NCBI GenBank assembly: GCA_964512095.1
Contig: CAZEIH010000017.1
Coordinates: forward strand, 267-64,266
Reading direction: 5' to 3'
Source: an uncultured Oscillospiraceae bacterium
Lineage (GTDB): Bacteria; Bacillota; Clostridia; Acetivibrionales; DTU013
DNA length: 64,000 nucleotides
In this document: piece by piece, positions 1 to 64,000 of the stretch
How the letters are laid out: the number at the start of each line of letters is the position of its first letter
How positions within the stretch are numbered: position 1 is the stretch's first letter
Program-made: the position numbers and the translations under genes
Notes under the pieces: generated by a model
Seen by the model: only the letters and a program-made list of their open reading frames with translations
Database searches by the model: none
What the model was told of the DNA's origin: nothing

Positions 1-101
1 TAATGGATTTGAGCTAACACCCATCCTGCAGGGATGGAATGATGAAATAAACGCTGCATGTATATAAATCACATACGTGGACCAATAACACAAGCAGTCT
101 C

Positions 102-3100
102 CTAAGCCTGTTCCTGCCGGTAACCTGTTGCTGCTTTTCCTTTAGCTTGTGCGATACCCCTAACTCCCTCGCTAATTCCATCTCCTGCAGCATCTCTATT
201 CACCCCGACTGATTCATCACACTCCGAAACAGTCTCTGCCTCCATATTCCTAAATGCAGAAGCAAGCATCAGCTTAATCCTGTTTAGCTGGTTTACCTCA
301 CTGGCACCGGGGTCATAGTCCACTGGTACAATATTTGCATTGGGGAATTTCTTCTTCAGTACCTTTATCATTCCCTTGCCCGTAACATGGTTGGGCAGGC
401 AGGCAAAGGGCTGCATACAAACAATGTTGGCAGCACCCTCCTCGATTAGCTCAATCATCTCAGCAGTCAGGAACCACCCCTCACCGGTGCAGTTCCCCAG
501 TGAAAGTACATCAGAAGCCTTCTTTGCAAGCTTAAATATCGACGAAGGCGAATCAAACCGTTTACTGGCAGCAAGCACACGCTTCATATACCATCTGTAA
601 TACTCAATGCCCAATATAGCCAGGTTATTGGCAAGCTTAACAATAAAGCTCTCAGCCAAGTATCTTCGTTTAAAATTGGCTCCAAAAGCACAGTAGAGGA
701 AAAAGTCGATTAGGTCAGGCATTACAGCCTCAGCACCCTCATTTTCAATAACATCCACCACATCATTATTAGCTGTTGGATGGAACTTCACAAGAATCTC
801 TCCAACAAGACCAACCCTCGGCTTTCGAACGTCCACCAGTTCAAGAGCATCAAAGTCCCGGACAATCTGTCTAATGTTCCGTCTAAAGGTACTGTGCTTA
901 CCGCTTCTAACAGACTCCTTACAACGCTCCACCCAGCTGTCATAAAGTAGATTAGCCGACCCCTTTATTTTTTCATAGGGCCTCACTCTATAAAGGACCC
1001 GCATCAATAAATCGCCGTATACCAAAGCAATCAGCGACTTATTCAACATACTCCTGGTTATCTTGAAGCCTGGATTACTCTCCATTCCCAGCGCATTAAG
1101 GGAAATTACAGGAATATTCGCAAAGCCTGCGTCCTTCAGAGCCTTTCTAATGAAGCCAATATAATTCGTAGCCCTACAACCGCCTCCGGTTTGAGAAATA
1201 ATCACAGAAACATTATCCAAATCATAACGGCCGGATTTAAGCGCCTCCACAAGCTGACCTGTTGTAAGTATGGAGGGATAGCAGGCATCATTATTAACAT
1301 ACTTTAAGCCCTCGTCAACAGCGCCCCTGTCAACAGATGGCAGTATCTCTAAATTGTACCCGGCTTCACGAAATGCTGTCTCGACAAACTGAAAATGTAT
1401 GGGAGACATCTGGGGTGACAATATTGTATGCCTACCTCGCATTTCCTCAGTAAAAGGCACCTTAGTAAAGCTGTAAACACTATCAGTACGCTCAAAACAG
1501 TTCCTATCCCTCTCCTCCATAGCTGCCTTCAGCGAACGCAGCCTAATCCTTGCAGCTCCAAGGTTGTTAATCTCATCAATTTTGAGAACCGTATATATCT
1601 TTCCGGATTCATGAAGAATCTCCTGTACCTGATCCGTCGTTACCGCATCAAGGCCACAGCCAAAGGAATTAAGCTGGACAAGTTCCAAATAATCTTTCGT
1701 ACTAACAAATGTTGCGGCTGCGTAAAGTCTAGTATGGTACATCCACTGGTCAACAATACGTAAAGGCCTCACCGTATTTGCCAGATGTGAAACAGAATCC
1801 TCAGTAAGCACAGCCATTCCAAATTCGGTAATCAGGTTTGGAAGACCGTGGTTTATCTCAGGGTCAATGTGATAAGGCCTTCCAGCCAGTACAATACCCT
1901 TTCCCCCGGTTTTCGCCAGCTGCGTCAGTACTTCCTCACCCTTCATCCTAATTGCTGCCTTAAACCGCTCATCTTCCTCCCAGGCCTTTTTTACTGCAGA
2001 TTTCACTTCACCCTTCGTCAAACCAAAGCCCTTTAGCTCCTCATACAGTCTGTCTGCCAAACGCTCCTTGTTATAATACGGTAAAAAGGGGTTCATAAAA
2101 TTAATATTATTTTCCTCAAGCGCCTCCACATTTGTCTTAATTACTTCAGAATAGGAGGTTACAATTGGGCAGTTAAAATAATTATCAGCCTTATCATCCT
2201 CTTTCTTCTCATAAGGCAAGCATGGATAAAAGATATTCTTAACTCCACTTTTTATAAGGCTCATAATATGTCCGTGAACGAGCTTTGCTGGATAACACAC
2301 TGACTCGGAGGGCATCGTTTCTATACCCATCTCATAAATCTTTCTGTTTGATCTAGGCGAAAGCACCACTCTAAACTTCAACTGGGTAAAAAACGTATGC
2401 CAGAATGGGTAATTTTCATAAATATTCAAAACCCTAGGTATCCCTATAACACCGCGGACAGCAGCTTTCTCATCCAATGACTTATAAGAGCCCAGTAGCC
2501 TGTATTTATAATCAAAAAGATTAGGCGGAGCATCCTCCTTGCGAATCTCGCCTCCGGCACCTCTCTCACAACGGTTACCCGATACAAACACCCTGCCATC
2601 AGTAAAATTGTTAATCGTCAGCAGACAACTATTGCTGCATTTACCACAGCGTTGCAGTGTAATCTCCGTCTGGAAGCTCTCCAGCTCGTTAACACTCATG
2701 ATGCCGCTACTTTCCCCTTCTACACTGCGCTCCAGTGCTATAAGCGCCGCACCATATGCCCCCATAATGCCAGCTATATCAGGCCTGACGGCCTCTCTCC
2801 CGGAAATCAGTTCAAAGCTCCTCAACACAGCAGCATTGTAAAACGTGCCACCCTGTACAACTATTTTTTTGCCAAGCTCCTTTGGATCCCTTATTTTAAT
2901 AACCTTCATCAGAGCATTCTTTATTACTGAATAAGACAAGCCTGACGAAATATCTCCAACAGTGGCCCCTTCCTTCTGGGCCTGCTTAACTCTAGAATTT
3001 ATAAAAACAGTACATCTTGAGCCAAGATCCACAGGGTTTTTCGCCAGAAGTGCTTCCTTTGCAAAAGCCTCAACCTCCATATTCAGGGAGTAAGCAAAGG

Positions 3101-4463
3101 TCTCGATAAATGATCCGCAACCAGATGAACACGCTTCATTAAGCATAATATTGTCGATTACACCATTCTTCACCTGCATACACTTCATATCCTGGCCGCC
3201 AATATCCAATATAAAATCAACACCAGGCAAAAAATGCTCTGCCGCCTTATAATGCGCAATTGTCTCTATCTCACCCAAATCCACATTTAGGGCAGCTTTA
3301 ATCAGGCCTTCTCCATAACCTGTTACTGTCGAATTGGCAATATAGGTATCCGAAGGCATTTTTGCATACAGCTTTTTCATTTCCTTTATAACAGATTTAA
3401 GCGGGCTACCTTTATTGCTACCATAGTGGTAATACAGCAAAGCCCCCTCAATATCCGTCAGTGCAAGCTTCGTAGTAGTTGAACCTGCATCAATACCAAG
3501 ATAGCATGGCCCGTGATGTGAATCCAGAGGCCTTCTCTTTACAGTATGCCTGGAATGCCTTCGATTAAATTCGCCAAGCTGAATTTCATCTTCAAAAAGG
3601 GGACTAAGCCTTGCAACCTCTTTTACATCCGCCTCATTAATCGCTGGAAGCCTACTTCGCAATGCCCTAAAGCTAATTGGCTTCATCTGTTTAGATGACA
3701 AGGCGGCGCCTGTTGCCACAAAAAGCTGGGAATTTTCCGGGAACAGTACCTGGTCATCCACCAATCCCAGTGTCTCCACAAATCTCATTCTAAGCTCTGG
3801 GAGAAAATACAGCGGACCACCAAGAAAGGCCACATTACCCCTGATAGGCCTGCCACAAGCCAAGCCGCTTATGGTCTGATTGACTACAGACTGAAAAACC
3901 GACGCAGCAATATCCTCCTTAGCTGCTCCTTCGTTCAAAAGCGGCTGGATATCCGTCTTAGCAAAAACACCGCACCTAGCAGCAATGGGATATATTACCT
4001 TGTAACCTTGGGCAAGCTTATTAAGTCCAGTAGCATCAGTCTGTAGCAAGGATGCCATCTGGTCAATAAATGCTCCTGTACCGCCGGCACAGGTTCCATT
4101 CATACGCTGCTCTATACTCCCACCAAAAAAAGTTATCTTAGCATCCTCGCCACCAAGCTCAATAGCCACATCGGTCTGAGGAATTATTTTCTCAATAGCA
4201 CCGGTAGCTGCAACTACCTCCTGCTCAAAAGGAAGACCAAGCCATTGGGCTACAGAAATGCCTCCTGAACCAGTAAGAGTCACTGTCAGGTCGTCCTCCT
4301 CAAACATGGCACAGGTATCATCAACCAGGCTGTATATAGTATTTCTGATATCCGAAAAATGCCTCTGATATTTGCTGTAAATCGACCTGTCGTTTGTATC
4401 AAGCACAACAAGCTTAACTGTTGTGGAGCCAACATCTAGGCCCATGTGTAAAAGTCGTTTCAT
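102..4463 (-). CDS. CoA-substrate-specific enzyme activase / 2-hydroxyacyl-CoA dehydratase-related fusion protein
   Basis: 1459-aa ORF. Two tandem BadF/BadG/BcrA/BcrD-type ATPase modules each open with a phosphate-1 motif ([11 protein letters not shown]; [12 protein letters not shown]). A large HgdB/DUF2229-like C-terminal part follows. Start placed at ATG 4463, 5 nt after GGGAG. Confidence 0.8.
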
Positions 4464-4594
4464 TATAACTCCCAAAATCATCTAATATTATATTCTTAAT
4501 CACATAAGAACAATACGAATTTGTTGACAACTTGTTTTATTTTATAAATTCTTATATCTATGTTCCGACATTATATTAGCACATTTTTGCCCGA

Positions 4595-4627
4595 AACGAA
4601 ACAAAAGCATCAATCCAATATTGATGC
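4595..4627 (-). terminator. rho-independent terminator downstream of lepB
   Basis: Perfect 8-bp stem GCATCAAT/ATTGATGC (4607-4627) with a 5-nt loop. On the minus strand it is followed by TTTTGTTTCGTTT. Confidence 0.6.
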
Positions 4628-4671
4628 TTCATAAGTTGTAGCCGTTAAAATCCATCCTTTGCTAGAAATAA

Positions 4672-5226
4672 CTAATCCATAATGCCAAACCTGCTAAATG
4701 GAAAAACTCTGAATATAGCCCGGCCAGTTATCCATTCCTCCTCAATTGGGCCAAACTCCGTACTGTCATGACTGTAGGGCCTGTTGTCGCCAAGAATATA
4801 GACCATGCCCTCTGGCACTGTAAGGTCTGTATGTTCGCTTATAAGCCCCTGGGGTGTTTCCGGCTCCTCAGGCAAGCCAATCAATGAAAGCTCTCCATTT
4901 ACATAAACCTTGCCCTCCTTGACCTCCAGCCTATCACCCTCAACTGCAATAAGTCTCTTAATAAGGAGTATATCAGCATCAGGCGACTTAAAAACTATAA
5001 TATCACCTCTATTTAGCCAACCAAAGCGGCATCCCAGCTTCTCCACAAACAAATTGTCTCCATCTGTCAACGTGGGCTCCATAGATATATCATGCACAAC
5101 GGTTCTCTGAACCACAAAAGTAGCAATTAGCACCCCCACAACAACTGCAACTAAAATATGAAGAAACCAATCCAGCACTTCGTTCTTCTTTTTCTTATTT
5201 TCCTGCTTCGTAACACTCTCCTCCAA
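4672..5226 (-). CDS. lepB: signal peptidase I
   Basis: N-terminal TM helix, Ser box SMEPTL, Lys box IKRLIAVEGD and box E GDNRPYSHDS. Confidence 0.85.
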   Translation of the reverse strand: MEESVTKQENKKKKNEVLDWFLHILVAVVVGVLIATFVVQRTVVHDISMEPTLTDGDNLFVEKLGCRFGWLNRGDIIVFKSPDADILLIKRLIAVEGDRLEVKEGKVYVNGELSLIGLPEEPETPQGLISEHTDLTVPEGMVYILGDNRPYSHDSTEFGPIEEEWITGRAIFRVFPFSRFGIMD

Positions 5227-5292
5227 TCCCTCGAACCCCAGGGACCACCAAGCTAGCCTCTTCCACCAGGCTTTGCTTGTCCCATACTTCGC

Positions 5293-7071
5293 TTACTCAA
5301 CCACCTTCAGGTGTAGCTCCTTCAGCTGTTTCTCATCTACAACATCCGGCGCATTAGTCATCAGGTCCGAAGCATTTTGGACCTTCGGGAAGGCAATAAC
5401 ATCCTTAATGCTACTTTTGCCGGCCATTAGCATTATCATCCTGTCCAGGCCATAGGCAATGCCACCATGAGGCGGCACACCATACTTAAATGCCTCCAGC
5501 AGGTAGCCAAACTTAGCCCAGGCTTCTTCCTCAGTAAAGCCCAGCAGCTTGAACATTTTAGTCTGCAGGTCCTGCATATGAATCCTGATGCTGCCTCCAC
5601 CAAGCTCTGTGCCATTAAGTACGATATCGTAAGCCTTTGCACGAACCCTAGCTGGGTCACTTTCTAAATACTCCATATCCTCATCTATAGGTGAGGTAAA
5701 TGGATGGTGCTTTGCAACCCAGCGCTCTTCTTCCTCATCATACTCAAGCAGTGGAAATTCGGTAACCCACAGAAATTTAAAATCTTTGTTATCTAAAATG
5801 TCAATTCTTTTAGCAATCTCGACTCTCAGCGCTCCAAGTGAATCCAAGACCACCTGGTCTTTGTCTGCAATAAAGCATATCAAGTCTCCTGGTTCAGCAC
5901 CAGTCCTGTCAAGTAGAGCTTTCATTTCGTCCTCATTGAAAAACTTTGCTATAGATGATCTTACCTCATTCTCCTCCACAACAATCCAGGCCATACCCTT
6001 AGCCCTGTATGTTTTTACGTATTCCACCAGACTATCGATTTCCTTACGGCTGAACTTGCCACAGCCCTTGGCATTGATGGCACGCACACTGCCGCCCTTT
6101 ACCACTGCATCTGCAAACACCTTGAAGCCTGACTGTGCAACCAAGTCAGAAACATTCACCAACTCCATGCCAAATCGCATATCCGGCTTATCTGAACCGA
6201 ACCTGTCCATTGCCTCCCGATAGGGCATTCTAAGAAAAGGAGTCTCCAGGTCTACACCCAGTGCTTCCTTAAAGGCCTTCTTAATAAAACCCTCATTCAG
6301 AGTAATAATATCATCTACATTAACAAATGACATCTCAAGGTCAATCTGCGTAAACTCAGGCTGCCTGTCAGCTCTTAAATCTTCATCTCTAAAACATTTA
6401 ACAATCTGTATGTATCTATCAAAGCCCGATACCATAAGCAGCTGCTTGAATAGCTGAGGTGATTGAGGCAAGGCGTAAAATTTCCCCGGATGAACCCTGC
6501 TGGGCACAAGATAGTCTCTTGCCCCTTCCGGTGAGCTTTTAATCAGCATCGGTGTCTCTATTTCTAAAAATCCATGCTCATCAAAATAGTCCCTTGCAAT
6601 CTTAGCCACTCTATGTCGCAGCATCAAACCTTCCTGTATATCAGGTCTTCTAAGATCAAGATACCTGTACTTGAGCTTCATCGCTTCATTAACCCCAGAA
6701 TCTGCTTCTATATGCATCGGTGGTGTCTCTGAGCTGCTCAGGATCCTTAGCTCCAACGCATTAACCTCTATTTCACCTGTTTTCATAGTTGAATTAATAG
6801 CTTCAGAAGCCCTTGGCGCAACCTCGCCTACAACAGCGAGTACATACTCGTTTCTAATGCTTTCAGCCTTATCAAAAACATCCTTATCCGTAAGATTGCT
6901 AAAAACTATCTGAAGTAAACCTGTTCGGTCCCTTAAATCCACAAAAATCAAGCTTCCAAGGTTCCTGCGTTTTTGAACCCATCCCATGACTGTTACCTTT
7001 TTCCCTATATCAGCTGCACTGAGCTCAGTACACCTATGAGTTCTCTTTAAACCGTAAATTGTCTCTCCCAT
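5293..7071 (-). CDS. aspS: aspartate--tRNA ligase
   Basis: 592 aa. Class II motifs FRDEDLRADRQPEFTQID, GGGSIRIH and PPHGGIAYGLDR, with an N-terminal OB anticodon-binding region. Confidence 0.95.
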   Translation of the reverse strand: MGETIYGLKRTHRCTELSAADIGKKVTVMGWVQKRRNLGSLIFVDLRDRTGLLQIVFSNLTDKDVFDKAESIRNEYVLAVVGEVAPRASEAINSTMKTGEIEVNALELRILSSSETPPMHIEADSGVNEAMKLKYRYLDLRRPDIQEGLMLRHRVAKIARDYFDEHGFLEIETPMLIKSSPEGARDYLVPSRVHPGKFYALPQSPQLFKQLLMVSGFDRYIQIVKCFRDEDLRADRQPEFTQIDLEMSFVNVDDIITLNEGFIKKAFKEALGVDLETPFLRMPYREAMDRFGSDKPDMRFGMELVNVSDLVAQSGFKVFADAVVKGGSVRAINAKGCGKFSRKEIDSLVEYVKTYRAKGMAWIVVEENEVRSSIAKFFNEDEMKALLDRTGAEPGDLICFIADKDQVVLDSLGALRVEIAKRIDILDNKDFKFLWVTEFPLLEYDEEEERWVAKHHPFTSPIDEDMEYLESDPARVRAKAYDIVLNGTELGGGSIRIHMQDLQTKMFKLLGFTEEEAWAKFGYLLEAFKYGVPPHGGIAYGLDRMIMLMAGKSSIKDVIAFPKVQNASDLMTNAPDVVDEKQLKELHLKVVE

Positions 7072-7156
7072 AAGCTAACACCTATCCCTATCTGCGAGTA
7101 TTCGCTAACTGTTTCATAATTTATGCGCCTGCCTAATATAAGCCTGTAGTCCGTAG

Positions 7157-8419
7157 CTATTTTGCTTGATTCTTCAGCCTGTCGACAATAGAATCCAGGC
7201 TCACATCTTTTTGGTCACCTGTCTTCATATCCTTCAAAACTCCCTTGCCGGCTTCAATCTCGTCATCACCAACTACAATAGTAAAAGAAAAACCCTTTTT
7301 GTCAGCATACTTCATCTGTGACTTAAGACTGCGTCCCATCAAGTCTGTCTCAGCCCTTACACCAAAACCCCTGAGCTTATAAACTAACTGCTGCGCGAAA
7401 TCCAGCGCATTCTGACCAAGTACTGCAATATATATATCCGGGGTAGGCGGCTCAGCAACCTCCACTCCCTGACTGTCAAGCTCCATGAGTAGTCTCTCAA
7501 CCCCAAGGGCAAATCCAATACCCGGTGTAGGCGGACCACCACACTCCTCCACCAGACCATCATATCTGCCTCCGCCACAAATCGTACCCTGTGAGCCTCC
7601 ATTTTCCGAAACAAACTCAAAAACAGTCTTTGTATAATAATCCAGCCCTCTAACTATATTAGGATCCAGGCTGTATTTGATTCCCAGATTGTCAAGTCCC
7701 GACCTCAACCCGTTAAAGTGGATACGACATTCATCGCACAGGTTATCTACCAGAGTCGGTGCCCCTGGGATAAACCTATTGCAGCCCTCATTCTTGCAAT
7801 CTATAATGCGTAACGGATTCTTTTCAAATCTGTTTTTACAATCATCACAAAAATTTGATAAATTAGGCCTAAAGTATTCCTTAAGCTTTTTATGATATGA
7901 GGACCTGCACGTTGGACATCCTATGCTGTTAATATTTAAACCAGTTTGCTTCAGACCAAGCTTTTCGAAAAACATATACAGGATGCTGATGACCTCAACA
8001 TCGATCTCCGGGCCAGCCGCTCCAAAGGCTTCTACGCCGAATTGATGGAACTCCCTATAACGACCCTTTTGAACATTTTCATATCTGTAGGCCGTTATGT
8101 CATAATACAACTTAATAGGCATGGAAAGAGAAGACATACCGTTCTCTATATAACTTCTGACAACTCCCGCTGTGCCTTCTGGTCTAAGAGTGATACTCCT
8201 ACCGCCCTTATCGTAAAACGTATACATCTCCTTCTGGACAATGTCTGTAGTATCCCCAACACCCCTCTGAAATAGCTCTGTATGTTCAAATACAGGTATC
8301 CTTATTTCTTTATACCCAAAACTGTCACAGTGATTTGCAAATGCATTACATACATATTGCCACTTGTGTATTTCCGAAGGAAGAATGTCTCGTGTTCCCT
8401 TTGGTGCCTGAATTTTCAT
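7157..8419 (-). CDS. hisS: histidine--tRNA ligase
   Basis: Motifs RYREFHQFGVE, GGGRYDGL and GFALGVERL. The track ORF begins at GTG 8422, but ATG 8419 has better spacing to AGGAGG. Confidence 0.95.
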   Translation of the reverse strand: MKIQAPKGTRDILPSEIHKWQYVCNAFANHCDSFGYKEIRIPVFEHTELFQRGVGDTTDIVQKEMYTFYDKGGRSITLRPEGTAGVVRSYIENGMSSLSMPIKLYYDITAYRYENVQKGRYREFHQFGVEAFGAAGPEIDVEVISILYMFFEKLGLKQTGLNINSIGCPTCRSSYHKKLKEYFRPNLSNFCDDCKNRFEKNPLRIIDCKNEGCNRFIPGAPTLVDNLCDECRIHFNGLRSGLDNLGIKYSLDPNIVRGLDYYTKTVFEFVSENGGSQGTICGGGRYDGLVEECGGPPTPGIGFALGVERLLMELDSQGVEVAEPPTPDIYIAVLGQNALDFAQQLVYKLRGFGVRAETDLMGRSLKSQMKYADKKGFSFTIVVGDDEIEAGKGVLKDMKTGDQKDVSLDSIVDRLKNQAK

Positions 8420-8464
8420 CACAACCTCCTGTTATACAGCTATATTACCCTACTTCCCTTGAAT

Positions 8465-8505
8465 AAACAAAACTCTCGTCAGACTATCAAGTCAAGGACG
8501 AGAGG
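8465..8505 (-). terminator. terminator-like hairpin plus U-run inside the hisS 5' leader
   Basis: Minus strand reads CTCTCGTC-(16 nt)-GACGAGAG followed by TTTTGTTTATT. It lies about 45 nt upstream of the hisS start and just downstream of a consensus promoter. Confidence 0.55.
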
Positions 8506-8513
8506 TTAACTAT

Positions 8514-8542
8514 ATTTTAATCACATTGGTTGCAGTTGTCAA
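8514..8542 (-). promoter_or_regulatory. sigma-A-type promoter for hisS-aspS
   Basis: Minus strand reads TTGACA (8542-8537), a 17-nt spacer, then TAAAAT (8519-8514). Confidence 0.55.
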
Positions 8543-8726
8543 TATGTCAAAAGTTTGGCTTACCCTTAACTCGACATCAGCTCACAAAAATAATTCGTCT
8601 TAGATGCAAAGGGTGCCTTGCACTTAGTGGCAATTATTCATGACGTGCTCCCGCCACCTATATATGCTGGGGCGGTGAGCAATGCAGCTTAGAGGTGGAG
8701 GACTTCTTGTAAGCCATGCTAAAATG

Positions 8727-11700
8727 TTACTCTGCCATACCTTTTATTATCATAGTTAGAATCTTAGCTACTTCTGCTCTTGTGGCATTGTCCTTTGGAG
8801 CAAAGTATCTTGTGTTATTCTCTCCTGCAATCCTGCCTTCGATTATGCCCGCCTGTTGCAATGCTGAAGCAGCATCAGCCGCATATGAGCTTATACTATC
8901 CTGATCTGTGAACTTCATCTTAGCACTAACCTTAGGCAATTCATACTTCATTGCCTTAGCAAAATTCCGTATCATTACAGCCATATCCTGACGTGTAATG
9001 CTAGCCTTAGGTGAGAACTGATTATTGCCCGTTCCCTTGGTGATAACATTCTCAGATGCCCAACCAACTGCTCCGGCATAGTAAACGCCATCATTCACAT
9101 CTGAAAAACCTGATGCAGAATATTTGCTCAAATCAACACCAGCTATCCTTGCAAGGAGAGTCACAAAGTCAGCCCTTGTGATATTATTGCCTGCACCGTA
9201 TTTCCCACCACCAATGCCGTTGGTAACCCCTCTTGCTGCCAGGAAGGTAACATATTCAGCTGCCCAGGCAGGAACATCAGTAAACTCCTTCTCATTGCAA
9301 CCAACTGCAATCAGTGATAAGCGGTTAGTCTTGAAGACCACTGTCTTAGTTTCCGTATTATATATGCCTCCATTCATCACGCTCATGTTTCCATTTGAAT
9401 CACCGCTGTATACAACAATGGCATTAGGATCCTCGCCAGTCTTAAGAGTATAAGGAATCCTCACGCTAACAAGACCCTTACCCAAATCAGTTACCTTTTT
9501 ACTCCCTGATGTAACTGCTAAATCATATACAGGTCTGTCACCAATCAATGTCCTGGCCTCATTTGAAAGTTTGGAAACATCAGCCTTTGTAACTTTAATC
9601 TCCACATCTGCATTGAGTTTTTTTAGGGTCTCAACAGCACCCTGATTAAATACTAATTCAACTGCTGACTTCACAGTTAAATCCTCTGCATTTTCCAGCA
9701 TTTCCATCCTAACTGATACTTTACCGCTACTATCGGTATTTATTTCGGGGTTTGTTTCACCATCACCCTGTGTAGGCAACTCAGGTACTCCTCCGCCGCC
9801 GCCAGCACCTCCACCGCCACCAGTGCCACCGCCACCGCCACCGTCACCGCCGCCGTCACCGCCACCGTCACCGTCACCGCCACCGCCACCGCCGCCGTCA
9901 CCGCCACCGTCACCGCCACCGCCACCGTCACCGCCACCGTCACCGTCACCGTCACCGCCACCGTCACCGTCACCAGAATCTGCGGTAACAGTAACATCAC
10001 ATTTTGCCGACTCATTACCAGCTTTAGCAGTAATCCATGCAGTACCCTTACTTACACCAAGTACTGCGCCATTGTTAACAGTAGCAACCGCCGGATTACT
10101 GGATTCCCATATAACCTTCTTGTTAGTTGCATTAGCAGGTGACACCGTTGCAGTAAGCTGTTTCACTTCATTAATCTTAACGACCAGGGTACTCTTATTG
10201 AGAGTTACGTCTGTTACAGGTATGTCCTTTGTATCAATTGTATTTATAATATAATCATTGGTAAAATTGTGTACACCGTTTATTGTTACAGCTACACAGT
10301 ATTCTTTACTCAAATCAAGACCAGATAGGCTTTCTTTTGTAAATACAAAGTAGCCCGGCATGTCAGAATACTCCATTAGCTCAACGGTTTTGACCGGTCT
10401 AAAATTAGTATTATTGTCCCTATCATATATGAGCGCTTTAATTATGGCAGTTTTTTCAACTTTTCCTTCTACTATAAATCCAACTAGCCCATACTCATTA
10501 CTTATTGGGTAGGAAATTTCAGCTATTGAAGATACCGGTACCATATATTTTTCAACTGTTCCCAGCATCATGGTATTGTAAATATCTTTGCCATCATATT
10601 GAGGCTTTATATAGTAATACCCGGTAGATATATCATCTTCGACCTTTGCTATAATATTATAATAATCTTCGTACTCATAACGGCCCGATGAACGGCTTAC
10701 TACAGGATTACTTACTTTTATTGTATTACCTAATAAATCCGTCATTACATATGTGAATTTAGTTGTGTCATAGGGTTCATCCTTTTTCACCATATACGCA
10801 GAGCCTTCTAACTCTATTCCGTCATTATAACCAATCTGTATTCTGGTTGACGTAGCATACAGCTTGGTATTATCTAAACAGCCAACAAATGAAGTAATCG
10901 TTTGTGTCTCTCCTAGTTCATTAGTATGCTTTATTTTAATATAATAATTTCCTTCTGCTAACTGGATATCGCTGTTTAGAGAAATAGTACCATTCAGAGA
11001 TATTGCATCCACCTTGGAGCTAATGGGCTCATTATTAATAGTAACATCTTCAGTAGCTAGACCAACAATTTTACCGCTTCTATCAGTTAATGTGACTTCA
11101 TATTGATCAGATAAACTAACCCCATAGCGTCCTTTAGACAAAAGTATGTAAAAGGGCACCTTTGTATCGGTCTTAGTGAAAAATTGTTTTCCAATGAAAC
11201 TTAGCGGTATCCCACTATCATAGGGAATGTTAAAGCTAAAAGTATCTGTATATACGCTTCTACCGTCATCATGACTATATTTCACAATATATGTACCTGA
11301 ATTAAGATCAAGAATTATTCCTGATTCATCCTTAAATTGCAGCAAATACTCCCTATCAATTGGTAAGTCTATTTCTTTCGCTAAAAGATTATCTGTAAGC
11401 TCAGAATTTTTATACAATTCAACAGTTATAGGAATACCAGGAGAATTAACAGCTTTAATTTTCAGCTCAGCTTTATTGCCATTTACCAATTCATAATCGT
11501 AAATATAAAAGTCTCTTACTATATTTAAGTATGATTGTGCACAATTGTAGTATAAGTCAAAATCAGAGCTACATTCAACATAGTAATTATCATACCCTGT
11601 GTATTTACTCTCTCCATCAAACTCTACTTTATATAAGAGGCAATTGCTAAGCTCCTGATGGTATCTGCTTTCAACAGTACTGCCAATAGTATTTCCGCTT

Positions 11701-12932
11701 TCATCCTTAATGCTTATATTTACTACATCCTTGTTAATCTTGTCGCCAATAAGTCTGACGATTGCTTGATTACTGCCAAGGGTCAGAGGAGGATAGCCAT
11801 CAAAACCATCTGTCGATATATTTTGTATTATAAAGCCATCAACAATTTCTACTACATTATCAAATTGAGCCTTAACTTCTCCATTGACTGTAACTGTAAA
11901 TCCAGCAGCGCCCTCGTTCCATTCTTTTGTTCGGTGCATTTTGGTGCCGAAATATAAATATTTTCTCTTCATTTCATGCCAATTGAAAACACTTTTGTAT
12001 CTTGTATCGACCAAGTTAGATTTTGATGCATAGTAGATATTGCTGTTACTAACATCGCTTGTTGCAATTATCTCATCATTAGCATTAATCATATTAATAG
12101 TTATTTCATCATTAGCATTAAGGCTTTCTAGGCTGTCAATCGAAGGTGTCGCTAATTCAATATCAAAATTCATTTCATTTATATTAATATACCGTCCGCT
12201 TTCTAAGTTAGCCTGTGTGTCTTTTACATATGTCAATTCAAGCGGTCCTGTCTGATACGCCTTAACGACTTTTGATTCGCTGTCCTTCTTCCACAGTGAT
12301 ATATATACTGTCTGTTGATCCTTTCCATCTAAATATTCTGAAATATCGCTATAGTAAACATAATTTAAATTACCTAATTGTTTGATTTCTTCTTGACTGC
12401 CTCTATTATCATCTTCGTCTACTTTTGTAGATATTCTAATATGACAGTCTCTTGTATCATCCATTCCAGTTATCACCACAAAGAACTGTTTATTTATATT
12501 AATATCATCATGAAGAAAATTCTTATCCGCTGTAATCAGCTTAATATCTTCCTTTTCATCTGTTAGAGGGATCATTTTTGTCTCGACTCTCTTGGGTAGG
12601 TTAATTTCCGTTTGTTCTATGTTCAATTCACTAAAGGCAAAAGTACGGGCAGAAGGAGGCGAAACCACAACCTGTGCTATATCAGGTGTACTGCCATTAA
12701 GGGTAATTGGAACAGTAATACTGCCAGTATTGCCGACACTAACTATATCTTCGCTTACAAGAACTCCGTCTGTGGCTTGCTCAAATTGCCCCTTGTCTTC
12801 AGAAAGCTCAAGGTTGCCATTGTTACCTAATGCCATTACAGGCATAATTGAGCCAATAATCATAAATAGTGCAATTGCTAATGAGTATAGGTTCTTTAAA
12901 AACTTATTATTTCTCACTCTTTCATCCCCCAT
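8727..12932 (-). CDS. SLH-domain cell-surface protein with Big_2 domain
   Basis: Signal peptide (LAIALFMIIGSIMPVMALG), about 1000 aa of unassigned beta-rich sequence, one Big_2-like Ig domain (VTDVTLNKSTL...VIWESSNPAVATV), a Gly/Asp linker and three C-terminal SLH repeats (FTDVPAWAAEYV..., FSDVNDGVYYAGAV..., FTDQDSISSYAADA...). Confidence 0.85.
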   Translation of the reverse strand: MGDERVRNNKFLKNLYSLAIALFMIIGSIMPVMALGNNGNLELSEDKGQFEQATDGVLVSEDIVSVGNTGSITVPITLNGSTPDIAQVVVSPPSARTFAFSELNIEQTEINLPKRVETKMIPLTDEKEDIKLITADKNFLHDDININKQFFVVITGMDDTRDCHIRISTKVDEDDNRGSQEEIKQLGNLNYVYYSDISEYLDGKDQQTVYISLWKKDSESKVVKAYQTGPLELTYVKDTQANLESGRYININEMNFDIELATPSIDSLESLNANDEITINMINANDEIIATSDVSNSNIYYASKSNLVDTRYKSVFNWHEMKRKYLYFGTKMHRTKEWNEGAAGFTVTVNGEVKAQFDNVVEIVDGFIIQNISTDGFDGYPPLTLGSNQAIVRLIGDKINKDVVNISIKDESGNTIGSTVESRYHQELSNCLLYKVEFDGESKYTGYDNYYVECSSDFDLYYNCAQSYLNIVRDFYIYDYELVNGNKAELKIKAVNSPGIPITVELYKNSELTDNLLAKEIDLPIDREYLLQFKDESGIILDLNSGTYIVKYSHDDGRSVYTDTFSFNIPYDSGIPLSFIGKQFFTKTDTKVPFYILLSKGRYGVSLSDQYEVTLTDRSGKIVGLATEDVTINNEPISSKVDAISLNGTISLNSDIQLAEGNYYIKIKHTNELGETQTITSFVGCLDNTKLYATSTRIQIGYNDGIELEGSAYMVKKDEPYDTTKFTYVMTDLLGNTIKVSNPVVSRSSGRYEYEDYYNIIAKVEDDISTGYYYIKPQYDGKDIYNTMMLGTVEKYMVPVSSIAEISYPISNEYGLVGFIVEGKVEKTAIIKALIYDRDNNTNFRPVKTVELMEYSDMPGYFVFTKESLSGLDLSKEYCVAVTINGVHNFTNDYIINTIDTKDIPVTDVTLNKSTLVVKINEVKQLTATVSPANATNKKVIWESSNPAVATVNNGAVLGVSKGTAWITAKAGNESAKCDVTVTADSGDGDGGGDGDGDGGGDGGGGGDGGGDGGGGGGGDGDGGGDGGGDGGGGGGTGGGGGAGGGGGVPELPTQGDGETNPEINTDSSGKVSVRMEMLENAEDLTVKSAVELVFNQGAVETLKKLNADVEIKVTKADVSKLSNEARTLIGDRPVYDLAVTSGSKKVTDLGKGLVSVRIPYTLKTGEDPNAIVVYSGDSNGNMSVMNGGIYNTETKTVVFKTNRLSLIAVGCNEKEFTDVPAWAAEYVTFLAARGVTNGIGGGKYGAGNNITRADFVTLLARIAGVDLSKYSASGFSDVNDGVYYAGAVGWASENVITKGTGNNQFSPKASITRQDMAVMIRNFAKAMKYELPKVSAKMKFTDQDSISSYAADAASALQQAGIIEGRIAGENNTRYFAPKDNATRAEVAKILTMIIKGMAE
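9791..9975 (-). repeat. GGT/GGC/GAC low-complexity coding repeat (Gly/Asp linker)
   Basis: About 185 nt of (GGN)n/(GAC)n encoding GDGDGGGDGDGDGGGDGGGGG... in the SLH protein. Confidence 0.9.
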
Positions 12933-13339
12933 TTATTTTTTATGAATAGATTGCTAACTGTGATTATAGTAGAAATGTTTATAAACGTGCCCTGTAGTCA
13001 TCATAACTAGATAAAGTGTAACACCACCACCTTAAGAATATTTGACACTGAACAATCAAACTTCATATTGCTTCACATATATTGAAAACTTGTAGTGATA
13101 GTGCAAAAGCAACTTCTGCCCTCTTTCAAAAATAGTTCTGTTTTGCATTTATTGATAATATTTCTTATATCAAGCTATATTTTATCATTTTTGTATATGC
13201 TATTCAATGGGTAAAAACAAAAAAGAGAGCTCCTAAGCTGGTATTGTAACAAGCTGTAATTGTGGCGATCAGTAAGCGTAGTATGCAGAAATCGAAGTTT
13301 TGGGCGAGCGTTTGCCCTGATATGCCATTACTTTTGCTA

Positions 13340-14053
13340 CTATATCCAGGGATTGTTCTGTCTCTCATAATCAATAGTTGTTGCGGGCCCGTGTCCAGGG
13401 TAAACCTTTAACGTACCATCCAACTCCATCAACCTCCTGAGAGAATCCTTAATAACACGGTGGTCACCTAAGCCTAGATCAGTTCTTCCAATGCCAAGCC
13501 TAAATAAGGTATCTCCTGTAAAAATACAGCCCTTGGAACTTCCGGCGTCATTCTTAACACTTTCGCTGCTTTTATCTACTGGGTAACTGTCGCCAATTAT
13601 GTCTATTGAAGCCTCCTGGCTGTTTGAATATACCAAAATGCAAATACCACCGGGTGTATGACCTGGGGTATGTATAATCTCAAGCCTAGTATCGCCAAAC
13701 TCCAGTACATCTCCATCCTTAACCTGAATATCTGCATTGTTAAATCTTCTAATCGTGCCAAATAATACTGAGCCATTGAGTCTGTGATCTCCTAAAATCG
13801 GTGCATCAGCTTCATGGATCACTGTCTTACCTCCCCTGGCACTCCGCAGCCTATCCACCTGGGCGATATGGTCGATATGAGCATGGGTCATAATGATATA
13901 CTTTAATTCTAGCCCTTCCTTGTCAAGAACATGGCTAACATCCTCAACCTCGGCTCCAGGGTCGATGACCACAGCTTCATTTTTGTCACCGAGTATATAG
14001 CACTGGGAGTCTAGCATACCTTGTAATGTAGCTTTCAAAATCATTAATAACAC
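13340..14053 (-). CDS. MBL-fold metallo-hydrolase
   Basis: HxHxDH motif (THAHIDH), HTPGHTPG and TGDTLF. Carries a ~30-aa Ser-rich insertion (SNSQEASIDIIGDSYPVDKSSESVKNDAGSSKG). Confidence 0.8.
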   Translation of the reverse strand: MLLMILKATLQGMLDSQCYILGDKNEAVVIDPGAEVEDVSHVLDKEGLELKYIIMTHAHIDHIAQVDRLRSARGGKTVIHEADAPILGDHRLNGSVLFGTIRRFNNADIQVKDGDVLEFGDTRLEIIHTPGHTPGGICILVYSNSQEASIDIIGDSYPVDKSSESVKNDAGSSKGCIFTGDTLFRLGIGRTDLGLGDHRVIKDSLRRLMELDGTLKVYPGHGPATTIDYERQNNPWI

Positions 14054-14073
14054 CTCGCCTAGCCTTTGTTTAG

Positions 14074-14135
14074 ATTCATCTATGTCTTCAGAAGGCTCTG
14101 ACCTCTATACAGCCATGCCTATTCGCCTTCACAAT
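14074..14135 (+). repeat. partial (short-variant) copy of the dispersed intergenic repeat
   Basis: ATTCATCTATGTCTTCAGAAGGCTCTGACCTCT matches the 5' part of the copies at 57323 and 59445. The remainder resembles the short copy at 49078. Confidence 0.6.
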
Positions 14136-14161
14136 CCACTAGTTCTGTCTACAGTCAATAA

Positions 14162-16354
14162 TTATCCCTTGCTTCGGTTCACTTCAAACACGCCATCCAC
14201 CTTGCGCAGCCTCTTTATTATCTTCTCCAGCTGCTCCGTATCAGTTATTTCCAATGTCAGCACAATAAGAGCAATCTGATCCTTCGTCGTTCTGGCATTC
14301 ATAGCCTTAAGAGGTATCTTAGCCTCGCCGATAGTGTTGGTAACCTCCATCAACAGTTGTGTCCTGTCATTTGCCATAACCGTAATATCGGCCTTGTAAG
14401 CCGCATTAGCTGCTGTAATCCATTTCACCTCAATAAGCCGTTCTTCCTCGCTAGCACTGCCTGTTACATTAATACAGTCACTTCTATGTACCGATACGCC
14501 ACGACCTCTTGTAATATATCCAATAATATCATCCCCGGGGACCGGGTTGCAACACCTTGAAAGCCTAACCAGGCAATTCTCGATACCTTTGACAATAACT
14601 CCATTCTCAGGAACAGTCTTTTTCTTCTTATCCTTGTCCTTCTCCTGTTTTTGCAACTGCTCCTTCTCAAGCTCATCTTTGAGCTCCTCGGGCTTCAGCG
14701 TTTTCCTGTATTCCTCCCGAAGCCTCGTAACTATCTTGCTAGCACCGATACCGCCATAGCCCACTGCGGAGAACATATCATCCTGAGAGTTGAAATTATA
14801 CTTTTTAAATACAATCTCGAGCCAATCGCTTTTAAAGAGCTGGCTGTACAAAAGCCCTTGCTTCTTCAGCTCCCGATCTATAGACTCCTTGCCCCTAAGA
14901 ATATTCTCTTCCCTGTTTTCTTTTTTAAACCACTGGTTGATTTTATTTCTCGCCTGAGAGCTCTTGACAATTTTTAGCCAGTCCCGGCTAGGTCCATGGA
15001 CATTTGAAGAAGTAAGTACCTCTACAATGTCGCCATTCTTTAGCTGATAGTTCAGCTTTACAATCTCACCATTTATCCTGGCACCCATCATTTTGTTTCC
15101 AACAGCACTATGAATGGAATATGCAAAATCTATTGGAGTGGACCCGTTAGGTAGGTTAACAACATCTCCCTTGGGAGTAAACACAAACACCTCATCAGCA
15201 AACAAGTCAACCTTTACTGTCTCAACAAATTCATTTGCATCATTGGCCTCTTTTTGCCACTCCAACATCTGCCTCAGCCAAGCCAGCTTATTGTCTAGCT
15301 CATTTCTGCCCGATGACGATCCCTCTTTATACTTCCAATGGGCAGCTATACCAACCTCGGCCACCTTGTGCATATCCCAGGTCCTAATCTGCACCTCGAA
15401 AGGATGGCCGTCATGGCCAATTAGCGTTGTGTGCAACGATTGATACATATTGGGCTTGGGCATTGCAATATAGTCCTTGAATCTGCCAGGCATGGGCTTA
15501 AAGCGCTCATGAACCAGCCCCAATACCGCATAGCAATCCTTCACAGAATTGACTATAACACGCACCGCAAAAAGATCATATATCTGATCAATTGTCTTAC
15601 TCTGTGATTGCATTTTTCGATAAATACTATAGAAATGTTTAGGACGGCCGTCGATTTGAGTCTCAATGCCGAGTTCAGTCGTTTTTTCTTTAATTTCATT
15701 AATAATGCTCATAATATATGCTTCGCGTTCGCGACGCTTTTTTGCAATCTTTTCAACCAGCTCATAGTAATCCTGTGGGTGCAAATAGCGAAGACAGCTG
15801 TCCTCAAGCTCCCATTTCACCTTTGAAATACCAAGCCTGTGCGCCAGAGGGGCATATATCTCCAATGTCTCCCTAGCCTTTTCTATCTGCTTTTCCTGAG
15901 GCATATACTTCAGGGTATGCATATTATGCTCACGGTCAGCCAACTTAATCAATATAACGCGGATATCCTTCGCCATTGCAAGAAACATTTTTCTCAGATT
16001 CTCGGCCTGTTGCTCCTCCTTAGTGGTATAAGGAATTTTGTCCAGTTTTGTGACACCATCAACAAGCATTGCCGTATCATCGCCAAACTGCCCTTTTATG
16101 TCGTCATAGGTACAGTTAGTATCTTCCACAGTATCATGCAAAATTCCAGCAATAATCGTAGTACAATCCAGCTCTAAATCTGCAAGAATGTGAGCAACCT
16201 CAATGGGATGAATAATGTACGGTTCTCCAGACTCACGAAGTTGCCCCTCATGAGCCTTTTTTGCCATAGCATATGCTTTATCAAGCAGAGCAATATCGCA
16301 GCTTGAATTGTATTTTTTAATTTTTTTGACCAATTTATTATACCGGCCGTCCAT
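14162..16354 (-). CDS. relA: bifunctional (p)ppGpp synthetase/hydrolase
   Basis: 730 aa. HD domain (HPIEVAHILADL...HDTVEDT), synthetase region (RPKHFYSIYRKM) and TGS and ACT-like C-terminal parts. Confidence 0.95.
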   Translation of the reverse strand: MDGRYNKLVKKIKKYNSSCDIALLDKAYAMAKKAHEGQLRESGEPYIIHPIEVAHILADLELDCTTIIAGILHDTVEDTNCTYDDIKGQFGDDTAMLVDGVTKLDKIPYTTKEEQQAENLRKMFLAMAKDIRVILIKLADREHNMHTLKYMPQEKQIEKARETLEIYAPLAHRLGISKVKWELEDSCLRYLHPQDYYELVEKIAKKRREREAYIMSIINEIKEKTTELGIETQIDGRPKHFYSIYRKMQSQSKTIDQIYDLFAVRVIVNSVKDCYAVLGLVHERFKPMPGRFKDYIAMPKPNMYQSLHTTLIGHDGHPFEVQIRTWDMHKVAEVGIAAHWKYKEGSSSGRNELDNKLAWLRQMLEWQKEANDANEFVETVKVDLFADEVFVFTPKGDVVNLPNGSTPIDFAYSIHSAVGNKMMGARINGEIVKLNYQLKNGDIVEVLTSSNVHGPSRDWLKIVKSSQARNKINQWFKKENREENILRGKESIDRELKKQGLLYSQLFKSDWLEIVFKKYNFNSQDDMFSAVGYGGIGASKIVTRLREEYRKTLKPEELKDELEKEQLQKQEKDKDKKKKTVPENGVIVKGIENCLVRLSRCCNPVPGDDIIGYITRGRGVSVHRSDCINVTGSASEEERLIEVKWITAANAAYKADITVMANDRTQLLMEVTNTIGEAKIPLKAMNARTTKDQIALIVLTLEITDTEQLEKIIKRLRKVDGVFEVNRSKG

Positions 16355-16439
16355 ACATTCCTCCGATAAAGCAATATGCTATATGCTGATAAGCTACACT
16401 TTTGGAAGGCTCACGTCAGAGCCTCACTATCAACTCAAC

Positions 16440-16955
16440 TCAGAACTGTAATATCGACTTAACCTCGTAGCCCTTAAGCCTATCCCTGCCATTCAAAAAT
16501 CCCAACTCAATAAAGAAAACCAAGCCTGCAACCTCGCCACCAAGCTTCTCGATAAGCTTGATATTGGACTCGGTGGTGCCTCCAGTAGCCAGTAAATCAT
16601 CTACGATAGCCACTCTCTGCCCCGGCTTGATGGCGTCCTCATGTATCTCCAATTCATCAGTACCATACTCTAGAGCATACTGAATTTTTACTGTCTTGTA
16701 GGGAAGCTTACCCTTCTTTCTTATAGGCACAAACCCTTTATTCATTGCATAAGCCAAAGGAGTTCCAAATATAAACCCTCTCGATTCAGGTCCTACTATC
16801 AAATCAAAGTCTCCCAGCTCCTCTAATAGGATTTTCATTTCATCAACACTCTGCCGCAATCCTTCCGGATCCTGTAAAACAGTAGTAATATCAATAAAAT
16901 CGACACCCTTTTTAGGAAAATCCGGTACGTGCCTGAGCTTTTTCTTAAAATCCAT
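16440..16955 (-). CDS. apt: adenine phosphoribosyltransferase
   Basis: 171 aa with the PRPP-binding motif [13 protein letters not shown]. Confidence 0.95.
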
Positions 16956-16973
16956 GTAAACTCCCTCCGGCCA

Positions 16974-19148
16974 TTATTTTTTATAGCAATTAGTATTAGC
17001 AGCCCTCAGCTCAGTGTAAATCCTTGACGATTCAAGCTCCACCTTTTCTGCGCCCTTAACTGCTATTATTGCCAAACTCTTATGTCCTACATTTGTTATG
17101 TCCAGTAAACCAAGCTCCTCAAATATTTCAAAGGCTCTCTTTAGTTTAAAAAAGTTCATCTCTATACTGCAGTTTTCTGATAACTGAGCACTTAACTCAT
17201 ATAAATCATCAATACCAAATTCACTCCCGGCAGTTTTAGCCCTATACCTGACATATTTGTACACCATCTCAAGCTCATTTCTGTCTGGTACCAGTACAGA
17301 TGGACCTAACCCATACTGGCTCTTCATACTGCTTACCTGTCGCATAATAATACTATTATAGTCATTCGATATGTTAAAAACAATGTTTTTGTCGAGATTA
17401 GTAAAAATGCAAGGTTTTATGTCTTTAATGTTGAGCTGGAGTTTCTCAGCTCCGTTCCAAACATTAATATCCGGAGTAAAAGCAACATCTATAGCATCAC
17501 CCACACTATATTGCTGAGCCAATTCGCCCAAGTTAAATCCGATAGCCTCGATGCAGAAGCTGGCATCCCGAAGCATAAGCTTTAAGTGTTTTCCACCGCT
17601 AAGGGTCTTCATATCAGCAATGCCAAGTGCCATATACCCAAAACGCGGGCTGGGATTAGCTTCACCAAAGGGCGCCATATCAGCGATTTCTCTAACGCTG
17701 TCAAGGGTTATTTCGCCGCGTTGGACAAAGGCATCCAGCTTTAGGTAGGGTAACATATCAGCATCAGTGAGTATATTATCAGCATATTCATTTGTTCTTT
17801 TTCTTAATTCCTCTATCCTGCTACTGTGTATGGATATCCCTGCCGCCATCTCATGTCCGCCAAACCGATCTAGCAAATCCTCACAAGCACTTAAGGCCAT
17901 AAACAAATTAAAGCCCTTTATGCTCCTGGCCGACCCTTTACCATTTCCCTCATCATCAATTGCAATAACTATACTAGGCCTGTTGTACCGTTGTGTAATC
18001 TTTGATGCTACGATACCAATTACACCTTGATGCCAGCCTTCACCGAAAATTACAAGTACCTTTTCCTTGTCCGGGTTCAGATTTGACTCAACATAGCTTA
18101 CGGCATCCTCCAATATTAAACTCTCTGTTTCCTGCCGCTGTTTGTTCTCATCATCAAGCTCCTTTGCCAGTGCCTCTGCTAATACCCTGTCATTGGTAGT
18201 AAACAGCCTGACACCCCTTTGGGCATCTCCAAGCCTCCCGGCTGCATTAACCCTTGGAGCCAGGCCAAAAGCTGCACTATATGAACTAATCTCCTTGTCT
18301 CCATAACCGGCGGCTTTAATTAGTGCGTTCATTCCCAGATTTCGAGTGGTTTGCATTTCCTTTAATCCCAAGCTCGCAATAATTCTGTTTTCGTCCTCCA
18401 GTGGCACAATGTCAGCAATTGTCGCAAGCCCAGCCAGATCGATATATTTGAGATAATCTTCACATCTATCATGCCCTTCAGTGATACAGATACCCTGCAC
18501 CAGTTTAAACGCCACACCGGCTCCGCAAAGCTCCTTAAACGGATAGCCGCAGCCGGGCTTATGAGGATTCAACACTGCTACAGCCTCAGGTAAAATCTCC
18601 TTACATTCATGATGGTCAGTCACAACCACATCTATGCCTGATTCCATTAAGAATCCCACTTCCTCGACTGAAGTAATACCGCAGTCCACTGTTATTACCA
18701 GCGACGGCCTAATCGTCACTACCCTTTGCGCACTTTGCATTGTCAGACCGTATCCATCTTCCATCCTATCAGGTATAAAATAACTGATATTAGCCCCACG
18801 AGAGCTTAGAAAATTATATAAAATGGACGTAGCTGACACCCCGTCCACATCATAATCACCATAAACAAGTATTTCCTGACTACCTTCAATAGCCTGTATA
18901 ATCCTTGATACCGCCTGTTTCATACCATCCATTAAAAACGGATGGTGCAAGCGGGAGATATCCGGCCTTAAAAAGTCTCTAACATATTCTATGCCCGACA
19001 TTCCCGCGCTGACAGTCCCTAAACTTGTAATGCCCCGGCTCACAAAGACCTTCGCCAGAAGCCTTGATATGCCAGCTCCTTTCGCCAGCCTGTCCACCTC
19101 CTGCGCACCAAAGTCCTTATATGTCCAAACCTTCTCCAGCATTCCCAC
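16974..19148 (-). CDS. recJ: single-stranded-DNA-specific exonuclease RecJ
   Basis: DHH motifs (GDYDVDG, VVVTDHH) and DHHA1 (GGHEMAAG). The start could be GTG 19148 or ATG 19142. Confidence 0.9.
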   Translation of the reverse strand: MGMLEKVWTYKDFGAQEVDRLAKGAGISRLLAKVFVSRGITSLGTVSAGMSGIEYVRDFLRPDISRLHHPFLMDGMKQAVSRIIQAIEGSQEILVYGDYDVDGVSATSILYNFLSSRGANISYFIPDRMEDGYGLTMQSAQRVVTIRPSLVITVDCGITSVEEVGFLMESGIDVVVTDHHECKEILPEAVAVLNPHKPGCGYPFKELCGAGVAFKLVQGICITEGHDRCEDYLKYIDLAGLATIADIVPLEDENRIIASLGLKEMQTTRNLGMNALIKAAGYGDKEISSYSAAFGLAPRVNAAGRLGDAQRGVRLFTTNDRVLAEALAKELDDENKQRQETESLILEDAVSYVESNLNPDKEKVLVIFGEGWHQGVIGIVASKITQRYNRPSIVIAIDDEGNGKGSARSIKGFNLFMALSACEDLLDRFGGHEMAAGISIHSSRIEELRKRTNEYADNILTDADMLPYLKLDAFVQRGEITLDSVREIADMAPFGEANPSPRFGYMALGIADMKTLSGGKHLKLMLRDASFCIEAIGFNLGELAQQYSVGDAIDVAFTPDINVWNGAEKLQLNIKDIKPCIFTNLDKNIVFNISNDYNSIIMRQVSSMKSQYGLGPSVLVPDRNELEMVYKYVRYRAKTAGSEFGIDDLYELSAQLSENCSIEMNFFKLKRAFEIFEELGLLDITNVGHKSLAIIAVKGAEKVELESSRIYTELRAANTNCYKK

Positions 19149-19165
19149 CCCTACCTTTGCATATG

Positions 19166-19195
19166 AAAAAAGCTCGATTAATATCGAGCTTTTTT
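19166..19195 (-). terminator. symmetric rho-independent terminator after the yqeY-like gene
   Basis: AAAAA-AGCTCGAT-TAAT-ATCGAGCT-TTTTT: a perfect 8-bp stem with A/T runs on both sides. Confidence 0.7.
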
Positions 19196-19205
19196 CATAA
19201 TATAT

Positions 19206-19649
19206 TTAACCCAAAATCTTTTTTACGATCATATTGATCATTTTGCCGTCTGCTCTGCCCCTAACCTTTGGCATTACAGCCTGCATCACCTTCCCCATAT
19301 CTCTAACCGAAACCGCACCGGTTTCGTCCAACGCTTTTCGGACATAAACCTCCAGCTCTTCTTCGGTAAGCTGTTGGGGCAGGTACTTCAGCAGAACATC
19401 TATTTCTGCCCTTAGGCCGTCTATCAGATCCTGTCTGCCGCTTTTTTCATACTCAGGCAGAACATCCCTTCTCTTTTTAACTTCTTTTGCAATGACATCT
19501 ATTATACCATCATCATCAAGAGTAATACTATTATCCTTCTCAATCTGAAGAACTGCCGCTCTGGTCATTTGCACCGTGTTTTTTTTCACCACGTCCTTAT
19601 CCTTCATTGCATTCTTCAAATCTTCAAGCAACTGCTCCTTAAGGGACAT
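19206..19649 (-). CDS. GatB/YqeY domain protein
   Basis: The sequence MSLKEQLLEDLKNAMKDKD...TVQMTRAAVLQIEKD is typical of the YqeY family. ATG 19649 lies 7 nt after GGAGG. Confidence 0.8.
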   Translation of the reverse strand: MSLKEQLLEDLKNAMKDKDVVKKNTVQMTRAAVLQIEKDNSITLDDDGIIDVIAKEVKKRRDVLPEYEKSGRQDLIDGLRAEIDVLLKYLPQQLTEEELEVYVRKALDETGAVSVRDMGKVMQAVMPKVRGRADGKMINMIVKKILG

Positions 19650-19696
19650 TAACAAGCCTCCAATGTACAAATTGGTCTGTAGACACTGATGCGGAA

Positions 19697-19873
19697 TTAT
19701 TTAAACTTCCTTTTCCTAGCCGCTTCAGACTTTTTCTTCCTCTTTACGCTCGGCTTCTCGTAGTGCTCTCTTTTTCTAACTTCAGCCAGTACGCCAGACT
19801 TGGCACACTGACGCTTAAATCTCTTAAGTGCACTGTCGAGAGATTCATTTTCTTTCACCCGAACTTCAGACAT
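19697..19873 (-). CDS. rpsU: 30S ribosomal protein S21
   Basis: 58-aa basic protein [42 protein letters not shown]..., with GGAGGGAGGG upstream of ATG 19873. Confidence 0.95.
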
Positions 19874-20148
19874 GTATATCCCTCCCTCCGATGGTAGCAA
19901 TTGTGCCAGGTATAAACCGTGTTTATTGCTTCGATTACTTGTGGGAATTAATCTATTTATAGCACACAGTATATTATATATTATTCTTCAAAATAAAGTC
20001 AATAGAGTAAAGGCATAAATAAACTTTATGTGACTTTAGTTTTAATGAGAAAACCTTTACCTTCATACCATACACCACTGTAAAGCCTGATGGGAAAATT
20101 TTAGAATTCACAATCAGCTAGATAGTAGTATTTGTCCTTATTTTCCTT

Positions 20149-21162
20149 CTAGTCCTTGTACCCCTCCGGGTTCTGTGACTGCCAGTTCCAAGAATCTGTG
20201 CACATTTCAACAACACTCCGCTTAGCTGCCCAGCCAAGCTCCCGCTCTGCCTTCGAGGGGTCAGCATAGCACTCTGCTATATCTCCAGGCCTTCTAGGGG
20301 TAACCCTATATGGTATATCCCTGCCAGAAGCCTTCTTAAACGCACCAATCATTTCAAACACACTGGTTCCTTTGCCAGTGCCTAGATTGTAGACAGCAAC
20401 CCCGGGATTTTCTCTGAGCTTTCCAAGAGCCTTCAGGTGGCCATCTGCCAAGTCTAACACATGGATATAGTCTCTAATTCCTGTACCGTCAGACGTTGGA
20501 TAATCATCTCCAAATACACCTAGCTCTTTTAGCCTTCCCACTGCTACCTGAGTAATATATGGCACCAAATTATTGGGTATTCCATTGGGATCCTCACCTA
20601 TTTGTCCACTTGGATGAGCGCCTACCGGGTTAAAATACCTCAGTAATATTATATTCCAGCTATTATCCGAAGCATAAACATCTCGAAGTATTTCCTCAAT
20701 CATAAATTTTGTTCGTCCATATGGATTAACAGGACTTAGTCCCGCATCCTCACAGATGGGCATCTTGTCAGTCATCCCGTACACAGTTGCCGACGAGCTA
20801 AAAACAATGTTCTTGACATTATGCCTTTGCATTGCTTCAAACAGCACAATGGAACCGGATATATTATTATGGTAGTAAAGTAGCGGCATTTCTACAGATT
20901 CACCAACGGCCTTAAGACCTGCAAAATGAATGACAGCGTCAATGGCATGGCTACTAAAGACATTGTCAAGTAACTCACTGTCCAGAATATCTCCTTTTAC
21001 AAAGTCAAAGCTCTTTCCGCTAATCGTACTGATCCTGTTTACAGCCTCCATTTTGCTGTTAGACAGGTTATCAAGCACCACAACCTCATAACCTGCTTCC
21101 AACAGCTGAACGCAGGTATGGGTACCAATATATCCGGCACCCCCAGTCACTAATACTGCCAT
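20149..21162 (-). CDS. galE: UDP-glucose 4-epimerase
   Basis: 337 aa with [13 protein letters not shown] and the YGRTK catalytic motif. Confidence 0.9.
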
Positions 21163-21267
21163 TTATAAACACCTCTTCATCTACGTATTCATAAGACGCT
21201 GGCCTCACATTCCAGCAAGGCTTACAGCTGGCCTATGCAGCTAGGGCAAAAAACATCTATTTCCTCG

Positions 21268-21612
21268 TTATAATATCTTAGCTCCTAGGCTTACACCGCC
21301 TATTAGATGATAATGCAGGTGGAACACTGTCTGCCCTGCATCTGCTCCACAGTTGTTTATAAGCCTGTAGCCTTTATCAGCTATTCCAAGCTTGTCTGCG
21401 ATCTTCTTTGCCGCCATATGTATATCACCTATGACAGAAGCATTGTCTTGTGTAAGCTCATTAACATTAGCTATGTGATTCTTTGGTATGATAATCACAT
21501 GAACAGGTGCCACAGGGTTTATGTCGTTAAACGCCAGCACCTTGTCATCCTCATACACAATTGTGGATGGAATTTCCTTCTCAATGATTTTGCAAAAAAT
21601 ACAATCGCCCAT
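21268..21612 (-). CDS. HIT-family (histidine triad) protein
   Basis: 114 aa with CIFCKI and the HLHYHLIGG triad. Confidence 0.9.
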   Translation of the reverse strand: MGDCIFCKIIEKEIPSTIVYEDDKVLAFNDINPVAPVHVIIIPKNHIANVNELTQDNASVIGDIHMAAKKIADKLGIADKGYRLINNCGADAGQTVFHLHYHLIGGVSLGAKIL

Positions 21613-21637
21613 AACAACAACCTTCCTTCCTGTATCT

Positions 21638-21836
21638 CACTGGCCTCTCATTCACTGGCCTCTCATTCACTGGCCCTTGATTTACTGGCCCTTGATTTAC
21701 TGGCCTCTCATTCACTGGCCCTCTAATACACTGGCCTCTCATTCACTGGCCCTTGATTTACTGGCCCTCTAATACACTGGCCTCTCATTCACTGGCCTCT
21801 ATTTCACTGGACCCTGATTGCTAACTGGCCTCATGC
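21638..21836. repeat. tandem array of about 13 units of 15-16 nt (core ACTGGCC)
   Basis: The units are ACTGGCC+TCTCATTC (A), ACTGGCC+CTTGATTT (B) and ACTGGCC+CTCTAATAC (C). The order is A A B B A C A B C A A' and then degenerate units. The array fills the alaS-HIT intergenic gap. Confidence 0.9.
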
Positions 21837-21862
21837 TCCTTTTGATTCTCCTCTTGTATCAC

Positions 21863-24559
21863 TTATTTCATCTGGCTTTTAAGGGCCTCAACTGCACATC
21901 TGAGGGCTTCTTCTATCTTTGATATATCTTTGCCTCCAGCTTGGGCCATGTCCGGCCTGCCGCCGCCACCGCCGCCTGCAGCCTTCGCAGCTTCCCTGAT
22001 AATATTACCACAATGAGCGCCGCGGCCAACAGCATCCTTAGAGGCCATTGCCACAAAGCTGACCCTCCCACCAAATGCCGAAGCCAGCACCACAACACCG
22101 GTTCCAATCTTGCTACGCAGGCTCTCACAAGCATTGCGAAGAGCATCCATATCTAACTGGTCAAACCTTGCAGTAACCACCTTCACACCGCTTATATCTA
22201 TTGCTTTGCCAAGCACTTCATCAAAGGAACTATTCACCAGCTTATCCTTCAACTGTTCAATTTCCTTATGTGCAGCTTTCAGCTCTGCGCTGATAGTCTC
22301 AACCTTTCTCAGGCTGTCCTGCGGTGTTGATTTCAATGCCGATGCGATACTGTTCAGCTGCCCTTCCCTCTCATTATAATACTCAAGTGCGCCCTTGCCG
22401 GTGAGTGCCTCAATCCTTCTAACACCAGCAGCAATACCACTCTCCCCAAGTATCTTGACAAGTCCTGCCTGGGCGGTAGAGCTAAGATGAGTACCTCCGC
22501 AAAGCTCAATGCTATAATCACCTGACCTAACAACTCGGACAACACTACCGTATTTCTCTCCAAAAAGTGCCATAGCACCAAGGCTCTTGGCCTCATCCAC
22601 CGGCATTTCCCGAACATCCACCTTCATGTTCTCCAAGATTTTTGCATTAACCTCATTCTCTACAGTCTTAAGCTCATCCTTTGTCATTGCAGAGAAATGG
22701 TTAAAGTCAAATCTCAATCTATCCGGCTCTACAAGTGAACCAGCCTGGGTAACATGGTCACCAAGTACATTCCTCAATGCTTTTTGCAGCAGATGAGTGG
22801 TTGTATGGTTCCTTGCTATTGACAGTCTTCTTTCAATATCTATCGCAGCCGTAACCCCAGTGTTCTTTTCAATAATACCCTCCTCAACAACACCCATATG
22901 GAGATACAAGCCCTCAGCAGTATTCTTGCAGCCATTTACCTTAACCACACCATTTTTTGCAGTAAGGATCCCTGTATCTGCCACCTGTCCGCCACTTTCG
23001 GCATAGAATGACGTTTTATCCAGTATAACCGTTACTTCATCACCCTGCTGAGCATTCTCCGACTGTTGGCCATCAAGAATAATATATAAAATCTTTGCAT
23101 CGCAACAAAAGCTATCGTATCCCACAAATTCTGTCTTCAAACTCTTATCAATACCTGCTGCCATATCCTGTCCCCAGGCAGAAGTCTCCTTGCTCTTCAA
23201 CGCCTCCCGAGCCTTTTTCTTCTGTTCATTCATTTCAGCCCTAAAGCCAGCCTCATCAACAGTCAATCCAGCCTCCTGCGCTATTTCCCTTGTCAGATCT
23301 AGCGGGAAACCATAGGTATCATGTAGCTTAAAGGCCATACTTCCAGGCATCTCGCTCTTTGCAGAAGCCTTGAGTTCATCTATGAATTCATTGAGGATAA
23401 CAATCCCCTGGTCGATAGTTGTAGCAAATCGCTCTTCTTCTATTCTAATAACCTTGCAGATATAATCTTCCTTGTCAGCCAGCTCGGGATAGGCATGCTT
23501 GGATTCCTGAATAACCACCCTTGCCACATCATGTAGGAACGAACCTTCGATACCAAGGAGCCTACCATGACGTGCAGCCCTTCTGAGTATCCTTCTAAGG
23601 ACATAGCCCCTGCCTTCATTAGATGGCAGTATTCCATCTGAAACCATCATCGTTGTACTTCTGATATGGTCGGTAATTACCCTGATGGAAACATCAACCT
23701 TATCGCCACTACCGCAGCTTACTTCCTTATCACCTGATGGCGTTCCGCCCGCCCCGTTCTTTGTAGCACCATACTCGACGCCAGCCTTATTACAGACATA
23801 GTCCAATATATATCTAATAGTATCCACTTCAAAAAGGTTTTCCACGTCCTGCATAATAACTGCTAGACGTTCCAGTCCCATACCAGTATCAATATTCTTC
23901 TTCTCCAGCTTCGAATAAGTCCCGTCCTCTTCCTTATTGAACTGTGTAAAAACCAGATTCCAGAATTCAATAAATCTATCGCATTCGCAACCAACCTTGC
24001 AGTCAGGTGAGCCGCAGCCTCTCTCCGGCCCTCTGTCATAATAAATCTCCGAGCATGGACCGCAAGGGCCTGTACCATGTTCCCAAAAATTGTCCGCCTT
24101 GCCCATCCTAACGATATGATCCGTTGAAAGGCCTATATCCTTGTTCCATATTTCAAATGCTTCATCATCTTCTTCATAAATAGAAGCGTAAAGCCTGTCT
24201 TCAGGTATCCCCATATCCTTTGTGACAAACTCCCACGCCCACGGGATAATCTCCTTCTTAAAATAGTCACCAAACGAAAAATTGCCGAGCATCTCAAAGA
24301 ATGTGCCATGCCGCGCTGTCTTTCCGACGTTTTCGATATCCGGGGTTCGGATGCACTTTTGGCAGGTGGTAATCCTGTTATGTGGCGGCTTCTCCACACC
24401 TGTAAAATATGGCTTTAGAGGAGTCATTCCCGCATTTATTAGCAAAATGCTTGGGTCATTGTGGGGCACCAGTGAAAAGCTCGGCATACGTAGGTGCTCC
24501 TTACCTTCAAAGAAACTCAAAAATCGCTCTCTTATTTCATTTAGTCCCAGTTTATTCAT
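21863..24559 (-). CDS. alaS: alanine--tRNA ligase
   Basis: The true N-terminus MNKLGLNEIRERFLSFFEGKEH starts at ATG 24559. Editing-domain motifs are HTTTHLL and CGGTH. The C-terminal DHHA1 carries GGGGGGRPDMAQAGG. Confidence 0.95.
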   Translation of the reverse strand: MNKLGLNEIRERFLSFFEGKEHLRMPSFSLVPHNDPSILLINAGMTPLKPYFTGVEKPPHNRITTCQKCIRTPDIENVGKTARHGTFFEMLGNFSFGDYFKKEIIPWAWEFVTKDMGIPEDRLYASIYEEDDEAFEIWNKDIGLSTDHIVRMGKADNFWEHGTGPCGPCSEIYYDRGPERGCGSPDCKVGCECDRFIEFWNLVFTQFNKEEDGTYSKLEKKNIDTGMGLERLAVIMQDVENLFEVDTIRYILDYVCNKAGVEYGATKNGAGGTPSGDKEVSCGSGDKVDVSIRVITDHIRSTTMMVSDGILPSNEGRGYVLRRILRRAARHGRLLGIEGSFLHDVARVVIQESKHAYPELADKEDYICKVIRIEEERFATTIDQGIVILNEFIDELKASAKSEMPGSMAFKLHDTYGFPLDLTREIAQEAGLTVDEAGFRAEMNEQKKKAREALKSKETSAWGQDMAAGIDKSLKTEFVGYDSFCCDAKILYIILDGQQSENAQQGDEVTVILDKTSFYAESGGQVADTGILTAKNGVVKVNGCKNTAEGLYLHMGVVEEGIIEKNTGVTAAIDIERRLSIARNHTTTHLLQKALRNVLGDHVTQAGSLVEPDRLRFDFNHFSAMTKDELKTVENEVNAKILENMKVDVREMPVDEAKSLGAMALFGEKYGSVVRVVRSGDYSIELCGGTHLSSTAQAGLVKILGESGIAAGVRRIEALTGKGALEYYNEREGQLNSIASALKSTPQDSLRKVETISAELKAAHKEIEQLKDKLVNSSFDEVLGKAIDISGVKVVTARFDQLDMDALRNACESLRSKIGTGVVVLASAFGGRVSFVAMASKDAVGRGAHCGNIIREAAKAAGGGGGGRPDMAQAGGKDISKIEEALRCAVEALKSQMK

Positions 24560-24607
24560 AGTATTCATCCTCTTATTTAGCATCAAGTAAATTAATGTAT
24601 TCAATTT

Positions 24608-24636
24608 ATCATATAAAAGAAGCCCAAAAGTGTCAA
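24608..24636 (-). promoter_or_regulatory. sigma-A-type promoter for alaS
   Basis: Minus strand reads TTGACA (24636-24631), a 17-nt spacer, then TATGAT (24613-24608). The remaining leader is only about 40 nt. Confidence 0.5.
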
Positions 24637-24655
24637 GATATCTTTGCGTGGCAGT

Positions 24656-24694
24656 GTGACAGGGAGATGTGACAGTACCCCGTCCCCTTGTCAC
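24656..24694. repeat. left copy of a ~35-nt direct repeat (…GTCCCCTTGTCAC)
   Basis: GTGACAGGGAGATGTGACAGTACCCCGTCCCCTTGTCAC. It matches 25189-25221 (CAGGGACAGGTGTCACACCAGTCCCCTTGTCAC). Confidence 0.7.
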
Positions 24695-24722
24695 CCAAAA
24701 CAGCAAAGGAGAACCCTCTCCT
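24695..24722 (-). terminator. putative terminator after the small coiled-coil ORF
   Basis: Minus strand reads AGGAGA-GGGT-TCTCCT followed by TTGCTGTTTTGGG. Confidence 0.45.
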
Positions 24723-24845
24723 CCAAAGAAAGTTCCCCCTCAATTAATTGCTTCATTATGTAAATAAGTACGTATATATTTTGAATATGCCCTCTAACCT
24801 AATTCAAACCCTATCCACGTACTAATATCAACCCGGCATATAATC

Positions 24846-25124
24846 CTACACTTTACCGCCCTTAATAACCCTTATCTCCACCTCTTGCCTCTCAACTATT
24901 TCTGATAAGCTATCAACCTTCTGCTCAACTACTGTTACTTTCTCATAAATGTGTTGATATCCATCACAAAGCATTTTTATATCCGGCTTGATTTCGTTTT
25001 CAGTAACTAATTCCAGCTTATTAAGCCGGTTTTCTATGAGATCCAGCCGGCCATCCACACCGTCAAACCTTTTTGATAACTCACCATACATTTTCGTAAG
25101 CAGACTATAAGTTTTGTCCTCCAT
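24846..25124 (-). CDS. hypothetical small coiled-coil protein (92 aa)
   Basis: The sequence is heptad-like (LDLIENRLNKLELVTENE...VEQKVDSLSEIVERQEVEIRV). ATG 25124 follows a G-rich RBS. I did not recognise a family. Confidence 0.5.
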   Translation of the reverse strand: MEDKTYSLLTKMYGELSKRFDGVDGRLDLIENRLNKLELVTENEIKPDIKMLCDGYQHIYEKVTVVEQKVDSLSEIVERQEVEIRVIKGGKV

Positions 25125-25188
25125 TTCACCAACCCCCACAAAAAATATTCTATCAGATTTGATAGAAAAGTGCCACTGGACTTTTGTC

Positions 25189-25221
25189 CAGGGACAGGTG
25201 TCACACCAGTCCCCTTGTCAC
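25189..25221. repeat. right copy of the ~35-nt direct repeat
   Basis: See 24656-24694. It overlaps the stop codon of the O-antigen-ligase-like gene. Confidence 0.7.
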
Positions 25222-26849
25222 AACCCGAAATACACTCCATAAAATAAAAACAAAACTAAGGACACAACTACTAAAACCAGTTTTCCTACTCTTTTACTAA
25301 TAACTCCTACCCCTTTGTTACCTACTCCACAGATATTGTCACCGTTTGAAGCCATCTCGGCCTTCGCCGTCCCTGTCCCCGCTTCCGCTTCTACACCTGC
25401 CACCTTTTCCACCCTAGTCATACTGGCAGCAAACATAACCCAAAGTAGCAATAGTAGCGAAACAAAGGAAAGATCGTAGTCAACAGCAGCGTGTCCAGCC
25501 AGTGAAATCAACGCACATAAAAGACCCCCAATATATACCATTGAAACAGCTTCTGACCCGGATGCAACACCCCTGTACTTCACATACGAACATATACAAC
25601 CACCAATTGAAAAAAGCACCATTGCCACAAAAGACAAAAAGCCCAGTATCCCGTTTTCAACAAACACCTGCAAATAATGATTATGAACAAAAGGTGCAGT
25701 GTAGAAGCTATCCTGAACGCTTTGGTACATTGCCTTCCAGCCACCCCCGCCAAACCCCGTAGGCCAGCTTTTAGCAATTAACTTCAGTGCATCAACGTCA
25801 TATTGTAGCCTTACAACAATATTAATATCATTGAAGCCCTCAGTAATTAGATTATCAAGTCTCTTAGCCATAACTGCCGGAAGAAGCCCAACAATACTCT
25901 CACTAAAGATTATCATACTAGTAACTGCAACAATCAAGAAACCACCAAATACAAATCTTGCGCCCTTTGGTAGAGCAATTTCTCTGCCTCCGGTAATGAG
26001 GCTATAGATTAGATGAAGTAAAGCATAAGAAACAGCAGCAATAGCAAAAGCTGCTACCAAACTAACAGCTGTACCAATATTGCTATGCTGGGAAACAGCT
26101 AAATCAAACCTCTCCAATGTTAAAAAAACAGGAGCGACAATAGTAATAAGACATATAATACTGTTGACCCATCTCTGTGTTGGCATTATAAAAACAAGTA
26201 ATGGAATAATCAGAATAAACACCAGATAGCCGCCTCTTGACCCAGTCATAAAGAAGGCATACAAAAAGACGCTGCCAACGCCTGTCCCCAAAGATCGTAG
26301 AACAAAACTCGTCTCAGCATTCACTAATGTAATTGCAAAAACAAGGCATATCACAAAGTATATAGCGGCAGTATTCGCATATTGAAATGTACTACCAACC
26401 CTACCTCCAATAGTAGTCACATCCCAAACATTAAATCTGTCAGTCAATGCCATAGTTCCAACCACTGCACTTGCAAATCCAACCACCACCACGGGTATCA
26501 TCAAACACCTGATTAATTTCTGCTTTTGTCCATAGAAATAGTCATATAACACAATAAACAAAACAAGCATTTCACCATACAACAGAAGCGTCCCAAGATT
26601 TTCTCTAGGCTCAGCTGCATTAATAAAGCTTATGCCATTTGCTACCACAAGCAACAAACCAGCACCTAGCATAGGCTTATCCACATGCACAGGTTCATCA
26701 TTTCTCAGCTTAATATAAAAATACAACATAAATAGCAGTGCAAGAGCCGCTAAGAACCCAAATATATCGTATGAAAAATAAAACCCTCTAAGGAGGGCAG
26801 AAATAGATACCAGAATCAATATACCTGTGACAATTATTCTCTTCATCAT
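25218..26849 (-). CDS. O-antigen ligase / Wzy_C-family membrane protein
   Basis: 543 aa with more than 10 predicted TM helices and the Wzy_C-like loop FVHNHYLQVFVENGILGF. Confidence 0.75.
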   Translation of the reverse strand: MMKRIIVTGILILVSISALLRGFYFSYDIFGFLAALALLFMLYFYIKLRNDEPVHVDKPMLGAGLLLVVANGISFINAAEPRENLGTLLLYGEMLVLFIVLYDYFYGQKQKLIRCLMIPVVVVGFASAVVGTMALTDRFNVWDVTTIGGRVGSTFQYANTAAIYFVICLVFAITLVNAETSFVLRSLGTGVGSVFLYAFFMTGSRGGYLVFILIIPLLVFIMPTQRWVNSIICLITIVAPVFLTLERFDLAVSQHSNIGTAVSLVAAFAIAAVSYALLHLIYSLITGGREIALPKGARFVFGGFLIVAVTSMIIFSESIVGLLPAVMAKRLDNLITEGFNDINIVVRLQYDVDALKLIAKSWPTGFGGGGWKAMYQSVQDSFYTAPFVHNHYLQVFVENGILGFLSFVAMVLFSIGGCICSYVKYRGVASGSEAVSMVYIGGLLCALISLAGHAAVDYDLSFVSLLLLLWVMFAASMTRVEKVAGVEAEAGTGTAKAEMASNGDNICGVGNKGVGVISKRVGKLVLVVVSLVLFLFYGVYFGL

Positions 26850-26897
26850 TAGTCCTCTCGTGTATGGAGCAATTACAATATTGCCTGGACAGCGTGC

Positions 26898-27626
26898 CTA
26901 TAGTAGCTGCACTGTTTCATTCCTGATGACAGCCGCTCCATTCTTATAGAACAGGTACTCAGACACATAAGCTCCATACCTCCATCTCACAATACGTTCT
27001 GCCTTACGAAGGTTGGGAGAACGCCTGCCTGCAGTATGAGCATCTGATCCAACAAACTGTATCAGCCCCATCCCAATAAACTTCATGACAGCAGACTTAA
27101 CCCTCCTACCGTAAAAACCGGTAATGCTGCCGCTATTAGCCTGGGCAAGAATACCCCTGCTTATAAAGTCTTCCAAAATTCCAGGATCCCTGCGAATTTC
27201 AAGATTCCTTTCAGGGTGTGCAATTATAGGCGTCAACCCTCTTAGTTGTAAGCTGAATAGGATTTCATCGGTGTAAACAGGAATACTGTCCGTAGGAAGC
27301 TCAATAAGAATGAAAAAAGAATCATTCAACGTAAAAATAATCCCTTCATCTAAAAGCTCCAGTAAATTCGGACACATAAACACCTCTGCCCCTGGATATA
27401 TATCTATGCTAAGCCCCTCACCACGAGCAAGCCTCCTGAGATCATCACACTTTTTCCATATGGTTTTTTTATCATTTTCCAGCGAGCCTGAAATAAAATG
27501 AGGTGCAGCAATAATATGCGCTGTGCCACTCATCTGAGCCGTTAGCAACATCCTAACAGCAGTCTTATTATCCTTAGCACCGTCATCTGCACCCACCAGT
27601 ATATGTGAGTGTATATCTGTATACAT
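26898..27626 (-). CDS. cpsB: CpsB/YwqE-type PHP-family protein-tyrosine phosphatase
   Basis: The N-terminal DIHSHILVGADDGA motif. It sits next to a BY-kinase pair. Confidence 0.85.
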   Translation of the reverse strand: MYTDIHSHILVGADDGAKDNKTAVRMLLTAQMSGTAHIIAAPHFISGSLENDKKTIWKKCDDLRRLARGEGLSIDIYPGAEVFMCPNLLELLDEGIIFTLNDSFFILIELPTDSIPVYTDEILFSLQLRGLTPIIAHPERNLEIRRDPGILEDFISRGILAQANSGSITGFYGRRVKSAVMKFIGMGLIQFVGSDAHTAGRRSPNLRKAERIVRWRYGAYVSEYLFYKNGAAVIRNETVQLL

Positions 27627-27639
27627 CTAAAATGTCCCC

Positions 27640-28404
27640 CTAGATACCCCGCTCACCATCAAAAGTAATAGCCTCATTATTAGAAATACCATACTTCCCT
27701 CTTTTCCTACCTCTGCCTTCGTTGTTATAGTAATCGTATTGGTAATAGTAAGAATTTCCACTGGCATGCTTATCCAACCTATTGAGTACAACCCCCAGAA
27801 TATTGGCATTCACCTTGTCAAGAAGCTCCTTTGCACGCTTAAGTCCGGCTGCCTCAACATGCCCGGAATGCGCAACCAGTATCGTACCATCTACATAGGT
27901 AGATATGATTGCAGCATCAGTCACTCGCCCAACTGGAGGTGCGTCCATTATGACAATATCATAATCCTTTACCACCTCCTGCATAAATTGCTTCATTGTA
28001 TTAGAAGATAGCAGCTCAGACGGATTCGGCGGAATTGTACCACAGGGCAGTATATCCAACTTCGGAACAGCACACTTACTCAAGCATTTCCTCAAGCTGT
28101 CATGTGCAACCAATAAATTGGTAAGCCCCAAACTGCTTTTAAGAGAGAATATTCTATGAATCCTGGGCTTTCGCATATCGGAATCAATTAGCAGCACACT
28201 ATTATCAGCTTGTGCGAAGGTGACTGCAATATTTACCGCTGTAGTCGTCTTTCCTTCCATGGGACCAGAACTAGTCACAACAATAGTCTTCAGCTGCTTA
28301 TCTACACTTGAGTACTGAATATTTGTCCTCAGTACTCTATATGCTTCAGCAACGGGAGACTTGGGATTGGAATAAGCCACGACAATATTATCCTGCATAT
28401 TCAA
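27640..28404 (-). CDS. cpsD: CpsD/YwqD-type tyrosine-protein kinase (BY-kinase)
   Basis: Walker A SSGPMEGKTTT, Walker A' LLIDSDMRKP, Walker B IVIMDAPP and the C-terminal Tyr cluster NSYYYQYDYY. Confidence 0.9.
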   Translation of the reverse strand: MNMQDNIVVAYSNPKSPVAEAYRVLRTNIQYSSVDKQLKTIVVTSSGPMEGKTTTAVNIAVTFAQADNSVLLIDSDMRKPRIHRIFSLKSSLGLTNLLVAHDSLRKCLSKCAVPKLDILPCGTIPPNPSELLSSNTMKQFMQEVVKDYDIVIMDAPPVGRVTDAAIISTYVDGTILVAHSGHVEAAGLKRAKELLDKVNANILGVVLNRLDKHASGNSYYYQYDYYNNEGRGRKRGKYGISNNEAITFDGERGI

Positions 28405-29093
28405 GCCCTCCTTCCTATTTTCTGAAATGCCGGTATCGCACCGATAACTGACAGCTCGACATGTCTTTGCACATCATCGGGAGTCTTGATGGTATCATCA
28501 AGAAATGCAATCAAAAATATTATGCCAACCCCAATTACCAGCCCAATAATAATTCCTAGTAAATAATTCATCTGCTTATTGGGGGACACAGGATACATGG
28601 GCATCTCAGCCTTATCTATAATCTGAACATTTTCAATTTGCATTATCTCCTTGACCTTACTTTGAAATACCTCAGCAACCTTATTTGTTATATCCATAGC
28701 CATCTGGGGATTCACGTCACTAACTGATATTTCAATCACTCTGGTCATATCTCTTTGATTAACGCTAACTCTGTTGGACATTGCTCTCGCACTGGTTTTA
28801 AGTCCAAGCTCATCAATAACCACATAGGCTACCCGCCTGCTTTTTGCTATCTCTCGATAATCCAGTATAAGATTGGAGCCCAGGTTCAGGTCTGCCGTCT
28901 GAACCCCTACTGCATCAGTGTTTTTGCCAACGTATAATGTAGTGCTTGCAGAGTACATCTCAGTGGTATAATAGTTTGTCCAAATATAAGACGCTACTCC
29001 TGTTAAGGTAATGCAAATTATAACAATCCACCATTTCCTCAGCAGTATTTTGAAAATATCCCTAACACTAATTTCAACCATTTTATCCTCCAT
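28401..29093 (-). CDS. cpsC: Wzz/CpsC-type chain-length regulator (kinase modulator)
   Basis: Two TM helices flank an extracytoplasmic domain. There is a 4-nt overlap with the kinase gene. Confidence 0.8.
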   Translation of the reverse strand: MEDKMVEISVRDIFKILLRKWWIVIICITLTGVASYIWTNYYTTEMYSASTTLYVGKNTDAVGVQTADLNLGSNLILDYREIAKSRRVAYVVIDELGLKTSARAMSNRVSVNQRDMTRVIEISVSDVNPQMAMDITNKVAEVFQSKVKEIMQIENVQIIDKAEMPMYPVSPNKQMNYLLGIIIGLVIGVGIIFLIAFLDDTIKTPDDVQRHVELSVIGAIPAFQKIGRRA

Positions 29094-29148
29094 AATTTGC
29101 TAAAGATGACATAAAAATTATAACATCTTGAAACATATTGTCAACTAG

Positions 29149-30351
29149 TCATTTCCTTTTAATATCCAACCATTTAAAAAGTCTAACATACTCATCAACG
29201 CCTTTGGCATCCGGCATTTTGTCAGAGAATCCCATATCCTTCCTTGCCACATTATTTACTATTCTATGTAGCCAGGCAACAGGAAGCAGTAATTTATATT
29301 TGCGAGCATAGGAGTAGGCATCTGACAGACTCTCTGAAGGGGGGAAAATGTAGGTCAATCTCGAAACCCTTCCACCACCACTATATGGGCTTATATACCT
29401 TGCCAATGCGCGGTATGATGCAGACCTGCTATCCTTGCCTCCAAATACGCCGGAGCTAAAAATAGCACTAATCATATTGTCTATATACTCTCTATCCTTA
29501 GAATATTTCCCGACTATATCCTGAGGGATATCTAAATTAAAAAACTCATAGCAGATAAACAGCACAACTTCAACAAACTTTCCAATTCCATAACCATAAG
29601 CTCTATCAAACAAATACTTCCAATCGATGGTTTGAGTAACCCTTCTAACAAGAAGATTCAGGTCTGACAGCTGTCTTAAGCCAAAGCCTCCCATACCGAA
29701 ATGGTTTGTCATATGAACACAGCAATATATTATCTGGTTGATATCAGAAGGAACAAGGAATGATATATTATCGGCTTCAAAGAGATAATTCGACTCCCAA
29801 ATCTCATTGTTAAAATCAGCAGCGGCTCTTCTTTTTTCTTCAGTAAACAATGAGAAATGCAGTTCAATAGGGATATGTCGGATATGGGCAAGGTTAATAT
29901 GCTTTGCATCCTCTTTTGTTTTAACATATCCATACCCCTCAATTACCTTCATTGCTTCTTCAAGGTATTGTTGTTTAGTCAGCAAATCGATATCACTCAT
30001 TGACCGCATATCCGGTTCCGGATACAAGTACTTGTAATGCAAGCCCTTCAGCGCCATAACTGGAACGTTAGCCTTTTCAAAATCAACAAACATATTTTTG
30101 AAAACATCAAATCTCTGACTATACTGCAGCACCTGAATAATCGTGTTTTTTCCCCAGCTATCAAACAATTCCGGATTAACATCGCATCCACATTCATGTG
30201 CTTTTGAGAAAATAATGGAGTGAATCTGGTGGGCAAATGCATCCTCACATAATTGCTGCCACTCCTGTGCTCCAAGATCAATGGACACAGAATCACAGCA
30301 GCCTGTTGCTGCCGATAGCAGCCTGACCAGTGCAATATCAACCTTATTCAT
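29149..30351 (-). CDS. uncharacterised nucleotidyltransferase family protein (NTP_transf_5-like)
   Basis: 400 aa. The MSDIDLL motif and overall pattern resemble the PF14907 family. Recognised by eye only. Confidence 0.6.
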   Translation of the reverse strand: MNKVDIALVRLLSAATGCCDSVSIDLGAQEWQQLCEDAFAHQIHSIIFSKAHECGCDVNPELFDSWGKNTIIQVLQYSQRFDVFKNMFVDFEKANVPVMALKGLHYKYLYPEPDMRSMSDIDLLTKQQYLEEAMKVIEGYGYVKTKEDAKHINLAHIRHIPIELHFSLFTEEKRRAAADFNNEIWESNYLFEADNISFLVPSDINQIIYCCVHMTNHFGMGGFGLRQLSDLNLLVRRVTQTIDWKYLFDRAYGYGIGKFVEVVLFICYEFFNLDIPQDIVGKYSKDREYIDNMISAIFSSGVFGGKDSRSASYRALARYISPYSGGGRVSRLTYIFPPSESLSDAYSYARKYKLLLPVAWLHRIVNNVARKDMGFSDKMPDAKGVDEYVRLFKWLDIKRK

Positions 30352-30372
30352 AGCATTCTCCTGATGGAACCA

Positions 30373-32601
30373 TTAGTTATTTTGATAATTTACAGTCTCT
30401 ATCTTCATCTCACAGAAATCACAATTGTAATCTGTAATAAAAAATCCCGCCTTGCCTTTATTATTAAAAAAACAAACCCTGTACATATCCTCAATCTCAT
30501 TTTCACCTTCATTTATGATATCAACAAACTGCCCATTGCCACTATTTGCAGCGCTATCCATCCCCAATCCATATGTATATGTCTTCCCTTTATCATTAAC
30601 AAAGGTCACATTGGCACAATTATTCTTAGAGTCATAGCTTAGTGTGAAAACATAGTAAAATTTATAAGTACCCTTCTGTGTTGCAATGGTATATCTTCTT
30701 TTATATGTAGTGGGTACAACAGAATCATAGCCTATATCTAAATGTAATCCATTGTTTCCACTAGCAGTATTATTCCTATTTAACCTTAGTATTTCATTCT
30801 TTAATCCGGCACCGTATAACTGCCTTCCCTCATAAAAGGTTGGCGAATTCTGTGATTCAATTAAATTACCAGACATATATGACTTAGTAAACTTACCGCT
30901 GTAAGCCAGTCCCGAGCTTCCGCTCCCTGTATCGGTAATTGTGTTATTTAAAAAATCAAGCTTCTCTGCTACAGCGTTATAAAAAACATAACCAAGAGGA
31001 GCCGCTATTCTGTTGTTTTTCACACTAATACTTTTAATGTTTGTTGTCGCAAAACTTCTGTTATCAACAACTCTTAGTAAATTCAATACATTATCACTTT
31101 TTGAATCAATCTCAATTGTATTATCACTAATATCAATAGACTTGGTTGTATAATCATCATCCAGCCTAACTATGGCAATATTACCCGAAGCTTTTTTAGC
31201 CCTAATAGTATTACCACAAATGGCTAAATCGCTTATTGACATACTAGATTCAGGAAATCTCAGGTCATACACATCAAATAAATTATTATTTATGGCATAT
31301 GAATCAGCATGCTGAGTTAGGCTGACAAAATACACAAACAGGTTATCCTTTAGCTGACCAACCCTTTTAGCAAAATCCTCCTCAACAATAAACTTGTTAT
31401 GAGAATAATTCCTTACCAGAGGACTTCCTACTCCCCCCTTAGACTTGAGCAGTGTATTATTCGACTTATCTGGAGCAAAGCATATATTGTTTTTCCAGGT
31501 GTTATTTGTGTAATTGACCAACCGCGAACTAAGATATGCATCATAAACGGCAAATTTCTCAAGGGTCTTCATACCTTCAACATGGTTGTTATTGTATAAA
31601 ACCTCATCACCCTCATATAAAACAAAGGTATAGTATAGCCCCGAAGATGTTTCACCCCACCATGCATCGTCACACATAACCTTATTGTTGTCTACCTTCA
31701 AATATTTTATATGCTTGTAAAGCTTATTTTCATAAGGTATACCATTGGATATGGATATAGAAAGAAATTTATACTGAAAGTTTTGAACTGAATTGTCCTT
31801 TACTTCACAATAGTCTACTGGTATATCATTAAGCAGAATAAATGAATATCGTGTATTTGACACCCTATTATTCTTAAAAACAAACTCTCCTACTCCATAG
31901 TCCATACTATCAGGGTCAATATCAGTTTTCCCATAGTGTCTATACAATGAAATATTGCCATCAAATGAACACCCCTGTATATGGACACTATCCACCTTTG
32001 CATCAATTTTATTATCGTTATATACAATAAGAAAGGAGCTATTATTGTCGTTTCTAAACTTTACGTCCTTCAATATTATATTGCTCAAGGCAGATGTATC
32101 AAAAAGGTGAACACTATTCTCATTATCTGAAATCAGTTCCCCATTTTCTGTCCCTGTGATTTCAACCATACGCGTTGTCAATACCTCAGATGGCGTGGAG
32201 ATATAGTAAGAGTCATCAATGATTATTTTATTGCTCCTATTGAGAGCTTCTATAAGTAGGTTTGCATTATCTGTCGCCTTACTCTTATCATTTGGAACAA
32301 GACCTGCATCCTTCGCAAGATATGACAAAGGCACCAATGGAGCACTTTCATCTTTTATTATTATGTCTCCCGGACTTTCCTGTGCCTTTTGTATAATACC
32401 ATCTGTCTTATCAGCTATAGTTGAACCTGCAAAAACAAAGCCTTCATCATCAGGCTCCTCATATGTCGCTTCCCTTTCATACCCAGAAAATGCAACAGTA
32501 GGCCTGCCTTCATGTTCGCTATCATAGACAAATGTCAGAAAAATAATACTAATAGATACAATACTTAATGTTACACATTTTGCAAAAGTGTTCTGCTTCA
32601 T
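30373..32601 (-). CDS. membrane-anchored hypothetical protein, probable right-handed beta-helix
   Basis: 742 aa. One N-terminal TM (VTLSIVSISIIFLTFVY) is followed by Asn/Ile/Val-rich periodic sequence (…NNRVSNT…VKDNSVQN…VDNNKV…YNNNHVEG…) typical of parallel beta-helix repeats. Confidence 0.45.
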   Translation of the reverse strand: MKQNTFAKCVTLSIVSISIIFLTFVYDSEHEGRPTVAFSGYEREATYEEPDDEGFVFAGSTIADKTDGIIQKAQESPGDIIIKDESAPLVPLSYLAKDAGLVPNDKSKATDNANLLIEALNRSNKIIIDDSYYISTPSEVLTTRMVEITGTENGELISDNENSVHLFDTSALSNIILKDVKFRNDNNSSFLIVYNDNKIDAKVDSVHIQGCSFDGNISLYRHYGKTDIDPDSMDYGVGEFVFKNNRVSNTRYSFILLNDIPVDYCEVKDNSVQNFQYKFLSISISNGIPYENKLYKHIKYLKVDNNKVMCDDAWWGETSSGLYYTFVLYEGDEVLYNNNHVEGMKTLEKFAVYDAYLSSRLVNYTNNTWKNNICFAPDKSNNTLLKSKGGVGSPLVRNYSHNKFIVEEDFAKRVGQLKDNLFVYFVSLTQHADSYAINNNLFDVYDLRFPESSMSISDLAICGNTIRAKKASGNIAIVRLDDDYTTKSIDISDNTIEIDSKSDNVLNLLRVVDNRSFATTNIKSISVKNNRIAAPLGYVFYNAVAEKLDFLNNTITDTGSGSSGLAYSGKFTKSYMSGNLIESQNSPTFYEGRQLYGAGLKNEILRLNRNNTASGNNGLHLDIGYDSVVPTTYKRRYTIATQKGTYKFYYVFTLSYDSKNNCANVTFVNDKGKTYTYGLGMDSAANSGNGQFVDIINEGENEIEDMYRVCFFNNKGKAGFFITDYNCDFCEMKIETVNYQNN

Positions 32602-32617
32602 AATACCTCACCCAAAA

Positions 32618-33784
32618 TCAATCTCTACTAAATATATCCCTGGTGTACACTTTTTCTTTTACATCAGAAATCTCTTCAGCCATTCTATTTGACACAATAA
32701 TATCTGCAATCTGCTTAAATTCTTCAAAATCTCGAATAACCCGAGAATTAAAGAAGCTATCCTCTTTTAGCCAAGGCTCATAAACCACTACTTCAATGCC
32801 CTTGGCCTTTATTCTCTTCATAATGCCCTGTACAGATGAAGCTCTGAAGTTGTCGGAATTCATTTTCATTGTCAAACGATATATCCCCACAACCTTGGGC
32901 CCTCCTCTCAAAATCATATCAGCTATATGATCCTTTCTTGTCCTGTTTGAATCAACAATAGCGCAAATAAGATTATTAGGAACATCTTCATAGTTGGCCT
33001 TTAGCTGCTTTGTATCCTTTGGAAGGCAGTAGCCACCGTAGCCAAAGGACGGGTTGTTATAATGGCAGCCTATTCTTGAATCCAGGCATACGCCTTCAAT
33101 TATTTGCTTTGTATTTAATCCTCTAATCTCTGCATAAGTATCCAGTTCATTGAAAAATGCCACTCGTAAAGCCAAATAAGTATTGGAAAATAGCTTAATA
33201 GCTTCCGCCTCGGTGGAATCTGTAAAAAGCACAGGTATATCTTCCTTTATCGCACCCTGTACCAGCAGATCCGCAAACCTTTTTGCCCTGTCCGACTGTT
33301 CACCTATTATAATCCTTGAGGGATGCAAATTATCATAAAGAGCCTTTCCCTCCCTAAGAAACTCCGGTGAAAAAATAATATTCTCCGTTACAAACATTTC
33401 TCTGACTTTCTTTGTGTATCCCACAGGCACTGTAGACTTTATAATTATTGTTGCATCAGGATTGATGGACAGCACATTGGCAATTACCGCCTCCACACTT
33501 CTCGTATTAAAGTAATTCTTTTCAGGGTCATAGTTTGTTGGCGTTGAGATTATAACGTAATCCGCACCGTCTATGGCTTTATATGCATCTGTCGTTGCCG
33601 TAAGCCTCAACTCCTTATTTGTCAGGTACTCCTCCACCTCTGCGTCAACAATTGGTGACACCATATTGTTCACCATATCAACCTTTTGCTGAATAATATC
33701 AAAAGCAACTACATCATTATGCTGCGCAAGTAATATCGCATTAGATAGGCCGACATAGCCCATTCCCGCTACTGTTATCTTCAT
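32618..33784 (-). CDS. ugd: UDP-glucose 6-dehydrogenase
   Basis: [15 protein letters not shown]-binding motif and the catalytic [10 protein letters not shown]. Start set at ATG 33784 after GGGAGTGGGG. Confidence 0.9.
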
Positions 33785-33805
33785 AACCCCACTCCCTGTC
33801 AATAT

Positions 33806-34816
33806 CTATTTTTTTCTAAAGTAATCCTTATACCACTCAACAAATTTCCCCAAGCCGGCTTCAATACCTGTATCAGGCTTAAACCCTGCAGTTCTCTCCA
33901 AATCGGAGACATCCGCATACGTTCTAAGCACATCACCGGGCTGCATATCCATATATACCTTTATTGCCTTCTTTCCAATTTTATCCTCCAGAACAGATAT
34001 AAACTCTTCCAGTCTTACCGGCTTATTGTTTCCGATATTATATATTCTGTATGGAGCAAAACTAGCCCCAAGCCTGCCATCCTCCTCGCTCCAATCAGGC
34101 TTCGGCTCAGGCGCCAGCGGTATAAGCCTATATATGCCCATCACAATATCATCTATGTAAGTAAAATCTCGTTCCATGTTTCCATGGTTGAACACTTTAA
34201 TGGGCTTGCCGTTTATTATTTTCTCCGTAAATGAAAAATAAGCCATATCAGGCCTTCCCCATGGTCCATAAACAGTAAAGAACCTAAGCCCTGTAGTTGG
34301 TATTCCGTACAAATGGCTGTAGGTGTGAGCCATTAATTCATTGGACTTTTTAGTGGCAGCATAGAGGCTCACCGGATGATCTACACTGTGGTCAGTGGAA
34401 AAGGGAGTAATCTTATTGCCACCGTAAACTGAGCTAGATGATGCATAAATAAGATGCTTCACAGGATAATGCCTACATGCCTCCAATATATTCATGAAGC
34501 CTACTATATTGGAATCAATATATGCATAGGGATTAATAATGCTATATCTAACACCGGCCTGAGCTGCCAGATGTATGACACAGTCAAATTGGTTTTCAGA
34601 AAACAGACTGTCAATATCAGTCTTATCCTTTAAGTCAAATTGATGAAATTTAAAGCCATTATACTTTTCTAAATTCCTAAGACGATCCTTTTTAAGCTGT
34701 ACATCATAATAATCATTCATATTGTCTATGCCAATAACCTGATAGGTATTATCAAGTAAATAAGCTGACATATGATATCCAATGAATCCTGCACAGCCTG
34801 TAATTAATATTTTCAT
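33806..34816 (-). CDS. NAD-dependent epimerase, probable UDP-glucuronate 4-epimerase
   Basis: ILITGCAGFIGYH and YAATKKSNE (YxxxK). It lies directly upstream of ugd, the usual pairing for UDP-GalA synthesis. Confidence 0.7.
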   Translation of the reverse strand: MKILITGCAGFIGYHMSAYLLDNTYQVIGIDNMNDYYDVQLKKDRLRNLEKYNGFKFHQFDLKDKTDIDSLFSENQFDCVIHLAAQAGVRYSIINPYAYIDSNIVGFMNILEACRHYPVKHLIYASSSSVYGGNKITPFSTDHSVDHPVSLYAATKKSNELMAHTYSHLYGIPTTGLRFFTVYGPWGRPDMAYFSFTEKIINGKPIKVFNHGNMERDFTYIDDIVMGIYRLIPLAPEPKPDWSEEDGRLGASFAPYRIYNIGNNKPVRLEEFISVLEDKIGKKAIKVYMDMQPGDVLRTYADVSDLERTAGFKPDTGIEAGLGKFVEWYKDYFRKK

Positions 34817-36282
34817 AAAGCTCGCTCCCTATATAAATTCTTTACATGCCCCTTTGCAAACCTCCTAATGTCTCCTGACATCAAAAGAAGTAGCCCAAAA
34901 TAGAGAATAGCCGACACAAGAATCACGCAAAAGCTCCATAACAATCCGCTTCCAATGCCTCTTAATAGATATGCGACAAAACCCATAATTATTGTAGAAA
35001 TTGCTATGGGCAAAATGCCCTTAAGGGATTTCAGTAACGGTATCCCTATTACAAAATTCATTAAGATTACGTGGACTAAAACTAACTCTAGTCTTATCCA
35101 TGATCGAGCATTAACCAAAGACCAGAATCCATATTCCTTACTAATTATACAAACAGGTATCAGAACTATTAAGTGAAGCATTTGAGCTAAGAATGACAGC
35201 TTAGGCTTTCCCAAAGCCCTATATACTTCACTGCAATAGTGCCCGAATACTATTGTAATTGAACTGGTAAGAGCCCAGATACCAATTACTCCGCTGGCCT
35301 CTGCCCACTTACTTCCAAGGAGTAACTGTGTCGCCAGGTCACTAAAGATGTATACGCCTACACCAATAGGTAAAACGAACAGAGCTACATTCCTTTGCGT
35401 AGAATAATACATATCTTCAAACTGCTTTCTATCATTCTGCAAACGAGACAATGCAGAAAACAGCACAGGCGCAGTAGAAGCCGTTATTATGGCCATGAGA
35501 GAATTAACCATTGATGTAGATGTCTTATACAATCCCAGGTAATATTCGCTCAAAGAACTACTTATTATAAATGCATCAATCCATATTGTAAACCATATGG
35601 AAATCGCCTCTATAAGTGACCACAAACTAAATGAAAGCATTTTTTTTAGTATTCCAAAATTATAAAAAATTACAGGCTTCCATTTTGATTTAATTGTAAG
35701 AATAATTGCATTTGATAACTGTGTACATATCAGACCAATGATAAGTGACCAATAACCCATACCAAGTACAGCTAGTGGAATTGTAACAAAGATAGGTATA
35801 CATACTGTAAATATCCTTGCAATAAAAAGAGTTTTAAAATCTAAATCTCTTCTATATAAAGCCATTTGGATACTTGAGAAGGATGTTAACGGAAGCTGTA
35901 CACATGCAATAGATATCACATTCCCTAAGCCTGGATTTCCGACAACTACAGCAATTGGATCTGCGAACAGTATAATTATTGCCCATAGAATCAAGGACAC
36001 CAATAGATTTGACCAAAATACTACATTAGTGTATTTAGTTTTCTCATTCTCATCAGAAAACTCACTCTGTACTAAGTACTTTTGAAAGCCTGCGTCCGTA
36101 AACATATCAGCAAAGCTTACAATCATTGTTACTGATGCAATTACCCCGAAAGCCTCAGGTGCCAATATTCTCGCCAATACCATATTAGTTATTGGTGCTA
36201 TGATTTTTGCACCAATCTCAGTAATTGCAGACCACTTTGTTGCTAATGCAACTTTATTTCTTAGTTTTTTATCGATAGACAT
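34813..36282 (-). CDS. wzx: Wzx-type polysaccharide flippase (MOP family)
   Basis: 489 aa with about 12-14 TM helices. There is a 4-nt overlap with the downstream epimerase. Confidence 0.8.
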   Translation of the reverse strand: MSIDKKLRNKVALATKWSAITEIGAKIIAPITNMVLARILAPEAFGVIASVTMIVSFADMFTDAGFQKYLVQSEFSDENEKTKYTNVVFWSNLLVSLILWAIIILFADPIAVVVGNPGLGNVISIACVQLPLTSFSSIQMALYRRDLDFKTLFIARIFTVCIPIFVTIPLAVLGMGYWSLIIGLICTQLSNAIILTIKSKWKPVIFYNFGILKKMLSFSLWSLIEAISIWFTIWIDAFIISSSLSEYYLGLYKTSTSMVNSLMAIITASTAPVLFSALSRLQNDRKQFEDMYYSTQRNVALFVLPIGVGVYIFSDLATQLLLGSKWAEASGVIGIWALTSSITIVFGHYCSEVYRALGKPKLSFLAQMLHLIVLIPVCIISKEYGFWSLVNARSWIRLELVLVHVILMNFVIGIPLLKSLKGILPIAISTIIMGFVAYLLRGIGSGLLWSFCVILVSAILYFGLLLLMSGDIRRFAKGHVKNLYRERAL

Positions 36283-37399
36283 TAGTCTCCTTTATATATG
36301 TCAGGAACAATTCCCGATGCGCCTCACATTCAATATAATTTTGTATAGCTAGCAGTTGTTTATTTTTATATTTATGTCTCGAAATATAGCCCTTTAGTAA
36401 TCTATTATCGATTATAGTCTTCCACTTTCCAAAACCTGCAATATTCCTTATATAGTTTGAAAAATAACTCATAGCAAATTGGATATAATTCTGCTTGATA
36501 AATCCTTCCTGCAACATTTCACCAGAGCGTTTGATAAATGCCTCTAAAATAGTAGAAGCTGATTTTTCATCGGCTAGCTTAATAGAATTATTAGACTTCA
36601 TTATCGGAATATAATTAACAACCATGTTACGTTTTACAGACACTTTTATTAGTAATGATGTGTTCCAAAATTCATTATCATACTTGCTAAAAACAAAGTT
36701 GCCCTGTCCATAAACAATTGTTGCTCCATTGTATTCCTCAAAGCAACCAATACAATGGCTATGTTGACAGACAACTAAATCCGCACCCTTGTCAGACATT
36801 TTTCTACAGATCCTCTGTAGGTTTGGAGAAGGATATCTATAGTGTTCCTTACCCCCATGGTACAAAACAATGACATAATCACATTTAGATTTTAAATCAA
36901 CAATATGATCCAGGCTTTCCAAAGGATCAAAGGGATTAGCGCCGGGTGTGTTTTCGGTAGCAATTGAGAACTCATGCTCAGCGCAATTATAAATACCGAT
37001 TTTCATCTTGTCTTCAGTAAATATGTAAGGCTTAGCTGCTTCTCTCAAATTGATTCCCGCACCAATGAAGGGTATATTATGTTTTTCTAGCAGGTGCTGA
37101 GTTCTTTCCAGCCCGTCAGCTCCCTGATCTAATATATGGTTGTTTGCTAATGCAACCAGTGATGGATTAAGGGATGCAATCCCCTTCATTGAGCTTTCCG
37201 GTGCTGCCAGGCATGGCCCATTCTTATCTATAGGCTCCAGCTCATCAGTAAGAGGAGCTTCTAAATTGAATAAACGTATATCTGCACTACTCCATATTGA
37301 ATATAATTCTGAGCCTAACAATTCTTCTGTATTAGCTTTATCAAATAAGTCAAAATTTGCAGCAGTTGGGACTAGATCACCGCCAACCAGTATTTCCAT
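36269..37399 (-). CDS. CapA/PGA_cap-family metallophosphatase-like protein
   Basis: 376 aa with VALANNHILD, VIVLYHGGKEH and VVCQHSHC motifs typical of the CapA family. Confidence 0.7.
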   Translation of the reverse strand: MEILVGGDLVPTAANFDLFDKANTEELLGSELYSIWSSADIRLFNLEAPLTDELEPIDKNGPCLAAPESSMKGIASLNPSLVALANNHILDQGADGLERTQHLLEKHNIPFIGAGINLREAAKPYIFTEDKMKIGIYNCAEHEFSIATENTPGANPFDPLESLDHIVDLKSKCDYVIVLYHGGKEHYRYPSPNLQRICRKMSDKGADLVVCQHSHCIGCFEEYNGATIVYGQGNFVFSKYDNEFWNTSLLIKVSVKRNMVVNYIPIMKSNNSIKLADEKSASTILEAFIKRSGEMLQEGFIKQNYIQFAMSYFSNYIRNIAGFGKWKTIIDNRLLKGYISRHKYKNKQLLAIQNYIECEAHRELFLTYIKETNVYR

Positions 37400-38330
37400 T
37401 CTTTACTCCCTCGTTATTATTAATTTCGATCCAGCTACCTAATAGGAAATTATCTTCCTCATTATCATAATCAGAGAAGCCGCAAGCACTATAGAAGGTT
37501 ATTTCACCAAAATAGAGCTTATCTTTCACAATGTACCAATCCACACGAACATGGTACATATTCTTTGCTATTAGCTCAGATTTGCTAATCATCTCATCCA
37601 AAAAAACAGGTCTGGGAATATCCATGTCAGATTTCGGCAAACCATTTTTTGTTTTTGAAATGTTGGTTTTTATCCAATCAGTGTCATAGTTGTCACATGT
37701 ATGGTTTTGGTTAAAGCGATTCAAATGAACCTGAATCAGCTTAGCTTTACCATTAAAGCACATCACCTTATAATCTTCAGGGGCTTCATTAGTATTAGAA
37801 ATAAACTGCTCACATATGATTCTTGGCTTAACACTCTTGTAAGGCCACTCCCTACCATACCAGTACCAATTTTGCCTCAGCCATCTGTCCAGCTTTCTGC
37901 TTGAATTCTTTAAATTCAATTTGCCTTTATCAGTACACACAATATTGGTACTTGAACCATGGGTGCATTTAAGTACAAATTTATCCGGCAGACATTCCCA
38001 CCTTATATCCTTCACATCATCATACACACCGAGCAAAGGCACCAGATAATCCTCACCAATAGTTTTAGCAACATATAACCTTACCTCATATTTATCTACA
38101 TAAGTGCTATACTCGTCTTTTCTATCATTTAGCTTTAACCACTGAAGCTTTTCGCTATATAATCTTGGGCTATCTAAGTCTAATTTTTTTCCCACATACA
38201 TCCTGTACATTATTTTTAAAAACAACTCATCAGGAATAATTCTGCATAACTTGAGTCTAAGTATGTGTATAATAATCAGCCTTGGTCTTTTTATTGCATA
38301 TATAATTTTGTTAATCACGATTATCCTCAC
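37377..38330 (-). CDS. TupA-like ATP-grasp amidoligase family protein
   Basis: YSEKLQWLKLNDRKDEYSTYVDKYEVRLYV and RVDWYIVKDKLYFGEITF are characteristic of the TupA-like ATP-grasp family. Confidence 0.75.
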   Translation of the reverse strand: MRIIVINKIIYAIKRPRLIIIHILRLKLCRIIPDELFLKIMYRMYVGKKLDLDSPRLYSEKLQWLKLNDRKDEYSTYVDKYEVRLYVAKTIGEDYLVPLLGVYDDVKDIRWECLPDKFVLKCTHGSSTNIVCTDKGKLNLKNSSRKLDRWLRQNWYWYGREWPYKSVKPRIICEQFISNTNEAPEDYKVMCFNGKAKLIQVHLNRFNQNHTCDNYDTDWIKTNISKTKNGLPKSDMDIPRPVFLDEMISKSELIAKNMYHVRVDWYIVKDKLYFGEITFYSACGFSDYDNEEDNFLLGSWIEINNNEGVKNGNTGWR

Positions 38331-39516
38331 ATTTGTTTTTATTTGTACAAAAGCAAATAGTAGACGCTAGCGCCAGCAAAATACTAAAATGCTTATTATC
38401 GTAATAAACAATTGATGGAGATAGGATTATATAGGAAATAATTATAGCCAAGAATGTAAAGCTAATTATCTCCAATGTTCTATTTTTTGAAGTTTTAAGT
38501 AAGTCTCTCACTAAAACAACATGAGTCATGTAATATGCTAATAGCCCAAATGCACCCACGCCTACCATTAACTCAATAAAGTTATTATGAGAATATGTAC
38601 CACTGTATAGAAATCTATAATTGTCTATACCATAACCAGTAATGGGCCTTTTAAGAAAAAATCCCAATCCTACTTTTGTCATACCATACCTAACATTAAT
38701 AGATGCCTCATTAGTACTCTCTCCAGATAAAAAGGCAAAAGTATTCTCTATTCTAACCCCTATTATTTGATAAAAAAGAGGTATGTTAAAAACCAAGTAA
38801 TAGGAAATCAGCAAAACACAAGTACTAACGACAATAAATTTGAGATGCTTTGATAAACCCTTTCTGTTCTTCAAATAGGATATGATTATTATGTTTATAA
38901 TAATAAAAAGCAATGATTTTCTTGATCCTGTCAACAGAACACTCGGAATCATGACCAAAAAAAATGTCGCAAATAAATATTTTTTTTTACTTATTATCAT
39001 ATAGAAGCAAAAAATTGATGATATCGCTATATTCATTCCCACAGCATTTTGATTACCTAAATCACGGCCATATCTTGTAACCATAGAAAAATCAGAATTC
39101 AAAATAATAAAAATACTAGTAAACAGCCCTGCATAAATAAAACTTTTAACTATTACCATGACTTTTTCGTATGTATCAATATAATTGACAAGTGAAAACA
39201 TAACAATCAGAATCAAGAATAAGGTTCTAACTTTTGAAATTACTGTTCTTTGATTTACTGCAAAACAAGCTGAAATTACACACGAAACGATAAACAAAGT
39301 CTGGAAAAGAATTAGCTTGTTAAAGATAATATTCTTTCTGGATACTATTATGTTTATCCATATTGATGCAACGACTATTAATGCTAAAGCATTACTAATC
39401 ATGTTCAAGCCTTCTCTATATGTTAACAAATATAGGCTCATTACATAGAGAAATATTGACACGCTTGTCAACTTATCCATGCTTAATGATGGGTTTACTG
39501 CTTTATTTATTTGCAT
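38311..39516 (-). CDS. wzy: Wzy-type O-antigen/repeat-unit polymerase
   Basis: 401 aa with about 10 TM helices and an extracytoplasmic loop (…YSHNNFIELMVGVGAFG…). It is embedded between GT genes. Confidence 0.7.
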   Translation of the reverse strand: MQINKAVNPSLSMDKLTSVSIFLYVMSLYLLTYREGLNMISNALALIVVASIWINIIVSRKNIIFNKLILFQTLFIVSCVISACFAVNQRTVISKVRTLFLILIVMFSLVNYIDTYEKVMVIVKSFIYAGLFTSIFIILNSDFSMVTRYGRDLGNQNAVGMNIAISSIFCFYMIISKKKYLFATFFLVMIPSVLLTGSRKSLLFIIINIIIISYLKNRKGLSKHLKFIVVSTCVLLISYYLVFNIPLFYQIIGVRIENTFAFLSGESTNEASINVRYGMTKVGLGFFLKRPITGYGIDNYRFLYSGTYSHNNFIELMVGVGAFGLLAYYMTHVVLVRDLLKTSKNRTLEIISFTFLAIIISYIILSPSIVYYDNKHFSILLALASTICFCTNKNKCEDNRD

Positions 39517-39550
39517 AATATATATTTAAGTTCCTTTACTATTACTATAA

Positions 39551-40741
39551 CTAGCCATTAATGATAGACCTAAATTCTTCTTTGCAAATTTCATAGCTAA
39601 AGTCTCTAGCTCGTGGCATGGCCCTTTTCGAATAATAATTTACAATATCTTTGCTTTCAATTACCATATTCATAGCACCTGCTAACGCTATTTCCGAAGC
39701 ATCAATATGCGTTGGATCCCAATTCTCATCATTGCATAGAGGTGGTACAATAATACCAAAATCAGCCATCTCTATATCATTACTGACATGTTTTATATCC
39801 GGATTCTTGCACAGTATTTCTCTTGGGCCTGATTTGCAGTCGGCAGCAATAATGCAGCAACCACATGCCATCGCCTCTACCATCGCATTGGGAAACCCCT
39901 CAAACAATGATGACATTACATAAATAGAGCTTGCCTTAATGAATTTGAAAGGATTATCGTGTTGCCCCATTAGCAAAACACTTTTTTCAATATTTAATGC
40001 CTTTACTAGCTGGAGGGTTTTACCGTCATTATTATCCCGCCCTACTATTACTAGCTTTGCTTCAGGGCAATTATCATGAACAAGCTTGAAAGCCTTCACC
40101 AAGTGCCAGAAACCTTTCTGGTACATATCTCTCCCAACACTAATAAAAACCTTTCCATTATTAAAAAAGCTTGAATATTTATCTTCGATTTCTTCACTTG
40201 ATTTTTCTTGTATTTCAATAATGTCATAAGGGTTGTAAATAACATTTATTTTGTCTTTCTTGATTCCGTAATGAGCTTCCATGCTACTGGCTATTACCCT
40301 TGAAACAGGTATAACAGAATCAGCACTATTATAAAGAAGCTTAATACATAGATTCGTTATCCTCGATAGCAAGGAATTCTTGTTTTCATTCAATGAATAA
40401 TTTCTGATTGAAATAGCCACTTTACATTTAGGCGTCTTAGACAAAATATTAACAACATTAGGGCTATCTAAAAAACTTATCACACAATCCAGGGAGAGTT
40501 CTTTTTTGGTTTTTCTTAATAATAGAGACCTTTTTATTGTTGGAATCACTTTAAAAGAACTTTTATTTGCTTTTATATCCAAGTTAATAAGCTCTCCACA
40601 ATAATCGTAATTAACAAAGGTATCTTCGAATAAAATAATAAACACCTTAAACTCAGAGGATAAAATCTTTGATAGCCTGGAAACTACCCTTTCGGCTCCA
40701 CCATTATTAAGACTCGAAATAAGCAAACCAACTTTTTTCAT
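39551..40741 (-). CDS. glycosyltransferase family 4 (GT-B)
   Basis: EX7E region SLFEGFPNAMVEAMACG, with an N-terminal GGAERV motif. Confidence 0.85.
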   Translation of the reverse strand: MKKVGLLISSLNNGGAERVVSRLSKILSSEFKVFIILFEDTFVNYDYCGELINLDIKANKSSFKVIPTIKRSLLLRKTKKELSLDCVISFLDSPNVVNILSKTPKCKVAISIRNYSLNENKNSLLSRITNLCIKLLYNSADSVIPVSRVIASSMEAHYGIKKDKINVIYNPYDIIEIQEKSSEEIEDKYSSFFNNGKVFISVGRDMYQKGFWHLVKAFKLVHDNCPEAKLVIVGRDNNDGKTLQLVKALNIEKSVLLMGQHDNPFKFIKASSIYVMSSLFEGFPNAMVEAMACGCCIIAADCKSGPREILCKNPDIKHVSNDIEMADFGIIVPPLCNDENWDPTHIDASEIALAGAMNMVIESKDIVNYYSKRAMPRARDFSYEICKEEFRSIING

Positions 40742-41796
40742 CTAATCCTCAAACCCTCTTCTTCATATAAATTTGTAATTGTATTAATAACCTTGTCTAT
40801 TGTATAGCTTGATTTTATTTTTTTTCGATTCCAGTCCGACATTCTATTTCTAACATCTAAATTCTCCAGCATCTGAACTGCTTTAACTATTCCGTCTACA
40901 TCTCCAATATCAACTAAAACGCCTCCCTTATCCTCAATAATGTCAGGTATGGCTCCCACCGGTGTTGCAATAATTGGAAGGCCGCATGCCATAGCTTCTA
41001 AAATAACATTAGGGAAGCCTTCTGTATGGGATGGGAATAATAATATGTCGGAATTTTGCATTTCCTCGAAAACATTTTCTCTGCTCACTTCTCCTAAAAA
41101 AATAACATTGCTAGGGTAATTCATATTCTTATAATCATTGCAGATATAGCCCACCAATTTATAAGTGATATGTGGCATTCGCTTAGCAGCCTCTATGATG
41201 CTGTCACAGCCCTTCGTTTTAATTATGTGGCCAACATAAATAATGCTTTTGATTCCTTTATTACCTTGGTTCCTCGGTCTTGTCTTAATCTGATTAAGAT
41301 CGATGAAGTTGGGAACTACAATACTATCCTTTCCTGTTACAGCCTTAACGTGTTTAGCTGAGGCTTTATTTAGACATAAAATAGCACTACTATAATTGCA
41401 AATTTTCTTAAAAAAGTATCTAGCTACACTCCCTTTTACTTGATAAGAGGTGTCGCAATGGCAATGTATCACTAGTTTCCTAATGTCTCTTGTAATAAAT
41501 GCGGCAAATAACATATCCCGAACTAGACCAAGCCTCGAACAAGATATATTTAAATGAGCAAGGTCAAATTTATTTGTATTAATTGAAGCCTTTAGCTGAG
41601 CAAGAATAGAGAAAAACCTGCCTATCTCGCCAATAATACTTATTTTTGATAGATTTGATGCTCGCTTACCTTTTACAGCTGTATTGACTAGCTTAACATT
41701 GTGATGCTTTGTTATTATGGAATTCAAAAACACTTCTGTCCAAGTAGCTATTCCACCCTTTGGTGGTGGCAAAGGCGAAATTAGAAGTATATTCAT
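40738..41796 (-). CDS. glycosyltransferase family 4 (GT-B)
   Basis: EX7E region SHTEGFPNVILEAMACGLPII, with 4-nt overlaps on both sides. Confidence 0.85.
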   Translation of the reverse strand: MNILLISPLPPPKGGIATWTEVFLNSIITKHHNVKLVNTAVKGKRASNLSKISIIGEIGRFFSILAQLKASINTNKFDLAHLNISCSRLGLVRDMLFAAFITRDIRKLVIHCHCDTSYQVKGSVARYFFKKICNYSSAILCLNKASAKHVKAVTGKDSIVVPNFIDLNQIKTRPRNQGNKGIKSIIYVGHIIKTKGCDSIIEAAKRMPHITYKLVGYICNDYKNMNYPSNVIFLGEVSRENVFEEMQNSDILLFPSHTEGFPNVILEAMACGLPIIATPVGAIPDIIEDKGGVLVDIGDVDGIVKAVQMLENLDVRNRMSDWNRKKIKSSYTIDKVINTITNLYEEEGLRIR

Positions 41797-42920
41797 CTCT
41801 TACTCCATACGGTCATATTCACTATCTTCGCATAGCTTTGTATCAGCTTAACAACCTTCACAGACACGTTGGTATCTGCATAATCCTCTGGCATAACAGT
41901 CTCTTCATTATTCTCAAACATTGCTACGGCAAGCTCTACAGCCTGTTCCACATCATTGCCCTTGATACCGCCTATGACTATTGTACCTTTCTCCAAAACC
42001 TCAGGCCTCTCCGTTGAAGTGCGTATCAGAACACCTGGAAAGCCAAGAATTGCTGATTCCTCCGAAAGCGTACCGCTGTCTGAGAGAACACAGTATGCAT
42101 TCATCTGTAAGTGATTATAGTCAATAAACCCAAAAGGCTTCATGCTCTGAACAAGGGGGTGGAATTGGAAGCCTCGCTGCTCTATAAACCTTTTACTTCT
42201 TGGGTGCATGGAATAAATAATAGGAAGCTGATACTTCTCAGCTATTACGTTTATAGACGCCATTAGTGCTTCAAAATTGTCCTCTAGATCAATGTTTTCC
42301 TCTCTATGTGCAGAAAGCAGCATATATCCCTTTCTACTTAGGCCTAGTCTTTCTAAAATGTCTGCTGACTCAATGGCCTCCCTATAGTTTCTAAGAACCT
42401 CCCTCATTGGCGAACCTGTTACAAAAATATTCTTGCCATCAATACCCTCAGAAAGCAAATATCGTCTGCCATATTCGGTATACGGCATATTTATATCGGA
42501 GATATGATCAACAATTTTTCTGTTAATCATTTCAGATACATTCCAGTCCCAGCACCTATTCCCCGCTTCCATATGAAATATTGGGACTTTAAGTCTCTTG
42601 GCAGATATGGCAGAAAGGGCGGAGTTGGTGTCTCCCAGTAATAAAACAGCATCAGGCTTCACCTTAACAATTATTTCATAGGATTTAGCAATAATATTTC
42701 CCATTGTCTCACCAAGAGTCTTAGCTGCACTATCCATATAAAAATCCGGCGATCTTAACTCAAGATCCTCGAAAAAAACCTGATTTAATGTATAATCCCA
42801 ATTTTGTCCTGTGTGTACCAGTACATGATTAAAATATTTGTCACATGCCTTAATACAGGCCGACAGTCGAATTATTTCAGGCCTGGTGCCAACAATCGTC
42901 ATAAGCTTAAGCTTGTTCAT
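41793..42920 (-). CDS. fnlC: UDP-N-acetylglucosamine 2-epimerase (non-hydrolysing), FnlC/CapG-type
   Basis: TIVGTRPEIIRLS and SDSGTLSEES. Start at ATG 42920 after GGAGG. It is third in an fnlA-fnlB-fnlC arrangement. Confidence 0.85.
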   Translation of the reverse strand: MNKLKLMTIVGTRPEIIRLSACIKACDKYFNHVLVHTGQNWDYTLNQVFFEDLELRSPDFYMDSAAKTLGETMGNIIAKSYEIIVKVKPDAVLLLGDTNSALSAISAKRLKVPIFHMEAGNRCWDWNVSEMINRKIVDHISDINMPYTEYGRRYLLSEGIDGKNIFVTGSPMREVLRNYREAIESADILERLGLSRKGYMLLSAHREENIDLEDNFEALMASINVIAEKYQLPIIYSMHPRSKRFIEQRGFQFHPLVQSMKPFGFIDYNHLQMNAYCVLSDSGTLSEESAILGFPGVLIRTSTERPEVLEKGTIVIGGIKGNDVEQAVELAVAMFENNEETVMPEDYADTNVSVKVVKLIQSYAKIVNMTVWSKR

Positions 42921-42921
42921 T

Positions 42922-44031
42922 TTAGACCTCCAAGTAATATGTATCAGGATTTTGAGGGTCAAAGCATTCGTTTGCCCACATAATAGTAACCATATCGCAG
43001 TCTCCCGTATTTACTATAGAATGAGTATATCCAGTTGGTATATCTACTACCTGTAGCTTATTACCACTCACTCTATATTCGATAATCTCTTCAACGCCTA
43101 CTTTCCTGAATCTAACTACACCCTGACCTATCACTACCAAAAATTTTTCATTTTTTGTGTGATGCCAGTGATTACCTTTTGTGATTCCAGGCTTAGAGAT
43201 ATTTACAGAAACCTGACCTCTATCCGGCGTTCTTATAAACTCTGTAAATGACCCCCTACTATCACAGTTCATTTTTAAATCGTATGCGAATCCATCCTCG
43301 GGAAGAAAACTTAAATATGTACTATATAATTTCTTTACAAGAGGAGAGCTTAAATCAGGTAACGTCAGATTTTTTCTGCACTCCTTGAAGCTTTTAATTA
43401 TGGAAGCCAGCTCTCCTAATTTAGTCTTATAAGTAACAGGAACACAACAATAATCCCCTGTAATCCCCGGACTGCCATTAAGAGCCCTGATAAACTCATC
43501 CATAACATCATCTATATAACAAAGGTTCATCTCTGTTTCTGGATTGTTAATCTGTATGTCCATATCTCTAGCTATATTGTTGCAATATGTTGCTACCACA
43601 GTATTGTAGTTGGGCCTACTCCACTTGCCAAAAACATTGGGAAGCCTATATATCCACACCTTTGCACCTGTCTCATTGCTATACCTAAGCAAAAGGTCTT
43701 CTCCTGCCTTTTTGCTAATTCCATAGGGGTTATTATTCTCGGCTTGTATTGATGATGTAATGAGAATTGGAGCCTTATTAGCATTTCTTTTTAATGATTC
43801 AAGAAGCTCGGAGGTAAAACCGTAGTTGCCCTTCATAAAATCCTCTGGATTTTCAGGCCTGTTTACCCCTGCAAGATGAAAAACAAATTCGCAATCCTTT
43901 GTAAATTCATCTAAAAGCTTTTTGTCCGTACCCAGATCATATTCATATATATCATCATAGCCTTTGTTTCTAAGCTCAACAGCTAAATTCTTGCCTAGAA
44001 ATCCTTTTGCACCAGTTATAAGTATTTTCAT
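42922..44031 (-). CDS. fnlB: FnlB/CapF-type reductase-epimerase (SDR plus C-terminal cupin)
   Basis: ILITGAKGFLGKNL N-terminus and a cupin-like C-terminus (GNHWHHTKNEKF). 369 aa. Confidence 0.85.
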   Translation of the reverse strand: MKILITGAKGFLGKNLAVELRNKGYDDIYEYDLGTDKKLLDEFTKDCEFVFHLAGVNRPENPEDFMKGNYGFTSELLESLKRNANKAPILITSSIQAENNNPYGISKKAGEDLLLRYSNETGAKVWIYRLPNVFGKWSRPNYNTVVATYCNNIARDMDIQINNPETEMNLCYIDDVMDEFIRALNGSPGITGDYCCVPVTYKTKLGELASIIKSFKECRKNLTLPDLSSPLVKKLYSTYLSFLPEDGFAYDLKMNCDSRGSFTEFIRTPDRGQVSVNISKPGITKGNHWHHTKNEKFLVVIGQGVVRFRKVGVEEIIEYRVSGNKLQVVDIPTGYTHSIVNTGDCDMVTIMWANECFDPQNPDTYYLEV

Positions 44032-45049
44032 TTCTGAACCAATCCTCTAATTCATTATTAATAAAGCTCAAGCTCAAGAGTCTTTCCTTTACTTGCTCAA
44101 CGTTTAAAAGCTGGGTATTATTTGAGTTGTACTCATCCTGAGTAGATAGCACCTGGCTACCCACACTAAAGTATTTATCATAGTTCAAATCCCTGTTATC
44201 CGCCGGTATCCGGAAGAATGAGCCCATATCCTTTGCTCTTATATGCTCTTCCCTGGTAAGCAGTGTTTCATATAGCTTTTCTCCATGCCTTGTACCAATG
44301 ATTTTTATTTCATTATCTGCTCTAAACAATTCTTTAACTGCCTTTGCCAAATCACCAATTGTACATGCAGGTGACTTTTGAACCATTATGTCTCCCGCCT
44401 CTGCGTTATTAAAGGCAAAAACAACAAGTTCAACTGCTTCCTTTAGATCCATAAGAAACCTTGTCATGTTTGGATCAGTTACAGTCACCTGTTTCCCGGA
44501 TTTGATCTGCTCAACAAACAGGGGTATGACAGATCCTCTAGAAGCCATTACATTACCGTATCTAGTACCACAAATCAACGTCTTATTCGGCGACACTGTC
44601 CTCGCTTTAGCTACAAAAACCTTTTCCATCATAGCCTTCGAAATGCCCATAGCATTAATGGGGTACGCTGCCTTATCTGTCGAAAGGCAAATAACCTTCT
44701 TAACCCCACATTCTATTGCTGCGGTCAAGATATTATCGGTGCCTATAACATTGGTTCTCACAGCCTCCAGTGGGAAAAACTCGCAAGATGGCACCTGTTT
44801 TAATGCAGCGGCATGAAATATGTAGTCAACTCCATGTATAGCATTCTTGACACTTGATAAGTTGCGCACATCTCCAATATAGAACTTAATCTTTGGATTG
44901 TTATTCTCCTTACGCATATCATCCTGCTTTTTTTCATCCCGTGAAAATATGCGTATTTCCCCTATATCAGTATTCAGAAATCTTCTTAAAACAGCATTAC
45001 CGAAGCTCCCTGTACCACCTGATATTAACAGTGTTTTGTTTTTAAACAT
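43976..45049 (-). CDS. fnlA: FnlA/CapE-type UDP-GlcNAc 4,6-dehydratase/5-epimerase
   Basis: LLISGGTGSFGNAVL and YGNVMASRGSVIP (Polysacc_synt_2). Start at ATG 45049. The 3' end overlaps fnlB by 56 nt. Confidence 0.85.
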   Translation of the reverse strand: MFKNKTLLISGGTGSFGNAVLRRFLNTDIGEIRIFSRDEKKQDDMRKENNNPKIKFYIGDVRNLSSVKNAIHGVDYIFHAAALKQVPSCEFFPLEAVRTNVIGTDNILTAAIECGVKKVICLSTDKAAYPINAMGISKAMMEKVFVAKARTVSPNKTLICGTRYGNVMASRGSVIPLFVEQIKSGKQVTVTDPNMTRFLMDLKEAVELVVFAFNNAEAGDIMVQKSPACTIGDLAKAVKELFRADNEIKIIGTRHGEKLYETLLTREEHIRAKDMGSFFRIPADNRDLNYDKYFSVGSQVLSTQDEYNSNNTQLLNVEQVKERLLSLSFINNELEDWFRNENTYNWCKRISRQEFSC

Positions 45050-45062
45050 CTTAATACCTTCC

Positions 45063-46268
45063 CTATAAATTTGTATAGTGTTTTTCCAGAATTTCAACAG
45101 ACCCTTTGAGACTAAGGTTTTCTTCAATATATTTTCTTCCGCGATTGCCCATTACAGTGAGCTTATCTGATATCGCCATTTCACTTGCTTTTTTGACAAA
45201 CCCCTGAGAATCAGCTGACCAGACCCATTCACCACATCCGGCTTCCACAATCAATTCCTTAATATCAGACACTTTATCAGTTGCAGCCAACACTGGCTTA
45301 CCATATTCCATATATGAAAGGATTCTTGATGGATAATTAGGGATTGTAAATCTTGGGTCAAGTACAATCAACCCAACATTACACTCTTTAGTAATTTCCT
45401 CATATTCATCTCTGGGAAGGTTTTCAATAACAAGAGCATTTTTTATATTGTAATACTTAACTGTTTGTTCTAGCTTGTACCTATCTGTCCCTCTTCCAAC
45501 AAACAAGAAGAAAAGCCCCTCATTATCCTTGCATTTCTCTATCACATTACATAAAAGATGAATACATTGGGGTCTTCCCATGTTGCCTCCAAATAAGAAA
45601 ACACAGGCGTCCTTTGGTATTTTATATTTATCTCTCATAATTGAAGAATTTCCAGGCTTGTATTCAACCAGTTTTTTTGTATTCGGAAATATTTCTACCT
45701 TCGCCGGACTAATCCATGGATTATGTTCTAATATATATTGTCTATTCGCATTAGACATACACCCTATTATATCTGCTACTTTATAGAGAGTTCTCTCCTT
45801 TGTCTTGAAATATCTATAGAATATTCCACCCTTCCTCATAATGCCTAAATCTACAGCATTCTGAGGAAATATGTCCTTTAGCATCAAATATGCAGGACAC
45901 TTAAATAGTCTTTTGGCCCATGCAACCAGTCCTGCATTTGTAACAGGTGGAGCCTCAAACAGTATGAAGTCAAACTGTTTATTCTTAAGGTGTTTCCTTA
46001 TTCCCCATCTCATTAAAATAGGGATTTTCAGTGTAGTAATACCCTTTTCCAGTAGCCCCACATCATAGTAGTTGCCGGTAACTATTCGTAAAACCTCAAA
46101 GCCACGTTCTGTATTCATCGCTGATTCTCTTTTCTTTCTTGTCTGCTCCGAAACGGCTACAATTATCTCATGGCCCGCCTCATGCAATGCTTCAGCTAAA
46201 TCAGTGTAAATTGTGGCTCCCTTTGTTGGCTCTGGAAATGATGTTGCAATATATAATACCTTCAACAC
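45063..46268 (-). CDS. glycosyltransferase family 4, WbuB-like (probable L-FucNAc transferase)
   Basis: GT-B fold, 401 aa. It is directly upstream of fnlABC, as WbuB-type transferases usually are. Confidence 0.7.
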   Translation of the reverse strand: MLKVLYIATSFPEPTKGATIYTDLAEALHEAGHEIIVAVSEQTRKKRESAMNTERGFEVLRIVTGNYYDVGLLEKGITTLKIPILMRWGIRKHLKNKQFDFILFEAPPVTNAGLVAWAKRLFKCPAYLMLKDIFPQNAVDLGIMRKGGIFYRYFKTKERTLYKVADIIGCMSNANRQYILEHNPWISPAKVEIFPNTKKLVEYKPGNSSIMRDKYKIPKDACVFLFGGNMGRPQCIHLLCNVIEKCKDNEGLFFLFVGRGTDRYKLEQTVKYYNIKNALVIENLPRDEYEEITKECNVGLIVLDPRFTIPNYPSRILSYMEYGKPVLAATDKVSDIKELIVEAGCGEWVWSADSQGFVKKASEMAISDKLTVMGNRGRKYIEENLSLKGSVEILEKHYTNL

Positions 46269-46284
46269 TTCTCACCCCATCATG

Positions 46285-46923
46285 CTATACCAGCTGTATA
46301 GATTCCTTTGTACTTGATTTTAATCTGTAATGATACTCATTCATTTCTCGTCCCTCTTTTGTAATATAGGACTTGTTCAATTCAAAGTAGTTTTTAATAT
46401 AAAAAGCATTTACTGAATCATTATTGAGCTTATCTGTTTCAAGCTTTATATAACTGAATCCATTACCATCAACTGACTCTTTTAGTGCATTAATAAGCAA
46501 TGTGCCTATACCCTTGTTTTTTGTTTCGGGGAGCACACCGATAGAGGATAGCTCAATATATGCTTCATCCCTGCTACTATCTTTGGAATATGTAAATGCT
46601 CTTAATATCCTGAACATTACCCTCGGCTTTCTAAAAAATGCTAACACACTGTAAAATGCAAAGGGAAAAAGACTTCTCCTAATTAGGTACCTATAAAAAC
46701 CGCTAATGTCCCTTGAATAGGCCAAAAAGCCTACAAGTCTGCCCTTGTCAAATGCACCTATTACATTTGATTCCTTATGGCTTATATATCCTTTATATAA
46801 ATGCTTTAAAAATCCCCTGCCTAAAAAAGTGAGAAAAAAGCCAGGAAATGTTCTTATATGAATGTCAACAATATCATCTACATATTGGTTTGAGCCTAAA
46901 GCTTCAATTTTCACTACTAACAC
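46285..46923 (-). CDS. GNAT-family N-acetyltransferase
   Basis: Acetyl-CoA motif region PETKNKGIGTLLINAL. 212 aa. Confidence 0.75.
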   Translation of the reverse strand: MLVVKIEALGSNQYVDDIVDIHIRTFPGFFLTFLGRGFLKHLYKGYISHKESNVIGAFDKGRLVGFLAYSRDISGFYRYLIRRSLFPFAFYSVLAFFRKPRVMFRILRAFTYSKDSSRDEAYIELSSIGVLPETKNKGIGTLLINALKESVDGNGFSYIKLETDKLNNDSVNAFYIKNYFELNKSYITKEGREMNEYHYRLKSSTKESIQLV

Positions 46924-47818
46924 TCCTGGTTTTTACTACATCTGTATCTGCATCTGCATCCTTTTTAACTAGTGCATAAACTGTTCTAAGCATAGTCTTG
47001 ATATTACCCATAAATGAAAACCTCTCAATATCACCTAAATTGAACTTCATCTTATCTGGCAACACCAGATTCATATAAACCACATCAACATCAGCAGCAG
47101 CAGTAGCAGTAGCAGTAGCAGCAGCAGTAGCAGTAGCAGTAGCAGTAGCAGTAGTAGTAGCAGTAGCAGCAGCACCAGTAGCATCGCCAGTAGCATCACC
47201 AGTAGCACCAGTAGCACCAGTATCATCAACCTCATAAACCCCATCAAGATTATCAGCTACTTTGAGTATACTTTCCTCATCCTTGTACTCGATACTTGCA
47301 TTTGAGGTAACACCGGCTGGCAGCAGCAGAGTTGCCAGCATTTCATCGGTATACAGCTCTACATATTTGACAACCTCCGGGCGAGTACCTACAAAGCTCA
47401 TATCGCCTTTAATTATATTCAAAAGCTGGGGTATTTCGTCGAGACGATATTTTCTTAAGCTCCTGCCGATTCGGGTAATTCTCACATCGTCACTCCTTGT
47501 GACTTGTGAACCAATTTTCTCAGCATTTTTAACCATTGTTCTAAATTTGAATATAGTAAAATGTCTTCCATATTGGGTTACTCTTGTCTGCTTGAATAGT
47601 ACAGAGCCTTTAGAGTCCAACCTTATGATTATACTTAGTATTAAAAACACCGGCGACAGAAGTATCAGGAAAATAGCAGAGGTGACTATGTCAAATAACC
47701 TCTTAACGAATAAGCTTAGCTTTTTCTTTTCCAATATGTCATAGTACCTTCTGACCTCAGTATTCTTCATGAATTCAGGCAACTTATCCCATTGTCGTAG
47801 CATCACCTTTATCTGCAC
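46904..47818 (-). CDS. PglC/WbaP-C-type monotopic phosphoglycosyl (priming) transferase
   Basis: Bac_transf motifs: a re-entrant helix, FKFRTM and DEIPQLLNIIKGDMSFVGTRP. Carries a ~45-aa (Gly/Asp/Ala/Thr)n insertion. Confidence 0.85.
   Translation of the reverse strand: MQIKVMLRQWDKLPEFMKNTEVRRYYDILEKKKLSLFVKRLFDIVTSAIFLILLSPVFLILSIIIRLDSKGSVLFKQTRVTQYGRHFTIFKFRTMVKNAEKIGSQVTRSDDVRITRIGRSLRKYRLDEIPQLLNIIKGDMSFVGTRPEVVKYVELYTDEMLATLLLPAGVTSNASIEYKDEESILKVADNLDGVYEVDDTGATGATGDATGDATGAAATATTTATATATATAAATATATAAADVDVVYMNLVLPDKMKFNLGDIERFSFMGNIKTMLRTVYALVKKDADADTDVVKTRSVSSEN
47092..47222 (-). repeat. GCT/ACT tri/hexanucleotide coding repeat
   Basis: Minus strand (GCTACT)n, (GCT)n and GGTGMTACT units encode TGATGATGDATGDATGAAATATTTATATATATAAATATATAAA. 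Confidence 0.9.
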
Positions 47819-47841
47819 CTCTCAACTCAATAATTACTAGC

Positions 47842-49053
47842 TCAAAATGCCAAAATTCTTTTAAATGAGCTGCAAACATATTCCACATCATCATCACTGA
47901 GTAATGTATGCAGTGGGAGTGTAATCTCGTTTGCATACTGCTTATAAGCATTCGGATAATCCTTTATATCAAAACCCAGGTTTTTGTAAGCAGTCATCAT
48001 CGGAAGCGGCTTATAATGCACATTACACACGATGCCAGCCTGGGCCATTCTAGTAATAATGCTATTTCTTCTCTGCTCCCCTATCCATGGTAGGTTTGCT
48101 AGGTAAAGATGTCCCGAAGAAGTAAAATTTTCTCCCCTATGCTGCAAACTCACAACCCCTTTGGATAACAATGCTTCATCGTACATCTCTATAACAGCAT
48201 GTCTTCTTTGCATGAGCCCTTCGTATCTACTTAGTTGCATCAAGCCAAATCCCGCCAATATATCAGTCATATTGCACTTGTATGCCGGATATATAATGTC
48301 ATACTCCCATGCTCCTATTTGTGTCTTCGCCAGCGCATCCTTGGACTGCCCGTGAAGGCTCATGAGCATATACTGTTTGTATAACCATTCATCGTCAATC
48401 CCTATATCGCCACGCCAAAGTGCCGCTCCTCCCTCAGCTGTAGTCATGTTTTTTACAGCGTGAAAGGAAAAGCATGTGAAATCTGCAGCCAGACCACAAT
48501 TCACATTGTTTTGTACAGCACCAAAGGCATGTGCGGCATCAGCCATTACAACCACCCTGTCCAATTGCTTCTGAAGGCTATTGTTAGCTCTGAAAATACA
48601 TTTTTTACTCTCTACTGCATCATATATCGCATCATAATCACACATCTTGCCTGCTATATCAACAGGTATAATGACCTTTGTTTTCTCATTTATAGCATCA
48701 GCCAGTCTACTGTAATCCATTTCGAATGAACCCGGTGCAAGATCCACAAAGACTATTTTTGCGCCCACATGATCTATCACTGATGCTGATGCCGAATATG
48801 TATAGGGTGTTGTTATGACCTCATCCCCAGGGCCTATTCCGAGTATGCGTAGGGTGAGCTCCATTGCTGCCGTTGCTGAATTTAGGCAGACTGCTTTATT
48901 TGATCCTACAAACTCCGAAATCCTTTGCTCTAACAATTTAGTCCTAGGCCCGGTTGTAATCCAGCCTGATTTCATAGCCTTTATTACTCCCTCTATTTCT
49001 GCATCTGTTATGTCAGGTGGCGAAAAAGATATGCTCCTTATTTTACTATTCAT
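47842..49053 (-). CDS. DegT/DnrJ/EryC1-family sugar aminotransferase (PglE-like)
   Basis: 403 aa. PLP-lysine region SFHAVKNMTTAEGG and an N-terminal SFSPPDITDAEI. Confidence 0.85.
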   Translation of the reverse strand: MNSKIRSISFSPPDITDAEIEGVIKAMKSGWITTGPRTKLLEQRISEFVGSNKAVCLNSATAAMELTLRILGIGPGDEVITTPYTYSASASVIDHVGAKIVFVDLAPGSFEMDYSRLADAINEKTKVIIPVDIAGKMCDYDAIYDAVESKKCIFRANNSLQKQLDRVVVMADAAHAFGAVQNNVNCGLAADFTCFSFHAVKNMTTAEGGAALWRGDIGIDDEWLYKQYMLMSLHGQSKDALAKTQIGAWEYDIIYPAYKCNMTDILAGFGLMQLSRYEGLMQRRHAVIEMYDEALLSKGVVSLQHRGENFTSSGHLYLANLPWIGEQRRNSIITRMAQAGIVCNVHYKPLPMMTAYKNLGFDIKDYPNAYKQYANEITLPLHTLLSDDDVEYVCSSFKRILAF

Positions 49054-49077
49054 ACTATTCTAAATTTTCTCCTTAAA

Positions 49078-49154
49078 TCAATTCGCTTCGCTTAGGAAAT
49101 AACCATTCATTGCCAATCTATACAGATCAAAATCTTCTGAAGACATAGATAAAA
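49078..49154 (-). repeat. short (internally deleted) copy of the dispersed repeat
   Basis: Both termini are conserved (TCAATTCGCTTCGCTTAGG…TCTTCTGAAGACATAGATAAAA), but the central 12-bp hairpin is missing. Confidence 0.7.
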
Positions 49155-49249
49155 AGCAAAGCTTCGCTATCACATATGTCGTTGCGGGCTTTGGTATCCC
49201 TGCCCAGTGTCCATATGAGTCGGCGCCTTGCTTTTAACATTCTAAACCT

Positions 49250-49272
49250 CCGGCAGGCCGAAACACTGGCGG
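49250..49272 (-). promoter_or_regulatory. hairpin with conserved 9-nt loop (copy 2)
   Basis: Plus strand reads CCGGCAG-GCCGAAACA-CTGGCGG. The loop is identical to that of 59633-59655 while the stem sequence differs. Confidence 0.45.
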
Positions 49273-49526
49273 AAGTCATCGAAATTTGTATGCATAAGTT
49301 CATCTTGATTGGTTAATTATTGCCTCTTATGTCATTTTAATGATTATGGGGTTATTTGTCAATATGCTATTTGCATAACAATTGGTTCAAAATTATTATG
49401 AAGTTTAGTATTTAAGCAGTGACATAGATAAATTTTTTTATGAATGTGCAATAATAGGTATTCCTTTTGTTGGCAATATGTATTACAATATGTATGTGTA
49501 CAAATTTTGTAAACAGGAGTGGTAAA

Positions 49527-52010
49527 ATGTTTATTTATAAGAAATTATCCTTTATTTTAATTGCTGCATTGATTTTTTCTATATTAATCCCATTTCCTGC
49601 AACAGCAAAAGAGGCTGTAGATGTAACTGAAAAAATTCAGCTTTTAGGGAAGCCTGCTCAATCTCAGCCCTATGCTAGAAATATTTGGGACATGCAGGTC
49701 TTCAAGGGGAAGCTATACGTCTGCTGTGGCAACAGCAGCAATAATGCTCCCGCATCTAACGCAGGGCCAATTGATGTTCTTAGCTATGATTCCGTTAAAG
49801 GCATTAGTAAGGTTTATACAGTCAACGAAGAGCAGGTTGATATCTTCAGAGTCATCAACGAAGTTCTATACATTCCCGGACATGATTCAAAGGATTCCTG
49901 GGATTTTGGCAATTACTACATCTTAAGCGATAGCTGGAAGAAGGTTAGGACAATTCCACAGGGCGTCCATGTCTATGATATGGCTGGCTACAATGGAAAG
50001 CTATACGCTGCTACCGGCACCAATGGCTACAGTGAGGTGGTAGTCTCTAGCGATAACGGCCTTACCTGGAATAAAGCAGCCCCTGAGGATGGAACCATCT
50101 TTCACACCACAGGCTACAGAGCCTATACCATGTTTGAATTTAAAGATGTTTTGTATGCATCCAGCAAGTTTATGGGAGTATCAAGCAATTGCAATAACAT
50201 GCTAAAAATAACCAAAGAAGGTATTACTTCTATTAATGTAGAAGGTCTAAAAATGATGCCGGGGTTGCCATCGTCTACCATGTATGCCAGCTGTAAACTT
50301 ATCAGACCTGTTGAGTTCAAGGATAACTTGTTGTACATAGGCGCTGAGATACACAATGATCATCAATATATACCACTCGCTTTGTATGCTTCCAGCAATA
50401 TTGGAGATGCCAGGATAATAACCCTTCCTGAAAGCACTGCTCTGCCCTATGATATTATTACACGCGATTCCCTTATATACGTTCTCGCCAGTGTTAAAGT
50501 CTCTGACAGCTCTTTTAAAAACTTAGTGTATAAGAGCACTGATTTAAATACCTGGGAGCAGGTGCTTAGCTTTAACAGTAGTGCCTTTGCCCGATCCTTT
50601 GAAGAAATAAATGGTGATTTCTTCTTTGGACTTGGCTGTGACACGGCTTATATGCCTGAATCATCGGGTAATATATTGAAGGTAAGTAAGTCCGCATATG
50701 CACCTACTCAAGTAGTGCAAGCTGTGACCAAGCAGGAGCAGGAGCCTGCGCTTAAAACTCAGTCAGAAGCCAACTCTGGGACGAAGACGGAGGCTAAATC
50801 GGAAACCAAGACTAAATCTGAAACCACATCGGCAGCTAAGTCGGAAACCAAGGCAGAGACCAAATCTGAGACCACATCAGTAGCTAAGTCGGAGGCGAAG
50901 TCCGAGACTAAATCAGAAACCATGGCAGAGACCAAATCAGAAACCAAGGCCGAGACTAAATCTGAGGCCACATCGGTAGCTAAGTCAGAGGCGAAGTCCG
51001 ATACTAAATCAGAAACCATGGCTGAGACCAAATCAGAAACCAAGGCCGAGACTAAATCTGAGGCCACATCTGTTGCTAAGTCAGAGGCGAAGTCCGATAC
51101 TAAATCAGAGACCACATTGGTAGCTAAGTCGGAGGCGAAGTCCGATACTAAATCTATTGAAGAAACCGCGACGATTGGCACCACAGAAAACAATACGCAA
51201 GCTAATAACCCTACCTCATCAAAATCCTCGACTGAGGTCAGTAGAAGCAGCAGGCAGTCATTTGCTAACTCTTCTTCAATAAATGTAAGCAGCAAGCTTA
51301 TGTCAACCGGCATTCAGCTAACTAAGCCCATTACCGCCAATACATCAGAACTCCAGATATTCGGTAGTACCTTGTATCTTTTACAAGAAAACACCTCTGA
51401 GCCAAGTATCATTGGTATAGATCTTGCCAAAGGCGCATTGATTAGTAATGCTGCAGCTGATTCCACCTATAAAAAGAACCAATTAGCGAATAATAAATCT
51501 CATACAACCAAAGAAAATATGGAGTCCTTAAAATTAGCAGTTACGAACATGTTACCTGTTTTGTCGGTCTATAACTCTATAGACATATTCAAAGCTATAA
51601 AAACTGAAGGCTATGAAATATATATTCCAGCTAAGAAAACAATTAGAAAACGGGTCGCCTCCATCGGTTTATACGTTACATCCTTAGGAGGCTCTTCAGG
51701 AGACTCTTCAGGAGGTTCTTCACGCCGCATTAACTTCAACAGCTCTGATGCAAAGCCCTGTGACATAATTATCCGAGATTCCGATGTCTATGTGTTGGCA
51801 GTGGAGGAATACGAAGACAATACCTTCAGAAGCATTGTTTGTCAAAGTAGAGATTTAGTTAACTGGACAGAGCTATTTGTTTTTACCAATGAAGCACCTG
51901 CAGTATCATTTGAGGAACACAATGGTGATTTCTACTTCGTACTTAACTGCGATGAAAAAAATAAATCTGCGTCAAATAAACTAATGAAGGTTAGTAGAAA
52001 TGATTATTAA
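49527..52010 (+). CDS. secreted repeat protein with Asp-box (BNR-like) motifs
   Basis: AGGAG lies 7 nt before ATG 49527. Signal peptide MFIYKKLSFILIAALIFSILIPFPATA. One Asp-box SSDNGLTW, a central (KSETKAE…) repeat block, and a C-terminal ~85 aa that duplicates residues about 330-415. Confidence 0.7.
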   Translation: MFIYKKLSFILIAALIFSILIPFPATAKEAVDVTEKIQLLGKPAQSQPYARNIWDMQVFKGKLYVCCGNSSNNAPASNAGPIDVLSYDSVKGISKVYTVNEEQVDIFRVINEVLYIPGHDSKDSWDFGNYYILSDSWKKVRTIPQGVHVYDMAGYNGKLYAATGTNGYSEVVVSSDNGLTWNKAAPEDGTIFHTTGYRAYTMFEFKDVLYASSKFMGVSSNCNNMLKITKEGITSINVEGLKMMPGLPSSTMYASCKLIRPVEFKDNLLYIGAEIHNDHQYIPLALYASSNIGDARIITLPESTALPYDIITRDSLIYVLASVKVSDSSFKNLVYKSTDLNTWEQVLSFNSSAFARSFEEINGDFFFGLGCDTAYMPESSGNILKVSKSAYAPTQVVQAVTKQEQEPALKTQSEANSGTKTEAKSETKTKSETTSAAKSETKAETKSETTSVAKSEAKSETKSETMAETKSETKAETKSEATSVAKSEAKSDTKSETMAETKSETKAETKSEATSVAKSEAKSDTKSETTLVAKSEAKSDTKSIEETATIGTTENNTQANNPTSSKSSTEVSRSSRQSFANSSSINVSSKLMSTGIQLTKPITANTSELQIFGSTLYLLQENTSEPSIIGIDLAKGALISNAAADSTYKKNQLANNKSHTTKENMESLKLAVTNMLPVLSVYNSIDIFKAIKTEGYEIYIPAKKTIRKRVASIGLYVTSLGGSSGDSSGGSSRRINFNSSDAKPCDIIIRDSDVYVLAVEEYEDNTFRSIVCQSRDLVNWTELFVFTNEAPAVSFEEHNGDFYFVLNCDEKNKSASNKLMKVSRNDY
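50760..51155 (+). repeat. tandem coding repeat, 90-nt period (Lys/Ser/Glu/Thr/Ala-rich)
   Basis: The 30-aa unit SVAKSEAKS(E/D)TKSETMAETKSETKAETKSEAT is repeated nearly identically, with shorter 6-8-aa sub-repeats on both sides. Confidence 0.9.
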
Positions 52011-52465
52011 AATAAACGCCTAAGGCGGTAATACATCCTCATCACCATCTTTCTGACAGGTATAATTAGAAGCCATAATCCTACTAAACATCTTAAAAGC
52101 ATATTATTGCAATCAATAATATGCTTTCCCCTTCTTATCCTGGAAACAGTAGCAATCAACTGGTGAGATACAAGAGGCCCTTCTACCCACTGCTGCGCGT
52201 CACCTATTATATAAAAGCTACTCTCTTCCTTTTTCATTACTCTGTGCATTACATATTCGCCTGTCAATCGTTTAATTAGAACGATATCTCCCCTTTTCAC
52301 AGAATCGTAGGAATTGCTTGCAAGCTCTACACTGTCCTTACCTTCACGTAGAAATGGATACATACTCATCCCGGTTACCGTTATCCAGGCCTTTTCACCA
52401 TTATTCAGTATCTCAGCGACCAAACTAAACAGTTCTGCCGCCTTCACCTTTACAAGCTCATGCAT
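52007..52465 (-). CDS. S24/S26-type serine peptidase-like protein, C-terminal TM
   Basis: TGMSMYPFL (GxSMxP Ser box), GDIVLIKR (Lys box) and the hydrophobic tail LLRCLVGLWLLIIPV. Overlaps the upstream gene by 16 nt. Confidence 0.65.
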   Translation of the reverse strand: MHELVKVKAAELFSLVAEILNNGEKAWITVTGMSMYPFLREGKDSVELASNSYDSVKRGDIVLIKRLTGEYVMHRVMKKEESSFYIIGDAQQWVEGPLVSHQLIATVSRIRRGKHIIDCNNMLLRCLVGLWLLIIPVRKMVMRMYYRLRRLF

Positions 52466-53346
52466 TTATACACCAACTCCACAGCTTCATAGTCAGGGCG
52501 GCATTGTAGCAGATAAACGGGAACTGTTTCTACCAGCTTTTCAATGACCTTAATAGTTGCCTCCATTAATCCTCCATCAAAGTATGGGAGAAAGCACCGA
52601 GGCATCAACATTTCCAGCGCTCTGGCCATATCGAGTCTTTCAATCCTATTCTCAGATGACCGGGTCAGCATCACAACACCCTCCAATGGTACCTTCAAAT
52701 TAGCAAATATATCTGTTGAACCACTCCAGGGCGTACCACACAGCATCGGCTTGCCCTCAAGGAAACGAATAACCGGTCTATCGTCATTCAAAAGTGTAAC
52801 TCTGTCTCCGTACCTTTCCTTCCACAGCCCTGTATGTGTTGACTTGCCTGTACCTGAAGGAGCAGATACAATAACACCCTTACCGTCTATTGCAAATGAG
52901 GAGGAATGTACAGTAATGCTATCCATACTAATCATTGCGTTTCTGTATGCTATACCTGTGAGCTGAAATGTGTGGTAATCATTCCATTTGACACGTCTAT
53001 TATCACTTATGGGATAAGTCAAATCAGACTCTATGTATCTAATGGATATATTCCTCCAAAAATAATCTGCTTCAAGAATGGTGTCAAACTCCAGATTTCT
53101 TGTACTTGTCATAGCTATGAAAAAACCGTTGTCAGGAGCTTTTTTTCTATACCATCTTGATGTTTCATCAAGTATCAGATCACCATCAGGAATAACAATG
53201 TTATCCACCTTTTCCGATTTAACAATCAAATCGACAGCTGAAGCCGACGTATCCGATGCTTCCATTTTGAATATGGCTCCTCTTTCTTCAAACAGATCGT
53301 TGGATCCTATAAATTCGACAATAATACCAGCAATGTTGTAAAGCAA
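52450..53346 (-). CDS. HPr-kinase-C-terminal-domain-like P-loop protein
   Basis: VHSSSFAIDGKGVIVSAPSGTGKSTHTGLW resembles the HprK C-domain motif (H-A-S…G…G-x-S-G-x-GKS). TTG start at 53346, 9 nt after AGGAG. Confidence 0.65.
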   Translation of the reverse strand: MLYNIAGIIVEFIGSNDLFEERGAIFKMEASDTSASAVDLIVKSEKVDNIVIPDGDLILDETSRWYRKKAPDNGFFIAMTSTRNLEFDTILEADYFWRNISIRYIESDLTYPISDNRRVKWNDYHTFQLTGIAYRNAMISMDSITVHSSSFAIDGKGVIVSAPSGTGKSTHTGLWKERYGDRVTLLNDDRPVIRFLEGKPMLCGTPWSGSTDIFANLKVPLEGVVMLTRSSENRIERLDMARALEMLMPRCFLPYFDGGLMEATIKVIEKLVETVPVYLLQCRPDYEAVELVYKCMSL

Positions 53347-53427
53347 ATTTATTCACTCCTGACAATTACATAATATAATAGCTTAGAGAAATTCCCTTAT
53401 GCAGGCTGAGCCTTCCTTTTGGTTCAG

Positions 53428-53524
53428 TCAATTCGCATCGCTCAGGGAGTCAGGTGGAGACTGAACTCCGCTTGACCAAGGAAGTTAATTATTGAGTTCA
53501 GCGTCTCCTGAAGACATAGATAAA
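53428..53524 (-). repeat. full-length copy of the dispersed repeat (inverted relative to 57323 and 59445)
   Basis: TCAATTCGCATCGCTCAGGGAGTCAGGTGGAGACTGAACTCCGCTTGACC…CCTGAAGACATAGATAAA. About 85% identical to the reverse complement of 57323-57425. Confidence 0.85.
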
Positions 53525-53528
53525 GGGC

Positions 53529-53560
53529 AAAATAAAAGGGATTGTACAATTAACAACCCC
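53529..53560 (-). terminator. rho-independent terminator directly after the second precursor gene
   Basis: Minus RNA reads GGGGUUGU-UAAUUGU-ACAAUCCC-UUUUAUUUU. The G·U pair would be an A·C mismatch on the plus strand, so the orientation is minus. Confidence 0.7.
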
Positions 53561-53581
53561 CCATTAAAGACATACATAATA

Positions 53582-53710
53582 TTAGGAATTCAAACCTACC
53601 CAGGTATTATACTCTGCAGAGCAAGCCCCATCATAGTATGTACATGTACAAACTCTCTCATCTGCGCGTAGTTCTACACAGTTTATTTCGGGAGCAACAT
53701 ATTTTTTCAT
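53582..53710 (-). CDS. putative RiPP precursor peptide A2 (42 aa)
   Basis: Not in the ORF track. AGAGGTG lies 7 nt before the ATG. Sequence: MKKYVAPEINCVELRADERVCTCTYYDGACSAEYNTWVGLNS. Confidence 0.75.
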   Translation of the reverse strand: MKKYVAPEINCVELRADERVCTCTYYDGACSAEYNTWVGLNS

Positions 53711-53746
53711 TGTTTTTCACCTCTTTCCTCTTCAAGTTTGTATTTC

Positions 53747-53893
53747 TCACGAATCGCTAAGGGCTATAAGACCAACCATTGTGGGAATGTTTTGAACCTC
53801 CCATGTAGTACAACTTCCTGTGCAATTGCTGGCTATACGCTCCTCAACTCTTAGCTCTACACATGATAGTGTAGGTGTAACATATGCTTTCAT
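53747..53893 (-). CDS. putative RiPP precursor peptide A1 (48 aa)
   Basis: Not in the ORF track. AGGAGGG lies 7 nt before the ATG, 30 nt after the rSAM stop. Sequence: MKAYVTPTLSCVELRVEERIASNCTGSCTTWEVQNIPTMVGLIALSDS. Confidence 0.75.
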   Translation of the reverse strand: MKAYVTPTLSCVELRVEERIASNCTGSCTTWEVQNIPTMVGLIALSDS

Positions 53894-53923
53894 CTGGAAC
53901 CCTCCTTTCCATAATTTTTAAAA

Positions 53924-55051
53924 TCAATATTCTACATCCAGCTCCTTGCGGGCTTTTGCAGTCTCGCAAAGATATGGGGCTGGTTTAGTGAAGCTGCCTG
54001 TTTCAACCTTCAGTCTTGCAGGACAAGCCATGCATTTTGAGCGAAGGTCGCAATTATCACATTCCTTGCAGGAAGGTACATCCAGGCAGGATTTCTTTAG
54101 CAGTTCCCAAGATTTCGAAAATCCAAGACTCTTTACGTCGAACCAGGGATCTGTCAATAAGCCGCAAGGCGTCAATCTGCCATCCCAGGTCAACCAAAAG
54201 GCACCCTTCCCCGCCGTACATCTAAAGGCGGACGAAGCAGTCATATGCGGTATCTCTCCCACTAACTCATTAAGCTGGCCATCTGTCATAACATCATTAT
54301 TTACTGATAGCTCAGCCCTCTTCCTTGTTTCTTCCCGGTCCATGAGCTTTAATCTGAAGTCCTGAATCATTTTCTCATACCTTGCCAGCTCCAGAGGACC
54401 AAGCCTGCAGTTTTCAGGATCAGTGCCACAGCCCTCTCTCCTTGGCGCAACATAGTTGACTATGCCCAGTTGCCCTCCAAGACTGTCTGCTAAAGAATAT
54501 ATCTCCTCAAATTCACTACTATTTTCATCTATAACAGTGGTCTTTAGCTCTACCTTAATATTCTCAGCTAATAGCAGCTTTATTGCATTTACCGTATTGT
54601 GGAAGCCCTCCGGGTGTCCTGTGACTCTACCATAGGTCTCTGGACTTGCCCCATAAAGTGTAATGCTCACCTTTGATGGTGGCCTCTTCCCCAATCTGTG
54701 TGCCTTTTCAGCGTCTATGAGACCTCCGTTAGTATAGAGGGTAATACTCATTCCCATTTCTGAAAGAGCCTCGTATATCTCAAAGAAGTCCTTTCTCATG
54801 AATATCTCTCCACCGGTTAATGTCATAAAAATGAGCCCTGCATCTCTGGCCTGCCTTCCCAATGAAATCCACTGTGATGCTGTCAGCTCGTTTTCAAGGA
54901 ATGCTTTATCATCTGGCACACTGCATACGTAGCACATTTTGCAATGAAAGCTACATCTGGCTGTCAATTCAAAAAAACCTGATGCAGGATTCCCTACAAT
55001 AATTGACCTGTCAATTAAATTTTTGTATAATTGAGCCCATGACATACTCAT
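53924..55051 (-). CDS. radical SAM / SPASM-domain peptide-modifying enzyme
   Basis: CSFHCKMC (CxxxCxxC) near the N-terminus. The Cys-rich C-terminus is FRCTAGKGAF…TPCGLL…CLDVPSCKECDNCDLRSKCMACPA…YLCE. Overlaps the PqqD-like gene by 4 nt. Confidence 0.85.
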   Translation of the reverse strand: MSMSWAQLYKNLIDRSIIVGNPASGFFELTARCSFHCKMCYVCSVPDDKAFLENELTASQWISLGRQARDAGLIFMTLTGGEIFMRKDFFEIYEALSEMGMSITLYTNGGLIDAEKAHRLGKRPPSKVSITLYGASPETYGRVTGHPEGFHNTVNAIKLLLAENIKVELKTTVIDENSSEFEEIYSLADSLGGQLGIVNYVAPRREGCGTDPENCRLGPLELARYEKMIQDFRLKLMDREETRKRAELSVNNDVMTDGQLNELVGEIPHMTASSAFRCTAGKGAFWLTWDGRLTPCGLLTDPWFDVKSLGFSKSWELLKKSCLDVPSCKECDNCDLRSKCMACPARLKVETGSFTKPAPYLCETAKARKELDVEY

Positions 55052-55335
55052 TGTTGGTCCCCGCCATCTGCTGTTTCCAGTAGATTTTTCTGATGCAGTG
55101 TATCTAAAAACCTGATAACATCATTTTTTGCAGTTGCCTCGTCGATATCATATTCTTCAAGCAAAGCTGATACTAATTGCTGAGTGTTGGCATCACTTTC
55201 CATCAGGCGCCATAAAATCGCACCACTTTCACTTAGCGTCATTATTCCGTTGAATTCTACAACTCTTGCCCCCAATGGAACAACTACCCATTGCTTGGCA
55301 ATCTCCCGTAACATGAAACCGCTTTTGACCTTCAT
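55048..55335 (-). CDS. PqqD-family protein (RiPP recognition element)
   Basis: 95 aa. FMLREIAKQWVVVPLG…FNGIMTLSESGAILWRLM…LVSALLEEYDID…AKNDVIRFLDTL matches the PqqD-like winged-helix pattern. Confidence 0.8.
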   Translation of the reverse strand: MKVKSGFMLREIAKQWVVVPLGARVVEFNGIMTLSESGAILWRLMESDANTQQLVSALLEEYDIDEATAKNDVIRFLDTLHQKNLLETADGGDQQ

Positions 55336-55432
55336 CTACAAACCCCTTTATGATATGTTGTAATTTTATCTATTTAGTAGCCTTTTTATGTAATATTATA
55401 CAGTATCATCTTTTAAATGAATTTTCATGTCT

Positions 55433-55461
55433 ATATTATAATTATTTCATCTGTAAGTCAA
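55433..55461 (-). promoter_or_regulatory. candidate promoter for the pqqD-rSAM-precursor unit
   Basis: Minus strand reads TTGACT, a 17-nt spacer, then TAATAT (a TATAAT also occurs at 15 nt). It lies in a 222-nt AT-rich gap. Confidence 0.4.
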
Positions 55462-55557
55462 TACCAATTTTAATATTTCCAGTAATACTTTTGCTTTTAT
55501 TTTATTTTTTTACTTTTTATGTGGCATAGTCGCTTTTTTCATGGCACAATTACTTTA

Positions 55558-57255
55558 TTAGACAGTCAGTAATTTTCTATTCTCCCTTTCCGGTTCTAAA
55601 AACCCCTCCCTAAGTCTGAATACTTTACTACAGCTATTTAGGGCAGTCATTCTGTGAGTAATCATTATACAGGTTCGAGCATGGCCTATTCCCTGTATAC
55701 TTTGTAATACCTTCTCTTCCAGCTCTATATCAAGGGCTGAGGTAGCCTCGTCAAGTATTATAATCGGCGCCTTCCTAAGATAGGCCCTGGCTATTGCTAT
55801 TCTCTGGGCCTGGCCTTCAGAAAGCCCGTATGCTTTTTCTCCAATAACAGTGTTAATTCCATCTGGAAGCTTTTCGACAAATTCCAGCGCACAGGCTGCT
55901 TTTAATGCTTCCTTCATTTCACTCTCACTTGCCTCCTGCTCTCCTGTGCGCAGATTGTCAGCTATTGTTCCACTTAATAATGTATTTCCTTGAGGAACAT
56001 ACGAGAACCAGCTTCTTGTGGCACATGTAATTTCACTTTTTTCGTCCCTTTCATTGAAACAGTAGATACTTCCAGCATCAGGCTTTAAAAGAGCAAGCAT
56101 GAGGCGTATTATCGTTGTTTTACCTTCGCCGGAGCTTCCTATTATGGCTACTATTTCACCTGGCAACGCCTCCATTGAAATATTATTCAGTACAATTTCA
56201 TCATCTTCATAGCTAAAGCTGACATTTTCAAATTTAATCCCTACCGAGCCAGGAGTCTCCAGTAGCTCATCAGTTACCTCTGTATTCAGCCTCTCAAGCT
56301 CTATCAACCTGCCTGCAGATGCCAGTGCTGCAATAATCTGAGGCAGCATCCTTGAAAGACCCATAAAGGGAGCCTGAACCTGATTGACAAGCTGCAGGAA
56401 GGCGGTCATTGTACCGTAAGTCGCTGTCCCCCTGGCTACCTTCACTATACCCCAGCCAAAGGCTGACCCATAGCCAAGCCAGTATCCAATAGACATTATG
56501 GTGCTAGCCATTACTCCGGCTTTGCTTCGCTTTGTCACCAGCTCTAGCTTTTCCTTTTGCAGCTCTCCAATTTTCTTCTTGCTATTTTCTTCAAGATTAA
56601 AGGTCTTAATAACCAGAAGGTTCTGCAGGTATTCCTGCATTTGAGACCGGTAAGTACTTTCGGTTTCCTGTATCTGTATGTGCATTTTGCCAAGTCTTCT
56701 GCCATAAAATCTGCTCACAAGTATCGTAAATGGCGCAAGTACAAATGCAAGTATCGCTAAGCTCTTGTCATAAACCATAAGTGTCACAAATGCCGCCGTT
56801 AGCTGTACTCCTAAGGAAATGATCTGTGGCAGTACGCTAATTGAACCGTTTGTAACAGAATTAATGTCGCTTGTCAAACGGGTCAGAAGATCACCACTGT
56901 GATATCTTGAGACCTGGGCCCACTCAATGTTTATCAGCTTTGCAAAAATACCCTGCCGCATATCATTGGAGTACCTTTCATGAACTCTTGCTGTATACAC
57001 TGTAAGAAATGCACGGGAAATTTGCATAAATAAAATCACACTCACAAATAAAGCGATGTTAGGTCCAGCACTTTTTAATCCATCATAAATAGCACTGTCT
57101 ACGAGATTTTTTGACGCTACCGCCATTAAAACTGAGGCAATAGCAGCCAAAGATTCCACAGCTATTATGAGAATAAGGGCTCCCAGGTATGGCCTTATGC
57201 TTGCAGCTAACCATCTGATATTGGATAAACTCTTTATTACTTTCTTAATGTTCAT
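55558..57255 (-). CDS. ABC exporter, fused permease/ATPase (no C39 peptidase domain)
   Basis: 565 aa with 6 TM helices, Walker A GSSGEGKTT, signature LSEGQAQR and Walker B IIILDEATS. Confidence 0.9.
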   Translation of the reverse strand: MNIKKVIKSLSNIRWLAASIRPYLGALILIIAVESLAAIASVLMAVASKNLVDSAIYDGLKSAGPNIALFVSVILFMQISRAFLTVYTARVHERYSNDMRQGIFAKLINIEWAQVSRYHSGDLLTRLTSDINSVTNGSISVLPQIISLGVQLTAAFVTLMVYDKSLAILAFVLAPFTILVSRFYGRRLGKMHIQIQETESTYRSQMQEYLQNLLVIKTFNLEENSKKKIGELQKEKLELVTKRSKAGVMASTIMSIGYWLGYGSAFGWGIVKVARGTATYGTMTAFLQLVNQVQAPFMGLSRMLPQIIAALASAGRLIELERLNTEVTDELLETPGSVGIKFENVSFSYEDDEIVLNNISMEALPGEIVAIIGSSGEGKTTIIRLMLALLKPDAGSIYCFNERDEKSEITCATRSWFSYVPQGNTLLSGTIADNLRTGEQEASESEMKEALKAACALEFVEKLPDGINTVIGEKAYGLSEGQAQRIAIARAYLRKAPIIILDEATSALDIELEEKVLQSIQGIGHARTCIMITHRMTALNSCSKVFRLREGFLEPERENRKLLTV

Positions 57256-57322
57256 AAGTCATTCCTAACCAATACTAATCGACTCCTTATTGTTAACCTT
57301 TTTTCCTTATGACCAGTCTTTG

Positions 57323-57425
57323 ATTTTATCTATGTCTTCAGAAGACGTTGACCTCTGAATTAATTAACTTCCTTGGTCAGATGGAGTTCAGTCTCCACCT
57401 GACTCCCTGAGCGAAGTGAATTGAT
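57323..57425 (+). repeat. full-length copy of the dispersed ~103-nt repeat
   Basis: 97/103 identical to 59445-59547. Contains the GTCTTCAGAAGAC palindrome, TTAATTAA and the hairpin GGTCAGATGGAG-TTCAGT-CTCCACCTGAC. Confidence 0.9.
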
Positions 57426-59360
57426 ATGCCTTCTTGTTTTTATGAAACCTTTGTTCTCTTGTATTGCTTTGTATGATCTAGTTGCCTGTTCGCTTTCATA
57501 TAAATCCATATCCTGTATCTCAGGTATAAAATAATCCTTCGTGTATCTGTATGTCGGTACAAGCTTAGCCATGGTTTCTCTGAGCATTTCATCGTTCTCC
57601 ATGGAATTTTCCAACGCCTTAATACACATGATAACTTCTTGGAAGCTTATATCATGCTGTTTGCCGATAAATATCTTTTCATGGGCAGTTTTCTCCAGTC
57701 CCTCCTCTGCCATCAGTAGCTCCTCGTAGAGCTTCTCTCCAGGCCGCAAGCCTGAGTATTCTATCTTTATATCCACATACGGTTCAAAGCCTGACAGGCT
57801 AATAAGATCCCGGGCTAAATCTGCAATTTTAACAGGCTCGCCCATGTCAAGCACAAATACCTCACCGCCCTCCCCCAGCGCTCCTGCCTGAATCACCAGC
57901 TGAGCAGCCTCAGGTATGGTCATGAAGTAACGTATAATATCAGGGTGAGTGACTGTGACAGGGCCCCCCTGAATAATTTGCTTCTTGAATAGCGGTATGA
58001 CACTACCATTACTACCTAGAACATTACCAAAGCGGACAGCTGCGAATTTGGTTTCACTCATTCTATTCATGGATTGGACAATAATCTCAGCCAGACGCTT
58101 TGATGCGCCCATTATATTAGTAGGGTTTACTGCCTTGTCGGTAGACACAAGTATGAATTTCTTTGTTCCAAAGTCTATCGCCCGCCTACAGGTATTTAGC
58201 GTACCGAATACATTGTTCTTTATAGCTTCCGAAGGATTTCCCTCCATCAATGGCACATGCTTGTGGGCTGCCGCATGGAATACAACTCCCGGCCTATAGC
58301 GCTCAAATATCTCCCTGAGCCTTCCACGGTCCCTACAGGAGCCTATGAGGACTTCCAAGTCAAGCTTATCCTTGTACGTATAGACCAGCTCATTTTGTAA
58401 ATCGTAAGCGTTGTTTTCGTAAATATCAAATATAACCAGCTTTTTTGGCTCAAATTTAGCAATCTGCCTGCAAAGCTCTGAGCCTATGGATCCCCCACCG
58501 CCTGTCACTAACACTACTTCATCCTTGAGGTATCCGGATATTTCGTCCATATTGAGAGTAATCTCGTCACGTCCCAAAAGATCTTCTATATCTACATCCC
58601 TAAGCTGATTGGCTGTCAATTCCCCATCAATTATATCCATCATGTTGGGAAGTGTTTTTAGCTTGCATTTGGTATCCTTGCTTATCCTTAACAAATCAGC
58701 AACATCCCGCTTTGAAGCCGATGGTATGGCAACTACTATCTCATCTATTTTGTACTGCTTTGCTATCTCCCTGATTCTCTCTCTTCCTGATACCACCGGA
58801 ATATTATTAATACAGGTACCATGCTTTGTTATATCATCATCTACCACTACAACTGGTACCAGGTTCATATCGTTATGGTTTTTGAACTCCTTTATTAACA
58901 TAGAGCCTGCACTTCCAGCACCAACCATCATAACCCTGCTGGGCTTACGGTTGTTCCTTTGCAAATAAAGCCTTGCTCTGCGAAGATATCTGCATCCAAT
59001 CCTAACAGAACCAATAAGCATACATAAAAATATCCATGAAATTATGTGTATGGATATTGGGTATGTCCTTCCTGTCAACTGGCTTATTAGTAATCCAAGC
59101 CCTGTAGCTGTGATGGTTCCAACTGTAATCTGCATCATTTCCTCTATGCTTGCATATTCCCAAAGGCTTCTATAGAGTCCGAAAAAATAGAATACAACAA
59201 TTTGAACAATGCTAATCATCAGTGCATTTCTTAAGAAGTTATCAAAGTATTTCTGCGGTATGGCTATATCAAATTTTATGAGCAATGCAAGGCATAGTGA
59301 AATATTTACTATTAAAGCATCTGCTATGACAAGTACAATTTTTCTTAATTTAACTGACAT
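57360..59360 (-). CDS. PglF/CapD-type membrane-anchored UDP-sugar 4,6-dehydratase
   Basis: Four N-terminal TM helices, VLVTGGGGSIGSEL and FGNVLGSNGSVIP (Polysacc_synt_2). ATG 59360 follows GGGAGG. The last 22 codons lie inside the repeat. Confidence 0.85.
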   Translation of the reverse strand: MSVKLRKIVLVIADALIVNISLCLALLIKFDIAIPQKYFDNFLRNALMISIVQIVVFYFFGLYRSLWEYASIEEMMQITVGTITATGLGLLISQLTGRTYPISIHIISWIFLCMLIGSVRIGCRYLRRARLYLQRNNRKPSRVMMVGAGSAGSMLIKEFKNHNDMNLVPVVVVDDDITKHGTCINNIPVVSGRERIREIAKQYKIDEIVVAIPSASKRDVADLLRISKDTKCKLKTLPNMMDIIDGELTANQLRDVDIEDLLGRDEITLNMDEISGYLKDEVVLVTGGGGSIGSELCRQIAKFEPKKLVIFDIYENNAYDLQNELVYTYKDKLDLEVLIGSCRDRGRLREIFERYRPGVVFHAAAHKHVPLMEGNPSEAIKNNVFGTLNTCRRAIDFGTKKFILVSTDKAVNPTNIMGASKRLAEIIVQSMNRMSETKFAAVRFGNVLGSNGSVIPLFKKQIIQGGPVTVTHPDIIRYFMTIPEAAQLVIQAGALGEGGEVFVLDMGEPVKIADLARDLISLSGFEPYVDIKIEYSGLRPGEKLYEELLMAEEGLEKTAHEKIFIGKQHDISFQEVIMCIKALENSMENDEMLRETMAKLVPTYRYTKDYFIPEIQDMDLYESEQATRSYKAIQENKGFIKTRRHINSLRSGSQVETELHLTKEVN

Positions 59361-59444
59361 CTCATTTTCCTCCCGTGTTTTGCGCAGCAATCTCTACACT
59401 GGCCTATTCATGTACGTATAACACTAATTTATATATTCAAAATC

Positions 59445-59547
59445 ATTTTATCTATGTCTTCAGAAGACGCCGACCTCTGAATTAATTAACTTCCTTGGTC
59501 AGGTGGAGTTCAGTCTCCACCTGACCTCCTGAGCGAAGCGAATTGAT
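59445..59547 (+). repeat. full-length copy of the dispersed ~103-nt repeat
   Basis: Contains a perfect 12-bp hairpin GGTCAGGTGGAG-TTCAGT-CTCCACCTGACC. It sits in the loaP-to-capD leader. Confidence 0.9.
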
Positions 59548-59632
59548 TTAGTCCAAAAAAGGCATGGTTTTACCAATTGTATATATATTGCTCCTATACA
59601 ATGGCATCACTAGCCTTTGACCTCCTACTCTC

Positions 59633-59655
59633 ATACCGGGCCGAAACACCGATAT
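59633..59655 (-). promoter_or_regulatory. hairpin with conserved 9-nt loop (copy 1) in the polysaccharide-operon leader
   Basis: Plus strand reads ATACCGG-GCCGAAACA-CCGATAT and can be extended to 11 bp. On minus-strand RNA the stem is fully paired with one G·U. Confidence 0.45.
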
Positions 59656-59732
59656 GGGACTTGGATTTTGTTTAAAGCCTTTACAACGATAGCCCCGGGT
59701 TATCGATAGATGTGAGTAATTCATCAGTCCTT

Positions 59733-60257
59733 CTATATTGGTTTCAGGATAGAAATCCCTAGATCTACTGTCCTTTCTTCTCCAAGGAAATCCAGCCGTA
59801 TCTTAGCTCTTTCTTTGCGATGGTCTATACTAATAATTACCCCTTCAAGGGAAAAGAGAGGACCGTCTACCACTTGAACTCTCCCATTCTCTATCAGCAC
59901 ATTCGAAAAACCAATTTCTTCGTTATTAGAAATCAAGCTGGACAATACAGCCATTTCTCGGCGGTCTATACTTGCCACTGAATTTCCTGTCTTTAGTAAT
60001 CTAATTACATTTGGTATGTTCTTTAAACCATAATACGTATCTGGAGTTATATCACCATTAATTAAAACATAGCCGGGAAACAAGACCCTTGTTTCTACCC
60101 TCCATATGCCGCCCTTCCTGACCCGCAGCTTTCTTTTGGGTACCACTACGGTATAGTCATCACCCAATCTATACCTGACTCTCTCCTTTGCCCTCTCCTC
60201 TTCACCTGTAACAACAAACACACCATGCCATTCATCTAATCGTGAATCATACAACAT
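59733..60257 (-). CDS. loaP: NusG-paralogue transcription antiterminator (LoaP-like)
   Basis: 174 aa. NGN-like N-terminus (WHGVFVVTGEEERAKERV…LFPGYVLI) and a KOW-like C-terminus (VQVVDGPLFSLEGVIISIDHRKERAKIRL). It is the first gene of a polysaccharide locus. Confidence 0.7.
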   Translation of the reverse strand: MLYDSRLDEWHGVFVVTGEEERAKERVRYRLGDDYTVVVPKRKLRVRKGGIWRVETRVLFPGYVLINGDITPDTYYGLKNIPNVIRLLKTGNSVASIDRREMAVLSSLISNNEEIGFSNVLIENGRVQVVDGPLFSLEGVIISIDHRKERAKIRLDFLGEERTVDLGISILKPI

Positions 60258-60293
60258 TATTAAAACCCCTTAGTATCCTTAGCAACAATACCC

Positions 60294-60322
60294 ATTTTAT
60301 AACATTTAGCGAGCAAAGTCAA
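60294..60322 (-). promoter_or_regulatory. sigma-A-type promoter for loaP
   Basis: Minus strand reads TTGACT (60322-60317), a 17-nt spacer, then TAAAAT (60299-60294). Confidence 0.5.
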
Positions 60323-60410
60323 TGTTTTATATTGATTTATTCCAAATTTCTTGTAACTATGGTACTTTGAAGCATTGTGGAAGACTTATGTATCGTCGCA
60401 GGGCCATGTA

Positions 60411-60645
60411 GGGAGACGGTTCGGTTCGGGGACGGTTCTCACCTTTGGAGACGGTTCCCACCTTTGGGGACAGTTCGTTCGGGGCCAGTTCGTTCGGGGC
60501 CAGTTCGTTCGGGGACAGTTCTCACCTTTGGGACAGTTCGGTTCGGGGACGGTTCTCACCTTTGGGACGGTTCGGCTCGGGGACGGTTCGTTCGGGGACA
60601 GTTCTCACCTTTGGGGACAGTTCGTTCGGGGACGATTCTCACTTT
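60411..60645. repeat. tandem array of 14 units of two types (15 nt and 19 nt)
   Basis: 8 units are GGGGAC(A/G)GTTCGTTC-like and 6 are GGGGAC(A/G)GTTCTCACCTTT-like, and the two types are interleaved. The last unit overlaps the stop codon of the AI-2E transporter gene. Confidence 0.9.
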
Positions 60646-61691
60646 GCGATTGCCTCAACTGTTTTATTAATCAACACCCTGATTATAGCCATTACAGGTA
60701 CGGCTAGGAGCATACCTGTGATTCCAAAAAACTCTCCGCCCACAAGGACTGCAAATATTGTGGCAACAGGATGAAGTCCCATCCGTCCTTCTATCATTTT
60801 GGGTGAAATAAAACTGTTATCGATTTGCTGCACAGTAAGAAAAACCACGATGGTCCAAACCGCCTTCATTGGCGATATTGTTAGGGCAACAGCAACAGCA
60901 GGTATTGCTCCAATGTATGGACCAAAGTAAGGAATCACATTGGCCAATCCACCGAGCATACCAAGAACTAGAGGATATCGCATACCAACTATAATAAGTC
61001 CGATAGTTTCCAGTATACCTATAATAAATGAAATAACCAGCTGCCCCTGAATAAATCCGGCAAGAATCCTGTTAATCTCCTTGAATACAAAAGTTAGGCC
61101 ATTCCTCCAGTGTCTTGGGAACAACAGTAAAGTATACTCTTTAAACCTTTCCCCATCTTTTATAGTGTAATATGTAATAACTAGCGCAATAGTTATGTCT
61201 ACAATGATTTTCACCATATCAACAACAAGGTTTAGACCATCCTCCAGCAGTCTAACAAGAAATGACTGCAACTTGTCCATAACATTTGTTATCTGATCAA
61301 ATATAGCATCTTTAACCTGCTCTGACCAGTTAGTAGAATCGATAGTAGAGAGTAGACCATTTAATGTGTTTTCATAGCTTAACATAAGCTGTGGTAACGT
61401 TTCCATCAGTTCTCGGATGTTTGTAGCCAGTTCAGGAATCAGGTATATACCCACAGCCACCAACAGCGCCAATATAAACAAGTAAACAACCAATATAGAT
61501 ATACCCACCGGTATCCTTTTGGCAATCAGCCTGTCTGACAAAGGCTTTACTATGTATACCAGCATTACCGTGACAAAAAACGGTGATAGGACTCTTACTA
61601 TTTTACCCCAATATGTATATATGAAAAAAACTGATGCTGTTATCATCAAAATCAAGATAAGGTAGAATAATAGCTTCTTATATCGTGCCAC
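60639..61691 (-). CDS. AI-2E family transporter (PerM/UPF0118)
   Basis: 350 aa with about 8 TM helices and GGLANVIPYFGPYIGAIPA. GTG start lies 6 nt after AGGAGG. Confidence 0.8.
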   Translation of the reverse strand: MARYKKLLFYLILILMITASVFFIYTYWGKIVRVLSPFFVTVMLVYIVKPLSDRLIAKRIPVGISILVVYLFILALLVAVGIYLIPELATNIRELMETLPQLMLSYENTLNGLLSTIDSTNWSEQVKDAIFDQITNVMDKLQSFLVRLLEDGLNLVVDMVKIIVDITIALVITYYTIKDGERFKEYTLLLFPRHWRNGLTFVFKEINRILAGFIQGQLVISFIIGILETIGLIIVGMRYPLVLGMLGGLANVIPYFGPYIGAIPAVAVALTISPMKAVWTIVVFLTVQQIDNSFISPKMIEGRMGLHPVATIFAVLVGGEFFGITGMLLAVPVMAIIRVLINKTVEAIAK

Positions 61692-61750
61692 AGCTCACCT
61701 CCTAAAAACTAAGCTTGGGTACACGCCTTCATACATGATTCGTATTAGCC

Positions 61751-61782
61751 AAAGACCGGGTAGGTGCTTCTACCCGGTCTTT
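61751..61782 (-). terminator. 13-bp perfect hairpin downstream of the PRC-barrel operon
   Basis: AAAGACCGGGTAG-GTGCTT-CTACCCGGTCTTT. The U-run is weak and partly inside the stem. Confidence 0.45.
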
Positions 61783-61883
61783 ACGAGGATTTGAGAGAAT
61801 GTGTATATCCCAACTTAAGCCTGCCAGCTAGCAGACATTTGGGTCTGAAAGGCCTCCATACTAGGCCTGTTTACCAATACTAT

Positions 61884-62066
61884 CTATCTAAACAAATCAG
61901 CAACATCGCCAATAATATTGCTAGACTTCCTCAATAAATGCTTTCCGCTCCTCATCATTCGCTTTTTAGTCCTATTGGACATTAACATGTCTGAATTCAT
62001 CATCAAGCCAACTGATGCAGCCACCATACCGCCAATCATTACACCTTTTACAAAACCATTACGCAT
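61884..62066 (-). CDS. small hypothetical membrane protein (60 aa)
   Basis: AAGGAG lies 9 nt before the ATG. One Gly/Met-rich TM helix (GVMIGGMVAASVGLMM) and a basic tail. Confidence 0.5.
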   Translation of the reverse strand: MRNGFVKGVMIGGMVAASVGLMMNSDMLMSNRTKKRMMRSGKHLLRKSSNIIGDVADLFR

Positions 62067-62088
62067 TGCTTTCGTCTCCTTTCTGCTG

Positions 62089-62619
62089 TTACAACAGCCT
62101 TCCCTTAATACCGCCGCCTGTCTTCTCCATCTCGTCCACTGCTTCCTTCTCCACTACCGCAAATTCATTCCCCAGCTCTACCTTCCCAAACAGGGGCAAC
62201 AACCTCCTACCATGTATTACATCCTGTAGCAAGCCATCGGATATTTCAAAGCCTTCGATTTTGCAGGTAGTGTAGTCAAACAACACATCCTTTACAACAC
62301 CCAACTCTCCACCCGCCTTAGAAAATACCCTGAGTCCTAGTAGGCTGCCTTCATCCCTAAATTTTTTTTTAAATGACACTCGATCCATCCATAAAACGCA
62401 CTTAGTACTTTCTATAATAGCGGCATCACACCCCAAGCTAATAACCTCACTCAGGAAAACCACTCTCTTCCTGACTGAAACGCTCCTACCCTCAAGTAGT
62501 AACGCCTTTACCTGCCATTCCCCAGGGCTGAACAGTATATCCTTTACAACCCCTACTTTCCTGCCGCTGTCAACACAAATAACAGGAAGGTTCAGTACAT
62601 CACTGTATCTTTGTAGCAT
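62089..62619 (-). CDS. PRC-barrel domain protein (tandem PRC barrels)
   Basis: Two YlmC/YmxH-like segments (LNLPVICVDSGRKVGVVKDILFS…; LLGLRVFSKAGGELGVVKDVLFD…). ATG 62619 lies 7 nt after GGAGG. Confidence 0.7.
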   Translation of the reverse strand: MLQRYSDVLNLPVICVDSGRKVGVVKDILFSPGEWQVKALLLEGRSVSVRKRVVFLSEVISLGCDAAIIESTKCVLWMDRVSFKKKFRDEGSLLGLRVFSKAGGELGVVKDVLFDYTTCKIEGFEISDGLLQDVIHGRRLLPLFGKVELGNEFAVVEKEAVDEMEKTGGGIKGRLL

Positions 62620-63040
62620 AAGGCGGCCTCCGCAAATCAAGCTAAAAGCTCGCTAATCATCCATTATTATTTCTTGCTTCAACAAAAATAATACAATGGA
62701 AAATACATGTAATACACAAAGAAGTTAAAAGAGGTGAAAAGAAGATAAATTTAACAAATCTAGACAATACGCCTCCATTTGTATAGAATGATACATGGGG
62801 ATGGATCCTTTGCTTTATTTTGACCCATTTCAACAAATTTCGCACATATTTTGAAATTGCATGGAATGGAATGAGCTAAACTAAACTGAACTGAACAAAA
62901 CTGAACTGAACAAACATAATACAGAATATGGTATTGCATTGTTTTATCACATTGCCATAATAATGTACTATGTTACATAATTAGGATACATAAACATTAT
63001 ATAGAATTTAAACATATATCATCAGGGAGGCAAAATTAGA

Positions 63041-64000
63041 ATGAAAAATATATTTAAGAGGCTTGGAGTACACATTCCGGAGATTCTACTGCCTGTGGAT
63101 GGCACAGATTTAACCAAATGGGCAGTCATAGCCTGCGATCAATACACCTCACAGCCGGAATACTGGGATAAGGTAAGTGAAGGGGTTGGCCAAAACCCTT
63201 CTACGCTTAAACTGACCTTTCCTGAGATTTATCTGAAGGATGACGATAAGGACAAAAGAATTGAAAGTATTAATAAGACTATGGAGGAATATCTTATCCA
63301 GGGCACTCTTGAACCGCAGGATCCGGGGTTCATTCTTGTAGACCGCAGTACACCCCATACATCCTCAAGGAAGGGGCTAATTATTGCACTTGATCTGGAA
63401 TGCTACGACTACAGACCCGGTGCTCAAACCCTCATACGGGCAACTGAAGGGACGGTTCTTGACCGTATACCGCCAAGAGTAAGAATTCGTGAAAATGCAC
63501 CAATTGAGCTGCCTCATATTATGGTACTGATTGATGACCCAGATAAAACAGTAATAGAAGGCCTTTATGCTAAAGCTGAAGCTGGAGGCTTTAAGAAGCT
63601 ATATGATTTTGAATTAATGCAAGGCGGTGGCCATATAAAGGGATGGAAGGTCGATGACAAAGAAAGCCTGTCAATGGTAGCCAAGGCCTTCAACAAACTA
63701 GAGCGCGGTGGCTGCCCCTGCGGTAGCGATACCATTGGGGACGATACCATTGGGGACAGTTCTCACCTGCCCTGTAACCTTCTCTTTGCAGTTGGCGATG
63801 GAAATCATTCTCTTGCTTCCGCAAAGGCCCACTGGGAAAATGTCAAGGCTAGCCTTATTAAAGATACTAATGAACCAATTCCAGAACATCCTGCAAGATA
63901 CGCTTTGGTAGAGCTAGTAAATGTACACGATGATGGCTTGGTTTTTGAACCAATTCATAGAGTTCTTTTTAATATAAATGCAACAACAATCCTCGAAATG
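63041..64000 (+). CDS. DUF1015-family protein (3'-truncated by the window end)
   Basis: GGGAGG lies 10 nt before ATG 63041, and the frame is open to the window end (320 codons). Missing from the track because it has no stop. Motifs CDQYTSQPEYW and AVGDGNHSLASAKAHWE are typical of DUF1015. Confidence 0.8.
   Translation, partial: MKNIFKRLGVHIPEILLPVDGTDLTKWAVIACDQYTSQPEYWDKVSEGVGQNPSTLKLTFPEIYLKDDDKDKRIESINKTMEEYLIQGTLEPQDPGFILVDRSTPHTSSRKGLIIALDLECYDYRPGAQTLIRATEGTVLDRIPPRVRIRENAPIELPHIMVLIDDPDKTVIEGLYAKAEAGGFKKLYDFELMQGGGHIKGWKVDDKESLSMVAKAFNKLERGGCPCGSDTIGDDTIGDSSHLPCNLLFAVGDGNHSLASAKAHWENVKASLIKDTNEPIPEHPARYALVELVNVHDDGLVFEPIHRVLFNINATTILEM
63727..63768 (+). repeat. 15-nt tandem units of the GGGGAC family inside the DUF1015 CDS
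   Basis: CGATACCATTGGGGA occurs twice and is followed by CAGTTCTCACCT. The last part is identical to the long unit of the 60411-60645 array. Confidence 0.8.

Follow-up and report, generated by a model that had tools for sequence, protein, structure and literature searches.

Two small open reading frames, A1 and A2, are probably paralogous precursor genes of one RiPP pathway that comprises a RiPP recognition element (RRE), a cross-linking radical SAM enzyme, a kinase, a leader peptidase and an exporter. We give this reading a probability of about 0.8, with the chemical steps of the pathway predicted from related enzymes. Both ORFs lie on the minus strand of the window (the whole 64,000-nucleotide stretch of DNA that was analyzed), in a cassette that encodes an MsbA-like exporter, a PqqD-type RRE, a radical SAM/SPASM enzyme, A1, A2, an ScmC-family kinase and a SipW-like peptidase. 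Dozens of Clostridia genomes contain this cassette with one to three precursors that carry the same leader.

A1 (53747..53893, minus strand, 48 aa) and A2 (53582..53710, minus strand, 42 aa) are placed between the radical SAM gene and the kinase gene, and each is identified by its translation, its orthologs and a public gene call. The coordinates and translations given by an earlier sequence-only reading (53893-53747 for A1 and 53710-53582 for A2) proved exact on the minus strand. The good ribosome binding sites that it had placed upstream were also found: each ATG is preceded at 7 nt by a Shine-Dalgarno sequence, GGAGG for A1 (53901..53905, minus strand) and GAGGTG for A2 (53718..53723, minus strand). 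The A1 leader spans approximately residues 1-21 (MKAYVTPTLSCVELRVEERIA) and is followed by a core that contains C24-T-G-S-C28 and has Ser as its last residue. The A2 leader (MKKYVAPEINCVELRADERV) precedes a core with three Cys residues (C-T-C-x5-G-A-C), a Trp and the C-terminal residues GLNS. Over their first 20 residues the two peptides share 12 identities plus three conservative changes (L/I, E/D and I/V), as counted by hand and in agreement with an alignment. Trp and VGL are found in the tails of both A1 and A2, as had been reported, but VGL was rejected as a family feature because it is not conserved among the A1-type orthologs, which have ALTSS or ALNGGS. In public assemblies both ORFs had already been called by public gene callers, as 'hypothetical protein'. 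Scans with Pfam and NCBIfam assigned no family to A1, A2 or eight related precursors; matches were at noise level only, to DUF5972 (E 0.05-0.08) and, for one Gly-rich relative, to the StsA leader (E 0.029). A search of PDB sequences with the A1/A2 profile found nothing.

A terminator-like hairpin with a 10-bp stem and a T-run lies 20 nt past the A2 stop codon (53526..53562, minus strand). Its fold (-12.2 kcal/mol, z=-1.05) is energetically unremarkable and is weak evidence alone. A hairpin with a T-run was present at the same site in five of five relatives, with differing stem sequences. Termination or attenuation of the precursor transcript is its probable function.

Family statistics were computed over 45 peptides. 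The family leader reads MKKY[VI]xPxΦxCVELRxEER[IV]A, in which Y4, P7 and E18 are invariant while K2 and R15 are present in 44 of 45 peptides. The cores are hypervariable, between paralogs as well as between orthologs. All 45 peptides have at least two core Cys residues and no other core residue is equally conserved; the arrangement C-x(1-7)-G-x-C is found in 34 cores and is absent from the other 11. Ser is the C-terminal residue in 42 of the 45 peptides, compared to a background of 6-12%, and this terminal Ser fell mostly outside the stretch matched in the blind search described below. A precursor consists of a leader of about 21 residues (YxxPxΦ, then CVELRxEER[IV]) and a core with two to three Cys residues and a Ser end. 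The family combines a conserved leader, a variable core and purifying selection (pN/pS 0.23-0.26), the pattern by which RiPP precursors are recognized, and small ORFs stand beside modifying enzymes both in the window and in related loci. The sequence-only reading had proposed tandem precursors in which the leader is conserved and the Cys-containing cores diverge, next to PqqD-like and radical SAM genes, and homologs, intact frames and adjacency all support the assignment of A1 and A2 as candidate tandem RiPP precursors.

The radical SAM/SPASM peptide maturase (53924..55051, minus strand, 375 aa; PF04055, E=3.5e-19) carries no fused RRE. It has the cluster motif C33-x3-C37-x2-C40 and the SPASM pattern C278-x12-G-x4-C296 ... 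C331-x2-C334-x5-C340-x2-C343 ... C362, corresponding to the CxxxCxxC motif and the C-terminal motif of seven to eight Cys residues that are expected of a SPASM maturase. Among 41 homologs, conservation of these motif Cys residues is complete or at least 90%. No Pfam SPASM-domain match was among the four families listed. More than 355 homologs were found at E<=1e-20. NCBIfam matches of the enzyme were sub-threshold only (AhbD, NirJ2, ScmE/F, PqqE, StsB and SkfB), and the NCBIfam scores of the radical SAM enzyme, kinase, peptidase and RRE are all below the curated cut-offs. The enzymes are therefore distant from characterized ones, and the chemistry of the radical SAM enzyme cannot be read from homology. 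The best folds for its AF2 model (pLDDT 87.6) were SkfB, SuiB, PqqE and anSME, and SkfB was the best PDB match by sequence and by fold.

SkfB is a thioether synthase, and SuiB and PqqE form C-C bonds. Where SPASM enzymes act on Cys-rich cores, the substrates are typically thioether-bridged. Family knowledge suggests that the radical SAM enzyme would cross-link the core, and the product most likely carries Cys-derived thioether bridges of the sacti- or ranthipeptide type at C-x(n)-G-x-C-x-x-[D/E]. A lesser but real possibility is that the precursors are genuine and RRE-dependent but that the enzyme makes a change other than a thioether, such as a C-C or C-O cross-link, an epimerization or a C-terminal modification, and that the core Cys residues are disulfide or metal ligands. 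This would fit the presence of the C-C bond formers SuiB and PqqE beside SkfB among the best structural matches, the 11 of 45 family members without the C-x(n)-G-x-C spacing and the thioether-maturase NCBIfam models that the enzyme does not pass (StsB, SkfB and AlbA are far below cut-off), but it fits less well with two or more Cys in every core, where other residues are less conserved, with the usual pairing of SPASM enzymes and Cys-rich cores with thioether formation, and with a thioether synthase as the best PDB sequence match. We therefore favor thioether bridges.

The kinase gene (52450..53346, minus strand, 298 aa) encodes an HprK-like P-loop protein of the ScmC family (PF27840), and this family was assigned to all of its homologs as well; more than 1,100 homologs of the ScmC-family protein were found. 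The protein contains the Walker A sequence S164-G-T-G-K-S-T with H147 and D189, and this P-loop and His/Asp constellation is invariant among 41 kinase homologs. Matches to TIGR04249, TIGR04352 and HprK were weak, and comparison with PDB sequences gave no match. The AF2 model (pLDDT 93.3) matched ATP-PEPCK and the HprK/P kinase domain in Foldseek searches. In lasso precursors, the C-terminal Ser is a phosphorylation target of HprK homologs (PMC8498205). The LppK/paeninodin kinase group is classed by TIGR04249/TIGR04352 and its phosphorylation of a precursor Ser has been proven experimentally; LppK modifies Ser3 of the LPP core, not the C-terminus (PMC13381572). The window kinase is tied to LppK and PadeK through shared family models.

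By analogy with the paeninodin-type lasso precursors, the residue that this kinase would phosphorylate is most likely the near-invariant C-terminal Ser. A junction Ser/Thr, as in LPPs, is the alternative site. Ser22 of A1 lies at a distance from the Tyr that matches LPP Ser3, but this site is ranked below the C-terminal Ser because the family does not conserve position 22. In a sister clade (L010-L028) that has ScmC, a terminal Ser is found in only 4 of 45 candidate precursors, so the C-terminal-Ser rule is not universal for ScmC-linked cassettes. A clade that keeps ScmC without a conserved terminal Ser could also mean that the ScmC-like protein is an ATP-dependent scaffold or another transferase and not a peptide Ser kinase, with the terminal Ser serving exporter recognition, radical SAM chemistry or the attachment of a capsule glycan or phosphoglycan. 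The location of the cassette in EPS/capsule loci, the weak TIGR04249, TIGR04352 and HprK matches and the lack of a PDB sequence match are all compatible with this reading. We consider it unlikely, as the P-loop and His/Asp residues are invariant in the 41 homologs, the fold agrees with the HprK/P kinase domain and PEPCK, and the proven LppK/paeninodin kinases, which phosphorylate precursor Ser, share TIGR04249/TIGR04352. Phosphorylation of the C-terminal Ser is the reading that we retain.

The RRE (55048..55335, minus strand, 95 aa) is a discrete PqqD-family protein (PF05402, E=5.7e-18), and its stop codon overlaps the start of the radical SAM gene by 4 nt. Its best NCBIfam match is the lasso PqqD chaperone NF033536 (E=5e-11, sub-threshold), and against the PDB it matched TbiB1 (1.9e-5), 9x90 (3.4e-5) and PqqD (1e-3). 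By these comparisons, the closest solved proteins are the lasso B1 chaperones. The motif [Y/W]xxPx[L/V/I/F/A] is found in lasso and LPP leaders (PMC13381572). The A1 and A2 leaders fit this YxxPxΦ RRE-binding motif (Y4-x-x-P7-x-L/I9), and the window has both the B1-type RRE and the [Y/W]xxPxΦ leader of lasso systems. On family knowledge, the discrete RRE would bind the leader and present the peptide to the radical SAM/SPASM enzyme.

The sequence-only reading had instead likened the leader to that of PqqA, a comparison that did not hold. The PqqA family is unmatched because neither peptide matches any Pfam family above E=0.08, the leader fits the lasso/LPP motif, and the RRE is nearer to lasso B1 than to PqqD. 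The Pro-to-LR and LR-to-Glu spacings of PqqA differ from those of the A1/A2 leader. The PqqA family has a conserved Glu-x3-Tyr, whereas the A1 core has no Tyr and the window family no conserved core Glu/Tyr pair. The genes pqqB, pqqC and pqqF are absent from the called genes of the cluster. It is very improbable that A1 and A2 resemble PqqA in giving rise to a redox cofactor inside the cell (PQQ- or mycofactocin-like) and not to an exported peptide. A small peptide, a PqqD-family chaperone and a SPASM radical SAM enzyme are indeed what the window shares with PqqA/PqqD/PqqE, and PqqE and MftC are among the sub-threshold matches, as the earlier analogy would have it; but the cores vary between paralogs and orthologs, unlike those of cofactor precursors, and the cassette includes its own ABC exporter and a signal peptidase anchored in the membrane.

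Comparative data indicate that A1 and A2 are real conserved genes and not chance ORFs. A blind HMMER search, in which a profile of A1 and A2 alone was compared to 1.84e9 (1.84 billion) proteins at E<1e-3, retrieved 36 other small peptides of 41-70 aa with the same leader, and the three that were checked all lie inside the same cassette. A word-indexed homolog search with the A1 and A2 profile returned only A1 and A2 themselves. The leader HMM gave 58 matches among 20,223 six-frame segments from the related loci and the window, all on the cassette strand; A1 and A2 were its sole matches in the whole 64-kb window, a result that is partly circular because both served as seeds. Two intact ORFs directly follow the radical SAM gene in eight of eight relatives checked (L090-L096 and L027), and in the sequences of five of these (L027 and L090-L093) we read one ortholog of the A1 type and one of the A2 type, each with a ribosome binding site and a downstream hairpin. 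GGAGG or AGGAGG sites equivalent to the A1 Shine-Dalgarno sequence precede the orthologs, AGAGGTG is conserved ahead of the A2 orthologs, and the A2-type orthologs of five syntenic genomes show the pattern ERVCTC...GAC...W.GLNS. Small ORFs with the same leader also stand directly beside the radical SAM gene in L010-L027. In six syntenic genomes, pN/pS over the leader codons was 0.23 for A1 and 0.26 for A2 (pS about 0.7), and in five syntenic genomes synonymous change is near-saturated, yet the A1- and A2-type orthologs are intact. The genome-based checks that had been suggested with the sequence-only reading came out in its favor: homologous small ORFs are present in related genomes, their frames in the orthologous clusters are intact, and they lie beside PqqD/radical SAM genes. 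Being short (42 and 48 aa), matched by no Pfam or NCBIfam model and alone in the word-indexed search, A1 and A2 might have passed for untranslated chance frames in an intergenic spacer, but the intact orthologs with a pN/pS of about 0.25, the 36 peptides from the blind search, the 58 of 58 leader matches on the cassette strand and the ribosome binding site at 7 nt for each ORF leave this reading almost no probability, and at the level of sequence it is already refuted by the comparative data.

The leader peptidase gene (52007..52465, minus strand, 152 aa) overlaps the kinase gene by 16 nt. It encodes a SipW/archaeal-type signal peptidase I-like protein (S24; TIGR02228, E=6.9e-10; PF00717, 3e-5) with a hydrophobic C-terminal tail. 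The residues in GMS34MYP, H74RV and D89 are assigned as a putative S/H/D triad by analogy with S29/H68/D93 of LppS. TIGR02228 is the model that defines LppS-type SpI peptidases, and leader cleavage by LppS is RRE-dependent (PMC13381572). By this analogy, the SipW-like enzyme may remove the leader with help from the RRE. The exporter (55558..57255, minus strand, 565 aa; TIGR02203, 3.6e-89; TIGR02204, 1.3e-83) is a fused permease and ATPase without a peptidase domain. The same two models define the 'MsbA transporter' of the LPP clusters (PMC13381572), and the MsbA-like protein would be the route of export for the product.

The PqqD, radical SAM and ScmC-like genes occur together in most of 80 related loci, and an S24 peptidase and an ABC exporter are present in most of the long loci. 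The window cassette is embedded in a capsule/EPS locus, and in L095 the cassette is flanked by CpsB and Wzz/CpsD. Since the cassette shares its capsule/EPS setting with LPP clusters, it may serve a function linked to the cell envelope instead of that of a classical bacteriocin. The sequence-only reading had missed this capsule-locus setting, and also the HprK-like kinase, the SipW-like peptidase and the near-invariant Ser at the C-terminus.

Of the published systems, the nearest is the LPP family of Bacilli (lppA-K-B-S-D-N; Popov et al., Nat Commun 2026), in which the kinase LppK, the SpI peptidase LppS and an MsbA-like exporter work together, the leaders are of the YxxP type and the clusters lie in capsule loci (PMC13381572). 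The discrete RRE, the HprK-like kinase, the SpI peptidase, the MsbA-like exporter and the capsule-locus setting are common to both, as are the best models (TIGR04249/04352, TIGR02228 and TIGR02203/04), although all of these scores are below the NCBIfam cut-offs. LPP clusters likewise have one to three precursors, conserved at the N-terminus and variable at the C-terminus, and their leader starts with the YxxPxΦ RRE-binding motif. This is the only part of the LPP leader YxxPxVLxHQxIxFETxxS that the window family has: the second half is CVELRxEER[IV]A as opposed to VLxHQxIxFET in LPP, so Px9Fx[T/A] is unmatched, and the residue ten positions past P7 is E17, not Phe. LPPs are linear products in which phosphorylation is primary and no other class-defining maturase takes part, whereas the radical SAM/SPASM gene is an integral and conserved part of the window cassette; no radical SAM/SPASM enzyme is mentioned in PMC13381572 or its supplements. 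Furthermore, the NTP_transf_5 (LppN) gene has no counterpart among the called genes around the window cassette, the window-family cores are short, Cys-containing and Ser-ending whereas LPPs are phosphorylated at core residue Ser3, and the hosts are Clostridia and not Bacilli. By gene content, the pathway appears to be the LPP set of kinase, signal peptidase and exporter with a radical SAM enzyme added.

Paeninodin-type lasso clusters (PadeA/B1/B2/C/K) resemble the window in their discrete B1-type RRE, [Y/W]xxPxΦ leader motif and HprK-homologous kinase, whose target is the C-terminal Ser of a precursor that is still linear (PMC8498205). They differ in that the lasso cyclase (C, Asn-synthase-like) and the B2 cysteine (transglutaminase-like) protease are absent from the called genes of the window cluster, where a radical SAM enzyme would provide the class-defining chemistry and the leader peptidase is homologous to signal peptidases. 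The SynChlorMet cassette (SCM; TIGR04249-04251) shares with the window an ScmC-family protein (PF27840), a PqqD-family protein and a SPASM radical SAM enzyme, and homologs of the window kinase are named 'SynChlorMet cassette protein ScmC' in UniRef. A PqqD-like member belongs to the SCM cassette, and we know of no precursor described for it. There is one radical SAM enzyme in the window versus two in SCM (ScmE and ScmF), and the SCM models are far below cut-off (18.3 versus 125 bits for ScmC TIGR04249, 77 versus 400 for ScmE and 75 versus 400 for ScmF). The window therefore lacks the ScmC equivalog, ScmE and ScmF that define SCM and matches the broader PF27840.

The sacti- and ranthipeptide systems (SkfA/SkfB, streptosactin StsA/StsB and subtilosin AlbA) have in common with the window a SPASM/twitch radical SAM enzyme, RRE-dependent recognition, Cys cores and tandem precursor genes by the maturase, and the two or more core Cys residues that such substrates require are present in 45 of 45 peptides. 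The window RRE is however discrete and not fused, the radical SAM enzyme passes no sacti- or ranthi-maturase model, and the kinase, the signal-peptidase-type leader peptidase and the near-invariant C-terminal Ser are foreign to those classes. Literature searches found no paper on a radical SAM-containing version of the kinase/SpI/RRE cassette, and the cassette is not described in RRE-Finder, a structure-based RRE paper, an Rgg-centered mining preprint or a review of RaS-RiPPs in the microbiome. The precursors themselves are covered by no curated model and by no paper in the literature searched.

One chassis of RRE, kinase, peptidase and exporter appears to be used with a lasso cyclase, with a radical SAM enzyme or with no class-defining enzyme at all. 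Three systems that had so far been considered apart are thereby connected: the lasso B1-type RREs, the LPP kinase/signal-peptidase module and the SPASM radical SAM maturases. The precursors would supply substrates for a large uncharacterized set of enzymes, the ScmC-family protein and the radical SAM enzyme, neither of which has a described substrate in the literature searched. Mass spectrometry could test the concrete hypotheses that follow from the C-x(n)-G-x-C core and the near-invariant C-terminal Ser. A far-reaching and rather improbable extension is that these are a new RiPP class of short, radical SAM-cross-linked peptides with a (poly)phosphorylated C-terminal Ser and a function wired into capsule/EPS assembly. 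If so, the phospho-Ser peptide might not be an antibiotic and could instead prime or regulate the polysaccharide machinery or serve as its acceptor, and the repeated insertion of LPP, paeninodin and window cassettes into capsule operons would be explained. The recurrent placement of the cassette in capsule loci, as for LPPs, hints at a biological role for the whole group.

The small ORFs A1 and A2, described in the sequence-only reading as tandem RiPP precursor genes, were located exactly as translated there on the minus strand: A1 spans 53893-53747 and encodes MKAYVTPTLSCVELRVEERIASNCTGSCTTWEVQNIPTMVGLIALSDS, and A2 spans 53710-53582 and encodes MKKYVAPEINCVELRADERVCTCTYYDGACSAEYNTWVGLNS. Each is preceded by a Shine-Dalgarno sequence ending 7 nt before its ATG, as that reading had it (GGAGG at 53905-53901 for A1 and GAGGTG at 53723-53718 for A2, both minus strand). 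Over residues 1-20 the peptides share 12/20 identities plus three conservative changes, the figure first reported, by hand count and by alignment alike. Both ORFs are called as 'hypothetical protein' by public gene callers on 7-8 anaerobic-digester metagenome contigs, and the term 'unannotated' therefore holds at most for the one record imagined in that reading.

A word-indexed homolog search with an A1/A2 profile returned nothing beyond A1 and A2 themselves. For the neighbouring radical SAM enzyme (rSAM), more than 355 homologs were retrieved at E<=1e-20, and a genome scan identified 80 related loci. The PqqD, rSAM and ScmC-like genes occur together in most of these, and most of the long loci also carry the S24 peptidase (the SipW-like signal peptidase of the cassette) and an ABC exporter, in variable gene order. 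The related loci (given L numbers here) were searched for leader-bearing ORFs by regex and, after that, by an HMM of the leader, and small same-leader ORFs turned up immediately next to the rSAM gene in L010-L027. The HMM gave 58 matches among 20,223 six-frame segments, 58/58 on the strand of the cassette; within the 64-kb window it matched A1 and A2 only, a partly circular result as both were among its seeds. Independently, HMMER was run exhaustively over 1.84 billion representative proteins with a profile built from A1 and A2 (E<1e-3) and yielded 38 matches, 36 of them other peptides of 41-70 aa with the same leader. Three of the 36 were traced to contigs, and all three lie in a PqqD-rSAM-precursor-precursor-ScmC-S24 arrangement. 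The precursors fall outside all Pfam and NCBIfam models.

Both ORF types recur, in undisrupted frames, in five closer syntenic genomes (rSAM 57-67% identical), each of which has one A1-type ORF (..EERIAxxCTGSCT...S) and one A2-type ORF (..[DE]ERVCxC...G[AE]C...W...S), with an RBS before each and a hairpin plus T-run after the second. In these genomes the leader's synonymous sites approach saturation (pS ~0.7) and pN/pS is 0.23-0.26, indicating purifying selection on the leader next to variable cores, the conserved-leader, variable-Cys-core pattern originally proposed. The 36 peptides and syntenic orthologs, the intact frames and the PqqD/rSAM neighbourhood therefore favour real precursor genes. 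Sharing a leader, differing in their Cys cores and each preceded by an RBS, A1 and A2 are ORFs that are conserved and under selection, and we put the probability that they are genuine precursors at about 0.9 or more.

The two ORFs (53893-53582) are enclosed in a compact cassette, all on the minus strand, whose five proteins are conserved. An MsbA-like ABC exporter (57255-55558; TIGR02203, 3.6e-89) is followed by a PqqD-family protein (55335-55048; PF05402, 5.7e-18), the gene for which overlaps by 4 nt that of the radical SAM/SPASM enzyme (55051-53924; PF04055, 3.5e-19). A1 and A2 lie between the rSAM and ScmC-like genes, with a terminator-like hairpin (53562-53536) after A2. The ScmC-like gene encodes an HprK-like P-loop protein of the Pfam ScmC family (53346-52450; PF27840) and overlaps by 16 nt the gene for a SipW/archaeal-type signal peptidase homolog (52465-52007; TIGR02228, 6.9e-10). 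Every NCBIfam match of the cassette proteins falls below the curated cut-offs, so no cassette enzyme can be placed in a characterised equivalog family.

An EPS/capsule locus surrounds the cassette; the neighbouring genes include those for a CapD-like Polysacc_synt_2 protein, a NusG paralog, a DegT aminotransferase, a Bac_transf sugar transferase and glycosyltransferases. In the window and in L090-L093 the cassette always lies beside a NusG paralog and a CapD-like gene, at differing positions. In L095 (1-10156) the S24-like peptidase, ABC exporter, PqqD, rSAM, two precursors and ScmC all sit inside a capsule operon, with CpsB/CapC on one side, Wzz and CpsD-like (ParA/AAA_31) genes on the other, and a NusG paralog upstream.

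Folds or motifs of a kinase, a SPASM enzyme and a signal peptidase are present in the cassette proteins. The AlphaFold model of the ScmC-like protein is confident (pLDDT 93.3) and matches both the HprK/P kinase domain and, along its entire length, ATP-dependent PEPCK; the protein's Walker A motif, H147 and D189 do not vary among 41 homologs. In the rSAM, the CxxxCxxC motif and the eight C-terminal SPASM-domain Cys vary little or not at all across 41 homologs. The rSAM model (pLDDT 87.6) matches SkfB, SuiB, PqqE and anSME; these predicted-fold matches confirm a peptide-modifying SPASM/twitch-type enzyme without specifying its chemistry. The signal peptidase homolog has the GxSMxP Ser, the HRV His and a downstream Asp, a pattern consistent, by analogy, with the Ser/His/Asp triad demonstrated in LppS of the linear polyphosphorylated peptide (LPP) system (PMC13381572).

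Family statistics were taken from 45 members. The leader consensus is M-K-K-Y-[VI]-x-P-x-[LI]-x-C-V-E-L-R-x-E-E-R-[ILV]-A, with Y4, P7 and E18 invariant and K2 and R15 in 44/45. All 45 cores have at least two Cys; C-x(1-7)-G-[SAC]-C occurs in 34/45, and in 30 of these 34 an Asp or Glu follows within 4 residues of the motif. A C-terminal Ser, usually as GS or NS, ends 42/45 peptides, against a background of 6-12% in small ORFs of the same loci. The stretch matched in the exhaustive search mostly stops at about profile position 30-36, and the terminal Ser therefore did not select the peptides.

The Ruminiclostridium/'OH' MAG clade (L010-L028) keeps the cassette and has the terminal Ser in just 4/45 candidates. 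A distant cassette clade (L029-L089; Oscillospiraceae, Ruminococcus and others) encodes, upstream of ScmC and rSAM, precursors of 75-90 aa in which four Cys are conserved and the C-terminal Ser hardly varies (MKKxYxKPxΦxFExFxLSANIAxGC...C...C...CYH.P....[LIV]F[TN]S), which lack a Pfam or NCBIfam model. In L010-L018 a second precursor type is encoded upstream of PqqD (~5100-5680 per locus), with a similar leader but EEGIAC, then a Gly/His-rich tail and a Trp/Phe-rich end (e.g. ...GGRNGGWGWFFPW); most of these loci have an extra radical SAM gene still further upstream, and this type is absent from the window. PqqD-rSAM pairs with short, two-Cys-core precursors and a related leader (..YEPPKATxxPΦKΦE[ED]RL..) were seen in the Gram-negative loci L036, L053 and L073 (Pseudomonadota, delta-proteobacterial and Competibacter genomes). 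In L073 a ScmC-like gene adjoins rSAM and the precursor ends in Ser; no ScmC-like gene was detected in the sequenced stretches examined of L036 and L053.

The closest published system is the LPPs of Bacilli (Popov et al., Nat Commun 2026; PMC13381572), whose clusters are located in capsular-polysaccharide loci. In its supplementary domain grouping the kinase is defined by TIGR04249 (ScmC), TIGR04352, TIGR04355 and TIGR00679, the peptidase by TIGR02228 and the exporter by TIGR02203/02204, and the models defining these three are the best matches of the window proteins. LPP leaders contain YxxPxVLxHQxIxFETxxS, a motif that starts with the [Y/W]xxPx[L/V/I/F/A] motif that lasso-type RREs recognise (PMC13381572). 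Y4-V-T-P7-T-L9 of A1 and Y4-V-A-P7-E-I9 of A2 satisfy this motif, so that, judged from sequence, the leader carries an RRE-binding-type element; the rest of the LPP leader is unmatched, since Px9F is absent. The window cassette also differs in having no NTP_transf_5 gene, and PMC13381572 and its searched supplements hold no radical SAM, SPASM or PF04055 entry. In paeninodin-type lasso clusters, the C-terminal Ser of the linear precursor is the residue that HprK homologs phosphorylate, and the remaining sequence matters little to them (review PMC8498205). The cassette's RRE, its PqqD-family protein, has the lasso PqqD-family chaperone NF033536 as its best NCBIfam match (5e-11) and lasso B1 proteins as its best solved relatives (TbiB1, 1.9e-5; 9x90_B, 3.4e-5; PqqD, 1e-3). 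The suggested PqqA-type leader survives only in that a PqqD-like domain should recognise it: there is no PqqA family match in a Pfam scan, pqqB, pqqC and pqqF are absent from the cluster, the cores are hypervariable, an exporter belongs to the cassette, and the RRE is nearer lasso B1 proteins than PqqD. The motif spacing also differs from that in PqqA sequences.

The system lies outside the LPP, lasso, SynChlorMet (SCM) and PQQ families, a defining feature of each having been looked for and found lacking, and it probably belongs to no named sacti/ranthipeptide family either, as the rSAM passes no maturase model of those classes. It clearly operates like a composite of these, in which a SPASM radical SAM maturase is added to an LPP/paeninodin-type RRE-kinase-peptidase-exporter chassis. 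We found no description of the rSAM-containing cassette or its precursors in the literature searched; the system is widespread, and extends known logic without breaking it. In the pathway we propose, the RRE would bind the leader at Y4-L9 and hand the peptide to the rSAM, which would install thioether bridges derived from Cys within the C-x(n)-G-x-C-x-x-[D/E] region; if the peptides are its substrates, such bridges are the most likely product, at somewhat better than even odds. The ScmC-family kinase would phosphorylate a Ser, for which the C-terminal one is the leading candidate by a slight lean. The L010-L028 clade, where this residue is rare, speaks against a universal terminal-Ser rule; the LPP kinase LppK uses Ser3 (PMC13381572). 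The SipW-like peptidase would remove the leader around EER[IV]A-x-x, and the MsbA-like transporter would export the product. We assign the specific chemistry moderate to low confidence.

Other features of the window were recorded. A tandem-repeat array at 60415-60646 has about 10 copies of ~15-17 nt units (GGGGACAGTTCGTTC-like) with nested periods of 34/49/83/117 nt. The array lies in the spacer that separates the NusG-paralog gene (59733-60257, minus) from an AI-2E transporter gene (60639-61691, minus), which puts it upstream of this NusG paralog, the one at the head of the EPS/RiPP region. Convergent with the cassette, an 847-aa ORF (49467-52010, plus) probably encodes a surface protein. Its product starts with a hydrophobic segment at the N-terminus, and 48/96-bp tandem repeats (50809-51155) encode a Ser/Thr/Lys/Glu-rich region in the centre (KSETKAETKSE...); it has no Pfam match in public calls and varies from 795 to 838 aa among strains. 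The Bac_transf-type sugar transferase (46904-47818, minus) bears, close to its C-terminal third, an unusual low-complexity insert of Ala, Thr and Gly (GATGATGDATGDATGAAATATTTATATATATAAATATATAAA), and is shorter in the strain variants of L001 and L002 (291 and 280 aa, versus 304).

Follow-up and report, generated by a model that had tools for sequence, protein, structure and literature searches.

A dispersed 125-nt repeat with two long hairpins in an uncultured Acetivibrio-like lineage of Clostridia

A 64,000-nt stretch of DNA (the window) from an uncultured anaerobic-digester Clostridium relative (Acetivibrio-like) was analyzed and carries several copies of a previously undescribed repeat family, whose canonical element measures 125 nt and contains two long hairpins (HP1 and HP2). 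With a probability of roughly three in four, this family consists of non-autonomous, dispersed DNA repeats of REP/MITE type that are selfish or neutral and proliferate within one lineage of uncultured Acetivibrio-like Clostridia. A few master copies probably act as the source of new copies, and an enzyme supplied in trans would recognize the hairpins, of which HP1 is the best conserved part of the element. Once inserted, copies would not be maintained by selection; they decay rapidly via internal deletions. A sequence-only reading of the window had described an intergenic dispersed family that lacks terminal inverted repeats (TIRs), target-site duplications (TSDs), and a linked transposase, and this description holds on 45 independent copies.

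All five window copies listed in that reading were recovered in place and score far above chance, although the copy at 14074 is present only as a 3′ module. The copies at 57323-57425 and 59445-59547 (both minus strand; profile E values of 7e-27 and 6e-28, respectively) are direct repeats that are 94% identical across 103 nt. The inverted copy at 53426-53524 (plus strand; profile E value of 2e-24), originally delimited as 53428-53524, shows 87 to 92% identity across 64 to 75 nt. In addition, the motifs GTCTTCAGAAGAC and TTAATTAA and the 12-bp hairpin GGTCAGGTGGAG-N6-CTCCACCTGACC were all found in the window. When at most two mismatches are allowed, the palindrome has 14 matches compared to 0.92 expected, and none of 100 shuffles reaches 14.

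The window copies that had been called full are actually internally deleted relative to the canonical element and lack approximately 23 nt (CGTCTTCATTCATCGCCGACCTAT), which correspond to the 5′ arm of the second long hairpin. The 59445 copy (profile positions 3 to 125), a deleted form of approximately 102 nt, comprises the 5′ module, an intact 12-bp HP1, TTAATTAA, and a 3′ module with GTCTTC-T-GAAGAC. It has its deletion junction (AATTC/AGAGGTC) in common with the 57323 copy, in which the stem of HP1 includes one G·U pair and, at the base, an A/C mismatch. The internal deletion of the 53426-53524 copy is a different one; its HP1 contains two G·U pairs, and the copy lies antisense to the surrounding minus-strand RiPP-like operon.

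The degenerate copy at 49078-49154 (plus strand; 3′ module with a profile E value of 4e-5) does lack the hairpin, as had been noted, while both end modules are retained. Its 5′ module (approximately 49078-49100) and 3′ module (49104-49152) flank a hairpin region that is lost or replaced, and the copy sits in the divergent spacer between a DegT-like gene and an 847-aa open reading frame (ORF). The short variant proposed at 14074-14135 survives in part: 14075-14111 (minus strand; profile positions 89 to 124; E value of 1e-5) is a significantly similar remnant consisting of the 3′ module only (AGAGGTCAGAGCCTTCTGAAGACATAGATGAA), whereas the remaining interval shows no significant similarity. This remnant is located approximately 20 nt upstream of the start of an MBL-fold hydrolase gene. 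Comparison with the allelic contig L042, the flanks of which are 97.8% identical, identifies a 7-nt stump (AGTCAAT; 14153-14159, plus strand) as the remains of the 5′ end of another copy, inserted in the opposite direction. At this site L042 has 31 nt of the 5′ module (L042 positions 3879-3911, profile positions 1 to 33), and a 28-nt deletion distinguishes the two alleles. The case for a sixth copy, at 21176-21207, is weak, since the sequence is 78% identical to a 32-mer and was missed by the profile.

In the window, the copies sit as passengers between the genes of a polysaccharide/RiPP locus headed by a NusG paralog (174 aa). The 59445 copy begins 7 nt past the U-run of the leader terminator 3′ of the NusG-paralog gene and ends approximately 85 nt ahead of the CapD-like start. 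The CapD-like ORF, in turn, extends 21 codons into the 57323 copy and stops within TTAATTAA; its own stop codon is lost, and the copy supplies both the last 21 codons and the stop. This tail is the only visible effect of the window copies. For annotation, it illustrates that such repeats can lengthen ORFs artificially; the repeats also break short-read assemblies and, when situated in a polysaccharide locus of LoaP type, could pass for regulatory RNAs.

The canonical element has sharp, constant ends (AGTCAATTCG…ATAGATAAA), and the flanks of its copies are unique. Nineteen copies are exactly 125 nt long, and the others form a spectrum of internal deletions. In the master form, 4 nt are followed by HP1, 5 nt, HP2, and a 9-nt tail (ATAGATAAA), with the foot of HP1 approximately 20 to 23 nt from the 5′ end and the end of HP2 9 nt from the 3′ end. 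HP1 is a composite of outer segments (AATT/GCTTC/CT), an inner 11- to 12-bp stem (GTCAGGTGGAG), and an ACTGAA loop, while HP2 consists of an outer stem (GTCTTCA), an inner stem (GCCGACCT), and the loop ATAG. The two share no sequence similarity, HP1 being a single palindrome. Variation in HP1 affects approximately 1% of positions, compared to 5 to 8% elsewhere in the element, and its 6-nt loop (ACUGAA in RNA) is nearly invariant, with two changes in 38 copies. Both strands, as DNA or RNA, fold into the same two long hairpins (z of approximately -7 to -8).

The element is non-coding, with stops in several frames (TTAATTAA), and no transposase lies inside it. A consensus scan of the copies revealed neither a σ70-type promoter nor an intrinsic terminator; an internal promoter or terminator was rejected, as the scan shows only an outward-facing TTGACT at the 5′ end that is able to pair with flank sequence. 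Intrinsic terminators in the flanks were also considered and set aside as too weak a signal, since a crude scan predicted them in 8 of 73 downstream flanks versus a background of 4.7%.

The sequence-only reading had named confinement of the element to this locus as a refutation. The element is instead widespread, being present on no fewer than 55 additional contigs from the metagenome of the window as well as in three to four metagenome-assembled genomes (MAGs). A 22-nt probe from the 3′ end matched 58 contigs, 55 of which belong to this metagenome (LSQX01). Matches in a scan of genome contigs were mostly chance matches in coding sequence (Bacillus and Clostridium), leaving the MAGs L003, L012, L015, and possibly L016 as holders of family members; the version in L012 is diverged. 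Across approximately 530 kb (the window and fetched contigs), the profile search yielded 92 matches, approximately 85 of which represent the family; as many as 5 copies occur within 10.5 kb. A search of viral contigs, PLSDB, and INPHARED gave no match to the family, and a phage, plasmid, or viral origin was rejected.

The ends of the element and their flanks were compared across the 45 independent copies. The 5′ end (AGTCAATTCGCTTC) does not meaningfully resemble the reverse-complemented 3′ end (TTTATCTATGTCTTC): as judged by eye on the 45-copy consensus, at best approximately 5 of 10 positions agree. The two flanks of a copy match over at most 2 nt, which is seen in one of the 45 copies; 15 copies have a longest match of 1 nt and 29 have none, and flank positions -12 to -1 show no consensus. 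The first 4 to 6 nt of the element (AGTCAA) are invariant, and this AGTC(AA) start could be a retained insertion target. Like the classical MITEs (Correia/NEMIS, RUP, ERIC, and Chunjie), the repeat is small (approximately 100 to 200 nt), intergenic, and non-coding, reaches tens to hundreds of copies, has strong secondary structure, and lacks an internal transposase. It also shares with them internal-deletion size variants and occasional in-frame read-through into adjoining ORFs (reviewed in PMC10969869). However, it is without both of their defining features, the TIRs and the flanking direct repeats. It differs as well from integron attC/VCR cassette repeats, which form a one-orientation array at a single locus and have RYYYAAC…GTTRRRY ends, in that its ends are AGTCAA…GATAAA and it is found on more than 55 contigs, beside housekeeping genes and in both orientations.

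Among modes of mobilization, the absence of TIRs and TSDs and the subterminal hairpins speak most for "peel and paste" as a single strand by an HUH/Y1-type enzyme (IS200/IS605- or RAYT-like), although this specific route is less likely than not. The ends of IS200/IS605 elements and PATEs likewise have no TIRs or TSDs, and the repeat resembles them in its subterminal hairpins near both ends. Its hairpin spacing is comparable to the layout of IS608, in which guide tetranucleotides are positioned 5′ of each hairpin foot (PMC5934647). In contrast to these elements, the left and right hairpins of the repeat are dissimilar, no conserved tetra- or pentanucleotide target is present outside it, and neither TnpA nor TnpB was found near its copies. 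Their replication-strand bias appears weak or absent, with 21 copies in the same orientation as the GC-skew-inferred leading strand and 37 in the opposite one (p≈0.05, with copies that are not independent); relative to the majority coding strand, the split is 23 versus 25. The unlike hairpins, the lack of a conserved outside target, and both orientation counts would argue against the HUH sub-mechanism.

The window and all fetched loci, 635 kb in total, yielded no transposase of any kind; the genome is incomplete. For Y1/HUH enzymes, phmmer searches with approximate queries for IS200 TnpA, IS608 TnpA, and the Escherichia coli RAYT, which make a weak test, returned nothing at E≤10 among the six-frame ORFs of up to 635 kb. 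An autonomous partner was rejected on two grounds: no pair of 5′- and 3′-end fragments brackets an ORF in the right orientation, and no recurrent protein family was found beside the copies. The ORFs next to end-only fragments encode TM2, SSB, CorA, PEMT, YetF, and similar proteins.

REP/BIME and REPIN elements are mobilized by RAYT, an HUH/Y1 transposase. The repeat is like them in being short, high copy, and extragenic, with a stable palindrome, in either orientation and often near gene 3′ ends, and in having no TIRs, no target duplication, and no linked transposase. The family could accordingly be read as a REPIN/REP-like population that is vertically inherited and copied by a single-copy, domesticated host RAYT-type tyrosine transposase, and not as a decaying IS offshoot. 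Such a population would be consistent with the conservation of the palindromic core HP1 above the element background, the narrow range of lineages in which the family occurs (the MAG L012 carries a diverged version), and the lack of an IS-like autonomous partner. Nevertheless, we consider it unlikely. In a REPIN, one REP is present twice in inverted orientation, whereas the repeat joins two unrelated hairpins in a constant unit of 125 nt, the single-stranded ends of which are unique. RAYT genes normally have their REPs on both sides; no RAYT-like ORF was found in the 635 kb, a weak test with an approximate query, and a conserved GTAG-type tetranucleotide at the hairpin foot was not noticed in an informal look. 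Moreover, RAYT/REPIN systems are known mainly from Proteobacteria, a group to which this Clostridium-related host does not belong.

A living hairpin-replicator population in Clostridia, with constant-ended 125-nt units copied by a host single-strand enzyme (HUH/Y1 or other) without TIRs or TSDs, would be a fairly unlikely reading. If true, it would amount to a REPIN/RAYT-like system outside the Proteobacteria or to a new mode of mobilization, and HP1, given its strong conservation, might also have been recruited as a 3′-UTR RNA element. For mobile-DNA biology, a constant-ended, high-copy repeat that lacks both TIRs and TSDs and resides in a relative of Clostridium provides a handle on its mobilizing enzyme once a closed genome exists. 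Beyond this use and that for annotation, the family would, under the preferred reading as a non-autonomous dispersed repeat, be an ordinary selfish repeat.

With respect to genes, the copies are without exception intergenic and often lie no more than some tens of nucleotides from gene 3′ ends. None is spanned by a genuine flanking gene, and the three spanning ORFs that were called are element-derived read-through. Sixteen copies are co-directional sense, 13 co-directional antisense, 9 divergent, and 5 convergent. The neighbors are ordinary housekeeping genes, including SSB, CorA, and relA. This arrangement bears on the proposal that GTCTTC-N-GAAGAC, a near-perfect 6+6 palindrome, is a DNA operator bound by a transcription factor and that the repeats mark its regulon. 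The 3′ module is the most widely retained part of the element: it occurs by itself at 14075 and, as a weak match, at 21176, and the copy in L003 places it directly 5′ of a ribosome binding site and start codon. However, the excess of 3′-only copies arises because the 3′-end probe itself selected them, and unbiased secondary copies include 5′-only and 3′-only fragments alike. Conservation spans 125 nt with sharp ends, far beyond the needs of an operator. The next start codon lies anywhere from 3 to more than 450 nt away, 18 copies precede an opposite-strand gene (5 of these between convergent genes), and the neighboring genes have no common functional theme. An operator function is, in our view, highly improbable.

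The stem substitutions in the window copies had earlier been read as hinting that selection acts on an RNA structure when the element is read TCAATTCG→ATAAAA. The element could then be a cis-acting structured RNA, used for example as a signal for recruitment of, or antitermination by, the NusG paralog (LoaP-like), the gene of which lies immediately upstream, or as a selected 3′-UTR stabilizer hairpin. In keeping with this, the 59445 copy follows the NusG-paralog gene (Pfam NusG, 3e-12) directly and is oriented in sense, the 57323 copy belongs to the same operon, and all three stem substitutions in the window copies are G·U in sense. HP1 is also the most conserved segment of the element, the fold is very stable, and many sense copies start 0 to 60 nt past the upstream stop codon. 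The hint nonetheless fails on the larger copy set. Among 38 hairpin-bearing copies, 15 stem substitutions give G·U in sense, 11 give G·U in antisense, and 12 are mismatched in both. A compensatory stem change was seen once among these copies, in an internally deleted one, and none of 37 pairs is changed on both sides in the 24 near-full copies. In the latter set, pair 10-60 is paired in the sense strand only (G·U in 13, G-C in 7, and A-U in 2), which is offset by pair 87-102, a C·A in sense in 13 of the 24.

The covariance check on the same 24 copies gave a score of 0.066, which is below the shuffle mean of 0.068 and is reached by 335 of 500 shuffles. Because this covariation is not significant, the RNA idea fails on the test that the sequence-only reading had set for it. 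Furthermore, the orientation of the copies relative to genes is random, one allele of the 53428 copy has its hairpin half deleted, and the whole window has no Rfam match at the gathering threshold, with noise only at E≤5-10. A structured RNA is thus very unlikely. Nothing shows the repeat to be a regulatory RNA, although the stronger conservation of HP1 could also mean a host-level function.

As for LoaP, one repeat copy resembles its leader hairpin in that it contains a stable hairpin and occupies the leader region immediately 3′ of a NusG-paralog gene with which a polysaccharide locus begins. The published LoaP target, however, is a small hairpin with a UNCG tetraloop (PMC12691694), in contrast to the 6-nt ACUGAA loop of HP1, and the repeat is dispersed genome-wide beside unrelated genes in both orientations. 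A LoaP/NusG-paralog recruitment signal was rejected on the basis of this wrong loop type, the absence of the repeat from orthologous loci, and the presence of a UUCG hairpin proper to the locus. This separate, conserved UUCG hairpin with its terminator is located at 59639-59649, has a second copy at 49256-49266, and is also found in the repeat-free relatives L085-L087. It fits a LoaP signal much better than the repeat does and is the better candidate for the leader signal of the LoaP-type locus.

In the nearest relatives (L085, L086, and L087), the orthologous NusG-paralog/CapD loci are without the repeat, which appears as an extra block of the window in the alignment; in L086 and L087, the CapD→ABC spacer is only 21 nt long and repeat-free. 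No repeat was detected in a total of approximately 60 kb from syntenic loci of relatives (83% amino-acid identity), even at E≤10. Near-identical strains, by contrast, all share the insertions of the window, and the next relatives are too diverged for empty sites (their CapD is 83% identical at the amino-acid level, and their MBL hydrolase ≤64%). As neither group yielded a pair of filled and empty sites, we infer transposition from the copy pattern.

The L077 allele of the 53428 copy has identical flanks and a different internal deletion, with part of the HP1 3′ arm gone. Short forms do not cluster, their identity to each other (90.8%) being comparable to their identity to long forms (91.6%); on this and the differing deletions of alleles, a propagating short-form subfamily was rejected. 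SINE-like 5′ truncation was also rejected, as secondary copies are truncated at either end. The 49078 copy is unchanged in seven of eight independent assemblies (L077-L083), and the eighth, L084, stops inside the copy. The Logan contig L076 both starts and ends within copies of the repeat.

Direct reading of the sequence and repeat detection bore out the positions that the sequence-only reading had assigned to a dispersed ~100-nt repeat in five copies. Those at 57323-57425 and 59445-59547 are direct repeats with 94% identity, and a third, at 53428-53524, is inverted (87-92% identity over 64-75 nt). The copy at 49078-49154 keeps both end modules and has lost the hairpin; that at 14075-14111 keeps the 3' module alone. 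The GTCTTC-N-GAAGAC palindrome of this module occurs 14 times in the window with at most two mismatches, against 0.92 expected. The repeat had no match in Rfam, whether gathering thresholds or permissive E-values were applied.

Extraction and alignment of the copies gave a canonical unit of 125 nt, AGTCAATTCGCTTCGCTCAGGGAGTCAGGTGGAGACTGAACTCCACCTGACCAAGGAAGTTAATTAATTCGTCTTCATTCATCGCCGACCTATAGAGGTCAGCGTCTTCTGAAGACATAGATAAA. Exactly this length is found in 19 copies; the remaining copies are internal-deletion forms, several of the deletions lying between short direct repeats (AATTCG…AATTCG, GTCTTC…GTCTTC). The 'full' copies of the window themselves lack ~23 nt, corresponding to the 5' arm of the second long hairpin. 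The same two composite hairpins are predicted on either strand, whether it is folded as single-stranded DNA or RNA (z-scores from -7 to -8): HP1 at element positions 5-65, with an inner stem of 11-12 bp and an ACTGAA loop, and HP2 at positions 71-116. The fold leaves 4 nt at the head and 9 nt at the tail single-stranded. The boundaries are sharp, with no consensus at flank positions, and no target duplication was found (0-1 nt common to both flanks in 44 of 45 copies). The element ends are not inverted repeats. HP1 is the best conserved part (~1% variable versus 5-8% elsewhere), which we attribute to a need in copying, not to host function.

Scanning one genome per GTDB species with a degenerate 21-nt probe for the 3' module gave 15 matches, mostly coincidences in coding sequence. 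Three or four are true relatives, located in an uncultured Acetivibrio MAG (L003), a Bacillota MAG (L012), a Clostridiales digester MAG (L015) and, possibly, a fourth MAG (L016). A 22-nt version of the probe matched 58 metagenome contigs, 55 of which derive from a single assembly, LSQX01, also the source of the window according to exact protein matches. Viral contigs, plasmids and phages showed no match to the element. A profile built on canonical copies returned 92 matches in the window and the fetched loci, ~85 of them family copies, with up to five within 10.5 kb. The ~21 copies not used for retrieval suggest roughly one repeat per 13-19 kb, a density that would amount to some 150-300 repeats per genome.

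The short forms do not cluster, as identity is 90.8% between short copies, 91.6% between short and long copies and 92.5% between long copies. In an allelic contig (L077), the 53428 copy has identical flanks and a different internal deletion, which partly removes the HP1 3' arm. The differing deletions indicate that a fuller copy once occupied this site and that the strain lineages each lost different parts of it by deletion. At ~14.15 kb, an inverted copy is reduced to a 7-nt stump in the window, and another allelic contig (L042, 97.8% identical) still has 31 nt of it. Repeat decay outpaces flank divergence, which speaks against selection acting on copies once inserted.

The stem substitutions of the window copies had been read as a weak hint of selection on an RNA structure in one orientation. 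All three are indeed G·U pairs in the 'sense' direction, but this pattern does not hold across 38 copies: 15 substitutions are G·U in sense and mismatched in antisense, 11 show the reverse, 12 are mismatched on both strands and a single one is compensatory, in a copy bearing a deletion. Among 24 near-full copies, two-sided changes affect none of 37 pairs, and covariation does not exceed that of shuffles (score reached by 335 of 500). Hints from single pairs conflict, pair 10-60 favouring the sense strand and pair 87-102 (C·A in 13 of 24 copies) the antisense strand. An RNA interpretation of the repeat is not supported.

A related candidate was a LoaP-type antitermination signal, a serious one since a NusG-family gene (ORF 59733-60257, minus strand, 174 aa) heads a polysaccharide/RiPP-like locus. 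This locus encodes CapD-like, ABC transporter, PqqD, radical-SAM, two small Cys-rich, ScmC-like, DegT and sugar transferase products. The target described for LoaP is a hairpin with a UNCG tetraloop (PMC12691694). We rejected the candidate on hairpin type, absence in relatives and the presence of a separate conserved leader hairpin. The syntenic loci of the closest relatives (L085-L087, CapD 83% identical) hold zero repeat copies at E≤10, and their CapD→ABC spacer is just 21 nt. Alignment of the NusG→CapD spacer revealed a conserved block other than the repeat: a hairpin whose apex, GUGUUUCGGCC with a UUCG loop, is invariant and whose lower stem covaries in L085-L087, and then a large hairpin with a U-run, together terminator-like. 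In the window, this leader spans 59555-59660 on the minus strand (apex motif 59639-59649), and the repeat forms an additional insertion 7 nt past its U-run. The UUCG hairpin occurs once more, upstream of the DegT-like gene (49256-49266, minus strand). The conserved UUCG leader fits the published LoaP design of UNCG hairpin and leader terminator.

No genuine flanking gene spans any copy of the repeat; the three spanning ORFs called are short read-throughs that the element itself encodes. Counted against crude gene calls, flanking genes are co-directional with the element in sense (16 copies) or antisense (13), divergent (9) or convergent (5). Relative to the majority coding strand of each locus, 23 copies are on the same and 25 on the opposite strand; relative to the leading strand inferred by GC skew, the split is 21 versus 37 (p≈0.05, copies non-independent). 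Ordinary genes adjoin the repeats (relA, SSB, CorA, transporters and similar), and no recurring protein family was found beside them. No Y1/HUH transposase was detected in a weak test by sequence search, and no candidate transposase was found bracketed by a 5'-end/3'-end fragment pair.

In its behaviour, the element resembles small dispersed repeats of the REP/MITE type. The TIR and TSD that define a MITE are both absent, and, unlike a REPIN, it does not consist of one REP in two inverted copies. IS200/IS605 ends have no TIR/TSD and carry subterminal hairpins (PMC5934647), as does the element, but it differs from them in having no similar left and right hairpins, no external target and no clear strand bias. 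We therefore class it as a new family within an already known type of repeat. It is an undescribed but otherwise ordinary selfish repeat, and mobilisation by an HUH/Y1 route is our leading guess, albeit a doubtful one.

The CapD-like ORF exceeds its 83%-identical homologues, which end in …AIAQN and a stop, by 23-30 aa. The ancestral TAA stop (homologues, e.g., L086) reads AAA in the window, and read-through (57360-57455, minus strand) adds 9 codons from the spacer and 21 from the 57323 copy before a stop in TTAATTAA. Inside the polysaccharide locus, a RiPP-like cassette occupies 52450-57255 on the minus strand, comprising an ABC transporter (55558-57255), PqqD (55048-55335), a radical-SAM gene (53924-55051), a pair of small Cys-rich ORFs (~53770-53890 and 53580-53710; 48 and 42 aa as called in L076/L077) and an ORF of 298 aa that weakly matches ScmC (52450-53346). 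The relative L086 carries this cassette in duplicate; there, the reverse transcriptase/maturase of a group II intron (RVT_1 + GIIM, 178-1575), unrelated to the repeat, adjoins the syntenic locus.

Contig L076 of an independent short-read assembly (Logan SRR8925752) starts and ends inside two repeat copies (window 53440 and 57379), indicating that the family fragments assemblies; it is probably under-represented in MAGs. Other repeats were also observed. Upstream of the NusG-paralog gene, a spacer of 380 nt contains a dense tandem array of 15/19/34-nt units (60413-60653; GGGGACAGTTCGTTC and variants), which could be regulator-binding sites; a single related unit lies at 63737-63768. Between alaS-like and HIT-family genes, a 15-nt unit (TCACTGGCCTCTCAT) is repeated ~11.5 times in tandem (21637-21819), and a similar short array lies in the 3' flank of a repeat copy on contig L056. 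Three coding repeats have a 12-nt period: 9778-9998, a Pro/Gly-rich run in a 1401-aa ORF (8727-12932); 47069-47239, at the C-terminus of the sugar transferase; and 50758-51162, in an 847-aa ORF (49467-52010) with no Pfam match.

Follow-up and report, generated by a model that had tools for sequence, protein, structure and literature searches.

The window, that is, the whole 64-kb stretch of DNA analysed here, contains one loaP gene and two copies of a small RNA hairpin, and each copy heads a long biosynthetic operon as part of its leader (Table 1). By analogy with the dfn and mln operons of Bacillus velezensis, we consider it highly probable that both sites are LoaP leader elements that recruit LoaP, and that one LoaP gene acts through these two sites in the processive antitermination of two operons. 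The pair is a clear further example of the known LoaP system and not a new system, and our finding leaves the known LoaP mechanism unchanged.

Table 1. Coordinates of the hairpins, the loaP gene and the associated features in the window. R3 is the leave-out covariance model described in the text.
Feature	Coordinates	Strand	Sequence or basis
Hairpin core, copy 1	59633..59655	-	AUAUCGG-UGUUUCGGC-CCGGUAU; MFE fold and covariation across 43-50 homologues
Hairpin core, copy 2	49250..49272	-	CCGCCAG-UGUUUCGGC-CUGCCGG; MFE fold
Putative LoaP leader element, copy 1	59605..59681	-	R3 57.2 bits, E = 2.3e-11, model positions 1-79
Putative LoaP leader element, copy 2	49222..49299	-	R3 47.9 bits, E = 5.1e-9, model positions 1-79
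loaP, 174-aa NusG paralogue (antiterminator LoaP)	59733..60257	-	Pfam NusG (NGN domain) and NCBIfam NF033641
Promoter-like TTGACT-17-TAAAAT, predicted start of transcription unit 1	60294..60322	-	Consensus match only, 10/12
Unit 1 genes after hairpin 1	52007..59390	-	Pfam tags of homologues; conserved beside loaP in relatives
Terminator-like large hairpin AAAGGC...GCC then UUUUUU, leader 1	59555..59618	-	Fold -21.6 kcal/mol, z -2.5
Promoter-like TTGACA-17-TAAAAT, predicted start of unit 2	49334..49362	-	Consensus match only, 11/12
Terminator-like large hairpin AAAAGCAAGGC...GCUUUGC then UUUUU, leader 2	49151..49235	-	Predicted fold
Unit 2, 21 co-directional genes, gaps <=55 nt	25218..49053	-	DegT aminotransferase and Bac_transf first

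The loaP gene is the only NusG-like gene in the 64-kb window. We compared its product with curated family models and found that it passes NCBIfam NF033641 (antiterm_LoaP; 176.2 bits, cut-off 125) and fails the models for NusG (67.6 bits, cut-off 135.7), UpxY (36.7 bits, cut-off 100) and RfaH (33.6 bits, cut-off 144.5). The top PDB match was 8f5g_A (E = 2.4e-27), and housekeeping NusGs reached about 1e-11. The residues of B. velezensis LoaP that contact RNA are E40, R41, K128 and I143. The arginine at position 47 of the window LoaP is invariant in the LoaP alignment and is a candidate equivalent of R41. The gene adjoins capD/pglF, DegT, Bac_transf and 20 or more co-directional genes. LoaP genes are known to be associated with long polysaccharide or secondary-metabolite operons (PMC12691694).

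Copy 1 of the hairpin sits 78 nt past the stop codon of loaP. A sequence-only reading made earlier had placed it in a 372-nt leader between loaP and the first biosynthetic gene, and this length is correct provided that capD starts at the ATG at 59360. Our scan found no promoter-like sites between loaP and hairpin 1. After the hairpin, unit 1 continues with a capD/pglF-like gene, an ABC exporter, a PqqD-like gene, a radical SAM gene, two peptides of 42 and 48 aa that are paralogous and precursor-like, a ScmC-like gene and an S24-like peptidase. Between the two units, a gene on the opposite strand encodes a secreted BNR-like protein of 847 aa. Unit 2 is a 24-kb polysaccharide operon headed by hairpin 2. 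Its promoter-like site is the best on the minus strand in the region of 46.5-60.8 kb, and hairpin 2 would then be located at about +50 to +55. We infer the function of both promoters and of the leader terminators described below.

Each leader has a large terminator-like hairpin downstream of the element, and according to the predicted folds these two structures are candidate LoaP-sensitive terminators. The 3' part of the structure in leader 1 (AUGCC-UUUU) is conserved in near relatives. In leader 2, the whole 146-nt segment has a folding energy of -47 kcal/mol (z -2.4), and the U-run belongs to the terminal part of an inverted repeat fragment. Both structures are non-canonical, and a simple terminator scan called neither of them. 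When the family was scanned in a crude way, 56% of the elements had a terminator-like site downstream vs 40% of the control windows, which is a weak enrichment. Canonical terminator-like sites within unit 2 were at chance level, and the best terminator-like site of the region is in unit 1, right after the second precursor peptide (53562-53536). A repeat of about 105 nt occurs downstream of both hairpins. We considered it as a part of the mechanism or as an invertible switch and rejected it, because it is absent from all relatives, has opposite orientations in the two leaders, and is also found between other genes.

The sequence-only reading had described the hairpins as two 23-nt sequences with an identical 9-nt loop and different stems. 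Both sequences are present as described, and each stem has seven positions, one of which is non-Watson-Crick (copy 1, U·G; copy 2, C·C). The 9-nt loop, however, was not reproduced. The MFE folds agree for both copies: a bulged U follows the stem, then come the pairs G-C and U·G, and a UUCG tetraloop caps the structure. In copy 1, the 7-bp stem (seven pairs, one of them U·G) is followed by the bulged U at 59648, G-C at 59647/59640, U·G at 59646/59641, and UUCG at 59645-59642. The core of copy 2 consists of seven stem positions including the C·C, the bulged U at 49265, G-C, U·G, and UUCG at 49262-49259, and its stem lengthens outward to ACUUCCG.../...CGGAGGU.

A GGAGGT sequence had also been noted after both stems. 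It is present near both, but the two occurrences are not homologous. The GGAGGU of copy 1 is the 3' motif of the family, and the homologous position in copy 2 reads AGAAUGUUAAAAG. The spacings differ from those reported as well. The GGAGGU of copy 1 is separated from the 7-bp stem by 7 nt and from the 9-mer by 14 nt, whereas 13 nt from the stem had been stated. That of copy 2 does not follow the stem immediately but overlaps it and pairs with the upstream ACUUCC. The sequence next to the hairpin on its 3' side is GAGAGUAGGAGG in copy 1 and UUUAGAAUGUUAAAAG in copy 2.

We calculated the frequency of the 9-mer GCCGAAACA (the core sequence of Table 1 as read on the plus strand) and found two occurrences in the window vs 0.27 expected. 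Of 100 shuffles, 3 reached two occurrences, so that the count by itself is marginal. We also used the covariance model R3, which was built without any window sequence and was searched on both strands with filters off. The third-ranked match of R3 in the window had only 16.1 bits (E = 0.6), and the two sites were confirmed to be far beyond chance. The flanks of the element consist of the 5' motif ACAAAAUCCAAG and the 3' motif AGGAGGUCAAAGG in copy 1, and of the 5' motif ACAAAUUUCGAUGAC and the 3' motif given above in copy 2. The stretch common to both leaders in direct orientation is 11 nt long (GUGUUUCGGCC), and nothing further is shared. With gathering thresholds, Rfam gave no match in the whole window. 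When E-values up to 10 were allowed in 48900-60400, none of its curated families, among them EAR and other leader RNAs, gave a relevant match.

Here, we explored the element in 80 loci from GTDB species genomes, which were fetched using a LoaP alignment. Fifty-seven loci (L001-L057) belong to LoaP relatives with 35-84% identity, and 23 loci (L058-L080) to housekeeping-type NusG proteins with 25-31% identity, which served as controls. Of the 57 LoaP loci, 36 have the exact 9-mer on the loaP strand 16-305 nt past the loaP stop codon, and another five have it at +636 to +1615. The sequences that flank it differ among the LoaP loci yet remain complementary. At E < 0.01, the matches of the covariance model R1 were both copies of the window and the elements of 42 LoaP loci. 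All of them were on the target strand, and there were zero matches in the 23 NusG control loci and zero elsewhere in the window. A search of relatives had been suggested in the sequence-only reading, and with all searches together its expectation was borne out: the element is detectable in about 49 of the 57 LoaP loci and in none of the 23 controls. No element was found within the sequence fetched for the other eight LoaP loci.

Our analysis of a gapless alignment of 43 sequences showed that, in the proposed structure, 88.6% of the alignment cells are paired, vs 64.6% after shuffling (none of 500 shuffles was as high). Sliding the partner strand lowered the pairing to 29-49%. Double changes were present at all seven variable stem pairs, and the covariation suspected earlier from the two window copies is thus supported. 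G·U cells outnumber A·C cells in the family alignment (112 vs 36), which favours an element that acts as RNA of the target strand. The bulged U, the G-C pair, the U·G pair and the flanks are kept across LoaPs down to 35-40% identity, whereas the stems vary freely. The leader of copy 1 is orthologous to those of five relatives (L001, L002, L003, L005 and L007) over about 130 nt.

The seed alignment was picked by the exact 9-mer, and the invariance of the core is therefore partly built in; variants found by regular expression and covariance model partly offset this bias. These relaxed searches added the loops UACG, UGCG and UCCG. Across the family, the N of UNCG can be U, A, G or C, and the U, C and G are fixed. 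Judged from the alignment, this pattern is the signature of a selected UNCG tetraloop. In one relative (L048), the closing U·G is replaced by U-A.

The family element is larger than the hairpin and covers about 79 nt, with the flanks AAAAUCCGAA on the 5' side and GAGGUCAUA on the 3' side. The 5' motif, (A)AAAAUCCGAA, stops about 13 nt upstream of the core. The 3' motif, AGGAGGUCAUAG, starts 13-16 nt downstream of the core, and its A/U/A positions are conserved at 94/81/94%. An outer UCC/GGA helix has moderate support from the aligned sequences: in the majority register its pairing amounts to 72%, and it shows some covariation (e.g. UUC/GAA). We also considered a leader peptide after the conserved AGGAGG, in view of ORFs of 19-20 codons in the window and L002. 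This was rejected owing to early stops in L001 and a poor spacing between the SD sequence and the start codon.

The sequence-only reading had suggested that the hairpin was duplicated to restore antitermination downstream of an inserted block of genes. We found that a second site for the downstream unit is indeed present, and that neither the insertion nor a recent duplication holds. The cassette of ABC, PqqD, rSAM, ScmC-like and S24-like genes follows loaP-capD in L001, L002, L010 and L012 and is nearby in L003 and L008. Because it is kept in the clusters of so many relatives beside loaP-capD, the cassette is not an insertion. Homologues of the 847-aa opposite-strand gene occupy the equivalent place in L010, L200 and L201. 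For leader 2, we found no counterpart in the related loci. Because the 11-nt core is all that it has in common with leader 1, a recent segmental duplication of copy 1 is not the origin of copy 2.

Two elements also occur together in other genomes. In L201, one element (52.6 bits) follows loaP and an orphan element (47.4 bits, UACG loop) heads the PqqD-rSAM cassette; loaP in L201 is located directly before DegT, which is the place of copy 2 in the window. In L200, which is from the same genome as L012, one element (39.7 bits) follows loaP and the other (33.4 bits) is upstream of the DegT region. Since L201 and L200 independently carry two elements each, an own element for each transcription unit is a recurrent design, and it parallels dfn and mln.

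The LoaP-binding UNCG hairpin of the B. velezensis dfn and mln leaders was reportedly described by Elghondakly in 2021 and 2024. [quoted passage not shown] LoaPs of several species bind hairpins of the dfn/mln type, LoaP does not bind boxB, and the dfn leader also has a pause site and a large NusA-enhanced terminator (PMC12691694). Jermain has reported the dfn hairpin sequence, GGCCAAUCGCGUCUUCGGCACGUUGCC, which starts at about +53 according to a deletion series, and has shown that the 10 nt just before it (+43-52) are essential (PMC12691694, Jermain, mBio 2025).

A comparison with the published leader element, which the sequence-only reading had proposed, revealed a resemblance. The hairpins of both systems are sense-strand RNA hairpins with a UUCG (UNCG-type) tetraloop and an identical 3' strand, UUCGGC, and in both 3 nt on the 5' side face 2 nt on the 3' side with one U unpaired. 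Both belong to a long biosynthetic operon beside loaP and are located in its 5' leader, about 50 nt from the transcription start (predicted in the window), and a large terminator-like hairpin, likewise predicted in the window, is downstream. In both, a second copy heads a second operon of the same genome, and the copies are near-identical in dfn/mln. We infer from this likeness to B. velezensis that LoaP binds to the window hairpins. The idea of a LoaP-recruitment hairpin, put forward in the sequence-only reading, is thereby strengthened by analogy, with the NF033641 score of 176 bits, the published UNCG ligand and a covarying family tied to loaP loci in its favour; the processing signal that it gave as an alternative received no specific support.

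However, the two forms differ in several respects. The apical 5' triplet is UGU in the window and GUC in dfn, and the closing pair is U·G in the window and C-G in dfn. The bulge of the window hairpins is one pair farther from the loop, and their recognition by the window LoaP is argued by analogy. The locus of Paenibacillus chitinolyticus (L056) bridges the two forms, because its hairpin (AAUCG-A-UGU-UUCG-GC-A-CGUU) differs from that of dfn (AAUCG-C-GUC-UUCG-GC-A-CGUU) by 4 nt, A-UGU vs C-GUC, on the 5' side of the tetraloop. The clostridial family has the 5' and 3' flanks and the outer UCC/GGA helix, whereas dfn +3..+52 shows no 5' motif. Unlike in dfn/mln, copy 1 of the window follows loaP on what is predicted to be a single transcript. 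In the window the target genes are those for polysaccharide and for a radical-SAM peptide, and in dfn/mln they are polyketide synthases.

Other antitermination systems resemble the window less closely. RfaH of Proteobacteria is also a NusG paralogue with a short cis element (ops), which is located in the leaders of long operons for envelope or polysaccharide synthesis, and one factor serves several of these operons. However, ops is formed by the non-template DNA strand as a hairpin of 12 nt at a pause site, whereas the window element is a covarying RNA structure of 35 to 79 nt. In the UpxY/UpxZ-opsX system of Bacteroides capsules, the NusG paralogue is likewise the first gene of the operon and the site is in the leader (PMC11685472). 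UpxY reads about 40 bp of duplex plus non-template DNA upstream of its own gene and works with one factor per operon and an anti-factor (PMC11685472); in the window, the site is an RNA hairpin downstream of loaP, and one factor would serve two operons. Lambda N and boxB share with the window a small hairpin of the nascent RNA through which an antiterminator is held at RNA polymerase, so that read-through becomes processive. However, N is an unrelated protein, boxB has a GNRA-like pentaloop, and N needs NusA, NusB, NusE and NusG.

On the LoaP reading, LoaP would be made from unit 1 and would bind each nascent UNCG hairpin, and the hairpin-bound LoaP would then join the elongating RNA polymerase complex. 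The modified complex may pass the terminator-like structures in the leaders and inside the operons, and the site at 53562-53536 would be the best internal candidate for LoaP-dependent read-through. Copy 1 would act in the leader of the capD...S24 unit and copy 2 in the leader of the DegT-led operon of 21 genes. The second unit needs its own site because the opposite-strand gene separates the two units. Thus expression of both units would be coupled to the expression of loaP.

The hairpins could instead be generic mRNA stabilisers or RNase-processing sites, which would protect 5' ends or uncouple the loaP mRNA from the biosynthetic mRNA without LoaP. UNCG hairpins are unusually stable, copy 1 is located where loaP and capD meet, a 5' end is predicted close to copy 2, and the role of LoaP at the window hairpins is proposed by analogy with dfn/mln. 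However, a stabiliser would need stability only, and what we found is that the bulged U, the G-C pair, the U·G pair and the flanks are conserved while the stems vary. The element is also confined to loaP loci and their partner operons, being absent from the 23 NusG controls and from the rest of the window, and LoaP binds the homologous hairpin of the published system, without which antitermination fails (PMC12691694). We therefore regard this explanation as unlikely. It is very unlikely that the hairpins are intrinsic terminators or attenuators ending the loaP transcript (copy 1) or a short leader transcript (copy 2). They are stable and occur after a gene or early in a leader, as such structures would, but a U-tract is missing directly after both, the terminator scan called neither, and terminators do not conserve the sequence of bulge and loop across genera.

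A signal at the DNA level, such as an ops-like element of the non-template strand or an operator with incidental hairpin potential, is decidedly improbable for the element as a whole. It may be suspected since the best-studied NusG paralogues, RfaH and UpxY, read non-template DNA, there is a loose likeness between the conserved 3' motif GGAGGUCAUAG and ops (GGCGGTAG), and the conservation of this motif exceeds what pairing requires. However, operators conserve sequence rather than pairing, the stem covaries with many G·U pairs in the excess over A·C given above, and a hairpin of 35 to 50 nt is too large to form in the transcription bubble. A search for ops (GGCGGTAGNNTG) gave zero matches with two or fewer mismatches in 49054-49526 or 59358-59732, and the 26 matches in the whole window, vs 28.6 expected, correspond to chance. 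For the 3' motif alone, a DNA-level role as a second determinant is conceivable. Chance recurrence of the 9-mer with fortuitous complementarity of its flanks can practically be dismissed: it would agree with the marginal count in the shuffles, but the leave-out model matches both sites over their full length including the flanks (E = 2e-11 and 5e-9), and about 50 genomes show conservation and covariation of the element.

We tentatively suggest, as a possibility that is rather doubtful at present, that in clostridial LoaP systems hairpin and flanks form one composite signal of about 79 nt, and that multi-operon LoaP networks pair exopolysaccharide genes with a radical-SAM peptide cassette. The flanks would then comprise the outer helix and a single-stranded tail, and the tail would be a second determinant. 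It might act, for example, as a pause or as a contact with non-template DNA like ops, which would make the site a bipartite one of RNA plus DNA. The exopolysaccharide pathway would be co-regulated with the PqqD, rSAM and ScmC cassette through separate elements. The UGU triplet, the flanks, and two-site regulons with a radical-SAM cassette were not found described in the literature searched, the primary papers of 2021 and 2024 excepted.

To our knowledge, LoaP is the sole NusG paralogue that is recruited by RNA, and we know of no dissection of its determinants other than at dfn and mln of one Bacillus. The window and its roughly 50 relatives can be seen as a natural mutagenesis data set for the positions of the hairpin, in which the bulged U, G-C, U·G/U-A and U-N-C-G are fixed and the others are free. 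The conserved flanks may bear on the essential 10 nt that precede the dfn hairpin, and one LoaP would commonly serve two operons via separate sites. For testing, the data point to the cultured organisms Ruminiclostridium sufflavum DSM 19573 (L034) and Pseudobacteroides cellulosolvens (L057). LoaP regulons should also be predictable from sequence by the covariance model, and Rfam has no model of this kind.

We also scanned metagenomes with the commonest 14-mer, GGTGTTTCGGCCCG. About 6 of 119 hits were family members, and the rest were mostly chance matches in GC-rich contigs. Three loci (L110, L125 and L160) have genuine elements with loaP 85-220 nt upstream. Two others (L130 and L156) have orphan elements without loaP within 3-6 kb, which precede genes resembling a MarR-type EPS regulator and head EPS-type operons. 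Among the LoaP relatives, L057 has an element match 3 kb from loaP on the opposite strand. L047 has loaP and a divergent capD, and its element, with a UACG loop, belongs to the capD leader and has the orientation of capD. Judged by this divergent capD and by the two orphans, the element tracks the target leader rather than loaP.

About 80 nt lying 3' of hairpin 1, in the leader of the loaP-headed unit (59560-59625, minus strand), was conserved in the near relatives L001, L002, L003, L005 and L007. Within it, an inner hairpin (CAUUGUAUA.../...UAUACAAUG) precedes AUGCC-UUUU, and its stem appears to covary in the six sequences compared. From the same six sequences, the conserved stretch may be a leader terminator or pause module.

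A REP/MITE-like repeat about 105 nt long (TCAATTCGC...GACATAGATAAA), specific to this genome and with a perfect 12-bp GC-rich palindrome (GGTCAGGTGGAG/CTCCACCTGACC), also occurs in both LoaP leaders, in opposite orientations. The copy at 57.4 kb overlaps the final ~22 codons of the capD ORF. The repeat was absent from all 80 of the related loci fetched.

The LoaP-headed unit contains a RiPP-like cassette (52007-57255, minus strand), which is conserved, with loaP and EPS genes as neighbours, in L001, L002, L003, L008, L010, L012, L200, L201 and L204; in L201, a two-element relative, a separate orphan LoaP element belongs to the cassette. The two precursor-like peptides are paralogues and share the leader MK.YV.P...CVELR..ER. 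Of the terminator-like sites in this region, the best one lies directly 3' of the second precursor-peptide gene and ahead of the ScmC-like gene, and could set stoichiometry, with read-through by LoaP. Inside the long polysaccharide operon, a promoter match lies just 5' of the gene at 28401-29093, and this may be an internal promoter.

Coordinates of features in the window and in two metagenome contigs
Feature	Position	Strand	Remark
~105-nt repeat copy	59446-59548	-	
~105-nt repeat copy	57323-57425	-	
~105-nt repeat copy	53417-53531	+	
~105-nt repeat copy	49074-49160	+	centrally deleted
~105-nt repeat fragments	14075-14106; 21176-21206		
ABC exporter	55558-57255	-	cassette
PqqD-like ORF	55048-55335	-	cassette
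Radical SAM enzyme	53924-55051	-	cassette
Precursor-like peptide	53747-53893	-	48 aa
Precursor-like peptide	53582-53710	-	42 aa
Terminator-like site	53536-53562	-	10-bp stem, then UUAUUUU
ScmC-like protein	52450-53346	-	cassette
S24-like peptidase	52007-52465	-	cassette
847-aa secreted protein gene	49527-52010	+	signal peptide, BNR-like SxDxGxTW motif
Extended -10 promoter match	29117-29144	-	perfect 12/12, TTGACA-16-TATAAT, TG upstream
Orphan LoaP-type element	L130 1173-1251	-	bioreactor metagenome contig
Orphan LoaP-type element	L156 3004-3084	+	bioreactor metagenome contig

The gene for the 847-aa secreted protein is divergent from the DegT-headed operon in the window, and also in L200 and L201. 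The C-terminal part of its domain is duplicated internally, and its KSETK-type low-complexity linker is encoded by 12-nt tandem repeats (50758-51162). No Pfam entry matched the N-domain family (~400 aa), which occurs widely across EPS loci in Clostridia, Paenibacillus and others.

No loaP was found within 3-6 kb upstream of the two orphan metagenome elements. Each is located directly 5' of a ~175-aa gene resembling the MarR-family EPS-associated regulator (TIGR04176, with a score below the cut-off).

Follow-up and report, generated by a model that had tools for sequence, protein, structure and literature searches.

The window, by which we mean the whole 64-kb stretch of DNA analysed here, contains a tandem array of short GC-rich units between a gene for an AI-2E family transporter and loaP. 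The genes on either side of the array all lie on the minus strand. The features of the locus, together with a related segment in a CDS of the DUF1015 family, are as follows.

60411..60645, no strand assigned: tandem array of 14 units (sequence read, Tandem Repeats Finder, unit parsing)
60428..60446, plus strand: long unit GGGGACGGTTCTCACCTTT, first of two identical copies (unit parsing)
60545..60563, plus strand: long unit GGGGACGGTTCTCACCTTT, second identical copy (unit parsing)
60639..61691, minus strand: AI-2E family transporter gene (Pfam PF01594)
60294..60322, minus strand: putative sigma-70-like loaP promoter, TTGACT-17-TAAAAT (10/12 positions match)
59733..60257, minus strand: loaP, encoding a NusG-paralog antiterminator, first gene of the polysaccharide cluster (NCBIfam NF033641)
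59390->57360, minus strand: CapD-like Polysacc_synt_2 gene (Pfam)
63727..63768, plus strand: copy of the long unit in the DUF1015 CDS, with a 15-nt tandem duplication (Tandem Repeats Finder, unit parsing)

Sequence reading and unit parsing resolve window positions 60411-60645, on the plus strand, into 14 head-to-tail units without spacers. Eight units are short (15-17 nt; specifically 17, 15, 15, 15, 15, 15, 15 and 15 nt) and six are long (18-19 nt; 19, 19, 19, 19, 19 and 18 nt), and the two classes are interleaved. The original prediction had described exactly this arrangement, and the repeat array that it reported is confirmed as real. All 14 units share the basis GGGGAC(A/G)GTTC. The short-unit type is GGGGACRGTTCGTTC, with variants GGTTCGGTTC and GGCTC, and the long-unit type is GGGGACRGTTCTCACCTTT; what follows the core is GTTC (or the variants GGTTC and GGCTC) in short units and TCACCTTT in long units. 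The proposed division into two types holds in that both are present, but several units are degenerate: the exact core GGGGACRGTTC is found in only 7 units, 7 further units have one mismatch, and degenerate unit starts read GGGAGAC, GGAGAC, GGGGCC and GGGAC. The R position is A in 4 of the 7 exact-core units, and the short units end in GTTCG.

With at most one mismatch allowed, a search for the core gave 16 matches in the 64-kb window (0.68 expected), 14 inside the array and 2 outside it, and none of 100 shuffles reached 16. Tandem Repeats Finder reports nested periods of 15, 19, 34, 49, 83 and 117 nt, and the two identical GGGGACGGTTCTCACCTTT units begin 117 nt apart (60545 - 60428). The GC content of the array is 0.62, compared with 0.33-0.45 for the flanks. 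The core reads GGGGACRGTTC on the plus strand, antisense to the flanking genes. A search of the array for inverted repeats found none, and the best local stem round any unit is only 2-3 bp; the units are not palindromic. The window has further 15-nt-period arrays with unrelated units. For one of them, a second array at 21637, a strain comparison was sought by look-up of the neighbouring protein, which gave no match.

The AI-2E transporter gene ends within the array. As had been predicted, the last unit supplies the last codon AAG and the stop codon TGA (60641->60639). The encoded C-terminus is ...VEAIAK* in the window and ...VEAIV* in relatives that lack the array. On the other side, the loaP product scores 176 bits against NF033641 (antiterm_LoaP; cut-off 125), and its homologues are named antiterminator LoaP. 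TTGACT-17-TAAAAT (60322->60294) is the sole good sigma-70-like site ahead of loaP. Its -35 box is 89 nt from the array end, which agrees with the earlier estimate of about 90 nt. A search from the AI-2E stop codon to loaP found no intrinsic terminator.

The known LoaP cis-elements lie in the transcribed leader, past the promoter, and comprise a terminator and a small RNA hairpin of the UNCG type to which LoaP binds (PMC12691694). The array lies upstream of the sole promoter-like site and has no hairpin on either strand, which speaks against it as a LoaP antitermination cis-element. For that element, a repeated hairpin module found elsewhere, in the leader between loaP and capD, makes a better candidate.

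Look-ups of exact proteins led to two other contigs only, L001 and L002. L001 is identical to the window over 2,266 nt and possibly comes from the same sample, so it was not counted as independent. L002, from an anaerobic-digester metagenome, has 7 units compared with 14 in the window, in flanks that are 98.1% identical, and keeps the sigma-70-like site ahead of loaP. Read on the minus strand, its array corresponds to window units 1-5, one long unit and then unit 14. The window array is longer by 117 nt, which equals the spacing of the two identical GGGGACGGTTCTCACCTTT units. A loss of exactly this length is what misalignment between identical units would leave behind, whether through unequal recombination or through slippage. 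Exact repeats of about 127 nt, the k-mer size implied by the contig's k127 label, are lacking inside the window array, and the 7-unit allele is therefore probably real and not an assembly collapse. A metagenome scan for the long-unit junction, aimed at further alleles, gave no match, and the alleles found are two (14 and 7 units).

Unit number is thus not invariant, and the length variability of the array between strains is supported. The suggestion that the array is a slippage-prone region of variable length stands as far as length is concerned; the phase or rheostat role attached to it finds no support in the position of the array. Specifically, the array is outside the CDS, starting at a stop codon, and does not separate a -35 box from its -10 box. 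This position speaks against a classical contingency repeat, which would lie in a reading frame or in the spacer of a promoter.

The array is not conserved with its neighbourhood. In species whose LoaP is 83-85% identical, no tandem repeat was found at the AI-2E-loaP position. The gap in these relatives is occupied either by a PqqD / radical-SAM / ScmC gene set, which is a RiPP-like cluster, together with an S24 peptidase gene, or by a Uma2 gene. The array is likewise missing here from two more relatives, which were identified by way of DUF1015. The absence in relatives indicates that the array is young and specific to its lineage, and the replacement by other genes indicates that the AI-2E-loaP junction is a rearrangement hot spot.

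The original prediction also pointed to related units in the DUF1015 CDS, and they are there. GGGGACAGTTCTCACCT, at 63752-63768, agrees exactly with the first 17 nt that make up a long unit's beginning and codes for GDSSHL; a 15-nt duplication at 63727-63756 precedes it. The copy sits in a hypervariable surface-loop region of the protein, for which a sequence search for a PDB relative found none. Long units in this loop code for GD(G/S)SH(L/I) in the window, L152 and L155, and GDxS is common in the loop among orthologues. The long unit also occurs upstream of the AI-2E start codon, as an array broken by a 100-N scaffold gap in L152 and as one degenerate copy in L155; the window has no copy there. 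Three more copies of the repeat lie within 2 kb in the relative L152. The presence of the same short element at different spots within 3 kb in sister species points to the behaviour of a dispersed repeat. The DUF1015 copy may also have seeded the other copies.

The core GGGGACGGTTCT is found again between the genes of numerous MAGs and isolates, usually inside a hairpin loop and often in inverted pairs accompanied by additional tandem copies, with the reservation that the taxonomy of small MAG contigs is possibly wrong and that one sequence is present in two bins (L124, L136). A genome scan, taking one genome per species and two cores 4-8 nt apart, gave more than 117 loci, which is a lower bound. 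Matches in GC-rich actinomycetes are coding (GDGS) repeats, and the 84 loci with GC below 0.60 were used for base bias. Among these 84 loci, T follows the core in 70-74%, against a background of 27%, at a position that the search had left free; the R position is G in 89-91% of the cores, and the six bases ahead of the core are A-rich. The biases at free positions exceed what ascertainment alone explains. Most of the loci are intergenic, and the repeats point either way with respect to the genes beside them: 24 contexts are co-directional, 14 convergent and 9 divergent. Convergent contexts show no enrichment, and a reading of the repeat as an intrinsic terminator was rejected. Many of them lie at contig ends.

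A second, independent scan was defined only by the inverted pair GGGGACGGTTCT-N6-36-AGAACCGTCCCC. It gave more than 120 metagenome loci, again a lower bound, against about 0.1 expected by our own estimate. At these loci each core is enclosed by a locus-specific sequence of 7-9 nt, X, and the reverse complement of X, and two X-core units facing each other make up a palindrome of 60-140 nt. Extra full direct copies of X plus core lie just outside in 17% of the loci, and partial "stutter" copies, mirrored on both arms, occur in many more. An exact stem of at least 6 bp surrounds the core in 41% of the metagenome set and 25% of the genome set, compared with 3-4% in permutations. The stems round family cores are of more than 170 different kinds; the same X is found at several loci inside one MAG, and other MAGs have up to 4 repeat clusters in 8 kb.

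The breakpoints of partial copies are scattered across the family, from 3 to 28 nt, which suggests that arrays grow by ordinary slippage rather than by one enzyme cut; a single enzyme cut site setting the unit ends was rejected because of this range. Direct arrays of the core without hairpins, like that of the window, are also present in the Clostridia MAGs L022, L024, L064, L091, L114 and L115. A string of 19-24 nt, GGGGACGGTTCTCACCTTTTTACC, which represents the long-unit subfamily, occurs in intergenic DNA of the unrelated MAGs L022 and L095, and upstream of the AI-2E gene in L152. An orthologous intergenic element is kept in two pairs of distant species (L101/L132 and L040/L062), with the core unchanged and with different stems and copy numbers. 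This retention hints that the family may not be purely selfish.

At gathering thresholds, Rfam matched neither the window nor any of 19 family loci, a permissive Rfam scan of 59300-61000 gave nothing relevant, and the core as literal text in the literature gave primer matches only. A control with the reversed pattern in viral contigs yielded 11 matches, all of them coding repeats without the family anatomy. An all-against-all BLAST of ORFs from the 84 loci, made in search of a recurrent neighbour gene, found no dominant family (at most 8/84). Several other identities of the repeat were rejected: a phage origin, as only 4 viral contigs match and the family anatomy is seen in just one of them; a MITE of the classical type, with target-site duplications, as the flanks of compact elements are inverted and not direct; and, on inspection of the sequence, readings of the core as a sigma-54 site, an ECF promoter, a LexA box, a CsrA sponge, a DUS-like uptake sequence or a tRNA/tmRNA fragment.

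A known group of repeats resembles the family. RAYT-like "TIRYT" genes are flanked by inverted repeats that share GGGGWSAS, and the same repeats are also dispersed as dimers and clusters (Di Nocera et al., PMC3733652). Most TIRYT genes belong to TnpA_REP subclass 2.1, with a Y1 domain and a C-terminal HTH, and the flanking consensus of this subclass is GGGG[AT][CG]A[CG] (Quentin et al., PMC6006769). The link to RayT surfaced only through a targeted search with the HUH/Y motif and an HMM. With an HMM built from 60 RayT-like proteins, 8 genes were found in 1.47 Mb of motif-chosen loci and none in 0.31 Mb of other loci. The core lies within 180 nt of a gene end in 6 of the 8 genes, and on both sides in 4. 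The encoded proteins match Pfam PF01797 (Y1_Tnp), with weak C-terminal HTH signals, and score 59-81 bits against NCBIfam NF047646 (REP-associated tyrosine transposase; cut-off 80).

As a test of prediction, three cultured Clostridia isolates were chosen by protein homology alone. In all three (Thermotalea, Maledivibacter and Anaerosalibacter), the gene is flanked by inverted hairpins that bear the core. In Thermotalea metallivorans, gcgtgacaGGGGACGGTTCTttgtcacgc precedes the RayT-like gene and an inverted copy lies 8 nt past its stop codon. The flanks of Maledivibacter halophilus are arranged in the same way, and those of Anaerosalibacter carry a variant core, GGGGACGGTCCC. The repeat family is the REP-type partner of a RayT clade, in a REPtron arrangement.

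The array of the window shares part of this definition. The tag of a REP is present, with the same core as the family (GGGGACGGTTCT). The palindrome of a REP is missing from the window units and present in the wider family. Only four window units, GGGGACAG, fit the published consensus GGGG[AT][CG]A[CG] exactly. An HMM search for a RayT-like ORF in the 64-kb window found none. Dispersed copies were counted over these 64 kb of the host genome and comprise the array and one CDS copy.

We estimate a probability of about 0.6 that the array is a cluster, specific to its lineage, in which copies of the core of this RayT-associated, REP-like family follow one another head to tail and form no hairpins. 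The REP-like origin is favoured because the core is dispersed, because it flanks RayT-like genes, and because the long unit occupies several positions within the clade. In the proposed course of events, one copy of the repeat would have landed, or been copied, at the AI-2E stop codon after the species split, and would then have multiplied through slipped-strand mispairing, or through unequal recombination of identical units with one another. The array would not be a dedicated regulator of loaP; at most it might act as a variable spacer or insulator ahead of the loaP promoter. If transcribed at all, it would lie at the 3' end of the AI-2E mRNA as a C-rich tail without structure.

Several observations speak against the REP-like reading. 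The window units have no palindrome, a defining feature of REPs, and the 64-kb window has no RayT-like gene. The R position is often A in the window (4/7 exact cores), whereas it is G in about 90% of the family, and the short units end in GTTCG and not in GTTCT. The long unit codes for GDGSHL in the DUF1015 loop, which makes seeding from a coding segment possible. The retention of the element at orthologous sites in two distant species pairs also belongs here.

One of the other explanations is a binding site for a protein, as the original prediction had suggested. A core-binding protein, either a host regulator or the HTH of a RayT-like protein, would form a nucleoprotein block that tunes loaP and polysaccharide expression by unit number. 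The 14 regularly spaced copies of an 11-12 bp core conserved across phyla are in keeping with this, as are the HTH-like tail at the C-terminus of RayT-like proteins of the clade (also PMC6006769), the occurrence of the family in both orientations relative to genes, which is consistent with a role at the DNA level, the retention of the core at orthologous sites in distant species, and the variation of unit number by strain. However, conservation lends no support to an action on loaP or polysaccharide synthesis: species with LoaP 83-85% identical lack the array despite a conserved loaP and gene cluster. Moreover, the array is upstream of the promoter and does not overlap it, the 14 convergent, 9 divergent and 24 co-directional loci of the family show no preference for promoter regions, and the binding protein is not known. 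We consider such a site unlikely.

A local minisatellite is improbable too. The array would then have no relation to the RayT-associated family; ectopic copying of the DUF1015 segment GGGGACGGTTCTCACCTT (GDGSHL), at a distance of 3 kb, would have seeded it, and the resemblance of its units to the REP core would be a coincidence. The identity of 17-19 nt with the DUF1015 loop in three species fits this origin, and so do the spread of GDxS in the loop of orthologues, the lack of a hairpin in the window units, and the other 15-nt-period arrays of unrelated units, which indicate that the genome forms arrays anyway. A purely local origin is at odds with the presence of GGGGACGGTTCTCACCTTTTTACC in intergenic DNA of the unrelated MAGs L022 and L095 and, in L152, upstream of AI-2E, and with the hairpin-less direct core arrays in six other Clostridia MAGs.

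The remaining regulatory possibility concerns the RNA. The sense (minus-strand) RNA of the array has a minimum free energy of -44.6 kcal/mol, compared with -65.2 +/- 4.3 kcal/mol for shuffles (z = +4.8), and is less structured than all 200 of 200 shuffles; the RNA of the opposite strand has z = +1.1. The z value of +4.8 and the lack of inverted repeats in the array refute the structured 3'-UTR that had been put forward as one possible function. A rut site for Rho would be a long, unstructured RNA, untranslated, rich in C and poor in G. The sense RNA begins exactly at the AI-2E stop codon and is 235 nt long, unstructured and C-rich (35.7% C and 24.3% G, compared with 16% C on the rest of the strand). 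Such a C-rich 3' tail might load Rho, or soak up 30S subunits through six AAAGGUGAG motifs, and would thereby stop read-through into loaP and leave loaP to its own promoter; the stretch from the AI-2E stop codon to loaP, free of intrinsic terminators, would suit this role. However, direct repeats of skewed composition are unstructured automatically, so the composition of the repeat by itself yields these traits, and the RNA shows no depletion of G. Members of the Bacillota make little use of Rho (PMC12691694), repeats of the family lie in either direction with respect to transcription, and the relatives do without the array. The Rho or 30S mechanism and its consequence for loaP are improbable, but the array RNA may still have an incidental Rho-loading or insulating role.

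Taken together, the two regulatory readings, protein site and RNA tail, still have a rather low probability, and the array is probably neutral or incidental in its effect.

A small repeat protein encoded on the plus strand is the least credible explanation, to the point of being negligible: the three plus-strand frames are open, as the original prediction had noted (ORFs 60375-60707, 60377-60670 and 60445-60774), and an automatic gene caller placed a gene on a 97-aa ORF in L001, but open frames are an artefact of the periodicity, the three ORFs have no significant match in Pfam, the 117-nt loss keeps the frame yet the 19-nt units shift it within the array, the ORFs extend into the AI-2E gene on its antisense strand, and no promoter-like site precedes them on the plus strand.

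The REP/BIME elements and their RAYT (TnpA_REP) proteins, in particular TIRYT and subclass 2.1, are among the closest known systems (PMC3733652, PMC6006769, PMC8266576). As in these systems, a short GC-rich tag is conserved in the repeats, which are intergenic and in many cases lie directly past stop codons; singletons, inverted dimers and tandem clusters all occur; and repeats flank a Y1/HUH gene, as seen at 6 loci selected by the motif and in 3 isolates. For REPs, too, tandem reiteration has been described (PMC3733652). Unlike REPs, which have a GTAG foot, the family has its conserved 12 nt either at the outer end or in the loop of the hairpin. With 12 nt, the core exceeds the 8 nt of the published consensus, and in most copies it shows G at a position where the consensus has A. 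The window array, made of cores and 4-8 nt spacers and free of palindromes, is structurally no REP.

The array also resembles the STAR elements of Staphylococcus aureus (PMC3532100), which are GC-rich direct repeats with locus-specific spacers in an AT-rich Bacillota genome. STAR loci are likewise intergenic, grow and shrink between strains, and are unexplained in origin and function (PMC3532100). The STAR sequence is T(G/A/T)TGTTG(G/T)GGCCC(C/A) with spacers of at least 40 bp, whereas here the core is another one and the spacers are 4-8 nt. Unlike the present family, STAR has no linked transposase. The resemblance to STAR may be taken as an analogy only.

MIRU-type VNTRs of mycobacteria have units of 46-101 bp, with proposed small coupled ORFs. 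Like the array, they are same-strand intercistronic tandem repeats that overlap the upstream stop codon and vary in copy number between strains. Unlike them, the array has units of 15-19 nt, and the gene downstream has a separate promoter. The tandem repeats of Borgs evolve fast, arise independently in intergenic and genic sites, and have partial repeats flanking their arrays, as seen here (PMC9879509). Borg repeats are perfect and A-rich and share no common core, whereas the present units are imperfect and their core is shared across genomes. Rickettsia palindromic elements (RPEs) are palindromes of 100-150 bp that lie in frame in proteins. The DUF1015 copy is similarly a dispersed repeat in frame inside a protein, in a variable surface loop. 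Unlike an RPE, it comprises a core of 17-19 nt only, and either the CDS copy may have given rise to the repeat or the repeat to the CDS copy.

The REP-like reading accounts for the sequence of the array, its variation between strains and its absence in relatives. It removes the tempting and unsupported story of a dedicated loaP switch.

A more far-reaching version of the relation to RayT can be imagined, although it is quite improbable. The core would be bound by the RayT-like enzyme or its HTH tail, and hairpin-less arrays would be domesticated cis-elements whose effect scales with copy number. If so, the amount of transcription that arrives at loaP or begins there, and hence the polysaccharide level, would be set by the array, and the 7-unit and 14-unit alleles would be heritable settings. 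A related possibility is that the RayT-like enzyme itself gains and loses units on single-stranded DNA, in which case the same process would write new peptide loops into proteins such as DUF1015.

The present results give a picture of a repeat family that is associated with RayT and found in Clostridia, Omnitrophota, Syntrophia and further uncultured groups. Its members have a 12-nt core in the hairpin loop, stems that differ between loci, inverted pairs and mirrored stutter copies; the picture also includes hairpin-less arrays and a copy that is translated inside a protein loop. Published so far is only an 8-nt consensus, drawn from a few genomes, and the anatomy and breadth described here go further. 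The repeats break short-read assemblies, at contig ends and in one scaffold gap, and create spurious ORFs, and recognising them helps annotation and binning. If a RayT-like protein binds or cuts the core, the three cultured hosts would offer a tractable system for the spread of REP-type repeats outside Proteobacteria.

The junction between the AI-2E transporter gene and loaP, which holds the main array (14 units, 60411-60645), is a hot spot of rearrangement. In relatives, PqqD, radical-SAM and ScmC genes (RiPP-like) separate the AI-2E gene from loaP. In the window, these genes are instead located ~5-8 kb further along, in a region (52173-55484) with nucleotide identity of 66-70% to positions 614-3805 of L003, a contig of a relative. 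In L019, another such contig, a Uma2 gene occupies the junction in place of the PqqD, radical-SAM and ScmC genes.

A perfect 30-nt hairpin, GGTCAGGTGGAG-ACTGAA-CTCCACCTGACC, with another small hairpin behind it, is present in three copies in the polysaccharide cluster, versus a chance expectation of none:

59497-59526, minus strand: copy 1, in the loaP-to-capD leader
57375-57404, minus strand: copy 2, where the capD-like gene ends (3')
53448-53477, plus strand: copy 3, near 53.4 kb

Taken over its full length, the loaP-to-capD leader is structured (z = -2.3). As a hairpin or terminator module related to LoaP, the repeated hairpin unit is a better candidate than the main array, which we read as a hairpin-less cluster of the core of a REP-like repeat family.

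Four arrays with a 15-nt period are found in the 64-kb window, starting at 21637, 60411, 62879 and 63727. Two of them lie outside the main array and the DUF1015 gene:

21637-21819: second intergenic tandem array, ~12 interleaved units of 15-16 nt, unit unrelated to that of the main array
62879-62914: short repeat AACAAAACTGAACTG, 15-nt period, 2.4 copies, between the divergently oriented PRC-barrel and DUF1015 genes

The second array has three unit subtypes, TCACTGGCCTCTCAT, TTACTGGCCCTTGAT and ACACTGGCCCTCTAAT. It is flanked by two minus-strand genes, one of 947 aa that stops at 21863 and one of 114 aa that starts at 21612. In minus-strand orientation, its main unit is ATG-AGA-GGC-CAG-TGA, namely a mini-ORF of five codons with GAGAGG inside.

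The core also occurs in coding sequence. One loop of the DUF1015 protein is hypervariable, ranging in length from ~10 to ~60 residues across orthologues, and the core inside this loop is translated as GD(G/S)SH. In L155, a relative's contig, tandem repeats at the nucleotide level fill the loop and encode SHISHISH, SDGPDN and SDTSDTSDASDASD; directly after DUF1015, that contig carries a gene for a group II intron reverse transcriptase (RVT_1 + GIIM; 8758-10155), which the window lacks. The loop and a near-copy of the core, (G/A)GGGACGGTTCTTGACC, were located in the window and in two contigs of relatives:

Hypervariable loop: window 63677-63790; L152 7637-7825; L155 7676-7885
Near-copy, coding the invariant DUF1015 motif EGTVLDR: window 63448-63458; L152 7408; L155 7447

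Because the near-copy is plain coding sequence of EGTVLDR, coding constraint alone can also produce the core.

Short-read assemblies are broken by the RayT-associated family repeats. Specifically, contig ends coincide with many repeat-family loci, many RayT-like genes are carried on contigs of ~1 kb, and L152 has a scaffold gap of 100 N (5672-5771) between two GGGGACGGTTCTCACCT copies upstream of the AI-2E gene.

In two pairs of distantly related species, whose flanking proteins share 55-69% identity, the family element is kept at an orthologous intergenic position:

Pair 1: L101 1674-1729 and L132 6164-6330
Pair 2: L040 7153-7225 and L062 3663-3751

In both pairs the core is identical, and the stems and tandem copy number differ. 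In one of them, from Omnitrophota, the last element copy lies directly against the start codon (ATG) of the next gene downstream. An identical repeat-bearing sequence is also present in two contigs of a single co-assembly, one assigned to a Syntrophomonadaceae MAG (L124) and one to a Bacteroides MAG (L136), probably due to a binning error. This double binning calls for caution about how widely the family appears to be spread across phyla.
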